Program-made: the position numbers and the translations under genes
Shown: piece after piece, positions 1-64,000 of the stretch
Layout of the letters: every line of letters begins with the position of its first letter
How positions within the stretch are numbered: position 1 is the stretch's first letter
The notes under the pieces: generated by a model
Databases searched by the model: none
The model's input: only the letters and a program-made list of their open reading frames with translations
What the model was told of the DNA's origin: nothing
From: Auanema rhodensis
Taxonomy: Eukaryota; Animalia; Nematoda
Direction: 5' to 3'
NCBI GenBank assembly: GCA_964057225.1
Contig: OZ059896.1
Location: 15,500,001 to 15,564,000, forward strand
DNA length: 64,000 nt

Positions 1-442
1 ATTTTAAACAACTATTAATTCACGTAATCACCCGCTTGTTACCTGGTTGGGAATCCCGGGTGCCGTAAGCTTTTCCCTTTTCTCATATTTTCATATAGTT
101 TATCATCTTTAGTTACCTATATGGTATACGGTTAACTAGAAATGCTTTCGTTTTCGGAGACAACTGTTAGACAGCTTTGCGCAGTGGCGATAACGTGACC
201 AATGAGGCTTTGCCGAGGTGCGTTTATTGCTGGTTGAAAACTTTTCCCAATTACCCGCGATATTCCCTGAAACATGGGTGATATACGCAATTTTTGAATG
301 CCTGATAAGGCTGATTAGCATATTATGGAAGATTGTTCCACGTGAAATGACGTCATTTTTCTCATGACGCGTCAATTTTCAAAACCAAATTAGAAGGAAC
401 GGTTGCACTCCATACATATTCCGAAAAGTAAGGTAAGCATTC

Positions 443-561
443 GCTTACGACCATACCACGTTGAAAGTACGCCATCCCGTTCGATCTAGCAAGTCAAGCA
501 AAGTTGGGCCCGGTTAGTACTTGGATCGGAGACGGCTTGGGAATCCCGGGTGCCGTAAGCT
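443..561 (+). rRNA. 5S rRNA gene (first full copy, representative of ~46 full-length copies)
   Basis: 119 nt; the 5' GCTTACG pairs with the 3' CGTAAGC (helix I); internal control region AGTCAAGCAACGTTG...AGTACTTGGATCGGAGAC; closely resembles the C. elegans 5S sequence as recalled. Confidence 0.97.
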
Positions 562-570
562 TTTCCTTTT
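561..570 (+). terminator. RNA polymerase III oligo-T terminator (present after every 5S copy)
   Basis: TTTTCCTTTT(T) starting at the last nucleotide of the 5S gene. Confidence 0.85.
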
Positions 571-3500
571 TCTCATATTTTCATATAGTTTATCATCTTT
601 AGTTACCTATATGGTATACGGTTAACTAGAAATGCTTTCGTTTTCGGAGACAACTGTTAGACAGCTTTGCGCAGTGGCGATAACGTGACCAATGAGGCTT
701 TGCCGAGGTGCGTTTATTGCTGGTTGAAAACTTTTCCCAATTACCCGCGATATTCCCTGAAACATGGGTGATATACGCAATTTTTGAATGCCTGATAAGG
801 CTGATTAGCATATTATGGAAGATTGTTCCACGTGAAATGACGTCATTTTTCTCATGACGCGTCAATTTTCAAAACCAAATTAGAAGGAACGGTTGCACTC
901 CATACATATTCCGAAATGAAAGGTAAGCATTCGCTTACGACCATACCACGTTGAAAGTAAACCATCCCGTTCGATCTGGCAAGTCAAGCAACGTTGGGCC
1001 CGGTTAGTACTTGGATCGGAGACGGCTTGGGAATCCCGGGTGCCGTAAGCTTTTCCCTTTTCTCATATTTTCATATAGTTTATCATCTTTAGTTACCTAT
1101 ATGGTATACGGTTAACTAGAAATGCTTTTGTTTTCCGAGACAACTGTTAGACAGCTTTGCGCAGTGGCGATAACGTGACCAATGAGGCTTTGCCGAGGTG
1201 CGTTTATTGCTGGTTGAAAACTTTTCCCAATTACCCGCGATATTCCCTGAAACATGGGTGATATACGCAATTTTTGAATGCCTGATAAGGCTGATTAGCA
1301 TAATATGGAAGATTGTTCCACGTGAAATGACGTCATTTTTCTCATGACGCGTCAATTTTCAAAACCAAATTAGAAGGAACGGTTGCACTCCATACATATT
1401 CCGAAAAGAAAGGTAAGCATTCGCTTACGACCATACCACGTTGAAAATACGCCATCCCGTTCGATCTAGCAAGTCAAGCAACGTTGGGCCCGGCTAGTAC
1501 TTGGATCGGAGACGGCTTGGGAATTCCGGGTGCCGTAAGCTTTTCCCTTTTCTCATATTTTCATATAGTTTATCATCTTTAGTTACCTATATGGTATACG
1601 GTTAACTAGAAATGCTTTTGTTTTCCGAGACAACTGTTAGACAGCTTTGCGCAGTGGCGATAACGTGACCAATGAGGCTTTGCCGAGGTGCGTTTATTGC
1701 TGGTTGAAAACTTTTCCCAATTACCCGCGATATTCCCTGAAACATGGGTGATATACGCAATTTTTGAATGCCTGATAAGGCTGATTAGAATATTATGGTA
1801 GATTGTTCCACGTGAAATGACGTCATTTTTCAAAACCAAATTAGAAGGAACGGTTGCACTCCATACATATTCCGAAAAGAAAGGTAAGCATTCGCTTACG
1901 ACCATACCACGTTGAAAGTACGCCATCCCGTCCGATCTGGCAAGTCAAGCAACGTTGGGCCCGGTTAGTACTTGGATCGGAGACGGCTTGGGAATCCCGG
2001 GTGCCGTAAGCTTTTTCCTTTTTCTCATATTTTCATATAGTTTATCATCTTTAGTTACCTATATGGTATACGGTTAACTAGAAATGCTTTCGTTTTCGGA
2101 GACAACTGTTAGACAGCTTTGCGCAGTGGCGATAACGTGACCAATGAGGCTTTGCCGAGGTGCGTTTATTGCTGGTTGAAAACTTTTCCCAATTACCCGC
2201 GATATTCCCTGAAACATGGGTGATATACGCAATTTTTGAATGCCTGATAAGGCTGAATAGCATAGTATAGTAGATTGTTCCACATGAAATGACGTCATTT
2301 TTCAAAACCAAATTAGAAGGAACGGTTGCACTCCATACATATTCCGAAATGAAAGGTAAGCATTCGCTTACGACCATACCACGTTGAAAGTAAACCATCC
2401 CGTTCGATCTGGCAAGTCAAGCAACGTTGGGCCCGGTTAGTACTTGGATCGGAGACGGCTTGGGAATCCCGGGTGCCGTAAGCTTTTTTCTTTTTCTCAT
2501 ATTTCCATATAGTTTATCATCTTTAGTTACCTATATGGTATACGGTTAACTAGAAATGCTTTCGTTTTCGGAGACAACTGTTAGACAGCTTTGCGCAGTG
2601 GCGATAACGTGACCAATGAGGCTTTGCCGAGGTGCGTTTATTGCTGGTTGAAAACTTTTCCCAATTACCCGCGATATTCCCTGAAACATGGGTGATATAC
2701 GCAATTTTTGAATGCCTGATAAGGCTGAATAGCATAGTATAGTAGATTGTTCCACATGAAATGACGTCATTTTTCAAAACCAAATTAGAAGGAATGGTTG
2801 CACTCCATACATATTCCGAAAAGAAAGGTAAGCATTCGCTTACGACCATACCACGTTGAAAGTACGCCATCCCGTCCGATCTGGCAAGTCAAGCAACGTT
2901 GGGCCCGGTTAGTACTTGGATCGGAGACGGCTTGGGAATCCCGGGTGCCGTAAGCTTTTTCCTTTTTCTCATATTTTCATATAGTTTATCATCTTTAGTT
3001 ACCTATATGGTATACGGTTAACTAGAAATGCTTTCGTTTTCGGAGACAACTGTTAGACAGCTTTGCGCAGTGGCGATAACGTGACCAATGAGGCTTTGCC
3101 GAGGTGCGTTTATTGCTGGTTGAAAACTTTTCCCAATTACCCGCGATATTCCCTGAAACATGGGTGATATACGCAATTTTTGAATGCCTGATAAGGCTGA
3201 ATAGCATAGTATAGTAGATTGTTCCACATGAAATGACGTCATTTTTCAAAACCAAATTAGAAGGAACGGTTGCACTCCATACATATTCCGAAATGAAAGG
3301 TAAGCATTCGCTTACGACCATACCACGTTGAAAGTAAACCATCCCGTTCGATCTGGCAAGTCAAGCAACGTTGGGCCCGGTTAGTACTTGGATCGGAGAC
3401 GGCTTGGGAATCCCGGGTGCCGTAAGCTTTTTTCTTTTTCTCATATTTCCATATAGTTTATCATCTTTAGTTACCTATATGGTATACGGTTAACTAGAAA

Positions 3501-4245
3501 TGCTTTCGTTTTCGGAGACAACTGTTAGACAGCTTTGCGCAGTGGCGATAACGTGACCAATGAGGCTTTGCCGAGGTGCGTTTATTGCTGGTTGAAAACT
3601 TTTCCCAATTACCCGCGATATTCCCTGAAACATGGGTGATATACGCAATTTTTGAATGCCTGATAAGGCTGAATAGCATAGTATAGTAGATTGTTCCACA
3701 TGAAATGACGTCATTTTTCAAAACCAAATTAGAAGGAATGGTTGCACTCCATACATATTCCGAAAAGAAAGGTAAGCATTCGCTTACGACCATACCACGT
3801 TGAAAGTACGCCATCCCGTCCGATCTGGCAAGTCAAGCAACGTTGGGCCCGGTTAGTACTTGGATCGGAGACGGCTTGGGAATCCCGGGTGCCGTAAGCT
3901 TTTTCCTTTTTCTCATATTTTCATATAGTTTATCATCTTTAGTTACCTATATGGTATACGGTTAACTAGAAATGCTTTTGTTTTCCGAGACAACTGTTAG
4001 TCAGCTTTGCGCAGTGGCGATAACGTGACCAATGAGGCTTTGCCGAGGTGCGTTTATTGCTGGTTGAAAACTTTTCCCAATTACCCGCGATATTCCCTGA
4101 AACATGGGTGATATACGCAATTTTTGAATGCCTGATAAGGCTGATTAGCATATTATGGTAGATTGTTCCACGTGAAATGACGTCATTTCTCAAAACCAAA
4201 TTAGAAGGAACGGTTGCACTCCATACATATTCCGAAAAGAAAGGT

Positions 4246-4316
4246 AAGTCAAGCAACGTTGGGCCCGGTTAGTACTTGGATCGGAGACGGCTTGGGAATC
4301 CCGGGTGCCGTAAGCT
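4246..4316 (+). pseudogene. 5'-truncated 5S copy (only +49..+119 left). The same lesion occurs at 5622-5692, 20775-20845, 22661-22731, 22842-22912, 24238-24308, 24654-24724 and 26050-26120
   Basis: GGTAAG joins directly to TCAAGC: a 56-bp deletion between two AAG microhomologies removes the start site and 5' part of the gene. Confidence 0.92.
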
Positions 4317-6508
4317 TTTCCTTTTTCTCATATTTTCATATAGTTTATCATCTTTAGTTACCTATATGGTATACGGTTAACTAGAAATGCTTTCGTTTTC
4401 GGAGACAACTGTTAGACAGCTTTGCGCAGTGGCGATAACGTGACCAATGAGGCTTTGCCGAGGTGCGTTTATTGCTGGTTGAAAACTTTTCCCAATTACC
4501 CGCGATATTCCCTGAAACATGGGTGATATACGCAATTTTTGAATGCCTGATAAGGCTGATTAGCATATTATGGTAGATTGTTCCACGTGAAATGACGTCA
4601 TTTTTCAAAACCAAATTAGAAGGAACGGTTGCACTCCATACATATTCCGAAAAGTAAGGTAAGCATTCGCTTACGACCATACCACGTTGAAAGTACGCCA
4701 TCCCGTTCGATCTGGCAAGTCAAGCAACGTTGGGCCCGGTTAGTACTTGGATCGGAGACGGCTTGGGAATCCCGGGTGCCGTAAGCTTTTCCTTTTTCTC
4801 ATATTTTCATATAGTTTATCATCTTTAGTTACCTATATGGTATACGGTTAACTAGAAATGCTTTCGTTTTCGGAGACAACTGTTAGACAGCTTTGCGCAG
4901 TGGCGATAACGTGACCAATGAGGCTTTGCCGAGGTGCGTTTATTGCTGGTTGAAAACTTTTCCCAATTACCCGCGATATTCCCTGAAACATGGGTGATAT
5001 ACGCAATTTTTGAATGCCTGATAAGGCTGATTAGCATAATATGGAAGATTGTTCCACGTGAAATGACGTCATTTTTCTCATGACGCGTCAATTTTCAAAA
5101 CCAAATTAGAAGGAACGGTTGCACTCCATACATATTCCGAAAAGAAAGGTAAGCATTCGCTTACGACCATACCACGTTGAAAATACGCCATCCCGTTCGA
5201 TCTAGCAAGTCAAGCAACGTTGGGCCCGGCTAGTACTTGGATCGGAGACGGCTTGGGAATCCCGGGTGCCGTAAGCTTTTCTTTTTTCTCATATTTTCAT
5301 ATAGTTTATCATCTTTAGTTACCTATATGGTATACGGTTAACTAGAAATGCTTTCGTTTTCGGAGACAACTGTTAGACAGCTTTGCGCAGTGGCGATAAC
5401 GTGACCAATGAGGCTTTGCCGAGGTGCGTTTATTGCTGGTTGAAAACTTTTCCCAATTACCCGCGATATTCCCTGAAACATGGGTGATATACGCAATTTG
5501 TGAATGCCTGATAAGGCTGATTAGCATATTATGGAAGAATGTTCCACGTGAAATGACGTCATTTCTCAAAACCAAATTAGAAGGAACGGTTGCACTCCAT
5601 ACATATTCCGAAAAGAAAGGTAAGTCAAGCAATGTTGGGCCCGGTTAGTACTTGGATCGGAGACGTCTTGGGAATCCCGGGTGCCGTAAGCTTTTTCCTT
5701 TTTCTCATATTTTCATATAGTTTATCATCTTTAGTTACCTATATGGTATACGGTTAACTAGAAATGCTTTTGTTTTCCGAGACAACTGTTAGTCAGCTTT
5801 GCGCAGTGGCGATAACGTGACCAATGAGGCTTTGCCGAGGTGCGTTTATTGCTGGTTGAAAACTTTTCCCAATTACCCGCGATATTCCCTGAAACATGGG
5901 TGATATACGCAATTTTTGAATGCCTGATAAGGCTGATTAGCATAATATGGAAGATTGTTCCACGTGAAATGACGTCATTTTTCTCATGACGCGTCAATTT
6001 TCAAAACCAAATTAGAAGGAACGGTTGCACTCCATACATATTCCGAAAAGAAAGGTAAGCATTCGCTTACGACCATACCACGTTGAAAATACGCCATCCC
6101 GTTCGATCTAGCAAGTCAAGCAACGTTGGGCCCGGCTAGTACTTGGATCGGAGACGGCTTGGGAATCCCGGGTGCCGTAAGCTTTTCCTTTTTCTCATAT
6201 TTTCATATAGTTTATCATCTTTAGTTACCTATATGGTATACGGTTAACTAGAAATGCTTTCGTTTTCGGAGACAACTGTTAGACAGCTTTGCGCAGTGGC
6301 GATAACGTGACCAATGAGGCTTTGCCGAGGTGCGTTTATTGCTGGTTGAAAACTTTTCCCAATTACCCGCGATATTCCCTGAAACATGGGTGATATACGC
6401 AATTTTTGAATGCCTGATAAGGCTGATTAGCATAGTATAGTAGATTGTTCCACCTGAAATGACGTCATTTTTCAAAACCAAATTAGAAGGAACGGTTGCA
6501 CTCCATAC

Positions 6509-6925
6509 CGTTCCATTTGGATTCCCAATGGTTCCAAGTTGAGAGATCCAAACAGACTATGAGACGATGAGTATGATTTTAAATATAAGTGTGTAATGTA
6601 AGGTGAAATAAGAAACAAAAGATGAAATATATAAAGGTTTATTGTTCGCATTATAATATAATTATACAAAGATTAAAGCTAAAGTTAAGAAAGAGAATAT
6701 AAAGAAGATAAAGAGAAAGTAAGATAATGAGATAAAGAGATGCCTGAGTCTTGAGGACTCAGGTTTATATATCCATACAACTCCTACTCAGTTTACACAA
6801 ATTGTTACAAAGCTTATAAAAAGTGCATCTAGAATATTCTCAGAATTGCTTAAAAACTATCTGCATTAGTTTAATAATAGCAGCTGCCATGGTCAGCTGC
6901 TTTCCTTTGAGATATGTATGTAACA
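6509..6925 (-). repeat. Element A 3' LTR (reads TGTTACA...AATGGAACG on the - strand)
   Basis: Direct repeat of 18432-18848; preceded on the - strand by a short purine tract, GGGGCA. Confidence 0.95.
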
Positions 6926-7129
6926 TGCCCCAACGGATACAAGTCAGCTGACCTCAGCTGTTATATGCAAATAATAATTAAGAGAGAAAAATAAAAAATA
7001 AAATAAAAAAAAAATAAAATGGCATGAGATAAAGCAAAATTTTTTTTTTTCTTTTCAACAAACTATTGATAAAGAGAAAAATTTTAAGAGATAGAATTTT
7101 ATAAATGATTTAAACCTTTCCTCTCTTCT

Positions 7130-7774
7130 TTAATCCGCCAGTTGGTCAATTTCCTGGATCATTTCCGTCATTGATGCTAGTCCAAGCAGCTCCATTGTTC
7201 TGATGGTTTGGCTAACTGCTTTTGCCTTACTTTTTGATGCGGACGTGTTGGTAGTCCTTTTTGTCAGTAGTTTTTCGATTACTACTGATAGGTCTTGCCC
7301 TATCTCTATCCACGATGCTTCTTCTTCGGTTCCGCTATTTCCTACAGCTTGTTGTGTCATCTGTGTTGTCCACGTCGGCATTGCTTTGTAGATGTCAGCT
7401 GTGGTCTGCGTTCTGGCGGGTTGTCCCAGCATTATGTGTCGGATTCTGTTCTCTTTCTGGCTGAGAGAACATCCTTCTGTCCATTTCTTTTGATGCTGGC
7501 GAAGCTCCTTCAGCTCGTTTTCCTTATAGTTTTTGGTTTTCTCCTCCAATAGTTCCATCATAAATAGGATGTGCTGTGTCTTCTTTTCCAATTTGCTCGT
7601 TTGGAGGCTTATTATTGGTCCTAAGTTGGGCTTCATGCAGTTGATAGGTAGAAGACCTTCACGAAGGTTTTCTACCTCTATCCATTCTTGTTCAATAGTG
7701 GTCGCTAGAGGGACCAGTGGTGTTGGAGTTGCGAGGAATGTAGAGAGTGTGACGTTGGCGAGAGAGGAGGTCAT
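7130..7774 (-). CDS. Accessory ORF downstream of pol in element A (214 aa from the ATG), function unknown
   Basis: Open frame between the pol stop and the 3' LTR in element sense, ATG at 7774, flanked by AT-rich sequence; charged, probably helical middle segment; no TM or signal peptide seen. Confidence 0.6.
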   Translation of the reverse strand: MTSSLANVTLSTFLATPTPLVPLATTIEQEWIEVENLREGLLPINCMKPNLGPIISLQTSKLEKKTQHILFMMELLEEKTKNYKENELKELRQHQKKWTEGCSLSQKENRIRHIMLGQPARTQTTADIYKAMPTWTTQMTQQAVGNSGTEEEASWIEIGQDLSVVIEKLLTKRTTNTSASKSKAKAVSQTIRTMELLGLASMTEMIQEIDQLAD

Positions 7775-7977
7775 TTTGAGTAAGAAAAGTGTTATTGAAT
7801 TTTTCTCTATCAAAATTTTCTCTTTATATAGTTTGTTTTTCAGTGATTGTTACAATTTGTTAAAATTAAAGGATAGAAATTAGAATTTCGGTGGTTTTTG
7901 ATCTATGTCTTATGTTTAATGTACTATACGAAAGAAAGAAAAATTATTTTTACAATTCTACGATTTTTGTTAGTTAA

Positions 7978-10900
7978 TTAAAAGTTTCGTACTTGTTCTC
8001 CTTTGTTTTGCGTTGGAGATTTATTCTGCTGCTTTTTGCTTTGATCCGCTTTTCCATGTAGTTCCAATTCTCCATTACTTCTGATTTCTTCGTCTTGTGT
8101 TTTTCTTTTGGGTTGTAGTTTAACATGATACGGGCGTGAGTTTTCATTTCCTATTCCTAGTGCTGCGGCAAGTGTAGTGTTCCAATTTTTGATTGCTGGT
8201 GAGTTTTTGTTTCTGTCCTCAAATAGCTCCTTTCTGTTTTCATTCTTGAATTGATCTCGTAGCTTTTCGTATGTTTTTGCGTTATTATCTTCTATATCGT
8301 TTTGATTAGGACCTTCTTCTTGAGAGAAAGGTGTCAGCTGTCTGAGGTCCTCTTGAATTCTGTCGATTGTTGTTGATTCATTTTCTAATTGTATATTAGA
8401 ATTTGTTATTCTTCTTGCTGTAGCAAGGTCGTCAGGTGTTTCTGAATTATGTTCAATTTCTTCTTCGTTTATTCCTCTGTTATTCCCTGTGATAGGTAAC
8501 AGTTGCGCGAGAGTATCTGGACTGCCTGTTGGGTAACAGTTGTTGTTATTTTCCGTATTATTGGTTTGTTCCCATTCATCCAGATTATTCCAACTTGCTT
8601 CTTCTTCTTCTTCTTCTTCGTTTGCTATGTCTTGGTCTTCTTCTTCCTCTTCTTCATTATTTCTTGTTGATATAAGATTATCGTCTGGTGGAAAATAACG
8701 TATGTTATTTTTGTGAGCTTTTATAATATTTCCATCTTGGTCCGTTATGCTGATGTTGTTTCCTTCAATTGTCACTATCCGATAAGGTCCATCTCTTCGT
8801 ATTTGTAATTTGTTGCTTGGGTTCGCTCTTTGTACAAATACTCGATCTCCTATATCCAATATTCTTTCTTTTGTCCTATGTGCTTGATCGTATTTCTGCT
8901 TCATTCTTTCTTCGTTGGTGGCAATCTTTTCCTTGACTTTTTCTTGAATATCTCTTAAGTTTTTGAGCTGATCCGTGATATTTTGTTCTTCCGGTGTTTC
9001 CAAGTTTTTGTCAATGGGTAGACGTGCTACTTGTCCAAACAAACATTCGTATGGTGATGTTTTAGTGGTGGCGTTTGGTAATCTGTTGAGTGTAAAAATA
9101 ATCTTCGGAAGTATCTTATCCCAATCGTTTTGTTCGTCATTAACGTAGGCTGTTAATGCTTCTTCGATCGTCCGATGCAATCTTTCTACTTGTCCGTTAG
9201 CGTTTTTGTAATACGGCATAGTAGTGTGGTGTGTAGTTCCAAAATTACTGCACATAGTAGTGAAATCGTTTGAAATAAAATTAGATCCATTGTCTGTGAT
9301 GATAGTAACAGGTGGTCCAAAAACATAAAAGAGATATTTTTCGATAGCTGATATAATTTCTTCTGATGTTTGTCTGATTAGCGGAATTGCGATTATCCAT
9401 TTTGAAAAAGAATCTTGAATTGAAAGAACATATCTGTTTTCTTGTTCTGTCCTAGGTAATGGTCCGAGTATATCCATGTGTACTCTTTGCCATGGTTTTG
9501 TTGATGTTGGAAAATTTTTCATTGGTTCCACCGTTGCTTCGTGAGGGTTGTTCTTTCTTTTCGCACAAGCAAGACATCTGTTGATGTAGTTTGTAATGTC
9601 TTCTTGCATTCCAGTCCATGTAAATCGTCTTGATATTGAGTCCATTGTTTTGTTTATTCCTAGATGAGCTCCGAGTGTCGGATCTTCATGAAATTTCTTC
9701 ATAATTGGATTAATTATGTGCTCTTCTCGTGGTAAAATTGTTCGTGGTACTTGTAGGCTTCTTTTTGGTTTTGAGTATAGTACATCGTTGTACACAATAT
9801 ATCTGTCCGTCAGTTGTCGTCCAGCTGTATTATTCTTTATTTTATCCATAGTTTCTTTTATCCAATTTGATTGATTCTGAACTGATCGAATATCTGCTAT
9901 CGTGAAGGTGTTTATCTGATGAATAGTATCTTCCGTCGTTTTTCTTTCGTTTTTCTTCTTTGCTGGTGGTTTTGCTTCGTTGATTTCATCTTCAAAATAT
10001 CGTGATAATGCGTCACATACACTGTTTAATTTTCCTGGTCTGTAGATAATTTCAATATCGTATTCTTGTAAAACAATTTGAAATTTTGCTAAACGACCTA
10101 TTAAATCCTTTCTAGTCATTAAACTAGTGAGTGGTCTATGGTCCGTGATAATTTTGGTTGCTGTTCCTAGTATGTAGGTGCGAAATTGTTTGACGGCGAA
10201 TGTAAGAGCTAATGCTTCTACTTCTATTGGTGGATAATTCCTTTCAGCTTTGTTGAGTTTCCGACTAGCAAAAGCTATTGGATGTAATGGTTCTTGATCG
10301 TCTTTCGCTTGAAGTAGTACAGCGCCAACTGCTATCATACTTCCATCACTTTCAATAACATATGGTCGCTTCGGGATTGGTGCTTGTAACACAGGTGCTT
10401 GAGTCAATGTTTTCTTCAAAGTATTAAAAGCAATTTCTTCTTCTTCTGTCCATTTGAACGGAGTGTCTTTCCGAGTGAGGTTGTAGAGTGGTGTTGCTAT
10501 TCCTGCAGCGTTCTTTATGAACCTTCTGAAGTAGTTTACTACTCCCATGAAAGCTCTTACTCCTGTTGTTGATTTTGGTTGGGGATAATCTTGTATTGCC
10601 TTAATTTTATGTGGGTCCGGTTTAATTCCTTCTTGTCCAACTATGTATCCTAGAAATTTTACTTCCTTTCTTGCGAATGCGCATTTCTTCAGTTTTATTT
10701 TGAATCCTATTTGAGTTACTGCTTCCAAAACTTCTTCAATATCTTTTAAATGTGCTGTCGTAGATTCAGAGATTAACAGTAAATCATCTAGATATACGAA
10801 TAGCTTGCATTTAACCATTGATTGCAGGTATCGTACTGCGTTTTGAAAAGTATGGGGTGATCCACATAATCCCATCGGCATTCGACAATATTGATAAGTT

Positions 10901-13900
10901 CCACTTGTTGTTGTGAAAGCTGTAAGATGACGATCTTCTTTCTTAAGAGGTATTTGGAAAAATCCAGATACTAAATCAAAGTTGCTGAAGATCCTTGCTC
11001 CAGCGGCCAAATCTAGGATGTCCTGTATGTTTGATATGACATATACTTGTTTCTGAGTGATTGCATTCAGAGCTCGAAAGTCCGTTACAAATCTATAAGT
11101 TTTGTCTTTCTTCTTCACCAAAATTACTGGACTAGTTGTCATTGAGTTTGATGGTTCAATGATTCTTTGTTGTAGCATTTCTTCTATTTGTTTCTCCACT
11201 TCTTCTTGTTGGGAGAGTGGTATACGATAAGTAATTTTGAATGATGGTGTTTTTCCTGGCATGATTGGAATGGAGTGTTCAATTGGTCCTAGGAAGAGTC
11301 CGATATTTCTATCTTCGTTGAGAAACGCTTGTTTATGTAGTAAAATTATTTCTTTCAGTTGCTGTTGTTCGATTTGTGAGAAGCAGGCTTCTGAAAGGTC
11401 AAGCTCATTGATGAAATTGTCTGGGAAATATGGCAGTTGCTCTTCCCATCGAGCTTCCGGAGGTATGTATTGTCCTTCGTATTTTTCTTGGTTGTCCTTT
11501 GGTATCGCTTCTGCTATCCCTATTTCTTGATTCATTTGAATTTCGAGTGGCTGTTTGCATATATTCGTCGCGTAAATTTGTACTCCGTATCCAGTGGGCG
11601 TAAATATGGTAGGCGTAAAAGAGAGTTTGTTGCCTGGTTTCTTACAATCTAGAAACGCCTGTTCATAGCTTTCTGGATCGTGTACTTCTAGCGTGAGCGT
11701 TCTTGTTTCTCCTGGTTTTAGCGTTTTGTTTTCTAAGCTAACCACATATGCTTTCGTGGTCTGGTGTTCCCACGGAGATGTTTCTCGTGCTAGTGGAACA
11801 TGTGTTGTGCCGATAACAATTGTTTTATCCAGCGGTCGAAGTGAGGTGTAAATTCCTTGTTGATGTAATGCTTCCATGAAGTCTATTCCAAGTAACACTG
11901 GTGCTGGACAGTAGTTATCTTCTGCTACATAAAATTTGTGTTCTGTTTCTGTTGTTCCTATTGTTATGAGGATCCTTGTGTATCCCATAAATGAGAATTT
12001 AGATTTATTCGCGACTATCGCTGTTGTTTGTTTTAGTACCATCGTTGCAGCGGGCAGTTGTTTGAAGGTGGATTCTCGCATGTATGATGCTGATGCTCCC
12101 GTGTCCCATAGTGCCTTAAAGATGTGATTGTGGATTGAAATCGGGACAAACGGTAATTGTGATCCTCCTATGTAGTTTATGTTTTCTTTCTTCATGCTTG
12201 TAGGGAAATAAGCTTCATAAATGTGTTCAGGAATTGGTGCTGAAGGATCATACAATGTGAGTTGACAGCTGTTGTGATGGTTGTCGACGTATGGAGCGGA
12301 CGGAGAAGGATGAGATGTTTCTGTTCTTGTGTTCTCAGTTGATAGTGGTTGTAAGTATTCTGTTTCCCATTTGACATTGTTGATGGGTATCCTTGAACTA
12401 CATGCGTATATTTTTATTATCCAGGTGGCGAGTGTGATTATGCCAATTGTTATGATGATTGATCCAATGATAGCAAGTACGCGTAGTGTCCAGGTTTGAA
12501 TCTTTTCCCATATTGGTGACAGAAAGTCAAACATTTTCCAAGTTATAGCTTCTTTTGCATGTTCGTAGCTGAGTAGTAAGCTGCTGGCTGCTCCTGCTGT
12601 TAGGGTAACAGGGTTCATGTTAGGAATTAATCTTTGTTTGATTACAGGTTTTATTCTTCCTGGTAAAGTAGCCTGTAGCGTTGCTAAGCTGGATCCATAT
12701 GATATTGCTAGTGCCATAGGAAACGTTGATTCTGTTAGATTGTTGAAAATGTTGCTTCCATTAAACTTGATATGTTCTAGGTTGATTGATCCTAACTCGT
12801 CGATGTATGCTGGTGATGTTACATTTATTGATTGGTTATTATTAGTCCATTGATCGTTTTCTTTCCAGGGATCCTTGATTGTGAGTCCGCATGGTATGGC
12901 ATGTGCCATCGGTGTGAGGTCTCTTGTACCTGGTAGGATGAACAGTTGGCCGTGATGTTCCGTTTCGACTGGGGTTTCCAGAAAACACGTGCTGTTGACT
13001 TTGTGATCGCGGTATGTTTTTGTAATTTGAATTGGTGTGCATGGCATTACATAAATTAGTTTATCATTTATGAATCTTGCAGATATATCCTGTCGTCGTA
13101 GCATTGTACGCATCCCTATAGTAGGATTTATTTGAAGAATAGCCCACCAGGTAAGTAGTTGTTTATTTTGTACGTGGCAGATGTTGTTTCTGTTTGTTGT
13201 GAACGTACGTATGATATCATCTTCCAGATTGGTAGTGGCATATTGTAGATGAGATTGCGTTTCTTGTTGATGAAGATGTTCATTCCAATTTTGGACGATA
13301 TCGTTCTTAGCTTTAAGGTAGTCTACGTGAGCTTTCTTACCAATATGTGATGCTATTTCTTCAGGTGTGCTGCGAGTGGTAGTGATAGATCTTTTTGTAG
13401 TTCTTGGAGGCGGTGACTTGGTGAGTGATTCTTTCCTATTGTATTCCTGGCTTGAGGTGATTGTGATTGGGTTTGTAGTAATATTGAATGTAGATTGGGG
13501 GGTGGAGAATGATTGTGTTGGTCGATGAGTGGTGAATATAGTTGTGGTTGTTGTAGGTGTTGTGGTTGTTGTTGATCTGGGTCTAGCAGTAGTAGAAGTA
13601 GTAGTAGTAGTAGTGGTAGTAGTAGTAGTAGTTGATGAAGACGTGGGTATTGTCGGTTGGGGTCTAGTTGTTGTGGATATATGTGTTTTGGGTGTGATTG
13701 TCGAAGTGATGACGTTCCTTATGGTTGTAGGCTTAGGGGTCGTGGTAGTGGTTGTAGTAGTAGTTTGTAGGGGGGTCGAAGTGCTTCTAATTGTGGTTGC
13801 AAAAGGTCGTGTTCCGGGAGTACTGATAAGGGGTAGATAATGATTATAAAATTTTTCACTATCCTCTTGTGTACTGCTATAATTTGTAGGATTTCTTTTC

Positions 13901-16900
13901 CGGAAGCCGTAGAATATATCGTCGCCATCGAAGATAACTGTGTAGTTTGGCAGTTGTAATGGGGGTAAGTTTAGTTCTTTTTCATATTTGATCCATTTCT
14001 TCATTTCTGCTTCGTATTCTTCTTTGGAATGTAGCTTTTTCGGATTGTTTATTGCGTTCAGGATAATTTTTGCTTGTGCTAGTTGTTCGTACAGTTCTAA
14101 ATCGTTTCGTGTCTTGGTGAGTCTTGGTTTTCTTGGTGGCATAAGTTGATATAAGTATTCTTCTAAAGATGGTGTTGTTTCTCCTGTAGCTAATGTAGTA
14201 GGTATTTCCGCAAGTGAGTAAGCAATTTCTTTCGCGATTTCATAGTAGTCTCCTGTTTTGGTTGGTAGTATCTTCTTAAAATCCTTAATTGTGATCCGTT
14301 TGCTAAGTTTATGCGTAAGTTCCTTATACGATAGATTATCGATCGCGATTTTTGTTGCTTCTCTTATTTCTGCTTCTCCTAGGGCGTGTAGAATGGCTAT
14401 GTTGACGTCTTCATATTTGTGCCATATAAGACGATTTTTGATAACATCAAAATTTATACCTAGGTATTTGAAGATTGCGATATACTTAGGTAACATATTT
14501 GTTATGTTATTGAGATTGTAATGTATGTCAAGTCTTTTCCGTTGAATATAGGTTGTATATAGTAGAATAGTTCCGGTTTTGCTGGCTGAATATCTTAGCG
14601 AGGGGTATTGATGAACTGTCAAGAATCCTTTAGGGTATTCCGTGATTGCGTGTCTTCTTGATCGTCCTAAGCTTGAGGTTGAGTTGAAGGAGATTAGAGT
14701 TCCACTATTTGTAGTAAATATATCTTTTTGTAAGCATGAGGAGGCTTCTTTTTCCGGTGTTTTATTGTTTAGAATAAAAGCACTTTGAATTCCAGGAATC
14801 AATATGGTGTCTTCTGATATAAAAACTTCGTGAGAGCCTAATGAAGTGTACGAGCAACTATGTTTTTCTGATGGTGGGGTCCATATGATGAGAGCGTTGT
14901 TGGTTAGGCATTGTCCTTTGTCACTGGTGCATCCGTTGTCGTTTATGAATATCTCTGAGAGTACTGTATTGTCTTGTAGGCTGGTCATGTGTCCTCGTTC
15001 AGCTATGAATCTGGTACGTTGTTCGCATTCCTGTTTCCATATACCATTAGTAATAGTTGTATGTGGGAATGGAGTTCCATAGAGTCCTGGTGCTTCTCTT
15101 TGAAGGTTGGTACCGTTGAATATTCTTTCTTTAATAGCTGACGAACATTCTTGCAGTGTTGTTGGTGAAACTTTTGCTAGTGAGACATTAGTGTCTCTGA
15201 TGAAGAAAACGTCGTGAATGCAGAGTTGGTAAGTTTCAATTGCACATTTCCATGCTTCCCATTCTTTTGGTTGTAGGTTTTGGATGAACAATTCTGCTGT
15301 AGTCTTCTGGATATGGTTATTAGTTGGTGCGATGAATCGGCAAGCTGTTGGAGATGGCGGCTCGACATATATTCCTCCTCTGTTTCCTGTGCATAACTGG
15401 TACGTTGTTTCTGCACTGCATGTGTTTATAATGAGTGCGATAATTGTGATAAAGAGGGGTAGGAATGGTGTTGATTTTCTTTTGTTGTTCGGTACTTCGT
15501 TTTCTGTGACGTTGTTGACTTGAAAACGTACTCCTGGGCTCTGTGTGCGTTCTCTATACCGTTCCGGTCCATTGGAGGTGCTACGCGGGCGACTTCTATA
15601 ATTGTTGTATTGGCTTCGATTGTATTGAGAGGGGTATTGTTCGTGATTATTTGATTGTCGCCGGTTGTTGTGTCCGCTATAGTTTTGGTCGCGGTTTCGA
15701 TAGTATGGTCTTTCTTGGCTTCTGTTCCGTGATCTGTCGAAGTAGTTTTGTCTTGATCCCTTATTTTGAGAGAATCGTGAGTTATGGTTCCTGTATTGGT
15801 GTTGATGAGGCCGATATTGGTTGTTGTATCTGTCCGGATATCGGTTGTGTGGTTTGCCATTGCCATTATACATCGGTTTGGTTCCTTTGAAATCCTTAGA
15901 TTCGTTTCTCTGGTATTGATTGTTGTCCTTTGAGTCTCGAATGTTGAGGTTGTTGAACGACTTCTCTATATTGTTGACAAACGATGTTGGTCTATTTTGT
16001 ATAAAGAGTTCTTCTCGTAAGGCCATTTCGTAAGCTTCCTCAAAGTTTGGTGGGTCTAGACGGCTAACGTGTTCGCTTATTTCGGGTCTTAGTCCCCAGG
16101 TGAAGGTGGATCGGAGCATGTTAAGCTCACTTTCGTTGTTCATGTCCATAGCCGAGTAGGCTTCGTTAGAACATCTTGTTGCAAAGCTTTGTACCGATTC
16201 CGTTGGTAACTGTTTCAAGCCATGTAGGCGGTGCATTGCTCGTTCTCTCTGTTTTTTCGGTGTGATCATTTCTGAGAGTCGCTTCTTGACATGGTCCCAT
16301 CCAAGTCGCTTATCTTCGGTTGTGAGTTTTCTGTACGCTTCTCTTGCTCGATCATCTTCTAGCAATAATTGTATGCTTTGAAGACGTTCGGGCATAGTTG
16401 TTCTTGTAGCGTTGAAGTGTTCATCTAGGTATAGTAGATAGCGGTTGAATGGTGTTTTTCCATCGTAGCGTGGAGCTTTTATATCGCGTATGGCGGACGG
16501 AATCGCTGCTGGTTGAGGGATGATTGTAGGTGTTGGAACAGGTGCCCTTCCCGAGGTTTGCGTAAGTGGTGCGCCTTCGTCCATTGGGTCCATTCTTGGG
16601 TTAATTCTCTTGTTTTCTGCAACAAAAGTATTTGCTTGATTAGTTTGCGATGGAAGAGACGGAGATAGAGAATGCCCAGATGTAGAATGATCAATGGATG
16701 AAGGTGAGTTTCGTAGAGGTGGGGATGAGCTTACTGCGGGTGTGGTTGAAGAAAGTGCGGGCGTAGGTGATTTTTGTGTGGTTGGTGTACTGCTTCTTCT
16801 AGGGGTGGCTATTAAAGGATTGATTGGGTTGATTGTATTTGGTATGGTGTTGGTTGGGGGGTTTTGAGGGTTCCCTTTGCTTGCTATGTTTTTAGGAATA

Positions 16901-17223
16901 GGTTTAATGTTTGGGATAATTTTCTTTTCTAAGGTGTTTCTTTCGACTATGTCTGTTTTTTGTTTCTTCGTTTTTTCATGTGATTTGGGATTGGTGAATT
17001 GTTTTTGAATGCCGCGATGTCTTGGGGTATGTATTACCATTGACTTTGTTTTAATGCTTAACTTCGCTTGTTTTGCAGAGGGGGGAGAATATGTTGCGGG
17101 CGGTTGTCTTTTTCTTCTTATAATATTTGAAGTGGCAGCAGGGTCCAGCGGAGGTTTTGGACCAGTATTGGGCAGCATCGTTGGTATCCTGTAAGGAAAT
17201 TTGTTATATCCAACGTGTGCCAA
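7978..17223 (-). CDS. Gag-Env-Pol polyprotein of element A (3081 aa)
   Basis: Capsid motifs PRYDG, QLPTESVQSF and FTWGLRPEI. Signal peptide ~15465-15410; RSRR furin-type site 14664-14653; gB-like LQY...NICHVQ...INPT...ISARF...C; TM ~12483-12408. Protease WDTG ~12105; RT YLDD 10794-10783; RNaseH ESDGS/TDHRPL; integrase H-H-C-C, HMD, TDNG, VER, GPY. Confidence 0.93.
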   Translation of the reverse strand: MAHVGYNKFPYRIPTMLPNTGPKPPLDPAATSNIIRRKRQPPATYSPPSAKQAKLSIKTKSMVIHTPRHRGIQKQFTNPKSHEKTKKQKTDIVERNTLEKKIIPNIKPIPKNIASKGNPQNPPTNTIPNTINPINPLIATPRRSSTPTTQKSPTPALSSTTPAVSSSPPLRNSPSSIDHSTSGHSLSPSLPSQTNQANTFVAENKRINPRMDPMDEGAPLTQTSGRAPVPTPTIIPQPAAIPSAIRDIKAPRYDGKTPFNRYLLYLDEHFNATRTTMPERLQSIQLLLEDDRAREAYRKLTTEDKRLGWDHVKKRLSEMITPKKQRERAMHRLHGLKQLPTESVQSFATRCSNEAYSAMDMNNESELNMLRSTFTWGLRPEISEHVSRLDPPNFEEAYEMALREELFIQNRPTSFVNNIEKSFNNLNIRDSKDNNQYQRNESKDFKGTKPMYNGNGKPHNRYPDRYNNQYRPHQHQYRNHNSRFSQNKGSRQNYFDRSRNRSQERPYYRNRDQNYSGHNNRRQSNNHEQYPSQYNRSQYNNYRSRPRSTSNGPERYRERTQSPGVRFQVNNVTENEVPNNKRKSTPFLPLFITIIALIINTCSAETTYQLCTGNRGGIYVEPPSPTACRFIAPTNNHIQKTTAELFIQNLQPKEWEAWKCAIETYQLCIHDVFFIRDTNVSLAKVSPTTLQECSSAIKERIFNGTNLQREAPGLYGTPFPHTTITNGIWKQECEQRTRFIAERGHMTSLQDNTVLSEIFINDNGCTSDKGQCLTNNALIIWTPPSEKHSCSYTSLGSHEVFISEDTILIPGIQSAFILNNKTPEKEASSCLQKDIFTTNSGTLISFNSTSSLGRSRRHAITEYPKGFLTVHQYPSLRYSASKTGTILLYTTYIQRKRLDIHYNLNNITNMLPKYIAIFKYLGINFDVIKNRLIWHKYEDVNIAILHALGEAEIREATKIAIDNLSYKELTHKLSKRITIKDFKKILPTKTGDYYEIAKEIAYSLAEIPTTLATGETTPSLEEYLYQLMPPRKPRLTKTRNDLELYEQLAQAKIILNAINNPKKLHSKEEYEAEMKKWIKYEKELNLPPLQLPNYTVIFDGDDIFYGFRKRNPTNYSSTQEDSEKFYNHYLPLISTPGTRPFATTIRSTSTPLQTTTTTTTTTPKPTTIRNVITSTITPKTHISTTTRPQPTIPTSSSTTTTTTTTTTTTSTTARPRSTTTTTPTTTTTIFTTHRPTQSFSTPQSTFNITTNPITITSSQEYNRKESLTKSPPPRTTKRSITTTRSTPEEIASHIGKKAHVDYLKAKNDIVQNWNEHLHQQETQSHLQYATTNLEDDIIRTFTTNRNNICHVQNKQLLTWWAILQINPTIGMRTMLRRQDISARFINDKLIYVMPCTPIQITKTYRDHKVNSTCFLETPVETEHHGQLFILPGTRDLTPMAHAIPCGLTIKDPWKENDQWTNNNQSINVTSPAYIDELGSINLEHIKFNGSNIFNNLTESTFPMALAISYGSSLATLQATLPGRIKPVIKQRLIPNMNPVTLTAGAASSLLLSYEHAKEAITWKMFDFLSPIWEKIQTWTLRVLAIIGSIIITIGIITLATWIIKIYACSSRIPINNVKWETEYLQPLSTENTRTETSHPSPSAPYVDNHHNSCQLTLYDPSAPIPEHIYEAYFPTSMKKENINYIGGSQLPFVPISIHNHIFKALWDTGASASYMRESTFKQLPAATMVLKQTTAIVANKSKFSFMGYTRILITIGTTETEHKFYVAEDNYCPAPVLLGIDFMEALHQQGIYTSLRPLDKTIVIGTTHVPLARETSPWEHQTTKAYVVSLENKTLKPGETRTLTLEVHDPESYEQAFLDCKKPGNKLSFTPTIFTPTGYGVQIYATNICKQPLEIQMNQEIGIAEAIPKDNQEKYEGQYIPPEARWEEQLPYFPDNFINELDLSEACFSQIEQQQLKEIILLHKQAFLNEDRNIGLFLGPIEHSIPIMPGKTPSFKITYRIPLSQQEEVEKQIEEMLQQRIIEPSNSMTTSPVILVKKKDKTYRFVTDFRALNAITQKQVYVISNIQDILDLAAGARIFSNFDLVSGFFQIPLKKEDRHLTAFTTTSGTYQYCRMPMGLCGSPHTFQNAVRYLQSMVKCKLFVYLDDLLLISESTTAHLKDIEEVLEAVTQIGFKIKLKKCAFARKEVKFLGYIVGQEGIKPDPHKIKAIQDYPQPKSTTGVRAFMGVVNYFRRFIKNAAGIATPLYNLTRKDTPFKWTEEEEIAFNTLKKTLTQAPVLQAPIPKRPYVIESDGSMIAVGAVLLQAKDDQEPLHPIAFASRKLNKAERNYPPIEVEALALTFAVKQFRTYILGTATKIITDHRPLTSLMTRKDLIGRLAKFQIVLQEYDIEIIYRPGKLNSVCDALSRYFEDEINEAKPPAKKKNERKTTEDTIHQINTFTIADIRSVQNQSNWIKETMDKIKNNTAGRQLTDRYIVYNDVLYSKPKRSLQVPRTILPREEHIINPIMKKFHEDPTLGAHLGINKTMDSISRRFTWTGMQEDITNYINRCLACAKRKNNPHEATVEPMKNFPTSTKPWQRVHMDILGPLPRTEQENRYVLSIQDSFSKWIIAIPLIRQTSEEIISAIEKYLFYVFGPPVTIITDNGSNFISNDFTTMCSNFGTTHHTTMPYYKNANGQVERLHRTIEEALTAYVNDEQNDWDKILPKIIFTLNRLPNATTKTSPYECLFGQVARLPIDKNLETPEEQNITDQLKNLRDIQEKVKEKIATNEERMKQKYDQAHRTKERILDIGDRVFVQRANPSNKLQIRRDGPYRIVTIEGNNISITDQDGNIIKAHKNNIRYFPPDDNLISTRNNEEEEEEDQDIANEEEEEEEASWNNLDEWEQTNNTENNNNCYPTGSPDTLAQLLPITGNNRGINEEEIEHNSETPDDLATARRITNSNIQLENESTTIDRIQEDLRQLTPFSQEEGPNQNDIEDNNAKTYEKLRDQFKNENRKELFEDRNKNSPAIKNWNTTLAAALGIGNENSRPYHVKLQPKRKTQDEEIRSNGELELHGKADQSKKQQNKSPTQNKGEQVRNF

Positions 17224-18413
17224 AATAATTTTATATATAGAAAAACGTAAAGAATAATGTTGGGTTTGTGTGCGCGATTCTTATGAAGGTAGCTAGTCTT
17301 GCAAGTAATCTCTTTACCAATATAGCTCGTCCGGGTCTAACACAGGTTTGAAACTAGTGTGCCTTTTCGAAGGGACAAGTTCTATATTGTGAAAAAGGCA
17401 TGAAATGAAAGTTAATAGTTCGCCAGTCTTTTGGGACAAGGATACAAAATAGAATTTTCGCAATCATTTCATTTTCCCAGACCTCATTAACCTATCTGAG
17501 TCACAGGTATGTCAGCTGCCTTCTGCATCCTGCTCCCTGACTCTATGATGGCGAGACCACTCTTATTATTTATATCAATGTGGGGCAGATTTCAATTCAA
17601 AAATTCTCTAATTATTTCATGGGGCGTACGTCTTATCCTGAGTGTCGGCCTCCGCTCGAGTCTCTTGAGTGTCTGGCATTATTCTTAACGAGGGGGGGAT
17701 GGTTTTTGCGTATGAGTTAAAACTTATTGATTAATTTAATTATTTTTCGTTTTTTTTTTTTTTTCAGGTGCTAAGGTAATCGGAATTTGGATACGCTGCG
17801 CCTAATAAATATTTTTACTGTCGTGTTTAACACGGGATTTCTTGTTTATGAAATTACGGGGGGGGGGGGAAGGGGTGGGTTTATGAGAATACAGTGTAGT
17901 AGCATAAGAATAATAGTTTTATAAACGAACATAAAGAAAATAATGAAAATATGGTATGATAGGATGATTAAGATAGTATGATAAGATGAAGATTCAGATA
18001 ATATGATAAGATGATTAAGATTGAGATGTATAGAAGCAATATTCTTTTTTATTTCTTAATTCTAAATTAATTTTATAAAGAACTTAACTATTTTTGTTCA
18101 AAAAATGTGAAAATAAACTTATAATTCTTAGAAAAGTTAATTATTGAATTTGAATAATTTTCGTATATAGGATTTTGGATAGAGAGAATGATAAATGATA
18201 TAAGTACTCTTATGAATAATTGAAAATGATTTATGAATGGAAAACTGAGTTTTTTGTAAAGAGTTTTTGGATATAATTTTTAATAAAAAAGTTTTAGAGT
18301 TTTTAAGAAAATATTATAAGCTAACTTTAAGAGAGAGATAAGATTTTTAATTGAATAAGAGATGTAGACGGTAGCGCTTGAGTTCCTTTACGAGATCCTG
18401 TCCAAAAGGAAGG

Positions 18414-18431
18414 ATCTCGGTGGAACCTCCA
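18414..18431 (-). promoter_or_regulatory. Primer-binding site for tRNA-Gln
   Basis: TGGAGGTTCCACCGAGAT abuts the 5' LTR; it is the reverse complement of the tRNA-Gln 3' end ATCTCGGTGGAACCT-CCA. Confidence 0.9.
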
Positions 18432-18848
18432 CGTTCCATTTGGATTCCCAATGGTTCCAAGTTGAGAGATCCAAACAGACTATGAGACGATGAGTATGAT
18501 TTTAAATATAAGTGTGTAATGTAAGGTGAAATAAGAAACAAAAGATGAAATATATAAAGGTTTATTGTTCGTATTATAATATAATTATACAAAGATTAAA
18601 GCTAAAGTTAAGAAAGAGAATATAAAGAAGATAAAGAGAAAGTAAGATAATGAGATAAAGAGATGCCTGAGTCTTGAGGACTCAGGTTTATATATCCATA
18701 CAACTCCTACTCAGTTTACACAAATTGTTACAAAGCTTATAAAAAGTGCATCTAGAATATTCTCAGAATTGCTTAAAAACTATCTGCATTAGTTTAATAA
18801 TAGCAGCTGCCATGGTCAGCTGCTTTCCTTTGAGATATGTATGTAACA
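18432..18848 (-). repeat. Element A 5' LTR
   Basis: Direct repeat of 6509-6925; TATATAAA and AATAAA on the - strand. Confidence 0.95.
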
Positions 18849-21800
18849 ATACATATTCTGAAAAGAAAGGTAAGCATTCGCTTACGACCATACCACGTTG
18901 AAAGTACGCCATCCCGTTCGATCTGGCAAGTCAAGCAACGTTGGGCCCGGTTAGTACTTGGATCGGAGACGGCTTGGGAATCCCGGGTGCCGTAAGCTTT
19001 TCCTTTTTCTCATATTTTCATATAGTTTATCATCTTTAGTTACCTATATGGTATACGGTTAACTAGAAATGCTTTCGTTTTCGGAGACAACTGTTAGGCA
19101 GCTTTGCGCAGTGGCGATAACGTGACCAATGAGGCTTTGCCGAGGTGCGTTTATTGCTGGTTGAAAACTTTTCCCAATTACCCGCGAAATTCCCTGAAAC
19201 ATGGGTGATATACGCAATTTTTGAATGCCTGATAAGGCTGATTAGCATATTATGGAAGATTGTTCCACGTGAAATGACGTCATTTTTCAAAACCAAATTA
19301 GAAGGAATGGTTGCACTCCATACATATTCCGAAAAGAAAGGTAAGCATTCGCTTACGACCATACCACGTTGAAAGTACGCCATCCCGTCCGATCTGGCAA
19401 GTCAAGCAACGTTGGGCCCGGTTAGTACTTGGATCGGAGACGGCTTGGGAATCCCGGGTGCCGTAAGCTTTTTCCTTTTTCTCATATTTTCATATAGTTT
19501 ATCATCTTTAGTTACCTATATGGTATACGGTTAACTAGAAATGCTTTTGTTTTCCGAGACAACTGTTAGTCAGCTTTGCGCAGTGGCGATAACGTGACCA
19601 ATGAGGCTTTGCCGAGGTGCGTTTATTGCTGGTTGAAAACTTTTCCCAATTACCCGCGATATTCCCTGAAACATGGGTGATATACGCAATTTTTGAATGC
19701 CTGATAAGGCTGATTAGCATATTATGGTAGATTGTTCCACGTGAAATGACGTCATTTTTCTCATGACGCGTCAATTTTCAAAACCAAATTAGAAGGAACG
19801 GTTGCACTCCATACATATTCCGAAAAGAAAGGTAAGCATTCGCTTACGACCATACCGCGTTGAAAGTACGCCATCCCGTTCGATCTGCAAGTCAAGCAAC
19901 GTTGGGCCCGGTTAGTACTTGGATCGGAGACGGCTTGGGAATCGCGGGTGCCGTAAGCTTTTCCCTTTTCTCATATTTTCATATAGTTTATCATCTTTAG
20001 TTACCTATATGGTATACGGTTAACTAGAAATGCTTTTGTTTTCCGAGACAACTGTTAGACAGCTTTGCGCAGTGGCGATAACGTGACCAATGAGGCTTTG
20101 CCGAGGTGCGTTTATTGCTGGTTGAAAACTTTTCCCAATTACCCGCGATATTCCCTGAAACATGGGTGATATACGCAATTTTTGAATGCCTGATAAGGCT
20201 GATTAGCATATTATGGAAGATTGTTCCACGTGAAATGACGTCATTTTTCAAAACCAAATTAGAAGGAATGGTTGCACTCCATACATATTCCGAAAAGAAA
20301 GGTAAGCATTCGCTTACGACCATACCACGTTGAAAGTACGCCATCCCGTCCGATCTGCCAAGTCAAGCAACGTTGGGCCCGGTTAGTACTTGGATCGGAG
20401 ACGGCTTGGGAATCGCGGGTGCCGTAAGCTTTTCCCTTTTCTCATATTTTCATATAGTTTATCATCTTTAGTTACCTATATGGTATACGGTTAACTAGAA
20501 ATGCTTTTGTTTTCCGAGACAACTGTTAGACAGCTTTGCGCAGTGGCGATAACGTGACCAATGAGGCTTTGCCGAGGTGCGTTTATTGCTGGTTGAAAAC
20601 TTTTCCCAATTACCCGCGATATTCCCTGAAACATGGGTGATATACGCAATTTGTGAATGCCTGATAAGGCTGATTAGCATATTATGGAAGAATGTTCCAC
20701 GTGAAATGACGTCATTTCTCAAAACCAAATTAGAAGGAACGGTTGCACTCCATACATATTCCGAAAAGAAAGGTAAGTCAAGCAATGTTGGGCCCGGTTA
20801 GTACTTGGATCGGAGACGTCTTGGGAATCCCGGGTGCCGTAAGCTTTTTCCTTTTTCTCATATTTTCATATAGTTTATCATCTTTAGTTACCTATATGGT
20901 ATACGGTTAACTAGAAATGCTTTTGTTTTCCGAGACAACTGTTAGTCAGCTTTGCGCAGTGGCGATAACGTGACCAATGAGGCTTTGCCGAGGTGCGTTT
21001 ATTGCTGGTTGAAAACTTTTCCCAATTACCCGCGATATTCCCTGAAACATGGGTGATATACGCAATTTTTGAATGCCTGATAAGGCTGATTAGCATATTA
21101 TGGTAGATTGTTCCACGTGAAATGACGTCATTTTTCTCATGACGCGTCAATTTTCAAAACCAAATTAGAAGGAACGGTTGCACTCCATACATATTCCGAA
21201 AAGAAAGGTAAGCATTCGCTTACGACCATACCACGTTGAAAGTACGCCATCCCGTCCGATCTGGCAAGTCAAGCAACGTTGGGCCCGGTTAGTACTTGGA
21301 TCGGAGACGGCTTGGGAATCCCGGGTGCCGTAAGCTTTTCCTTTTTCTCATATTTTCATATAGTTTATCATCTTTAGTTACCTATATGGTATACGGTTAA
21401 CTAGAAATGCTTTCGTTTTCCGAGACAACTGTTAGACAGCTTTGCGCAGTGGCGATAACGTAACCAATGAGGCTTTGCCGAGGTGCGTTTATTGCTGGTT
21501 GAAAACTTTTCCCAATTACCCGCGATATTCCCTGAAACATGGGTGATATACGCAATTTTTGAATGCCTGATAATGCTGATTAGCATATTATGGTAGATTG
21601 TTCCACGTGAAATGACGTCATTTTTCTCATGACGCGTCAATTTTCAAAACCAAATTAGAAGGAACGGTTGCACTCCATACATATTCCGAAAAGAAAGGTA
21701 AGCATTCGCTTACGACCATACCACGTTGAAAGTACGCCATCCCGTCCGATCTGGCAAGTCAAGCAACGTTGGGCCCGGTTAGTACTTGGATCGGAGACGG

Positions 21801-24800
21801 CTTGGGAATCCCGGGTGCCGTAAGCTTTTCCTTTTTCTCATATTTTCATATAGTTTATCATCTTTAGTTACCTATATGGTATACGGTTAACTAGAAATGC
21901 TTTCGTTTTCCGAGACAACTGTTAGACAGCTTTGCGCAGTGGCGATAACGTGACCAATGAGGCTTTGCCGAGGTGCGTTTATTGCTGGTTGAAAACTTTT
22001 CCCAATTACCCGCGATATTCCCTGAAACATGGGTGATATACGCAATTTTTGAATGCCTGATAAGGCTGATTAGCATATTATGGTAGATTGTTCCACGTGA
22101 AATGACGTCATTTTTCTCATGACGCGTCAATTTTCAAAACCAAATTAGAAGGAACGGTTGCACTCCATACATATTCCGAAAAGAAAGGTAACCATTCGCT
22201 TACGACCATACCACGTTGAAAGTACGCCATCCCGTCCGATCTTGCAAGTCAAGCAACGTTGGGCCCGGTTAGTACTTGGATCGGAGACGGCTTGGGAATC
22301 CCGGGTGCCGTAAGCTTTTCCTTTTTCTCATATTTTCATATAGTTTATCATCTTTAGTTACCTATATGGTATACGGTTAACTAGAAATGCTTTTGTTTTC
22401 GGAGACAACTGTTAGACAGCTTTGCGCAGTGGCGATAACGTGACCAATGAGGCTTTGCCGAGGTGCGTTTATTGCTGGTTGAAAACTTTTCCCAATTACC
22501 CGCGATATTCCCTGAAACATGGGTGATATACGCAATTTTTGAATGCCTGATAAGGCTGATTAGCATATTATGGAAGAATGTTCCACGTGAAATGACGTCA
22601 TTTCTCAAAACCAAATTAGAAGGAACGGTTGCACTCCATACATATTCCGAAAAGAAAGGTAAGTCAAGCAATGTTGGGCCCGGTTAGTACTTGGATCGGA
22701 GACGTCTTGGGAATCCCGGGTGCCGTAAGCTTTTTCCTTTTTCTCATATTATGGAAGAATGTTCCACGTGAAATGACGTCATTTCTCAAAACCAAATTAG
22801 AAGGAACGGTTGCACTCCATACATATTCCGAAAAGAAAGGTAAGTCAAGCAATGTTGGGCCCGGTTAGTACTTGGATCGGAGACGTCTTGGGAATCCCGG
22901 GTGCCGTAAGCTTTTTCCTTTTTCTCATATTTTCATATAGTTTATCATCTTTAGTTACCTATATGGTATACGGTTAACTAGAAATGCTTTTGTTTTCCGA
23001 GACAACTGTTAGTCAGCTTTGCGCAGTGGCGATAACGTGACCAATGAGGCTTTGCCGAGGTGCGTTTATTGCTGGTTGAAAACTTTTCCCAATTACCCGC
23101 GATATTCCCTGAAACATGGGTGATATACGCAATTTTTGAATGCCTGATAAGGCTGATTAGCATATTATGGTAGATTGTTCCACGTGAAATGACGTCATTT
23201 TTCTCATGACGCGTCAATTTTCAAAACCAAATTAGAAGGAACGGTTGCACTCCATACATATTCCGAAAAGAAAGGTAAGCATTCGCTTACGACCATACCA
23301 CGTTGAAAGTACGCCATCCCGTCCGATCTGGCAAGTCAAGCAACGTTGGGCCCGGTTAGTACTTGGATCGGAGACGGCTTGGGAATCCCGGGTGCCGTAA
23401 GCTTTTCCTTTTTCTCATATTTTCATATAGTTTATCATCTTTAGTTACCTATATGGTATACGGTTAACTAGAAATGCTTTCGTTTTCCGAGACAACTGTT
23501 AGACAGCTTTGCGCAGTGGCGATAACGTAACCAATGAGGCTTTGCCGAGGTGCGTTTATTGCTGGTTGAAAACTTTTCCCAATTACCCGCGATATTCCCT
23601 GAAACATGGGTGATATACGCAATTTTTGAATGCCTGATAATGCTGATTAGCATATTATGGTAGATTGTTCCACGTGAAATGACGTCATTTTTCTCATGAC
23701 GCGTCAATTTTCAAAACCAAATTAGAAGGAACGGTTGCACTCCATACATATTCCGAAAAGAAAGGTAAGCATTCGCTTACGACCATACCACGTTGAAAGT
23801 ACGCCATCCCGTCCGATCTGGCAAGTCAAGCAACGTTGGGCCCGGTTAGTACTTGGATCGGAGACGGCTTGGGAATCCCGGGTGCCGTAAGCTTTTCCTT
23901 TTTCTCATATTTTCATATAGTTTATCATCTTTAGTTACCTATATGGTATACGGTTAACTAGAAATGCTTTTGTTTTCGGAGACAACTGTTAGACAGCTTT
24001 GCGCAGTGGCGATAACGTGACCAATGAGGCTTTGCCGAGGTGCGTTTATTGCTGGTTGAAAACTTTTCCCAATTACCCGCGATATTCCCTGAAACATGGG
24101 TGATATACGCAATTTTTGAATGCCTGATAAGGCTGATTAGCATATTATGGAAGAATGTTCCACGTGAAATGACGTCATTTCTCAAAACCAAATTAGAAGG
24201 AACGGTTGCACTCCATACATATTCCGAAAAGAAAGGTAAGTCAAGCAATGTTGGGCCCGGTTAGTACTTGGATCGGAGACGTCTTGGGAATCCCGGGTGC
24301 CGTAAGCTTTTTCCTTTTTCTCATATTTTCATATAGTTTATCATTTTTAGTTACCTATATGGTATACGGTTAACTAGAAATGCTTTTGTTTTCCGAGACA
24401 ACTGTTAGTCAGCTTTGCGCAGTGGCGATAACGTGACCAATGAGGCTTTGCCGAGGTGCGTTTATTGCTGGTTGAAAACTTTTCCCAATTACCCGCGATA
24501 TTCCCTGAAACATGGGTGATATACGCAATTTGTGAATGCCTGATAAGGCTGATTAGCATATTATGGAAGAATGTTCCACGTGAAATGACGTCATTTCTCA
24601 AAACCAAATTAGAAGGAACGGTTGCACTCCATACATATTCCGAAAAGAAAGGTAAGTCAAGCAATGTTGGGCCCGGTTAGTACTTGGATCGGAGACGTCT
24701 TGGGAATCCCGGGTGCCGTAAGCTTTTTCCTTTTTCTCATATTTTCATATAGTTTATCATCTTTAGTTACCTATATGGTATACGGTTAACTAGAAATGCT

Positions 24801-26878
24801 TTTGTTTTCCGAGACAACTGTTAGTCAGCTTTGCGCAGTGGCGATAACGTGACCAATGAGGCTTTGCCGAGGTGCGTTTATTGCTGGTTGAAAACTTTTC
24901 CCAATTACCCGCGATATTCCCTGAAACATGGGTGATATACGCAATTTTTGAATGCCTGATAAGGCTGATTAGCATATTATGGTAGATTGTTCCACGTGAA
25001 ATGACGTCATTTTTCTCATGACGCGTCAATTTTCAAAACCAAATTAGAAGGAACGGTTGCACTCCATACATATTCCGAAAAGAAAGGTAAGCATTCGCTT
25101 ACGACCATACCACGTTGAAAGTACGCCATCCCGTCCGATCTGGCAAGTCAAGCAACGTTGGGCCCGGTTAGTACTTGGATCGGAGACGGCTTGGGAATCC
25201 CGGGTGCCGTAAGCTTTTCCTTTTTCTCATATTTTCATATAGTTTATCATCTTTAGTTACCTATATGGTATACGGTTAACTAGAAATGCTTTCGTTTTCC
25301 GAGACAACTGTTAGACAGCTTTGCGCAGTGGCGATAACGTGACCAATGAGGCTTTGCCGAGGTGCGTTTATTGCTGGTTGAAAACTTTTCCCAATTACCC
25401 GCGATATTCCCTGAAACATGGGTGATATACGCAATTTTTGAATGCCTGATAAGGCTGATTAGCATATTATGGTAGATTGTTCCACGTGAAATGACGTCAT
25501 TTTTCTCATGACGCGTCAATTTTCAAAACCAAATTAGAAGGAACGGTTGCACTCCATACATATTCCGAAAAGAAAGGTAAGCATTCGCTTACGACCATAC
25601 CACGTTGAAAGTACGCCATCCCGTCCGATCTGGCAAGTCAAGCAACGTTGGGCCCGGTTAGTACTTGGATCGGAGACGGCTTGGGAATCCCGGGTGCCGT
25701 AAGCTTTTCCTTTTTCTCATATTTTCATATAGTTTATCATCTTTAGTTACCTATATGGTATACGGTTAACTAGAAATGCTTTTGTTTTCGGAGACAACTG
25801 TTAGACAGCTTTGCGCAGTGGCGATAACGTGACCAATGAGGCTTTGCCGAGGTGCGTTTATTGCTGGTTGAAAACTTTTCCCAATTACCCGCGATATTCC
25901 CTGAAACATGGGTGATATACGCAATTTTTGAATGCCTGATAAGGCTGATTAGCATATTATGGAAGAATGTTCCACGTGAAATGACGTCATTTCTCAAAAC
26001 CAAATTAGAAGGAACGGTTGCACTCCATACATATTCCGAAAAGAAAGGTAAGTCAAGCAATGTTGGGCCCGGTTAGTACTTGGATCGGAGACGTCTTGGG
26101 AATCCCGGGTGCCGTAAGCTTTTTCCTTTTTCTCATATTTTCATATAGTTTATCATCTTTAGTTACCTATATGGTATACGGTTAACTAGAAATGCTTTTG
26201 TTTTCCGAGACAACTGTTAGTCAGCTTTGCGCAGTGGCGATAACGTGACCAATGAGGCTTTGCCGAGGTGCGTTTATTGCTGGTTGAAAACTTTTCCCAA
26301 TTACCCGCGATATTCCCTGAAACATGGGTGATATACGCAATTTTTGAATGCCTGATAAGGCTGATTAGCATATTATGGTAGATTGTTCCACGTGAAATGA
26401 CGTCATTTTTCAAAACCAAATTAGAAGGAACGGTTGCACTCCATACATATTCCGAAAAGAAAGGTAAGCATTCGCTTACGACCATACCACGTTGAAAGTA
26501 CGCCATCCCGTCCGATCTGGCAAGTCAAGCAACGTTGGGCTCGGTTAGTACTTGGATCGGAGACGGCTTGGGAATCCCGGGTGCCGTAAGCTTTTCCTTT
26601 TTCTCATATTTTCATATAGTTTATCATCTTTAGTTACCTATATGGTATACGGTTAACTAGAAATGCTTTTGTTTTCCGAGACAACTGTTAGACAGCTTTG
26701 CGCAGTGGCGATAACGTGACCAATGAGGCTTTGCCGAGGTGCGTTTATTGCTGGTTGAAAACTTTTCCCAATTACCCGCGATATTCCCTGAAACATGGGT
26801 GATATACGCAATTTTTGAATGCCTGATAAGGCTGATTAGCATATTATGGAAGATTGTTTCACGTGAAATGACGTCATT
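18849..26878 (+). repeat. 5S rDNA array, block 2 (12 full-length or near-full genes, 6 truncated copies, one 181-bp mini unit)
   Basis: Same repeat unit; first gene at 18880-18998. Confidence 0.97.
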
Positions 26879-26904
26879 TAAAAGTCCAGTTGTCAAGCGA
26901 CATT

Positions 26905-26922
26905 TGGCGACCACGGCAGGAT
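26905..26922 (+). promoter_or_regulatory. Primer-binding site for tRNA-Arg
   Basis: TGGCGACCACGGCAGGAT lies 2 nt after the LTR-end CA and is complementary to a tRNA-Arg 3' end (TCCTGCCGYGGTCG-CCA). Confidence 0.8.
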
Positions 26923-26958
26923 TGATTCAGTTGATTACTGACAAGGAAAGTTTAAAAC

Positions 26959-27050
26959 AAAGGTTATATAGAACCGCCGGAGAAATAAATTCCGAAGAAC
27001 ACTGTGTTAAAGGTTATATAGAACCGCCGGAGAAATAAATTCCGAAGAAC
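26959..27050 (+). repeat. 42-bp direct repeat with a 50-bp period in the leader of element B
   Basis: AAAGGTTATATAGAACCGCCGGAGAAATAAATTCCGAAGAAC at 26959 and 27009. Confidence 0.9.
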
Positions 27051-27150
27051 TCGTAGAAAATCCGAGTTGACAAGAAATCACTTGTCAAGAAACAATAAGA
27101 CGATAAAAATATCGCTGAATCTGAAATATCCATTGAGGAAGGCTAAAATA

Positions 27151-30100
27151 ATGTCCTCCGCTCAAAGATATATTCTCCAAATGGGGAGAGAATTAGAATT
27201 TTTGAATAAACTGAATTCTAAAGTTGAAAACTATAAGAAAATGACCTATTACTCTGAATTGTCTGAGCCGGTAAATCAAATAATTGCGCAAGAGAATGAA
27301 TGTGCAAGAGTTAAAAATTACTTGAATATTTAGGAGAATAAACTCCAATCAATTGAAACCATTGAAATTAATTTTCAAAGAGTTTGTGAGCTTTTAGAAG
27401 AAGAGCACCAAAAAGAATTAACCAAAAAATTTACAAAATTCGAAGAAGGTGAAAAAGGAGACATCCGTGGCAATGCCACGTTAATAATACTGGAATTAAA
27501 TGACAAATTGATATTCTTAAAAAATCTTATTGATAAAAACAAAGAAAAAATCAAAGATATGGAAATACAACTTGAATTACAACAACTTCGGGAAAGAGTT
27601 GAGTATACAGAAGAAAAAGAATATGAAAATTGTACAAACGAGGTACAAGAAAAACAAAACAGTTTACCCGATCAGGTAGTGCATGATCAGCATGTTAATG
27701 AAGTAAGACTGATTAACCAAATACTGCAAAGACCCATATTAAAAACTCCAACCTTTGACGGTACTCCGGAAAAATTCCCTTTATTCTGGGATAGATTCAT
27801 GAGAATGATTGATAACAATGAATCTTTCTCTATAAGTGAAAAAGTGAACTTCCTATGTGAGTCCTTATCAGGTGAAGCCGAATATCTTCTTAGGGGAATT
27901 CCCGGTACCGAAGAAAACTATAGGTTTATGAAAAATTGTTCGAAGGAAGAATATTCCTCATACTCTGTTGATACAGCAACGCTGATCAACAAGTTGAATA
28001 AGGTGCCAAAAGCTTCAAGACGAGCCGATAGTTGTGCTCAAACGCTAAGAGAGATAAAAGCTCTGCTGCGACAGATTCAAGCGGCGGGAGGATCTTTAAC
28101 CAAAGAGCTTTATGTTGCTACCGTACTCAATAAATTCCCATTTGAAATAATCAAAGATATTCACATCAAACAAAATTTTGAATGGTCCCACGAGAAAATC
28201 ATTGAACATATTTCGGCGCAAGTAAAACTACTACAGATGACTGAAAACACTGAAACACTGTATCTCAGTAACAATGAAAAAAGAAAAAATCCAGATGGTG
28301 ATCAAACTAAAAAACAATTTCGATTGAATGAAGTTAAAGATTTGAAACAAAGAAGGAATTGCGTTTTTTGCGCGAACAATTCACACAATAGCCATATGTG
28401 TCCTGTTGAAACAACGGAAAAAAGGAAAATTTTAAGAGAAAAAAGGCTATGTTATGTATGCTTTGCAGACAATCATCAAAGCAAAAACTGCACATGGCCA
28501 AAGTTTAAATGCAACAGCTGTCATGATGATCACAACATTTCAGTTTGTTACCAAAATAAAAGAAATCAGAATAGAAATGGAGTCATCACCAACATTTCTT
28601 TACAAAGGGGTAATGATGAAGAAAAGACTAGAAATAATCAAACAATCGTTCCCAAGAAAGCACATGAAGAACCCACAAGTTTAACCACAATTGTTGGTAA
28701 TCATGACGTAGAAAAAGGCCAAATAATTTTACGAACAGCAAAAGCAAATTTGTTCAATTACAATAGCGATAGTTATGAGAAAGTTAACATTATTTTTGAT
28801 GATTGTTCTCAACGTTCTTTTATCAGAGAAGATCTAGCAAAAAGGATGAAACTACCAGTTAAATCCAAACAAAGAAAAACATTTCATAGTATTGGAGGAA
28901 TGAAACATTCTCATGTTTCAAGTATAGTTAACACAATATTCTATACTAAAGAGAAAAATTTAATTGTAACTGAAATGCTCACTAAACCGAAAATCAGTTC
29001 CCACATATATAGTCCTTATCTTTCAAGGAAGGATTTGAGTTTCATTAAAGAAAACAATATTATATTAGCCAATACCGATACAAATGGGGAAGTTTTTGAA
29101 CCGGATGTTTTGATTGGACAAGATAGATTAAAATTGTTTGTAAAAGACAATGAAGAATTCAGACTTCCCTCTGATCTTTTATGTAAAGGATCTGTATTTG
29201 GAACTCTTATAAATGGAGAAACTAAACTTGAAAAAATTGTAACTCTGTGTAGCATTGAAGAGGAACAAAGTCATGAACCACCTCCAGAAACAAAACTGAA
29301 AGAACTTTTCCTTATCGATACTATTGGAATAAGCACCATAGTAGATAACAATGCAAAAGCAGAGAATTATCTTAAAGAATATAGTAAAGAACTATCCATT
29401 AAAGCCGGGAGAATTGAAGCTCCGTTTCCATTTAAAAATTATTTGAATAAATTGAAAAATAATAAATGGCCAGCTTTTCATAGATTTATGACATTATGGA
29501 AGAATCTACACTCTAATAAAGAACAACTACTGGATTCTTCTTACCACATCACGGAGTGTGGAGAAAAGAAAAAGCTCGACCTTTAAGAATCGTGCTTGAT
29601 GCTTCAGCAAAACAAAAAAATAGTCCATCGTTGAACCAAGTTATGCATTCAGGCCAAACATTTATTCACAAAATTCATGATATATTAATAAAATGTAGAA
29701 AAAGTCCAATAATAATAACCTGCGACATTGAGTCAGCATTTTTACAAATAAGTATTAAAGAAGAGCACAAAAAATATTGTAAATTTTTCTGGATTAGAAA
29801 CGAAAATGAATCGGTAAATAAATATAACGTCATGACATACCAACTCAAACGGCTACCATTTGGTATAACAGCGTCCCCGGGTATATTAAGCATAAGCTTA
29901 GCTTGGTACCTCCATAATCATACCGACCCTTACGCTAGTCGCTTGCTCGATTCCTTATATGTTGACAATATAATTTTATATGCAAACAGTGTTGAAGAAG
30001 CTAAGATAAAATGCGAAAAAGCCAAGAAAATCTTACAAGGCATTTCTATGAATTTAAGAGAATTTATGAGCAACAATCCAAAAGTTACTGAAGATATGAA

Positions 30101-30227
30101 CAATGAAGACAAATACCCACATAATACTACCAAAATTTTGGGCTTAAATTATGATACAAAATTAGATTTATTCGTTCTTATACTTAAATTAAAGAAATTT
30201 GAAATCGATACGCACAGGAACATGTAG
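27151..30227 (+). pseudogene. Disrupted BEL/Pao gag-PR-RT
   Basis: ATG at 27151; in-frame TAG at 27331-27333; DUF1759-type gag (PTFDGTPEKFPLFW); three Cys/His knuckles; protease FDDCSQRSFI; frameshifting deletion near 29530; RT LRIVLDAS, CDIESAF, YVDN; truncated shortly after KILGL. Confidence 0.88.
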
Positions 30228-30918
30228 ATGAGCTGCTCCCGAGTTGGCTCGACTCCATCCTCCGGATAAAGCTCATCGTCTGTCATCTGCAACAATACTG
30301 AGATAAAAAAAAAATAAAAAAAATAAAATAAAATAAAAAATAATAAGCTTACCGGGCCCTCCCGTATGCGATGAGTGTCCTGCGCCTTGCATCGTTCGCA
30401 TAGTTCATATGGACCGAGCTCGTCTTCTCCAATCTCCTCTTCAACCTGATACTGTAATTGTGACATCTGCAACAATTACAACTATAAAAATAAAAAATAA
30501 AAATAAAAAATTTTTTGAATCTAAAGAATACAATAGAAAAATTCAAGAGGGAAGTACAAAAACTTCATGAATACAATAAAAATTAAATTACTAATCACAC
30601 GTAGTACAGTAGTAAAAAATATAAACAAAGCAAAAATAGGTTATAAAATAATATAAAGAAAAGAAAATCACTACATATAGAAACAAATGCAACAGTTATA
30701 AACAAACAAATCTTTTTATCAAGATCTTCAATCTTTGATAACATCAAGTTTATTTATCCGAATAATATACATAAGAAGTAATCCTTTGTACAAGCTTTTT
30801 ATACATTGTATCCGTAAACACATACTATTCTACAATAAACTATGGGACGTTTATCATAAGTCAACCCACAGATGCGAACAAATATATAAAGAGGGAAACC
30901 ATTGTTTTTCTCAATTCA

Positions 30919-31386
30919 GTGCTAATGGATGAAATAACGTCCAATTCAAGTGAGAACACTTCCTTTGAGGAAGATCTCAAAAAATATTCTCATCTACCCA
31001 ACACCACTGCCAACCTAAGGCAGCTAATGGTTCTAGAGAAAAGGTTTTATGATAACCTCGCCAGCGCTGTCAACCACATTTCCGCGCGCCTGGACAACAT
31101 CAACAGCACACTGAATCTAAAGCTCGATAATTTAGCTGTTCAGACGGCTCCTAAAGCCTCCTGCATATTCTGCAACAAGCCTACAGCTGATGGCCATCGT
31201 ACAGCTGCTTGTCCGATTTACCCCTCGTCCCCAGAGCGTACCATACGCTTACACGAATTGGGACTATGCATAAAATGTTTAAACCCAAAACATTCAGCAA
31301 TGTGCGAAATATTCTGCTATAAGTGCAAGGCCGATACTCACCATGGAGTGGTCTGTGGTGACGTCAAACGTAAAAGATATACATAA
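30919..31386 (+). CDS. Accessory triple zinc-knuckle protein (Gag NC-like; 153 aa from ATG 30925)
   Basis: CIFC..GHRTAAC, CIKCLNPKHSAMC and CYKCKADTHHGVVC after a probable coiled coil; stops 10 nt before the 3' LTR. Confidence 0.75.
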   Translation: MLMDEITSNSSENTSFEEDLKKYSHLPNTTANLRQLMVLEKRFYDNLASAVNHISARLDNINSTLNLKLDNLAVQTAPKASCIFCNKPTADGHRTAACPIYPSSPERTIRLHELGLCIKCLNPKHSAMCEIFCYKCKADTHHGVVCGDVKRKRYT

Positions 31387-31395
31387 TGCCGGGAA

Positions 31396-31720
31396 TGTCA
31401 CGGTCAACGTGAAAATACGTACTTTATTGCGTTAACGTTTTGTTTGTATTTTTTGGATTAACTCCACCCCCTTTAAACATCTGGTGCCTCCCTATAAAAG
31501 GGAGAACCAAATGGTTAAAAGTTTATGTCTCACCGATTTTGTATTGATTTTAGGATTTTCTAGGAAATTCTAAAATCAATCCACTTGTTCACTTTACTGT
31601 TGTTGCATTTGTTGAATAAACCTTTCTTCATTTAACTTGTCTTAACGCATAATACCGCACTCATACGAACCAACTCCATACTTGGACTGATACTTGGAGG
31701 TAAAAGTCCAGTTGTCGACA
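31396..31720 (+). repeat. Element B 3' LTR (325 bp)
   Basis: TGTCAC...TCGACA; contains TATAAAA and AATAAA; its end matches the 5' LTR remnant apart from a 4-bp indel. Confidence 0.85.
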
Positions 31721-32651
31721 GGGCTCGGTTAGTACTTGGATCGGAGACGGCTTGGGAATCCCGGGTGCCGTAAGCTTTTCCTTTTTCTCATATTTTCATA
31801 TAGTTTATCATCTTTAGTTACCTATATGGTATACGGTTAACTAGAAATGCTTTTGTTTTCCGAGACAACTGTTAGACAGCTTTGCGCAGTGGCGATAACG
31901 TGACCAATGAGGCTTTGCCGAGGTGCGTTTATTGCTGGTTGAAAACTTTTCCCAATTACCCGCGATATTCCCTGAAACATGGGTGATATACGCAATTTTT
32001 GAATGCCTGATAAGGCTGATTAGCATATTATGGTAGATTGTTCCACGTGAAATGACGTCATTTTTCTCATGACGCGTCAATTTTCAAAACCAAATTAGAA
32101 GGAACGGTTGCACTCCATACATATTCCGAAAAGAAAGGTAAGCATTCGCTTACGACCATACCACGTTGAAAGTACGCCATCCCGTCCGATCTGGCAAGTC
32201 AAGCAACGTTGGGCCCGGTTAGTACTTGGATCGGAGACGGCTTGGGAATCCCGGGTGCCGTAAGCTTTTCCTTTTTCTCATATTTTCATATAGTTTATCA
32301 TCTTTAGTTACCTATATGGTATACGGTTAACTAGAAATGCTTTCGTTTTCCGAGAGAACTGTTAGACAGCTTTGCGCAGTGGCGATAACGTGACCAATGA
32401 GGCTTTGCCGAGGTGCGTTTATTGCTGGTTGAAAACTTTTCCCAATTACCCGCGATATTCCCTGAAAGATGGGTGATATACGCAATTTTTGAATGCCTGA
32501 TAAGGCTGATTAGCATATTATGGAAGATTGTTCCACGTGAAATGACGTCATTTTTCTCATGACGCGTCAATTTTCCAAACCAAATTAGAAGGAACGGTTG
32601 CACTCCATACATATTCCGAAAAGAAAGGTAAGCATTCGCTTACGACCATAC
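31721..32651 (+). repeat. 5S rDNA array, block 3 (partial gene +64..+119, one full gene at 32148-32266, and +1..+14 of an interrupted gene)
   Basis: Same repeat unit. Confidence 0.95.
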
Positions 32652-33052
32652 TGTCGGCGAATGCCTGACTAGAAATGAAATACAATAATTTAACCTAGAA
32701 ACATAACTCTTCTGAAACTCTAAACCATTGTCTAATAACCTTGTAATTGTATCATTAACCTCTTGCGCAACATTCTTAAAGGATATTGAACTTTTATCAC
32801 CTCTATAGTTTACATTGACCTGACCTTTGTATTCAAATATCAATTATCACCTTCAAGCTAAATCATATATAAAGCCCAAGAAACCTTCACTCTCACTCTT
32901 AATTTAATTCTACCACTGAACTTATACCGATCTTATAATAAACCTTTCTCATTTAACTAACTGTTTGGATTCGCCACTAACTCATATTATCCCCATTAAC
33001 CGGGGAACAACCGAGTATAGACGCTCGTCATTGGGAACATTAAAAACCCAGA
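32652..33052 (+). repeat. Element C 5' LTR (TGTCGG...CCCAGA)
   Basis: Direct repeat of 40579-40979; TATATAAA and AATAAA. Confidence 0.94.
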
Positions 33053-33053
33053 T

Positions 33054-33066
33054 TGGTGCAACGACC
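33054..33066 (+). promoter_or_regulatory. Primer-binding site, tRNA-Gly-like
   Basis: TGGTGCAACGACC; about 12/13 match to the complement of the tRNA-Gly(GCC) 3' end (TGGTGCATCGACC) as recalled. Confidence 0.65.
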
Positions 33067-33296
33067 AAACCAGGTATTAATTGTTAGAAACTTTCTTATC
33101 ATATTTTTTCCTTTTTTTTCATACTTTCCATCTCACTCTTCTTCACATTTTCCTCCTTTCCATCTTGTTCTCTTTATCAAAAAAAAAATTTTTTTTTTTA
33201 TAAACCAACATACTTTAAACAGTTGAAACTGTTCATTTTGCAATCATTCTACTAAGAAATTCCAAAATAATCCACTTTCGACCCGAAAAAGAAAAA

Positions 33297-36200
33297 ATGG
33301 ACCGTATCGAAACGGTTTTTAATACAAAATTCCAAAATTTCGTTCAAACTTTTGAAAAACTAGAGAGCCTTTTGGAAAACAAACAAAGTGAGGAATAGTT
33401 CTCTCTTTATTCCGACATTAACAACACTCTTGAACAGCTTCGCTTTCACGAATCCAATTTAGCTACCATAGCTTCACTTCAAATAGACCCTTTTCTTTCG
33501 GAATTTAATAATCGTATAAATAATTTAACAAACCAACATGCCGCAACTATAGAAAGAGCAAACAAAAAACTGTTTGAGCTCGAAACTAAAGTTGCTGGCG
33601 CACACTCGATCCCGGACTCAGACGATGAGACCGAACTAGCACTTACCGCACCGCATACAACCCTTTTTACATCACCGCGCATTTCGAAAACGAACATTAG
33701 CAAATTACTTTTGAAACCACCTCAACTTTCCATACCCACATTCAATGGAGATAACAAAACCTTTCCGACATTTTGGAGACAATTTAAAACGCTCATTCAC
33801 CAAGACCCTGACCTCAATAATAGGCAAAAAAGCATTTATTTAGCTGAAGCTCTTAAAGGTTCAGCACGAGTTCATCTTGAAAATAAACCATTAGATGGCA
33901 CTGCGTATGAACGTATTATATCTACTCTTAAAACCACTTACGCACCAAAACTAAAAGTTGATTACCGTATTCATGATGAACTGGTGAAATTACCTCCTGC
34001 AAAAAATGACCCCATGTCAGTTAGATCTCGCGTGAATGAAATCAGAGCACTTCTTGATCAGCTTGAGACTGATACACTTTATAATTCTGAAGACCCCGCT
34101 TGGGTCAAACTTATCACAACTAAATTTCCTATTGATATCATCAATATGCTCTGTTGGAGATCATCTAGGGCAACCTCTATAAAACAACTACTAAGAAACA
34201 TTGAGGAAACGGCCGACTCAATGGAAAATTTTTCAATTTATTCTTCTAAATCTCCTTTTATTCCGCAATACCATGCTCAAACTAATTCAATTTCTCCCTT
34301 GAAACATAACTCACATATTACAACTGTTACGAAAACCGAACGCCCATGCGTATTTTGTGACCAAAACGGACATCGATCCGCAAAATGTTTAACCATACAT
34401 AATCCTCAACAGAGGAGAGACATAATAAAACAAAAAAACAGGTGCTGGATTTGTTTCAGTCCTACACACACTAGCACTAAGTGTACCTTTGATAAATGTA
34501 AAATATGTAATAGAGATCATCACCCATCTCTTTGTCTCCCTCCTGCTTCATCAAAATCATCTAATAAAAAAGCAACCATGGGTATCAATTGCTCTATTTC
34601 GCAATCAACTCACACTCCACCTTCGCCCGCATATCTTATGACTTCTAAAGTATCAATTTTTAACCCCCATACAGGTAAGTTCCACACCAAAATATTGTTT
34701 TTCGACCCTGGAGCAACTCAAAGCTTCATTTACGAGCCGGCAGCCAAAGAATGCCAGCTCAAAACTTTAAAATCCCAATTAATCACAGCAACCGGTTTCT
34801 CCGGGAGCTGTGAGGCATTTAATTCTTTAACGGTCGAAGCAAGTTTAAAAACTCCATTTGGAAAAAATATCATACTTACGCTCCTCACCTCACCCAAACC
34901 TCTCACAGGAAAACTAAAGAGCTGTCAACTTTCTCTAAAAGACAAAGAAGCTCTAGAACAATCTAATATAACCATTACTAACCAATTGGTGGATGGTGAA
35001 TTATTCATTCCCGATATTTTGCTAGGTATGGATTGGTGTGATACAATCATACATGATACCAAACCTACTATACTTCCATCGGGATTGAAAGTCAAACATA
35101 CCCAGATTGGACCCTGTATTTACGGTAAGCAAATACCGAACGATAATATCGCAGCCATAAATACACTTATTGTTAACCCTGTGATACCAGAAGACGTTAT
35201 GATTAAACAACTTTTTGAAATAGATAACTTAGGAATTTCTCCACACGAAGGAGCCTTGAACCGATCGGAGCTATTCTTCAATGAATATACTTCGCTAATA
35301 AAATTCGACAAGGGTTTTGTTATGGCTCCCTTACCTCTTAAATCAAACGCCACAAAAATTCAATCCAATCGAAGCATGGCATTAGCCACTCTAAACAGAT
35401 TACAGAAATCTCTCAAAGAGGAACATAACCAGCTACAACACTATCATCAAACCATTATGCGATATATAGAGGAAGGTGTGGTGGAACAAGTTCCTCTTAC
35501 TTCAGAGAACTCTTTGCTCTACTACATGCCGCATAGAGGGGTATGGAAGCCCAACAAGAGCAAACCGCTGAGGGTTGTGTTTAACGCTTCAGCAAAGCAA
35601 AAAGGCCAACTCTCATTAAATGATGTTACGGAAACAGGTGAAAGTTTTAACAATAAAATCATAGATATTCTGATAGGGATACGGATCAAAAAGTACTTCC
35701 TCATGTGCGATATTGAGGGTGCCTTCACCCAAATAAGGATAACTAATGATCATAAAGATCTCTGCCGCTTTCTCTGGTTACGCGATCCTCACAAAGGTAC
35801 CACTCCAGATAACATTTTAGAATTAAGATTTAACCGACTGGCGTTTGGCATAACAGCCAGTCCGTCCATACTGAATATGTCACTCTACGCATTCTTGCAA
35901 AGCCTAGAGTCGCACTTAGTTCCGGAAACCCTACGGTACCTATATGTGGACAATATCTTCTACACGACAAACAGTTCAGAAGATTTACATAGCATATATG
36001 AAGAATCTAAGCAGATTTTTTCTCGAATATCTATGAACATAAGAGAGTATTATAGCAACTACACCAACTTCAACTCAACCGTACCAGACAAGGATAAACA
36101 TCCAGATCTGAACCCAAAAATATTAGGCATTAAACATTATTTAGATAAAGACATTTTTTTGATAAACTGTCAACTACGCACTCAGAACTCATTCACAAAA

Positions 36201-39200
36201 CGAGATCTACTCAGCAGTCTTCACAGTGTTTACGACCCTTTAGGAGTAGCGGCTCCCCTTTTACTGCATTTCAAACTACTACTACGCCAAGTAATGAATG
36301 GGTCTATAGACTGGAAAGAACAAGTGCCAAGCGATGTGGTCAATAGCTGGAATACAGTGAGTAATAAAATAGGAACAGCTACGATTCAGATTCCACGAAA
36401 GCTGACAGATACATCAGAATGCCGAGAGATTTGGATATTTGTAGACGCTAGTGTACTAGCTATTGCTGCATGTGCCTTCTGCACATCACCTACAACACGG
36501 AGTCCCCTGGTCATGAGTAAGATTGAATTAGCTCCAAAAAACAGAACATTGACAATTCCACGTTTGGAAATGTCTGCGATTCTCATGGGTATGAAAATGG
36601 CCGAAACCATATACAACAATTTACCAACACATGAGGTCTCCATCAACATCGCTTCCGACAGCCAGATAGCTTTATCTTGGCTGTTCACTAAAAAGAATAT
36701 ACCTGTGTTCGTAAGCAATTTACGCCAGAATACTGACCAAATTGCAAGAAAATTAGAGCTAAAAGGAGCCAATATAACGTATCACTACGTGGACACGGAT
36801 CATAATCCGGCAGACATAGGCACTAGAGGCACCACTGATATTGCCCTTCTTAAGGACAAATGGCTTTTTTCTCCTGGTTGGCTATTAAATAAGAACGATA
36901 GACCAGCAAAGGAATTTAGAACACCCTTAGAAGAAGAAGAACCTTCAATGCTTATACTACCAGTCACCACAAACAATCCTGTATTAGACAATCTTTTAGA
37001 TCCCAGCCGCTTCAGCTCATACTTCAAGTTACGCAGAATCGCTGGATTAGTTTTAAAAGCCGCACTGTATTTTTTAGGCAAACGCAACAAAACGCCAACA
37101 TCATATTTATTAAAAGCAGCAACAACAGAATGGCAAGTATCCCAGTTTATTAACACAACCGCTGAGATACTGCTTATAAAAGAAGCTCAGACTCATCTTT
37201 CAAATTCATATAAAAAACAATTTCGATTAAAACAGGATGGGAATGGACTAATCTGCATACAGACTCGGTTCACCAATTCATCACTTCCAACAAAAACTAA
37301 GTTTCCATATCTTCTTCCCAAAAAATCTACTTTAATCTACTATGGTAAACTCATTCTTATGTTCCTACACAGGACGAATGGTCATGCCGGAGTTAGCCAA
37401 TTACTGTACCTCTTTATGACAAGGTTCTTCATGACAGCGGCTAGACAAGTATGCAAATCAATAATAAAAAGATGTGTGCCATGTCAAAAGACTCTAAGTA
37501 ACCCATTTTCAATAGAATACTTTGCCCCGTTACCGGAGGACAGAGTGACGAGAGCTATGCCATTTAGACATACAGGCCTTGATTGCATAGGTCCCATAAA
37601 ATTCAGAAAAAATCAGCATATATACGTTGTGATATTCACCTGCCTTACTATTAGAGCCGTCCATTTAGAACCAATTAATGACATGAGTTCGAACTCTTTT
37701 ATCAATGCCTTCATTCGATTTGTAGCGCGGAGAGGTTTACCGCATGTTCTACGATCAGACAACGGGGCCAATTTCACTCATGCGGCCAAAATACTTCACA
37801 CATTAGAGGAACATAGTAGGGAACACCAGACTAATTTTATCAACTATATACAAAATCACAATATCACATGGATATTCAACACTCCCAGCGCTCCCTGGAC
37901 TGGTGGGGTTTGGGAGAGATTAGTTGCTATTACAAAGAATGCACTTGTGAAAACACTATCACTTAAGTTAATAGAAAAAGACCAACTAGTTACAGCAATA
38001 ATTAAAATAGAAGGAATCATGAACTCACGGCCCATCACGTATACAGATTCCGAGAATTTTCACGAGAATCCACTAACGCCAGCAGATTTTTTAACTCATG
38101 GCTCCCCCATACTCATACCAGGTGATAATGTAGACAGTTTAGGTGACAGACTCGACCTACCCAACACGATCGCAAGCAACAAACAAGCGTTTGAAAATTT
38201 ACAGAAAATCGAAATAATAGCCGAAGCATTCTGGAACACATGGTCACACGAATATCTTCTTACTTTAAGGCATGCACATGCATCAAGGAAAATGGGGCAC
38301 CATAACTTGCGACACCCATATCACAACGAAATAGTACTTGTAGAAGAGGACCATACAAATAGAAACAATTGGAATATGGCTAGGGTAATCGAACTAATTC
38401 CTTCTTCAGACAAAGTAGTTCGGACCGCCAAGATAAAAACAGGTAGCGGTAAGATATTGACAAAACCAGTAGAGCGATTATACCCTTTAGAACTTTTTGA
38501 TGAATTCACAGAAACTCAGCGAAAAACCGCACATATTAACCATGCCACCTATTCAACACACCCAAACACAAGGCATACGAATACGAATTTTTTGACTAAT
38601 ATCATGAAATTCTTATTATTAATACAACTATTTTTTGTCGCCACAGCTGAGCCATTATTCACCTGCTCATACTCTCATATACTATTTCCCGCACAAACAA
38701 AACCATCGACATTTTGTATTAATGGGGACTGTCATGATTTACCAGCCAACCAATCAAAAGATATTCAACTTCAAGTGTCTGTAATTCCAAAAACTACAGC
38801 AGTTACTCGCTACGACAAAGATAGGCGGCAAACTCAGATTTGTCATCTCCCCCACCCCTGCGATTTTCCTCCACCTGCGTTATTGCATATAATAGGCAAC
38901 CCACATTGTAACCCTTTCTTAGCTATTTTGATAGCTCTTACTCCAATAATAGGCTGCGCTCTTTTTTGCATTATCGGGGGTCTAATCTATAAAAAATTAC
39001 AAACACACCGCCAACAGCACACAATTTCGTACATCCCTTCTCTCTTATTCGCAATCTTTTATCTCACATGCCAAGCGCAAGCTTGTGGATCCCCCAACGC
39101 GCACAAACACATAGAATTCTTTTGCGACGATTTACACAATTGCACAAAAATAACCAACGAAGAAATTTCATTCAATCCCCTACAAAACTCTCTTTGCTCC

Positions 39201-40595
39201 TACATAAAATATCAAAACTCCACTATAGGCAAACTAGAAATTCAAATAATTCAGCAAAAATTTTTATGTCAAAAAGTTTCCCAAGGATTTACTCGCATTA
39301 CTAACCTAACTATCCACTCCTCTCATAGATGCGCCGGTACAACTCACTGCCCATGGGGCACCGGATGCGATGATATCCGACAGGATACTTTCGTAGCCGA
39401 ACTACATTCAGCTTACGAAAATCCTGGAAGAACCTACTGCACCAGAGCCGGAGGAGGCCTATTCAACAGCTGTGGACTTCCTATAGAAGGATGCATTTTA
39501 TTTAGGCCAACTTATCAGCCCGAAAACGAAGAAGTATACGAAGAAATAAAATGCATACAATGGAAACAGGAAGTGCAAGCAAAATTATTAATCACATACC
39601 TCAATAACACTCACCAATACGATATTTTCCTACAACCCTACCGAAAATATGAGTTTCACGGAATTTCATTACAGATTTCGTCGGTTACAACAAAAGCAAC
39701 GACGGAACTATACAACAAAATTTTTCTCACATCTGAGACTAAAAGCTACATGATACCGGAACAAATAAAACCAGCGGTAATATGCAGCAATGCACGAATC
39801 GCAGCAGATAAGTTTAATGCATGCCACATACGAAAGCCTTGCCCATGTTTGGGGGCCGCAGCGCAGCTCTCTTGCAATTGCGATTCAGCAACACAAAGAG
39901 AACTGAAAAAATATAAACTTCCACAAATTTATACAAATTATAGAATCACAAAAGAAGCAGGAACAATAACTGTTTTATCACAAATGGAAGAATCAACGCT
40001 CACAATGGAAAACCCGCAATTTAGCATCGAAAGCTTATATACTAATAGACATCCTTGTTCTTCAGATTTTCAAATGTTAACAGGATGCTACAAATGCAGA
40101 GAAGGAACAACGCTGAATATTACATGTGAAACAAAGGACGAACTGAATGCCATTCTGAACTGCGACTCCTTTTCTACTACAATACGATGCTCTGACCAAA
40201 ATCCCGCCACAACGGTCAAACTATATTTCAATGAACCCAAAGTACAAGAAAACTGTACTCTGACTTGCGGACGAGCAACAAAACAAATTATACAGCTAAG
40301 TACCAGACTACACTACATAAGCGACACTACCATTTTTTCAGAAGAATCGATCAAACTACATGATGGAACATCCGGACTATCATGGAATCTCCCGAATTTG
40401 GAACCGCTTTTCGACGTCATCCATGATAATTGGAAATGGATAGTACCTGCCGTAGCTGCAATCACTGCAGGTTCATACTTATTATACATAGCAGCCCCAT
40501 TCCTTACATCATTACTTCTTCCTGCTATACTCTCTTATTGCTGTGTGAGAAACTCAAACCGCAACCCTCGCCCGGCAATGTCGGCGAATGCCTGA
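33297..40595 (+). CDS. BEL/Pao Gag-PR-RT-RH-IN-Env polyprotein with one in-frame TAG at 33396-33398
   Basis: ATG 33297 is in frame with the 2294-aa ORF. Three zinc knuckles; FDPGATQSFI; YVDN; FVDAS/TIPRLE/NPADIGTRG; integrase GLD, SDNG, WER. Then a signal peptide at 38604, a Gn-like segment with TM, a Cys-rich Gc-like domain from ~39084 (HRCAGTTHC, GRTYC...SCGLPIEGCILFR, GCYKCREG) and a C-terminal TM. Confidence 0.9.
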
Positions 40596-40979
40596 CTAGA
40601 AATGAAATACAATAATTTAACCTAGAAACATAACTCTTCTGAAACTCTAAACCATTGTCTAATAACCTTGTAATTGTATCATTAACCTCTTGCGCAACAT
40701 TCTTAAAGGATATTGAACTTTTATCACCTCTATAGTTTACATTGACCTGACCTTTGTATTCAAATATCAAATATCACCTTCAAGCTAAATCATATATAAA
40801 GCCCAAGAAACCTTCACTCTCACTCTTAATTTAATTCTACCACTGAACTTATACCGATCTTATAATAAACCTTTCTCATTTAACTAACTGTTTGGATTCG
40901 CCACTAACTCATATTATCCCCATTAACCGGGGAACAACCGAGTATAGACGCTCGTCATTGGGAACATTAAAAACCCAGA
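40579..40979 (+). repeat. Element C 3' LTR (the ORF stop codon lies inside it)
   Basis: Direct repeat of 32652-33052. Confidence 0.94.
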
Positions 40980-43816
40980 CATACCACGTTGAAAGTACGC
41001 CATCCCGTTCGATCTGGCAAGTCAAGCAACGTTGGGCCCGGTTAGTACTTGAATCGGAGACGGCTTGGGAATCCCGGGTGCCGTAAGCTTTTCCTTTTTC
41101 TCATATTTTCATATAGTTTATCATCTTTAGTTACCTATATGGTATACGGTTAACTAGAAATGCTTTCGTTTTCCGAGAGAACTGTTAGACAGCTTTGCGC
41201 AGTGGCGATAACGTGACCAATGAGGCTTTGCCGAGGTGCGTTTATTGCTGGTTGAAAACTTTTCCCAATTACCCGCGATATTCCCTGAAACATGGGTGAT
41301 ATACGCAATTTTTGAATGCCTGATAAGGCTGATTAGCATATTATGGAAGATTGTTTCACGTGAAATGACGTCATTTTTCTCATGACGCGTCAATTTTCCA
41401 AACCAAATTAGAAGGAACGGTTGCACTCCATACATATTCCGAAAAGAAAGGTAAGCATTCGCTTACGACCATACCACGTTGAAAGTACGCCATCCCGTTC
41501 GATCTGGCAAGTCAAGCAACGTTGGGCACGGTTAGTACTTGAATCGGAGACGGCTTGGGAATCCCGGGTGCCGTAAGCTTTTCCTTTTTCTCATATTTTC
41601 ATATAGTTTATCATCTTTAGTTACCTATATGGTATACGGTTAACTAGAAATGCTTTCGTTTTCCGAGACAACTGTTAGACAGCTTTGCGCAGTGGCGATA
41701 ACGTGACCAATGAGGCTTTGCCGAGGTGCGTTTATTGCTGGTTGAAAACTTTTCCCAATTACCCGCGATATTCCCTGAAACATGGGTGATATACGCAATT
41801 TTTGAATGCCTGATAAGGCTGATTAGCATATTATGGTAGATTGTTCCACGTGAAATGACGTCATTTTTCTCATGACGCGTCAATTTTCCAAACCAAATTA
41901 GAAGGAACGGTTGCACTCCATACATATTCCGAAAAGAAAGGTAAGCATTCGCTTACGACCATACCACGTTGAAAGTACGCCATCCCGTTCGATCTGGCAA
42001 GTCAAGCAACGTTGGGCCCGGTTAGTACTTGGATCGGAGACGGCTTGGGAATCCCGGGTGCCGTAAGCTTTTCCTTTTTCTCATATTTTCATATAGTTTA
42101 TCATCTTTAGTTACCTATATGGTATACGGTTAACTAGAAATGCTTTCGTTTTCCGAGAGAACTGTTAGACAGCTTTGCGCAGTGGCGATAACGTGACCAA
42201 TGAGGCTTTGCCGAGGTGCGTTTATTGCTGGTTGAAAACTTTTCCCAATTACCCGCGATATTCCCTGAAACATGGGTGATATACGCAATTTTTGAATGCC
42301 TGATAAGGCTGATTAGCATATTATGGAAGATTGTTTCACGTGAAATGACGTCATTTTTCTCATGACGCGTCAATTTTCCAAACCAAATTAGAAGGAACGG
42401 TTGCACTCCATACATATTCCGAAAAGAAAGGTAAGCATTCGCTTACGACCATACCACGTTGAAAGTACGCCATCCCGTTCGATCTGGCAAGTCAAGCAAC
42501 GTTGGGCACGGTTAGTACTTGAATCGGAGACGGCTTGGGAATCCCGGGTGCCGTAAGCTTTTCCTTTTTCTCATATTTTCATATAGTTTATCATCTTTAG
42601 TTACCTATATGGTATACGGTTAACTAGAAATGCTTTCGTTTTCCGAGACAACTGTTAGACAGCTTTGCGCAGTGGCGATAACGTGACCAATGAGGCTTTG
42701 CCGAGGTGCGTTTATTGCTGGTTGAAAACTTTTCCCAATTACCCGCGATATTCCCTGAAACATGGGTGATATACGCAATTTTTGAATGCCTGATAAGGCT
42801 GATTAGCATATTATGGTAGATTGTTCCACGTGAAATGACGTCATTTTTCTCATGACGCGTCAATTTTCCAAACCAAATTAGAAGGAACGGTTGCACTCCA
42901 TACATATTCCGAAAAGAAAGGTAAGCATTCGCTTACGACCATACCACGTTGAAAGTACGCCATCCCGTTCGATCTGGCAAGTCAAGCAACGTTGGGCCCG
43001 GTTAGTACTTGGATCGGAGACGGCTTGGGAATCCCGGGTGCCGTAAGCTTTTCCTTTTTCTCATATTTTCATATAGTTTATCATCTTTAGTTACCTATAT
43101 GGTATACGGTTAACTAGAAATGCTTTCGTTTTCCGAGAGAACTGTTAGACAGCTTTGCGCAGTGGCGATAACGTGACCAATGAGGCTTTGCCGAGGTGCG
43201 TTTATTGCTGGTTGAAAACTTTTCCCAATTACCCGCGATATTCCCTGAAACATGGGTGATATACGCAATTTTTGAATGCCTGATAAGGCTGATTAGCATA
43301 TTATGGTAGATTGTTCCACGTGAAATGACGTCATTTTTCTCATGACGCGTCAATTTTCCAAACCAAATTAGAAGGAACGGTTGCACTCCATACATATTCC
43401 GAAAAGAAAGGTAAGCATTCGCTTACGACCATACCACGTTGAAAGTACGCCATCCCGTTCGATCTGGCAAGTCAAGCAACGTTGGGCCCGGTTAGTACTT
43501 GGATCGGAGACGGCTTGGGAATCCCGGGTGCCGTAAGCTTTTCCTTTTTCTCATATTTTCATATAGTTTATCATCTTTAGTTACCTATATGGTATACGGT
43601 TAACTAGAAATGCTTTCGTTTTCCGAGAGAACTGTTAGACAGCTTTGCGCAGTGGCGATAACGTGACCAATGAGGCTTTGCCGAGGTGCGTTTATTGCTG
43701 GTTGAAAACTTTTCCCAATTACCCGCGATATTCCCTGAAACATGGGTGATATACGCAATTTTTGAATGCCTGATAAGGCTGATTAGCATATTATGGTAGA
43801 TTGTTCCACGTGAAAT
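40980..43816 (+). repeat. 5S rDNA array, block 4 (rest of the interrupted gene plus 5 full genes)
   Basis: Uniform 490-bp units. Confidence 0.97.
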
Positions 43817-44182
43817 CGTTCCATTCGGAGACTCTATATATGTAACTGCAGGGTTAGAGCCAGACCGACTAGAGGAATGAGGAATGGCACCGCCTTCCCT
43901 CATGCCCCTATTCGGGAGTTCGCCCCTTTGCAAGCCCATGGACGGTTTGCATCTAACTTAGTTAATCTTATATATTAGTCTTTGTCTTGTAAATGTAGTT
44001 TACTTTATCCTTGTGTTAATGTATTGTAATGATATTGTATTGTGTATAATAAACCTATATATTTCCTTATCTTATGTAATCCTTATGCTCTGTTTCCATA
44101 CCGCTACACTTATGGAATACTATACGCGTAGTTGAGCAGACTACAATGGTCTGTTCAATATACGTAGGAGCATAATGGAACG
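43817..44182 (+). repeat. Element D 5' LTR (CGTTCCATT...AATGGAACG)
   Basis: Direct repeat of 55525-55890 with a perfect 9-bp terminal inverted repeat. Confidence 0.95.
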
Positions 44183-44195
44183 TGGAGGTTCCACC
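44183..44195 (+). promoter_or_regulatory. Primer-binding site for tRNA-Gln
   Basis: TGGAGGTTCCACC abuts the LTR; same sequence as in element A. Confidence 0.88.
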
Positions 44196-45165
44196 TCGAA
44201 CTCATTTTTGTCGCAAAAACTCGCATAAAAAGTCCATATTTTGATATCTAAATTAAAACTTCCTCCACGGTTAGCAACATAATGAGGGCGCCAACTTGTA
44301 TAAGGTGCAGGTACAAGGGATCTCTCTTTTAGAGAGCTAGGACTACATAATTTTGAAATTTCACCCGCTGTCCCCACTCATAAAACCGTCTGAGTGTCCA
44401 CCCTTATAATACCGTATCCTGCACCGCTTCTCTTGCATTTTTTTTTGAGGACGTTTGGATCGAAATAGGGGACAATTTCACCAAACGAAATTTTGATTAC
44501 ATTATTATTTGGCAACGAGGAGTTAGAATGAAATTTTGAAAGCGCACAAAGTTTAATATTTTATTGTGGTCAGGACTAGAGATTTGAAAGTTAAATTCAG
44601 GCGTAAAAGAGCATGCTAACTAAATATTTTTGCGGGAGCCGTTATTCGGTTTTTATTTTTTTTTTGATTGTGAGAATAGACCACACTAGTCCGAAAAATC
44701 CTGGCACAAATTTTATTGCCTGTCAGGTCATTTTGGCGAAAGCACATGGGCTACGGATGTTTTCTTCTCCGTAGAATGTGTCACCTTCCTCAGCTCATTT
44801 TTGTTGCTAACATCATAAGATATTCCCACACACCTACCGTAGTATTCATATTGTAATATTCTATAAATTAGTAGAATGGTTTAAAGAAAAAAATTGCGTT
44901 TTATAAACGAGCTTTGGTCTCAGTCCATTAGTAAAATGAGCAATCTTTTTAAATATTCTCGGAATCTCATTAGCATGCCAAAATCATTCCGAAAAAGAAT
45001 CGCCCACGGCTTTTAATAATAACGTGCACATGAGCCATTTTCCCAAGGCGCACGCACTCCTTCTTTATTAATAAGCTCGACCAAAGTTTGTGTTATGGAA
45101 AAAAAAAAAAAAGAGAGAGAGAACAAATGAGTGAAATTAAGTATTTATTATATATGAAACAATTG

Positions 45166-45699
45166 TTAAAAGCCCCATTTAAAATGCAACTGTCTCACAA
45201 ATTCTATAGGCTGTGAGATGGGCTCATCGCTAGGCTCTAAATACTGCGAATACACCGAATCCGCAGAGGTCCTTAGCAATAAGCCCATAGGAGACTGTTC
45301 ATAAAATAAATAAATTTTAAACAAAATTTTAGACATATAATCATAAAAATCATGAGACTTATGCTCATACCAATTCCAAGGGGATGCGACCAGATTTGGG
45401 TTTTCATACCAATGCGCGCACAAGTCGGTGAGGCACCATCGCCGGATAGCTGCAACCTCATCCGCTATTTCCTGCATTAGGGAGAAGTTTACTAATCCCC
45501 TTCCCAGATAATGCATCTTTAAATCCTCAATAAACTAAAAATTCTTATTAAGATAACATGTTTCTTTGTTTTAACCAACCATCTTAATTATGTCTGGGTG
45601 CGGCCTATAAGCTAACACTTCGTCTTGATCATACAAGACGAGGTCAGCGTACAGCTTCCTCAAGACAAAAGTCATTCCCGATAGACCTTCATAAGCCAT
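45166..45699 (-). CDS. Putative antisense spliced gene in the leader of element D (exons 45699-45580 and 45534-45166; ~162 aa), function unknown
   Basis: A 40-codon ATG exon, then a 45-nt GTTGGT...TTTTAG intron containing a stop, spliced in frame to ORF 45516-45166. Confidence 0.55.
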
Positions 45700-46112
45700 T
45701 CTTTGATTTATTTTTTTTTTTCAGCTCTACAAATATAAAGATTCTTATGCATAAAAAGGGGACATAAAACGACTGAAAATCTCTCTCATACTTTCAAGAA
45801 TTCAATTAGAGTAAAGTATTAAGATTGAGGCTAGAAAGAGCGAAGACCAAAAAAAATTTATAATTGATGAACATCTGTGAAATAGAATAAAGAAAAGAGA
45901 ATACGGTAGATAGGCGGAGCCAGATCTCAGGCCAAGATTTTAAAACTCTTTCTCATCTAATAACGATTCTCGGCGAAAGACGCCACGTCTCAATCTTCAA
46001 ACGTTTCTTACTTTTCCTATAACCGACCCGAATTTCTTGTCACTCATTCAACGTCAACATCCCCCATATAACGAAACACTCGCGGTTTTTCCGAACCAAG
46101 AGTGATTCCAAA

Positions 46113-49100
46113 GTGGCACGAAGATACTCTTCGGCCGTCCCTGCTCTATACCCTTCTGAGTCCAGTGACGACATCGCAGTCGCCAGTCGAACCAGAAGCC
46201 GCACTCGACTCCTCAGTGTTCAGATTGAAGAGCCTGAACAAGAGGTAAAACCCAAAGTCGAGAAAACCTTCATTCCTCGAGAAGGCACGTATTCACCTCC
46301 GGACAACACCGAGGAGGACCCTGATTTCTATATTCAGGACTACAATATTCAAACTTCAGCTTCAACTCCAAAGGTACACTCTTTTAAAAGTAATAAAAAG
46401 ATTCAAAAAATTCAAAAACCAAAACAAATAACCTCTAATACTTCACCAGCCACTCCCCACCTAAACTTATCAACTTTATCAGTTAATACTGATAACGATC
46501 TTGCATCTTCTTTTGAACTAACTCTAACACCGCAGGCATTTTCCACTCCGATAGAAAACTCACAACTTAATAAAACCTCATCTCTCACTATTCGCAAATC
46601 ACCCTTATCAGTTATCACTGATAAGCTTGATTCGAAAAAGCTTGATTCTAAAAAAATTAATAAAAGAAAAACTAATACACCGCGTAGGCGCTCAACCTCT
46701 AATAATCCCGTAGAACCAAATCAGGAAATTACCGAAGTTTTGCCCTTATCACTAACTACTGATAAGTTCAAAAGTAAGAAATCTTTAACAGCTCGCTTAA
46801 TAAAAGTTTTGAATTTGTCTCCAGGGGAGGTAACAACAGAACAAGTTGATAACTCTCTTCACGTATCCTCCAACCCAACCCTTAATAAGTCAGATAGCGC
46901 TATACCCAGCTCAAGCGTATCAATACATTCGACGCCTCAGGCAACGAGTCGAATTATCAAACTCCCAGGGAAGCGGTTCTCCTCAGCCGCCCCTACCATT
47001 AGTTATCCAACATCTGGTAACTCGAAAAAGGGAGGTAAGAATTTAACGGCGAGAAGCTCAGGCAGTAAAGGGATTACGTCATCTCGCACATACCCTGAGG
47101 ATATACCAACCATGACGGAGACACCACGTCTTCCGGGAGCTGGTAAATCTACCATTGCGCACGCATTAAGCTCACCTTATTGCCCCATATACGACGGAAG
47201 TCGTAACTTTAGAGATTTCGTGGCAAAGTTTAATACCTTTTCTAACGCCTTAGGCTTAGTGATGCCCGAAAGACTAACTATTTTACCATTACTATTGAAA
47301 AATGATAGAGCAGAGGAAGCTTATTTAGAGCTACCTGACAAGGTCAGAACTGCTGGACCTTGGGTTACCCTAATAGAAGAGTTAACATCCAAGCTGTGTC
47401 CCGAATACAATCAAGACCCTGCCCTTATCACACTTCAAAACAGCACTCAAGGCGATTTATCAATTGATGGTTTTGCACAAACGTTAAGAAACCTCAGCTT
47501 AAATGCTTTCTCTAATAGTGATACTCATAAAGATCACATTCTGAGGTCCACATTTTTGAGAGGCTTGAAAAATACGATACGCCCAGGGGTAATTCGAGCA
47601 AAACCCAAAACTTTTGCTGAGGCTGTTGATAGTGCTCGCTGGGAGGAATCAATTGCAAACCAAGTAGCAGACCCTCAGGCGCTATTGGTTAACGCAATTG
47701 AAAGAACTTTCCCCCCGCGCAGAAACAATGGTGGGAGAGGTATGGCAAGAGGTTATCAATCTTTTAATAATAAAAATTATCAAAATTATAATAATTATAA
47801 CAATTATCATCCAAACTTTCAAAACAATCAAAATTATCATAAATTTTCAAAAAATCAAAAAGGCTGGAATTTCCAAAACCCATTTGCTAGGAACCGCAAT
47901 TTTGGTGACCGCGGTCGAAATTATCAGAATCAAAATCAAAATGGGTATCAAAGAAGCCATAATGCATCACAAAATCAAGAAATGAGCAATAATAGACAGA
48001 GAAATAACAGTACCTTTAGGGGAAATAACAACAATAGAGGCAGAGGTAGAGGCTCAAGAGTCAATAATTTGACTCTGATATCTCCTTTGACTTTAGCCGT
48101 AGCTTTATCAGTAATCTTATCACTGGTTACAACAGCTGAAGCATACCAGCTATGTACTAAAGCTACTGGAGGAGCCCTTCTCCGTCCCCCATCTCTCCGA
48201 AAATGCTTATTACCACCAATAAAGCATATCTTACGAACAAAAGTTCATCTTTATACAAGGAATCAAACGGCACATGAATGGGATGCATGGAGATGCTCCA
48301 AAGAAATTCATAAAATGTGTATCAGAGACCTTTTGTTCCTTAGAGATACCAATACAACGATAGCGAGAATTGAAAAGATACCAGCTGCAGAATGCAGACT
48401 GGCAGTGAGAGATAGAAGATGGAATTGGAGTGAATTAAAGAAGATCGACAGCATAACATATGCAACTGACGAGCCTTCCTTCTCGCCAGGCCGATCTTTT
48501 AATAATGAGCTATGTGAAGAGAAAGCCAGATTGGTTATCGAAAGAGGGGTTATGACACGGATGCCAGATGAAACTATAATCTCCAATTTAATACTAAATA
48601 CTGAAGGATGCTTAGCGCATCATGGAGAATGTGCATCAGATACCTCAATCATCATATGGGAGAAACAGCCTTATGAATATCGATGCAACTATATCGACAT
48701 GAGTGAATATGATGTGATAATTGGAGACGGCATTATTCTGTTACCAACCACTCAATCAGCCCTTGTAATCGATCAAAAAGAGATACCGAAGCAAATATCT
48801 TCTTGTTTTAAACAGCCAATCTTCCACACCACAACTGGCAATTACATTCTCTTACCACAGTACCCAAATGACACCAATATCCATGTTTTAATAGAGAGAG
48901 AATATAAGAAACTTCCGGCGAAAAGAGATAAAAGAGCAATTGCGGAATGCACGGTTGAATTAAACAAGGAGTGGATACAAAAACAGGAAGATTTTGAAAC
49001 TTTAATATTAAATATTTGTCCTTATCCTTTCTTACGACCGGTGATGAGTAATCCTGGTATTTATCAGATAATACCGCTTATAAAGGCCAGACGAGCTGTC

Positions 49101-52100
49101 AACCCTTCATATTCAATTATTGACTGGGTTTCAGCACATCCCGAGAAGTTTTATTTCTTCTTAAGAAGTCCCGTATCTGATAAATCCATACAACGTTTCC
49201 TTCAAACATACGAAATACACGACCCTGAGGAAGCAATACTTTATTTTCTTGCGCAAAAGGAACTGGCAGCAACCACTCGCGGCGCTATACGGTATTTAAC
49301 CTCACAACAATTATTAGAACAGATAGGTGACAGATTAACAGCACACGAATTTGACGAAAAACTGCTAGAAAAAGACGGATCCTACCGTGAAAGAGCCGAA
49401 AGCATAGCGATGGAGTTAGCTTATACACCGGTAATATTTGAAAACAATCTGTCGGTACCATCAAGGCAAGAGGTTTTAAAATCCTTTGTGAACATGCCGC
49501 CGATCCGACCAACTCTAACAACTGACAATGCTGATGAGCGTATAGTACTTAGAAACACTCTTTACTTATACCATAACTTGATGACATTGCGAGTAATAAG
49601 GCCAAATAAAACAGCAGCAGCCGTAGATGATGAAAAGTTCCGACAATTAACAATCAATGTGCCAGATACCAACAAATTATATCGAGATAAAGATTCTAAC
49701 TACGGTATATCGATAGGGCCCCACCCTCGCATTCAAAACCCAAGCGCAGATACACGCCAGCTACTTATAAAAACATTTTTACCACTGTTAGAGGATATTG
49801 AAACACCGCCTTATCTGACTAGAAGACTGTCATTAACGACAACAACGGACAAACCCGCTTCACTAGTTCAGGAGACAACTAAAAGCCATACGACTCGGAT
49901 TCCGACGACAACCACAGTTGAGACGACAACAGCCGCGATAACTACGACTCTCTCGCCAACAACATTAGCAACAGTCACTGACACGGCGTCACGAATCTTA
50001 AGGAAACAAAGAACATCATCTCCACCCGTAGAAACCAGAGAAATTCAGGCTCAGGCAACGTATACAGCGTCAAAAGTGAACAACGAAATACAATTCAACC
50101 TCAACGTATCTCGCAGAATAGCTCAAGATCATCTACAATATACAACAACACTCATACAAGAAGAGCTACAGAAACATTTCATGGAATCTTATGAATCCAT
50201 ATGTGAGATTCAAAATAGATACCTCGAGCTATGGCGTTCTATTTTACACATAGAACCTACAATAGCAATGAGGACTATTTTAGGAAGAGAGGATATTGCA
50301 GCCCGTTTCGTAGGCAGCGATATAGTTCATGTTCATATATGCCTACCTCTTCAACCTAAAGCTGTTTATCATAATCATAAGATCAATGATACATGCTATT
50401 TGGAAACACCAGTAATAACAGAAGATGAGAGATTATATTTTGCTGCTCCAGGATCAAGAGACTTATTAACACATGGAAAAGAGATAGATTGCGAACATGT
50501 ACCCACAGATGTATACTATCAAAATGGAGAATGGATAAATATAAATGGATCGGTTGAAGTAAAACCAATATCACTCTTTGATAAAGCGCAATACCACCAA
50601 TTAACACCTTTAAAGTTCACAGGCGCTAACTTATACACCAATTTATCATTGAGAGTTTACTCAATGTCAACAGCTATTGCATATGGAGCAAGTTTAGCAT
50701 CCATACGACAGAACCATGTTTTACATACTATTCACAACGATCCAAAAATTACGTCCGCCTTTAATCTTTTGAAAAAGGGCAGTGACTATATCTCTAAAGC
50801 AGCTGAGTTCACAACTTCCGCCTGGACTAGCGTAAAGCAATTTCTAATAGGATCAATTGAGAGAACACTCATCTTCATAGGATCAATGGTTACGATTGCC
50901 GCAGTATTAATAATTCTTTTCGTTGTTGCTAAATTTTGGTTCTTCAGAGCCACTCCACTAACCGTAATGCATGTCCACGAAATAGATAATGAGCCCCCAA
51001 GCTATGAAGAAACATTGGAACTTGTAAGCCGCCCAGACCAACAGATGCCAGATAACATCATGAAGCAATACTATCCTGCTTTAGTAACATTTATTCCAAT
51101 CGCAATACCATTTGTTGCTTCTATTGTATCAGCGGAAACAAAGTTACCATTAATATATATATCAGTTGAAGATAAACTGATTTTAGCTTTATGGGATTCA
51201 GGCTCATCAGTGTCATATGTTAGGCTCTCCACCCTCAAATATCTGAACATGGCCGAAAATGTCAAGAAGAGACATTTAGTAGCGATGGCAGCCAACAAGT
51301 CCACTTTCACATTTTATGGAAAGATAAATCTTGTAATTGAAATTGCCGGTTACGAGATCGAACACACCTTTTTGGTCTCAAACGATCATGACTGTCCTGC
51401 TCCCGCTTTAATTGGACTAGATTTCATGAAAGCGCTTGACAGCGAAAACATCGACGTCAGCCTTAAACCATCCAAGAAGAGGTTGGAGATTGGAAACAAT
51501 GCCATCCCATTAATAGGAAACGAATCTATTAAGCATACGGAGATAACTGTGAATATCATTAATTTAAGAACAAAAACATTAAAGCCTGATGAAGAGGCAC
51601 CTATCCCAATAAAGACAGATAAACCACTAGAATCTAACGAAGTGGTTGTCTTAGGGGATAGTGGAAGCGCATTAAAATCATTATATCCAACTGCGTTTCG
51701 TGATACCAGTGGAGTATATGTTATGTTCCGTAACAATACCGATGAAACAATAGCTATGGAAGCTAATTCAGTCATCGGACAGGCAATAATTGGAGAAATT
51801 CCGGCTTGTGAACCCTTTAAGCATAAGCCAATTCTACCATATGTTCCGCCAGAGGCCGATTGGGAGAGTAAACTACCATATTTTCCAAGAGACTTCATAA
51901 AAGATCTTGATCTAGAGAATGCTGATCTCACGAAAGAAGAAAAACATGAGCTTACAAAAATAATTGAAAGCCATCGTGAGGCATTTCTTAACGAGGACAG
52001 GAAAATAGGCTTATTTAAAGGTCCTATAGAGCATACCATACCATTGAGAACAGATATGGATATGCCAAAGCCGAGAATAACACGTATTCCCTTAGGAAAA

Positions 52101-54818
52101 CAGGAAGAAATTGAAAAACAAGTCAAAGAAATGCTTGAGCAAGGCATAATAGAGCCTTCTACATCTCTATTTAATAGCCCTGTAGTACTAGTTAAGAAGA
52201 AAGATGACACGTATAGGTTTGTGACAGATTTTCGAGCTTTAAATAATGTCACACGCAAGCAAACTTATGTCATTCCAAGCATTTCTGACATAGTTGATTT
52301 GGCAGCAGGCGCCCAATTTTTCTCAAACTTCGATTTAGTGTCAGGATTTTTTCAAATATCCTTGAGAAAATCAGATCGACCACTAACAGCATTTACGACC
52401 ACATCCGGCACATACCAGTACAAACGGATGCCGATGGGCCTTTGTGGAGCCCCTCATACCTTTCAAACAGCAGTAAGGTATTTGCAAAGTAAATGTTCTT
52501 GTAAACTATTTGTTTATTTGGACGATCTATTAGTTATATCTGATACAAGAGAACAACATCTCAAAGATATCGATGATTTACTGCAAGCAGTAGAAGAATT
52601 GGGAATGAAGATAAAGCTTAAGAAATGCGCTTTTGCTCAACCAGAAGTGAAATTTCTAGGACTTATTGTAGGACGTCAAGGTATAAAACCTGACCCTCAA
52701 AAAGTCGCCGCCATACAAGATTATCCGGCACCAAAGAATGCAACAGGTGTACGAGCATTCTTGGGAATGGTTGGATTCTTTCGCAAATTCATGAAAGATT
52801 TTGCACGTATCGCAAGCCCTTTATACGATCTGACAAAGGCAGATACTGAATTCAAATGGGAAAACAAACATCAAGAAGCTTTAGACCTCCTTAAAAGAAG
52901 TTTAATACAGGCACCCGTTTTAAGCCCACCTAAATCGGACCGCTTGTTTATAGTTGAAAGCGACGGTAGTAACATCGCCATAGGTGCTGTATTATTACAA
53001 CCGGAAGATCCAAAACAACCTCTGAAAAATCTACACCCTATCGCATTTGCAAGCAGAAAACTAGTTAAAGCCGAACGTAACTACGCACCAATCGAGATAG
53101 AAGCATTAGGCCTTGTATATGCATTAAATCAATTCCGTACATACATTCTTGGAACTCATACTATATGTATTACGGACCATCGACCTCTTACCAGCTTAAT
53201 GACACGCAGAGACTTATTTGGTCGTCTTGCGAAGTTCCAGCTGGTCATCCAAGAATATGATATTGAAATAAAATATCGCGCAGGCCAATTAAATAAAGTA
53301 TGCGATGCTCTATCTCGATATATAGGTGAAGAAGCTAACGATGCTAAGCCGGAAACAAAGAAGAAGAAAATGGAAGAAATTCACATTAACGCCATAAATA
53401 CACCAACAATAAAGGAAATTCAACTAAGCACCCCTTGGATTAAACGGACGATAGCGGAGATTGAATATAGAGCACAAAAGAACATGACAGCTAATGACAG
53501 ATATTGTGTCATAAATGACTTGCTCTATACAAAACCAACAGACAAAAAGCCACAACCCGCTATCGTAATACCACAAGAACACCCCATAATTGAGGAAATA
53601 ATCAAAGTTTTTCATGAGGATCCTACAATTGCAGCACATCAAGGAATTATTAAAACAAAAGAAGCAATTCTAAGAAGATTCTATTGGACAAATATGCAGA
53701 ACGACATTACTATATTCATCAAGAACTGCATTAAATGTGCTCAAAGAAAAAAAGATCCACATTCCATGACGGTACAACCAATAGGTCATTTTGAGATACC
53801 AAGCAAGCCATTTGAACGAGTCCACATGGACGTAATGGGACCATTTCCCCCTTCAAAAAGAAACTGTACCTACGTCATTACCATGCAAGACGCATTTACA
53901 AAATGGTCAACAACAATTGCTGTACCACAAATAACAACGGAAATCACAATTGATCGATTTCTAAGACATTTCGTTTACATTTTTGGACCACCCCATCGCT
54001 TGATCACCGATAGAGGTTCAAACTTTGTATCTAAAAAGTTCGAAGAAATGTGTACTAAACTTGGAATCAAACATGAACCAACACTACCACACCAAAAGAA
54101 CTCAAATGGACAAGTGGAAAGACTTCACCGAACCCTCGAAGAAGGATTAACCCACTACTTAAAAGAGGACCTTAGTGACTGGGATACTGTATTACCAAAA
54201 ATCACTTTTGCTATTAACAATATTCAGCACGCGACTACAGGGATTGCGCCATACATTGCATTATTCGGTAAAGAATGCAGAATGTCAATGGACGCTGAAT
54301 TACCAGAAACGATCACCAAAATTCAAGAAATTTCTGAAGAATTACTCCAAAGAAGACCAGATATGGACAAGAGAGACGAAATAATAAAGAACCGCATAGC
54401 TAAAAATCAAGAAAATGCGAAAAAGAAGAAAGATAGAACGCAAAGAGCACACCATAGAGACATTCAACCGGGCGACATGGTGATGACGACTATAAAATCA
54501 CACCAAATCGGCCAAAAGCTTCGGAAAAGCTATGATGGACCATGCGAAGTCATCAACGTAGAAGGATCAAAAGTTCAAATCAGAAATTCATCAGGAAAAC
54601 TACAAGATATCCACAAAGATAACTTGAAAATCTTCTCTCCTGCTTCACAAAACATCTCTTACAACACTCGCGCAAGGTTTCGAGAAAGTCAAGCAGAAGA
54701 AGATAGCGACATCGAAATAATAGAAGTGATCAACAGGAACAACAAGGATAGCATAGATACAGAGCCAGAAGATGAAAATGAAGACGAAATATGGCTTCCG
54801 AGGAATGAAGAAGAATAA
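46113..54818 (+). CDS. Gag-Env-Pol polyprotein of element D (2901 aa; first ATG at 47112)
   Basis: Capsid PIYDG and FLRGLKNTI. Signal peptide ~48075-48143; KRDKR at 48921-48935; gB-like helix from 50130; TM ~50868-50945. Protease WDSG ~51195; RT YLDD 52515-52526; RNaseH; integrase HHCC and DDE. Confidence 0.93.
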   Translation: MARRYSSAVPALYPSESSDDIAVASRTRSRTRLLSVQIEEPEQEVKPKVEKTFIPREGTYSPPDNTEEDPDFYIQDYNIQTSASTPKVHSFKSNKKIQKIQKPKQITSNTSPATPHLNLSTLSVNTDNDLASSFELTLTPQAFSTPIENSQLNKTSSLTIRKSPLSVITDKLDSKKLDSKKINKRKTNTPRRRSTSNNPVEPNQEITEVLPLSLTTDKFKSKKSLTARLIKVLNLSPGEVTTEQVDNSLHVSSNPTLNKSDSAIPSSSVSIHSTPQATSRIIKLPGKRFSSAAPTISYPTSGNSKKGGKNLTARSSGSKGITSSRTYPEDIPTMTETPRLPGAGKSTIAHALSSPYCPIYDGSRNFRDFVAKFNTFSNALGLVMPERLTILPLLLKNDRAEEAYLELPDKVRTAGPWVTLIEELTSKLCPEYNQDPALITLQNSTQGDLSIDGFAQTLRNLSLNAFSNSDTHKDHILRSTFLRGLKNTIRPGVIRAKPKTFAEAVDSARWEESIANQVADPQALLVNAIERTFPPRRNNGGRGMARGYQSFNNKNYQNYNNYNNYHPNFQNNQNYHKFSKNQKGWNFQNPFARNRNFGDRGRNYQNQNQNGYQRSHNASQNQEMSNNRQRNNSTFRGNNNNRGRGRGSRVNNLTLISPLTLAVALSVILSLVTTAEAYQLCTKATGGALLRPPSLRKCLLPPIKHILRTKVHLYTRNQTAHEWDAWRCSKEIHKMCIRDLLFLRDTNTTIARIEKIPAAECRLAVRDRRWNWSELKKIDSITYATDEPSFSPGRSFNNELCEEKARLVIERGVMTRMPDETIISNLILNTEGCLAHHGECASDTSIIIWEKQPYEYRCNYIDMSEYDVIIGDGIILLPTTQSALVIDQKEIPKQISSCFKQPIFHTTTGNYILLPQYPNDTNIHVLIEREYKKLPAKRDKRAIAECTVELNKEWIQKQEDFETLILNICPYPFLRPVMSNPGIYQIIPLIKARRAVNPSYSIIDWVSAHPEKFYFFLRSPVSDKSIQRFLQTYEIHDPEEAILYFLAQKELAATTRGAIRYLTSQQLLEQIGDRLTAHEFDEKLLEKDGSYRERAESIAMELAYTPVIFENNLSVPSRQEVLKSFVNMPPIRPTLTTDNADERIVLRNTLYLYHNLMTLRVIRPNKTAAAVDDEKFRQLTINVPDTNKLYRDKDSNYGISIGPHPRIQNPSADTRQLLIKTFLPLLEDIETPPYLTRRLSLTTTTDKPASLVQETTKSHTTRIPTTTTVETTTAAITTTLSPTTLATVTDTASRILRKQRTSSPPVETREIQAQATYTASKVNNEIQFNLNVSRRIAQDHLQYTTTLIQEELQKHFMESYESICEIQNRYLELWRSILHIEPTIAMRTILGREDIAARFVGSDIVHVHICLPLQPKAVYHNHKINDTCYLETPVITEDERLYFAAPGSRDLLTHGKEIDCEHVPTDVYYQNGEWININGSVEVKPISLFDKAQYHQLTPLKFTGANLYTNLSLRVYSMSTAIAYGASLASIRQNHVLHTIHNDPKITSAFNLLKKGSDYISKAAEFTTSAWTSVKQFLIGSIERTLIFIGSMVTIAAVLIILFVVAKFWFFRATPLTVMHVHEIDNEPPSYEETLELVSRPDQQMPDNIMKQYYPALVTFIPIAIPFVASIVSAETKLPLIYISVEDKLILALWDSGSSVSYVRLSTLKYLNMAENVKKRHLVAMAANKSTFTFYGKINLVIEIAGYEIEHTFLVSNDHDCPAPALIGLDFMKALDSENIDVSLKPSKKRLEIGNNAIPLIGNESIKHTEITVNIINLRTKTLKPDEEAPIPIKTDKPLESNEVVVLGDSGSALKSLYPTAFRDTSGVYVMFRNNTDETIAMEANSVIGQAIIGEIPACEPFKHKPILPYVPPEADWESKLPYFPRDFIKDLDLENADLTKEEKHELTKIIESHREAFLNEDRKIGLFKGPIEHTIPLRTDMDMPKPRITRIPLGKQEEIEKQVKEMLEQGIIEPSTSLFNSPVVLVKKKDDTYRFVTDFRALNNVTRKQTYVIPSISDIVDLAAGAQFFSNFDLVSGFFQISLRKSDRPLTAFTTTSGTYQYKRMPMGLCGAPHTFQTAVRYLQSKCSCKLFVYLDDLLVISDTREQHLKDIDDLLQAVEELGMKIKLKKCAFAQPEVKFLGLIVGRQGIKPDPQKVAAIQDYPAPKNATGVRAFLGMVGFFRKFMKDFARIASPLYDLTKADTEFKWENKHQEALDLLKRSLIQAPVLSPPKSDRLFIVESDGSNIAIGAVLLQPEDPKQPLKNLHPIAFASRKLVKAERNYAPIEIEALGLVYALNQFRTYILGTHTICITDHRPLTSLMTRRDLFGRLAKFQLVIQEYDIEIKYRAGQLNKVCDALSRYIGEEANDAKPETKKKKMEEIHINAINTPTIKEIQLSTPWIKRTIAEIEYRAQKNMTANDRYCVINDLLYTKPTDKKPQPAIVIPQEHPIIEEIIKVFHEDPTIAAHQGIIKTKEAILRRFYWTNMQNDITIFIKNCIKCAQRKKDPHSMTVQPIGHFEIPSKPFERVHMDVMGPFPPSKRNCTYVITMQDAFTKWSTTIAVPQITTEITIDRFLRHFVYIFGPPHRLITDRGSNFVSKKFEEMCTKLGIKHEPTLPHQKNSNGQVERLHRTLEEGLTHYLKEDLSDWDTVLPKITFAINNIQHATTGIAPYIALFGKECRMSMDAELPETITKIQEISEELLQRRPDMDKRDEIIKNRIAKNQENAKKKKDRTQRAHHRDIQPGDMVMTTIKSHQIGQKLRKSYDGPCEVINVEGSKVQIRNSSGKLQDIHKDNLKIFSPASQNISYNTRARFRESQAEEDSDIEIIEVINRNNKDSIDTEPEDENEDEIWLPRNEEE

Positions 54819-55513
54819 CAACAAGATAATGCTACGTTATTTAAATTATTGTAACAAAATAACGATGAATTAAAAAAAAAAAAAAAAAAATTAATGCTAA
54901 ATAACATTCAAAATAAAAATAGCATTTAATAGAGATTGAGAAAGGAAAAATAAGGCAAATTCTAAACGAGGAGATGTTATGACTAATGGTTCCAAGTTAC
55001 CGTAATCCTATGCGGACTAGAGGACATTTTGACAACCATCCGAGCTCCATGTGCCTCTCCAAATAAGATGAGATGAACACTGGTAGGCGTATCAACCACA
55101 ATTTCATCTTAAGTGGTAGTCTCCATTAGTAATCAAGGATTCACTCTGGGAGACATATGGAGACACATTATTAAATCATAATCTCGGTTCAATTTAGAAA
55201 TGAGTACTTCTTGAGACCATTAGTCAAAATAATAACATATTCCCATTCATTACTAGCCCCTTTATTCTACAATCTCTATTAGGAAATGCTTGAATATTAA
55301 GATAATTAATTTATGAAATTAATAATATTCTAATTCATCGTCCCTTCATATTATATTGAACCCTTCTTATAAATTATTGTAATTTTGTTTGTATACTAAC
55401 TAAAACTCTATCATACTATAGTTATTGTGAAGCTAAAACAATTGAACTCTAAAACTCAGTTACATATAAGCCCAAATTTTTGTTTAAAATATCGCGAGGT
55501 CGCGACAATCTTT

Positions 55514-55524
55514 GAAAAAGGGCA
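55514..55524 (+). promoter_or_regulatory. Polypurine tract of element D
   Basis: GAAAAAGGGCA immediately before the 3' LTR. Confidence 0.75.
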
Positions 55525-55890
55525 CGTTCCATTCGGAGACTCTATATATGTAACTGCAGGGTTAGAGCCAGACCGACTAGAGGAATGAGGAATGGCACCG
55601 CCTTCCCTCATGCCCCTATTCGGGAGTTCGCCCCTTTGCAAGCCCATGGACGGTTTGCATCTAACTTAGTTAATCTTATATATTAGTCTTTGTCTTGTAA
55701 ATGTAGTTTACTTTATCCTTGTGTTAATGTATTGTAATGATATTGTATTGTGTATAATAAACCTATATATTTCCTTATCTTATGTAATCCTTATGCTCTG
55801 TTTCCATACCGCTACACTTATGGAATACTATACGCGTAGTTGAGCAGACTACAATGGTCTGTTCAATATACGTAGGAGCATAATGGAACG
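55525..55890 (+). repeat. Element D 3' LTR
   Basis: Direct repeat of 43817-44182. Confidence 0.95.
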
Positions 55891-58800
55891 AAATGACGTC
55901 ATTTTTCTCATGACGCGTCAATTTTCAAAACCAAATTAGAAGGAACGGTTGCACTCCATACATATTCCGAAAAGAAAGGTAAGCATTCGCTTACGACCAT
56001 ACCACGTTGAAAGTACGCCATCCCGTCCGATCTGGCAAGTCAAGCAACGTTGGGCCCGGTTAGTACTTGGATCGGAGACGGCTTGGGAATCCCGGGTGCC
56101 GTAAGCTTTTCCTTTTTCTCATATTTTCATATAGTTTATCATCTTTAGTTACCTATATGGTATACGGTTAACTAGAAATGCTTTCGTTTTCCGAGACAAC
56201 TGTTAGACAGCTTTGCGCAGTGGCGATAACGTGACCAATGAGGCTTTGCCGAGGTGCGTTTATTGCTGGTTGAAAACTTTTCCCAATTACCCGCGATATT
56301 CCCTGAAACATGGGTGATATACGCAATTTTTGAATGCCTGATAAGGCTGATTAGCATATTATGGTAGATTGTTCCACGTGAAATGACGTCATTTTTCTCA
56401 TGACGCGTCAATTTTCAAAACCAAATTAGAAGGAACGGTTGCACTCCATACATATTCCGAAAAGAAAGGTAAGCATTCGCTTACGACCATACCACGTTGA
56501 AAGTACGCCATCCCGTTCGATCTGGCAAGTCAAGCAACGTTGGGCCCGGTTAGTACTTGGATCGGAGACGGCTTGGGAATCCCGGCTGCCGTAAGCTTTT
56601 CCTTTTTCTCATATTTTCATATAGTTTATCATCTTTAGTTACCTATATGGTATACGGTTAACTAGAAATGCTTTCGTTTTCCGAGAGAACTGTTAGACAG
56701 CTTTGCGCAGTGGCGATAACGTGACCAATGAGGCTTTGCCGAGGTGCGTTTATTGCTGGTTGAAAACTTTTCCCAATTACCCGCGATATTCCCTGAAACA
56801 TGGGTGATATACGCAATTTTTGAATGCCTGATAAGGTTGATTAGCATATTATGAAAGATTGTTCCACGTTAAATGACGTCATTTTTCAAAACCAAATTAG
56901 AAGGAACGGTTGCACTCCATACATATTCCGAAAAGAAAGGTAAGCATTCGCTTACGACCATACCACGTTGAAAGTACGCCATCCCGTCCGATCTGGCAAG
57001 TCAAGCAACGTTGGGCCCGGTTAGTACTTGGATCGGAGACGGCTTGGGAATCCCGGGTGCCGTAAGCTTTTCCTTTTTCTCATATTTTCATATAGTTTAT
57101 CATCTTTAGTTACCTATATGGTATACGGTTAACTAGAAATGCTTTCGTTTTCCGAGAGAACTGTTAGACAGCTTTGCGCAGTGGCGATAACGTGACCAAT
57201 GAGGCTTTGCCGAGGTGCGTTTATTGCTGGTTGAAAACTTTTCCCAATTACCCGCGATATTCCCTGAAACATGGGTGATATACGCAATTTTTGAATGCCT
57301 GATAAGGCTGATTAGCATATTATGGAAGATTGTTCCACGTGAAATGACGTCATTTTTCTCATGACGCGTCAATTTTCAAAACCAAATTAGAAGGAACGGT
57401 TGCACTCCATACATATTCCGAAAAGAAAGGTAAGCATTCGCTTACGACCATACCACGTTGAAAGTACGCCATCCCGTCCGATCTGGCAAGTCAAGCAACG
57501 TTGGGCCCGGTTAGTACTTGGATCGGAGACGGCTTGGGAATCCCGGGTGCCGTAAGCTTTTCCTTTTTCTCATATTTTCATATAGTTTATCATCTTTAGT
57601 TACCTATATGGTATACGGTTAACTAGAAATGCTTTCGTTTTCCGAGAGAACTGTTAGACAGCTTTGCGCAGTGGCGATAACGTGACCAATGAGGCTTTGC
57701 CGAGGTGCGTTTATTGCTGGTTGAAAACTTTTCCCAATTACCCGCGATATTCCCTGAAACATGGGTGATATACGCAATTTTTGAATGCCTGATAAGGCTG
57801 ATTAGCATATTATGGAAGATTGTTTCACGTGAAATGACGTCATTTTTCTCATGACGCGTCAATTTTCCAAACCAAATTAGAAGGAACGGTTGCACTCCAT
57901 ACATATTCCGAAAAGAAAGGTAAGCATTCGCTTACGACCATACCACGTTGAAAGTACGCCATCCCGTTCGATCTGGCAAGTCAAGCAACGTTGGGCCCGG
58001 TTAGTACTTGGATCGGAGACGGCTTGGGAATCCCGTGTGCCGTAAGCTTTTCCTTTTTCTCATATTTTCATATAGTTTATCATCTTTAGTTACCTATATG
58101 GTATACGGTTAACTAGAAATGCTTTCGTTTTCCGAGACAACTGTTAGACAGCTTTGCGCAGTGGCGATAACGTGACCAATGAGGCTTTGCCGAGGTGCGT
58201 TTATTGCTGGTTGAAAACTTTTCCCAATTACCCGCGATATTCCCTGAAACATGGGTGATATACGCAATTTTTGAATGCCTGATAAGGCTGATTAGCATAT
58301 TATGGAAGATTGTTCCACGTGAAATGACGTCATTTTTCTCATGACGCGTCAATTTTCCAAACCAAATTAGAAGGAACGGTTGCACTCCATACATATTCCG
58401 AAAAGAAAGGTAAGCATTCGCTTACGACCATACCACGTTGAAAGTACGCCATCCCGTTCGATCTGGCAAGTCAAGCAACGTTGGGCCCGGTTAGTACTTG
58501 GATCGGAGACGGCTTGGGAATCCCGGGTGCCGTAAGCTTTTCCTTTTTCTCATATTTTCATATAGTTTATCATCTTTAGTTACCTATATGGTATACGGTT
58601 AACTAGAAATGCTTTCGTTTTCCGAGACAACTGTTAGACAGCTTTGCGCAGTGGCGATAACGTGACCAATGAGGCTTTGCCGAGGTGCGTTTATTGCTGG
58701 TTGAAAACTTTTCCCAATTACCCGCGATATTCCCTGAAACATGGGTGATATACGCAATTTTTGAATGCCTGATAAGGCTGATTAGCATATTATGGAAGAT

Positions 58801-61800
58801 TGTTTCACGTGAAATGACGTCATTTTTCTCATGACGCGTCAATTTTCCAAACCAAATTAGAAGGAACGGTTGCACTCCATACATATTCCGAAAAGAAAGG
58901 TAAGCATTCGCTTACGACCATACCACGTTGAAAGTACGCCATCCCGTTCGATCTGGCAAGTCAAGCAACGTTGGGCACGGTTAGTACTTGAATCGGAGAC
59001 GGCTTGGGAATCCCGGGTGCCGTAAGCTTTTCCTTTTTCTCATATTTTCATATAGTTTATCATCTTTAGTTACCTATATGGTATACGGTTAACTAGAAAT
59101 GCTTTCGTTTTCCGAGACAACTGTTAGACAGCTTTGCGCAGTGGCGATAACGTGACCAATGAGGCTTTGCCGAGGTGCGTTTATTGCTGGTTGAAAACTT
59201 TTCCCAATTACCCGCGATATTCCCTGAAACATGGGTGATATACGCAATTTTTGAATGCCTGATAAGGCTGATTAGCATATTATGGAAGATTGTTCCACGT
59301 GAAATGACGTCATTTTTCTCATGACGCGTCAATTTTCCAAACCAAATTAGAAGGAACGGTTGCACTCCATACATATTCCGAAAAGAAAGGTAAGCATTCG
59401 CTTACGACCATACCACGTTGAAAGTACGCCATCCCGTCCGATCTGGCAAGTCAAGCAACGTTGGGCCCGGTTAGTACTTGGATCGGAGACGGCTTGGGAA
59501 TCCCGGGTGCCGTAAGCTTTTCCTTTTTCTCATATTTTCATATAGTTTATTATCATTAGTTACCTATATGGTATACGGTTAACTAGAAATGCTTTCGTTT
59601 TCCGAGACAACTGTTAGACAGCTTTGCGCAGTGGCGATAACGTGACCAATGAGGCTTTGCCGAGGTGCGTTTATTGCTGGTTGAAAACTTTTCCCAATTA
59701 CCCGCGATATTCCCTGAAACATGGGTGATATACGCAATTTTTGAATGCCTGATAAGGCTGATTAGCATATTATGGAAGATTGTTTCACGTGAAATGACGT
59801 CATTTTTCTCATGACGCGTCAATTTTCCAAACCAAATTAGAAGGAACGGTTGCACTCCATACATATTCCGAAAAGAAAGGTAAGCATTCGCTTACGACCA
59901 TACCACGTTGAAAGTACGCCATCCCGTTCGATCTGGCAAGTCAAGCAACGTTGGGCCCGGTTAGTACTTGGATCGGAGACGGCTTGGGAATCCCGTGTGC
60001 CGTAAGCTTTTCCTTTTTCTCATATTTTCATATAGTTTATCATCTTTAGTTACCTATATGGTATACGGTTAACTAGAAATGCTTTCGTTTTCCGAGACAA
60101 CTGTTAGACAGCTTTGCGCAGTGGCGATAACGTGACCAATGAGGCTTTGCCGAGGTGCGTTTATTGCTGGTTGAAAACTTTTCCCAATTACCCGCGATAT
60201 TCCCTGAAACATGGGTGATATACGCAATTTTTGAATGCCTGATAAGGCTGATTAGCATATTATGGAAGATTGTTCCACGTGAAATGACGTCATTTTTCTC
60301 ATGACGCGTCAATTTTCCAAACCAAATTAGAAGGAACGGTTGCACTCCATACATATTCCGAAAAGAAAGGTAAGCATTCGCTTACGACCATACCACGTTG
60401 AAAGTACGCCATCCCGTTCGATCTGGCAAGTCAAGCAACGTTGGGCCCGGTTAGTACTTGGATCGGAGACGGCTTGGGAATCCCGGGTGCCGTAAGCTTT
60501 TCCTTTTTCTCATATTTTCATATAGTTTATCATCTTTAGTTACCTATATGGTATACGGTTAACTAGAAATGCTTTCGTTTTCCGAGACAACTGTTAGACA
60601 GCTTTGCGCAGTGGCGATAACGTGACCAATGAGGCTTTGCCGAGGTGCGTTTATTGCTGGTTGAAAACTTTTCCCAATTACCCGCGATATTCCCTGAAAC
60701 ATGGGTGATATACGCAATTTTTGAATGCCTGATAAGGCTGATTAGCATATTATGGAAGATTGTTCCACGTGAAATGACGTCATTTTTCTCATGACGCGTC
60801 AATTTTCCAAACCAAATTAGAAGGAACGGTTGCACTCCATACATATTCCGAAAAGAAAGGTAAGCATTCGCTTACGACCATACCACGTTGAAAGTACGCC
60901 ATCCCGTTCGATCTGGCAAGTCAAGCAACGTTGGGCCCGGTTAGTACTTGGATCGGAGACGGCTTGGGAATCCCGGGTGCCGTAAGCTTTTCCTTTTTCT
61001 CATATTTTCATATAGTTTATTATCTTTAGTTACCTATATGGTATACGGTTAACTAGAAATGCTTTCGTTTTCCGAGACAACTGTTAGACAGCTTTGCGCA
61101 GTGGCGATAACGTGACCAATGAGGCTTTGCCGAGGTGCGTTTATTGCTGGTTGAAAACTTTTCCCAATTACCCGCGATATTCCCTGAAACATGGGTGATA
61201 TACGCAATTTTTGAATGCCTGATAAGGCTGATTAGCATATTATGGAAGATTGTTTCACGTGAAATGACGTCATTTTTCTCATGACGCGTCAATTTTCCAA
61301 ACCAAATTAGAAGGAACGGTTGCACTCCATACATATTCCGAAAAGAAAGGTAAGCATTCGCTTACGACCATACCACGTTGAAAGTACGCCATCCCGTTCG
61401 ATCTGGCAAGTCAAGCAACGTTGGGCCCGGTTAGTACTTGGATCGGAGACGGCTTGGGAATCCCGGGTGCCGTAAGCTTTTCCTTTTTCTCATATTTTCA
61501 TATAGTTTATTATCTTTAGTTACCTATATGGTATACGGTTAACTAGAAATGCTTTCGTTTTCCGAGAGAACTGTTAGACAGCTTTGCGCACTGGCGATAA
61601 CGTGACCAATGAGGCTTTGCCGAGGTGCGTTTATTGCTGGTTGAAAACTTTTCCCAATTACCCGCGATATTCCCTGAAACATGGGTGATATACGCAATTT
61701 TTGAATGCCTGATAAGGCTGATTAGCATATTATGGAAGATTGTTCCACGTGAAATGACGTCATTTTTCTCATGACGCGTCAATTTTCCAAACCAAATTAG

Positions 61801-64000
61801 AAGGAACGGTTGCACTCCATACATATTCCGAAAAGAAAGGTAAGCATTCGCTTACGACCATACCACGTTGAAAGTACGCCATCCCGTCCGATCTGGCAAG
61901 TCAAGCAACGTTGGGCCCGGTTAGTACTTGGATCGGAGACGGCTTGGGAATCCCGGGTGCCGTAAGCTTTTCCTTTTTCTCATATTTTCATATAGTTTAT
62001 TATCTTTAGTTACCTATATGGTATACGGTTAACTAGAAATGCTTTCGTTTTCCGAGACAACTGTTAGACAGCTTTGCGCAGTGGCGATAACGTGACCAAT
62101 GAGGCTTTGCCGAGGTGCGTTTATTGCTGGTTGAAAACTTTTCCCAATTACCCGCGATATTCCCTGAAACATGGGTGATATACGCAATTTTTGAATGCCT
62201 GATAAGGCTGATTAGCATATTATGGAAGATTGTTTCACGTGAAATGACGTCATTTTTCTCATGACGCGTCAATTTTCCAAACCAAATTAGAAGGAACGGT
62301 TGCACTCCATACATATTCCGAAAAGAAAGGTAAGCATTCGCTTACGACCATACCACGTTGAAAGTACGCCATCCCGTTCGATCTGGCAAGTCAAGCAACG
62401 TTGGGCCCGGTTAGTACTTGGATCGGAGACGGCTTGGGAATCCCGGGTGCCGTAAGCTTTTCCTTTTTCTCATATTTTCATATAGTTTATCATCTTTAGT
62501 TACCTATATGGTATACGGTTAACTAGAAATGCTTTCGTTTTCCGAGACAACTGTTAGACAGCTTTGCGCAGTGGCGATAACGTGACCAATGAGGCTTTGC
62601 CGAGGTGCGTTTATTGCTGGTTGAAAACTTTTCCCAATTACCCGCGATATTCCCTGAAACATGGGTGATATACGCAATTTTTGAATGCCTGATAAGGCTG
62701 ATTAGCATATTATGGAAGATTGTTTCACGTGAAATGACGTCATTTTTCTCATGACGCGTCAATTTTCCAAACCAAATTAGAAGGAACGGTTGCACTCCAT
62801 ACATATTCCGAAAAGAAAGGTAAGCATTCGCTTACGACCATACCACGTTGAAAGTACGCCATCCCGTTCGATCTGGCAAGTCAAGCAACGTTGGGCCCGG
62901 TTAGTACTTGGATCGGAGACGGCTTGGGAATCCCGTGTGCCGTAAGCTTTTCCTTTTTCTCATATTTTCATATAGTTTATCATCTTTAGTTACCTATATG
63001 GTATACGGTTAACTAGAAATGCTTTCGTTTTCCGAGACAACTGTTAGACAGCTTTGCGCAGTGGCGATAACGTGACCAATGAGGCTTTGCCGAGGTGCGT
63101 TTATTGCTGGTTGAAAACTTTTCCCAATTACCCGCGATATTCCCTGAAACATGGGTGATATACGCAATTTTTGAATGCCTGATAAGGCTGATTAGCATAT
63201 TATGGAAGATTGTTCCACGTGAAATGACGTCATTTTTCTCATGACGCGTCAATTTTCCAAACCAAATTAGAAGGAACGGTTGCACTCCATACATATTCCG
63301 AAAAGAAAGGTAAGCATTCGCTTACGACCATACCACGTTGAAAGTACGCCATCCCGTTCGATCTGGCAAGTCAAGCAACGTTGGGCCGGGTTAGTACTTG
63401 GATCGGAGACGGCTTGGGAATCCCGGGTGCCGTAAGCTTTTCCTTTTTCTCATATTTTCATATAGTTTATCATCTTTAGTTACCTATATGGTATACGGTT
63501 AACTAGAAATGCTTTCGTTTTCCGAGACAACTGTTAGACAGCTTTGCGCAGTGGCGATAACGTGACCAATGAGGCTTTGCCGAGGTGCGTTTATTGCTGG
63601 TTGAAAACTTTTCCCAATTACCCGCGATATTCCCTGAAACATGGGTGATATACGCAATTTTTGAATGCCTGATAAGGCTGATTAGCATATTATGGAAGAT
63701 TGTTCCACGTGAAATGACGTCATTTTTCTCATGACGCGTCAATTTTCCAAACCAAATTAGAAGGAACGGTTGCACTCCATACATATTCCGAAAAGAAAGG
63801 TAAGCATTCGCTTACGACCATACCACGTTGAAAGTACGCCATCCCGTTCGATCTGGCAAGTCAAGCAACGTTGGGCCCGGTTAGTACTTGGATCGGAGAC
63901 GGCTTGGGAATCCCGGGTGCCGTAAGCTTTTCCTTTTTCTCATATTTTCATATAGTTCATCATCTTTAGTTACCTATATGGTATACGGTTAACTAGAAAT
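55891..64000 (+). repeat. 5S rDNA array, block 5 (17 full genes; continues beyond the window)
   Basis: Nearly all units are 490 bp; first gene at 55989-56107. Confidence 0.97.

What the first reader, a model, noticed from the sequence alone, without database searches (positions are those of the whole stretch)
46113..54818. Gypsy elements with a gag-ENV-pol layout: a class III-like viral glycoprotein embedded between Gag and protease in a single ORF (elements D and A)
Seen: in two divergent, intact elements ~930-1020 aa lie in frame between capsid/NC and the protease. This insert has a signal peptide, a Cys-rich ectodomain (YQLC, W.AW.C, EC..A, GC....G.C, IIW), a basic site (KRDKR in D, RSRR in A), a Thr-rich tract, the motif HLQY-x17-IC..Q....W..IL.I.PTI.MRT.L.R.DI.ARF....C...TC.LETPV, and a TM. 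Known: that motif mirrors the central helix of herpesvirus gB and chuvirus G (LQF.Y...WC..Q...INP...ARxxGD..C). Retroviruses, errantiviruses and env-bearing BEL elements (Tas, Cer, Atlas) all place env 3' of pol. Inference: this is an enveloped Metaviridae lineage with an independent env capture. Its topology would resemble a flavivirus polyprotein: Gag cytosolic, Env luminal, and Pol made 1:1 on the cytosolic tail of Env. That would give a new way to package Pol with no frameshift. I know of no description of this layout but could not search for one.
Basis: partly seen in the sequence, partly recalled or inferred. Interest (0 to 1): 0.95.

Follow-up and report, generated by a model that had tools for sequence, protein, structure and literature searches.

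The report
Nematode retrovirus-like elements with gag-env-pol order
Two young Ty3/gypsy retrovirus-like elements in a 5S rRNA/U4 snRNA gene array do carry a herpesvirus-gB-like fusion glycoprotein in frame between Gag and protease, but this gag-env-pol layout was already described in nematodes in 2022 and 2023-2026, so they are new members of a known kind.

Summary
ORF 46113-54818 (+, element D) and ORF 7978-17223 (-, element A) are uninterrupted reading frames of 2901 and 3081 codons. Each reads capsid-like Gag, signal peptide, a roughly 900-aa ectodomain, a transmembrane helix, then protease, RT, RNase H and integrase. The ectodomain is a class III fusion glycoprotein on three lines of evidence: Pfam Monjiviricetes_fusion above its cut-off, a family profile hitting solved herpesvirus gB at E 4.5e-12, and an AlphaFold model whose 50 listed PDB matches are all gB. 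Both elements have LTRs (366/366 and 416/417 identical), 4-bp target duplications and the same primer-binding-like site, so both are recent insertions. About 50 of the 151 retrieved relatives carry env followed by PR or RT in one protein; two checked at DNA level are continuous ORFs.

The novelty claim fails. Chary and Hayashi (eLife 2026; bioRxiv 2023) report gB-type GAG-ENV-POL elements in Nematoda, Bryozoa and Platyhelminthes, and cite Sacco et al. 2022 for nematodes.

Still untested: the polyprotein and ER-topology model, a ~290-aa helical insert with no fold match, and the absence of any ATG in the first 333 codons of D.

The parts
43817..55890 (+). Element D, complete LTR element (12,074 bp) inserted in the 5S/U4 array; 4-bp target duplication AAAT at 43813-43816 and 55891-55894
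43817..44182 (+). D 5' LTR, 366 bp, identical to the 3' LTR
44183..44195 (+). D primer-binding-like site TGGAGGTTCCACC directly after the LTR; the same 13 nt follow the 5' LTR of A
44196..46022 (+). D leader of about 1.8 kb; no + strand ORF longer than 53 aa
46113..54818 (+). D gag-env-PR-RT-RNH-IN reading frame, 2901 codons as listed; the frame is open from 46023; first ATG at codon 334 (47112)
47112..47732 (+). D capsid-like Gag domain (aa 334-540)
   Evidence: homologous to the Retrotrans_gag region of A; gag columns of profile A1 hit PNMA2 capsid structures at 2.5e-7
47733..48062 (+). D basic, N/Q/R/G-rich, Cys-free region where a nucleocapsid would sit (aa 541-650); no zinc knuckle
48063..48143 (+). 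D internal signal-peptide-like leader (aa 651-677; hydrophobic core 654-672; AEA|YQLC)
   Evidence: a comparable segment precedes env in 24 of 29 fused relatives that include the env N-terminal half
48144..48908 (+). D env N-terminal beta-rich half (aa 678-932), Cys-rich, modelled at pLDDT of about 90
48951..48965 (+). D furin-like basic site KRDKR (aa 947-951)
   Evidence: an R-x-[KR]-R motif occurs in this linker in 40 of 78 relatives
48966..49817 (+). D alpha-helical insert of about 285 aa in the env linker, shared with A and a few close relatives, no known fold
49830..49991 (+). D Thr-rich, mucin-like tract (aa 1240-1293), modelled as disordered
50028..50252 (+). D long central helix (aa 1306-1380) that contains HLQY; aligns with gB domain III
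50286..50558 (+). D beta-rich domain after the central helix (aa 1392-1482), pLDDT above 90, within the Monjiviricetes_fusion match
50871..50927 (+). D transmembrane anchor (aa 1587-1605)
50928..51161 (+). D tail between the TM and the protease (aa 1606-1683), including a second weaker hydrophobic stretch at aa 1656-1674
51162..51431 (+). D aspartyl protease (aa 1684-1773, DSG motif)
52191..53258 (+). D reverse transcriptase and RNase H (aa 2027-2382)
53586..54092 (+). D integrase zinc-binding and core domains (aa 2492-2660)
55525..55890 (+). D 3' LTR
6509..18848 (-). Element A, complete LTR element (12,340 bp); LTRs at 6509-6925 and 18432-18848 (417 bp, 1 mismatch); target duplication ATAC at 6505-6508 and 18849-18852
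7978..17223 (-). A gag-env-PR-RT-RNH-IN reading frame, 3081 codons, first ATG at codon 16
12424..15468 (-). A env, from the leader to the TM (aa 586-1600), homologous to D env
9208..12156 (-). A protease to integrase core (aa 1690-2672)

Best explanation
D and A are two divergent, recently inserted endogenous retroviruses of the Ty3/gypsy (Metaviridae) type. They belong to the already described nematode group whose genes run gag-env-pol. Their env is a class III fusion glycoprotein related to mononegavirus/chuvirus G and herpesvirus gB.

Shown here: the domain order, the frame continuity, the leader and TM pair, the class III fold, the LTRs, target duplications and primer-binding-like site, and the recurrence of the layout in relatives.

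Inferred mechanism:
1. The full-length RNA is translated as one polyprotein.
2. The internal leader, emerging after Gag, takes the ribosome to the ER. Host signal peptidase cuts Gag (cytosolic) from Env (luminal).
3. The single TM stops transfer, so protease, RT and integrase are made on the cytosolic tail of Env and are freed by the element's own protease.
4. A furin-like site in the env linker may split Env into two chains.
For: - Pfam order and scores.
- Hydrophobic leader and TM in both elements.
- D and A align end to end at 27-45% identity with no stop.
- A profile of env relatives hits solved gB chains down to 4.5e-12.
- AlphaFold model: mean pLDDT 71.7, a beta-rich N-terminal half, a 75-residue helix and a beta-rich domain.
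- All 50 listed Foldseek PDB matches are gB, with E down to 7e-13 and probability 1.0.
- Best BFVD matches are rhabdo-like, nyavirus and chu-like G proteins and gB, with E down to 6.7e-17.
- 314 representative clusters are related to D env.
- About 50 of the 151 retrieved relatives have env followed by PR or RT in one protein. Most have one leader before env and one strong TM after it.
- Named relatives come from Auanema sp. JU1783 and Caenorhabditis brenneri, japonica, remanei and nigoni.
- The C. nigoni protein and an ENA protein are continuous ORFs of 7977 and 9951 nt.
- LTRs, target duplications and a shared PBS-like site.
- A has no Met between about aa 451 and its leader at aa 586, so a separate env start next to the leader is not conserved.
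- Prior description of the GAG-ENV-POL gB-type group in nematodes (PMC13524379).
Against: - There is no transcript or protein evidence. Splicing, which nematodes and retroviruses both use, was not tested.
- D has no ATG in the first 333 codons of its open frame.
- D and a few relatives have a second hydrophobic stretch just before the protease. If it spans the membrane, Pol would end up on the luminal side.
- Global TM-scores to gB are low (0.17-0.30), because the model is a monomer with a large insert and disordered tracts.
- Leader cleavage was judged by rule of thumb only.
- The host species is not identified; 'nematode' rests on the nearest relatives.
Confidence: 0.8

Rival explanations
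1. The layout is the same, but expression is by splicing. Env would be made from a subgenomic or trans-spliced message, and Gag-Pol from a message with env removed. The frame continuity would then be tolerated rather than used.
For: - Retroviruses make Env from spliced RNA, and nematodes trans-splice widely (established knowledge).
- D has a Met at aa 624, 30 residues before its leader core.
- The 1.8-kb leader of D contains a strong nematode-type acceptor-like run of T followed by CAG near 45712-45723.
- D lacks an ATG at the head of its frame, which an upstream exon could supply.
Against: - A has no Met within about 135 residues upstream of its leader.
- Both junctions (gag-env and env-PR) stay open in two elements that are only 27-45% identical, and in about 50 relatives. 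Open junctions would not be needed if env were always spliced out or read separately.
- No tool here predicts introns.
Confidence: 0.25
2. The env region is a structural relic or has another role such as tethering or receptor blocking. It would no longer act as a fusogen, and the elements would spread only within cells.
For: - Fusion activity is untested.
- The linker carries a large insert of unknown fold and a mucin-like tract that are absent from most relatives.
Against: - Cysteines and a tryptophan are nearly invariant across 35 sequences that are about 20% identical to D.
- The core domains are modelled with high confidence.
- The leader and TM are kept across the family.
- The LTRs are identical or nearly so, which indicates recent activity of elements that carry a full-length env.
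Confidence: 0.12
3. It is an artefact: an assembly chimera, or an unrelated glycoprotein-bearing sequence nested inside an ordinary gypsy element.
For: The region is a highly repetitive tandem array, where assemblies can fail.
Against: - Two different elements on opposite strands have the same order.
- Both have clean 4-bp target duplications and matched LTRs.
- The same order appears in independent genomes and metagenomes.
- No repeats or extra ends flank env inside D.
Confidence: 0.02

Closest known systems
Nematode endogenous retroviruses with env before pol (Sacco, Lau, Godinez-Vidal and Kaloshian 2022, J Gen Virol 103:001739). The paper is not held; it is known here through its title and its citation in PMC13524379.
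   Same: A metavirus backbone, a glycoprotein related to RNA-virus G proteins, env placed before pol, and a nematode host. From memory, unverified: the abstract speaks of a continuous gag-env-pro-pol ORF.
   Different: I could not compare sequences, so I cannot say whether D and A fall in a described clade. The helical insert in the env linker and the 5S/U4 array location may or may not be reported there.
GAG-ENV-POL 'errantiviruses' with HSV/gB-type ENV in Nematoda, Bryozoa and Platyhelminthes (Chary and Hayashi, eLife 2026, PMC13524379; bioRxiv 2023)
   Same: Ty3/gypsy pol; a gB-type five-domain env flanked by a signal peptide or TM and a TM; a furin site that is not always kept; multiple intact young copies; gag-env-pol order.
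   Different: That paper treats GAG, ENV and POL as ORFs. The words polyprotein, fused and in-frame do not occur in its text, so it does not discuss single-polyprotein translation or membrane topology. Here all three lie in one frame.
Insect errantiviruses (gypsy, ZAM, Idefix)
   Same: Ty3/gypsy pol with an acquired viral fusion glycoprotein.
   Different: From established knowledge, their env is 3' of pol, is made from a spliced message, and is of the baculovirus F type (class I), not class III. The elements here do not meet those features.
BEL/Pao elements with env fused after pol (Tas-like or chuvirus-G-bearing with class III env; Cer7-13 and Atlas virus with phlebovirus Gc)
   Same: The same class III env family is found in BEL/Pao polyproteins (P0056, P0099, P0126). 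A BEL/Pao element with a Gc-type env sits in this same window.
   Different: They belong to a different superfamily (Peptidase_A17, DUF1759, DUF5641), and their env is at the C-terminal end, after integrase.
Herpesvirus gB and Monjiviricetes/chuvirus G (class III fusogens)
   Same: Fold and profile-level sequence similarity over the central helix and the following domain.
   Different: About 10% identity; a roughly 400-aa linker with a helical insert and a mucin-like tract; encoded inside a retroelement polyprotein.
Flavivirus-type polyprotein processing
   Same: By analogy only: an internal signal sequence after a cytosolic capsid protein, with host signal peptidase making the first cut.
   Different: No relatedness. 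Nothing about processing has been shown for these elements.

Membership tests
Ty3/gypsy LTR retroelement (Metaviridae) | Pol order protease - RT - RNase H - integrase | tested here: met
   Pfam order in D and A
Ty3/gypsy LTR retroelement (Metaviridae) | Long terminal repeats with a short target-site duplication, and a primer-binding site next to the 5' LTR | tested here: met
   D: 366-bp LTRs, 100% identical, duplication AAAT. A: 417-bp LTRs, 1 mismatch, duplication ATAC. The shared site TGGAGGTTCCACC starts with TGG. The LTR ends of D read CG...CG rather than the usual TG...CA.
Ty3/gypsy LTR retroelement (Metaviridae) | Gag with a capsid domain and a CCHC zinc-knuckle nucleocapsid | tested here: inconclusive
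   The capsid-like domain is weakly recognised: Retrotrans_gag 2.3e-4 in A, below its cut-off, and PNMA2 capsid hits at 2.5e-7 from the family profile. No CCHC motif is present; a basic, Cys-free, low-complexity region takes its place.
Class III viral fusion glycoprotein (gB / rhabdovirus G / gp64 type) | Characteristic multi-domain fold with a long central helix | tested here: met
   All 50 listed Foldseek PDB matches are gB, E down to 7e-13. BFVD: mononegavirus, chu-like G and gB. A 75-residue helix contains HLQY. PF24664 scores above its cut-off. The profile hits gB structures at 4.5e-12.
Class III viral fusion glycoprotein (gB / rhabdovirus G / gp64 type) | Type I membrane topology: N-terminal signal and a C-terminal TM anchor | tested here: met
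   Hydropathy in D and A and in relatives. This is heuristic only; no SignalP or DeepTMHMM was available.
Class III viral fusion glycoprotein (gB / rhabdovirus G / gp64 type) | Trimer with internal bipartite fusion loops, and membrane-fusion activity | not testable with these tools
   Only a monomer model could be made. The fusion loops were not mapped.
Nematode GAG-ENV-POL gB-type ERVs (Sacco 2022; Chary and Hayashi 2026) | env lies between gag and pol, and env is of the gB type | tested here: met
   family definition taken from PMC13524379
Nematode GAG-ENV-POL gB-type ERVs (Sacco 2022; Chary and Hayashi 2026) | Nematode host, and pol clustering with the described clades | tested here: inconclusive
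   The nearest named relatives are from Auanema sp. JU1783 (47% identity) and Caenorhabditis species. The host of the window was not identified, and no RT tree against the published elements could be made.
Errantivirus in the strict (insect) sense | env 3' of pol and of the baculovirus F type | tested here: not met
   Here env is 5' of the protease and is class III.

The most novel reading that the evidence does not exclude
Gag, Env and Pol of these elements really are made as one ER-threaded polyprotein. A host signal peptidase, not the viral protease, would separate Gag from Env, and Pol would be delivered to assembly sites tethered to the cytoplasmic tail of Env. The lineage-specific ~285-aa helical module in the env linker would be a new ectodomain function, such as receptor binding or shielding. 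The one held paper on the group does not address either point, and the evidence here does not exclude them.
Probability: 0.4. Interest if true: 0.55.

Novelty: new member of a known kind. Interest (0 to 1): 0.3.

Why it matters
The window gives two complete, very young copies of the gag-env-pol nematode ERV type. They are 27-45% identical to each other, so they form a natural pair for asking which features are constrained: the leader, the single TM, the cysteines and the open junctions. They also raise a question that the one paper I could read on the group does not treat: how a retroelement expresses a luminal glycoprotein from the middle of a cytosolic polyprotein. As a discovery of a layout, however, the finding is not new.

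Tried and rejected
1. Exact look-up of the D protein in public assemblies to name the host: not on record.
2. The word-indexed protein search over the env region gave only one hit, from Auanema sp. JU1783. The exhaustive representative search was far more informative.
3. A fold search with the helical insert alone found nothing significant in the PDB. The best E was 0.3, and the model is only moderate, with pLDDT 66 from 5 sequences.
4. The N-terminal 333 codons of D showed no significant match against A or any retrieved relative.
5. Sacco et al. 2022 is not held and is cited by only one held paper. No supplementary tables of the eLife paper are held, so I could not check whether D or A is already catalogued.
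6. A literature search for retroelements in nematode 5S arrays found nothing relevant.
7. I considered shared target-site specificity within the array unit and rejected it. The four inserts lie at different unit positions.
8. dN/dS was not attempted, because the closest relative is under 60% identical in protein.
9. The Pfam RdRP_1 match in D (E 0.005, below its cut-off, over the RT) is treated as cross-talk between polymerase families.
Full report
SETTING

The window is a tandem array of units about 490 bp long, with 416- and 472-bp variants. Each unit holds a 5S rRNA gene and a U4 snRNA gene on the + strand (Rfam, 102 matches). Four blocks interrupt the array, at roughly 6509-18848, 26880-31725, 32652-40979 and 43817-55890. 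The finding concerns the last block (element D) and the first (element A).

THE OBSERVATION

ORF 46113-54818 (+) has 2901 codons without a stop. Its Pfam domains run in this order:
- Monjiviricetes_fusion, aa 1341-1481 (E 5.6e-15, 54.8 bits, cut-off 27)
- Herpesvirus Glycoprotein_B, aa 1338-1424 (6.3e-9, below cut-off)
- aspartyl protease, aa 1684-1773
- RVT_1, aa 2027-2185
- RNase H, aa 2249-2382
- integrase, aa 2492-2660

ORF 7978-17223 (-), with 3081 codons, has the same order plus a weak Retrotrans_gag match at aa 290-379.

Hydropathy shows in D a leader at aa 654-672 followed by AEA|YQLC, and a strong TM at aa 1587-1605. In A the leader is at aa 586-604, ending CSA|E, and the TM is at aa 1582-1600. 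D and A align over nearly their whole length, at 27% identity for gag plus the N-terminal env half and 45% from the C-terminal env half to integrase.

1. The frame of D is open from 46023, and the chance of no stop in 363 codons at that base composition is about 3e-9. Yet it has no ATG until listed codon 334, just before the capsid-like domain (chance of no ATG about 0.01). The stretch resembles nothing retrieved.
2. Neither element has a zinc knuckle. A basic, Cys-free, N/Q/R/G-rich region stands in its place.
3. D has a second, weaker hydrophobic stretch at aa 1656-1674, just before the protease.

IS THE INSERT A CLASS III GLYCOPROTEIN?

An exhaustive search with D aa 673-1610 found 314 representative clusters at E <= 1e-3, of which 25 are at <= 1e-30. 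I aligned 35 of these sequences (A1). A profile built from that alignment hits solved herpesvirus gB chains at E down to 4.5e-12. Some alignments span about 300 profile positions. It also hits rhabdovirus G weakly, at 0.006-0.02.

An AlphaFold model made with A1 has mean pLDDT 71.7:
- residues 1-260 are beta-rich, at pLDDT of about 90;
- residues 634-708 form one 75-residue helix that holds HLQY (D aa 1340-1343);
- residues 720-810 are a beta-rich domain at pLDDT above 90;
- a helical TM closes the model;
- the Thr-rich tract is disordered.

All 50 listed Foldseek matches in the PDB are gB, with E down to 7.2e-13 and probability 1.0. Global TM-scores are low (0.17-0.30), as expected for a monomer with a large insert. 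In the viral library the best matches are G proteins of rhabdo-like, nya- and chu-like viruses and gB, with E down to 6.7e-17. Sequence, profile and fold all agree, so the class III assignment stands. Trimer formation, fusion loops and fusion activity were not tested.

ARE THESE REAL, COMPLETE ELEMENTS?

- D: LTRs at 43817-44182 and 55525-55890, 366/366 identical, with target duplication AAAT.
- A: LTRs at 6509-6925 and 18432-18848, 416/417 identical, with target duplication ATAC.
- Both have TGGAGGTTCCACC directly after the 5' LTR.
- D lies 37 bp after a U4 gene and 98 bp before a 5S gene. A lies 31 bp before a 5S gene.
- Nothing inside D suggests a nested insertion around env.

IS THE LAYOUT A FAMILY TRAIT?

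I used the separate domains of D as probes against the 151 retrieved relatives. About 50 have env followed by PR or RT in the same protein. About 20 have gag and env together. Several show the full gag-env-PR-RT-IN order. In these, a hydrophobic segment precedes env in 24 of the 29 that include the N-terminal env half. One strong TM follows env in nearly all. A second weak stretch just before the protease recurs in a minority.

Named relatives come from Auanema sp. JU1783 (the best, at 47% identity) and from Caenorhabditis brenneri, japonica, remanei and nigoni. The C. nigoni protein is a continuous 7977-nt ORF in the chromosome, and an ENA metagenome relative is a continuous 9951-nt ORF. A few relatives carry the same env family after integrase. 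The three I scanned are BEL/Pao elements.

WHAT IS KNOWN

Chary and Hayashi (eLife 2026, PMC13524379; bioRxiv 10.1101/2023.10.26.564294) state that errantivirus-like Ty3/gypsy elements of Nematoda, Bryozoa and Platyhelminthes carry only HSV/gB-type ENV, arranged GAG-ENV-POL. They report that these elements do not form one clade, and that the ectodomain is flanked by a signal peptide and a TM, or by two TMs, with a furin site that is not always kept. They credit Sacco et al. [quoted passage not shown]

The Sacco paper is not held. From memory only, its abstract describes a continuous gag-env-pro-pol ORF. The eLife text does not contain the words polyprotein, fused or in-frame, so the translation and topology question is not treated there.

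HOW IT MOST LIKELY WORKS

These steps are inferred, not shown. Translation of the full-length RNA would give Gag first. The internal leader would then engage the ER, and signal peptidase would cut after the leader. The ectodomain would be luminal and glycosylated. The TM would stop transfer, so protease, RT and integrase would be cytosolic on the tail of Env and released by the protease. A furin-like site (KRDKR in D, RSRR in A) is present in this linker in 40 of 78 relatives and may split Env.

Points in favour:
- Both junctions are open in divergent elements and in relatives.
- The one-leader, one-TM pattern recurs.
- A has no Met near its leader.

Points against:
- There are no expression data.
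- The splicing alternative was not tested.
- D has a second hydrophobic stretch before the protease.

The claim that this is a new way to package Pol without a frameshift goes too far. I recall that single-ORF Ty3/gypsy elements are already known.

WHAT REMAINS ODD

The linker between the two conserved env halves is about 400 aa in D and A, against a median of 86 aa in 78 relatives. It holds an alpha-helical module of about 285 aa, shared only with A and a few close relatives. The module is modelled at moderate confidence and has no PDB fold match, with best E 0.3. A mucin-like Thr-rich tract follows it.

VERDICT

The novelty is not: these are new members of a known kind. I used the consensus lines that the alignment tool printed for nothing. 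Neither D nor A has a stop or frameshift in its reading frame.

Noticed in passing
window 1-6508, 18849-26879, 31726-32651, 40980-43816, 55891-64000: The host sequence is a tandem array in which each unit of about 490 bp (with 416- and 472-bp variants) carries a 5S rRNA gene and a U4 snRNA gene on the same strand. Rfam gives 102 matches above gathering score. I do not recall seeing a 5S-U4 linkage described, and it could help to identify the host.
   Followed up: partly
window 32652-40979 (ORF 33711-40595, +): A BEL/Pao element whose single 2294-codon ORF ends in a phlebovirus Gc-like class II glycoprotein (Phlebovirus_G2, 2.5e-46). Its order is gag-pol-env, as in Cer7-13 and Atlas virus. Two retroelement superfamilies with two different captured fusogen classes therefore sit within 15 kb of each other in the same array.
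   Followed up: partly
window 26880-31725 (ORF 27508-29586, +): This block holds only a BEL/Pao gag-like ORF (DUF1759). Its two flanks fall at different phases of the array unit (about position 406 on the left, 69 on the right), so it looks like a truncated element with loss of array sequence. I did not analyse it for breaks.
   Followed up: no
window 6509-55890: Four env-bearing LTR elements lie in 64 kb of the 5S/U4 array, and two of them have (near-)identical LTRs. The insertion points differ within the unit, so there is no shared target site. Whether the array is preferred or merely tolerant cannot be judged from one window.
   Followed up: partly
window 46023-47111: The first 363 codons of the open frame of D are kept free of stops (chance about 3e-9) but contain no ATG. 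They are Ser/Thr/Lys-rich and match nothing retrieved. The true start of D (an upstream exon, a non-AUG start, or a lost start) is unexplained.
   Followed up: partly
window 48966-49817 (D) and about 13804-14682 (A, - strand): A helical module of about 285 aa is inserted in the env linker after the furin-like site. No PDB fold match was found (best E 0.3). It occurs only in D, A and a few close relatives.
   Followed up: yes
window 43817-44195 and 18419-18848: D and A share the same 13-nt primer-binding-like site and the same LTR 3' end (AATGGAACG), although their proteins are only 27-45% identical. The LTR of D starts and ends with CG rather than TG...CA.
   Followed up: partly
window 51386-52258 (- strand): A 290-codon antisense ORF with a TTG start lies opposite the protease/RT region of D. 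It is probably a chance ORF in AT-rich coding sequence.
   Followed up: no
window 22564-22931: A local 181-bp duplication inside the array gives one 597-bp unit.
   Followed up: no
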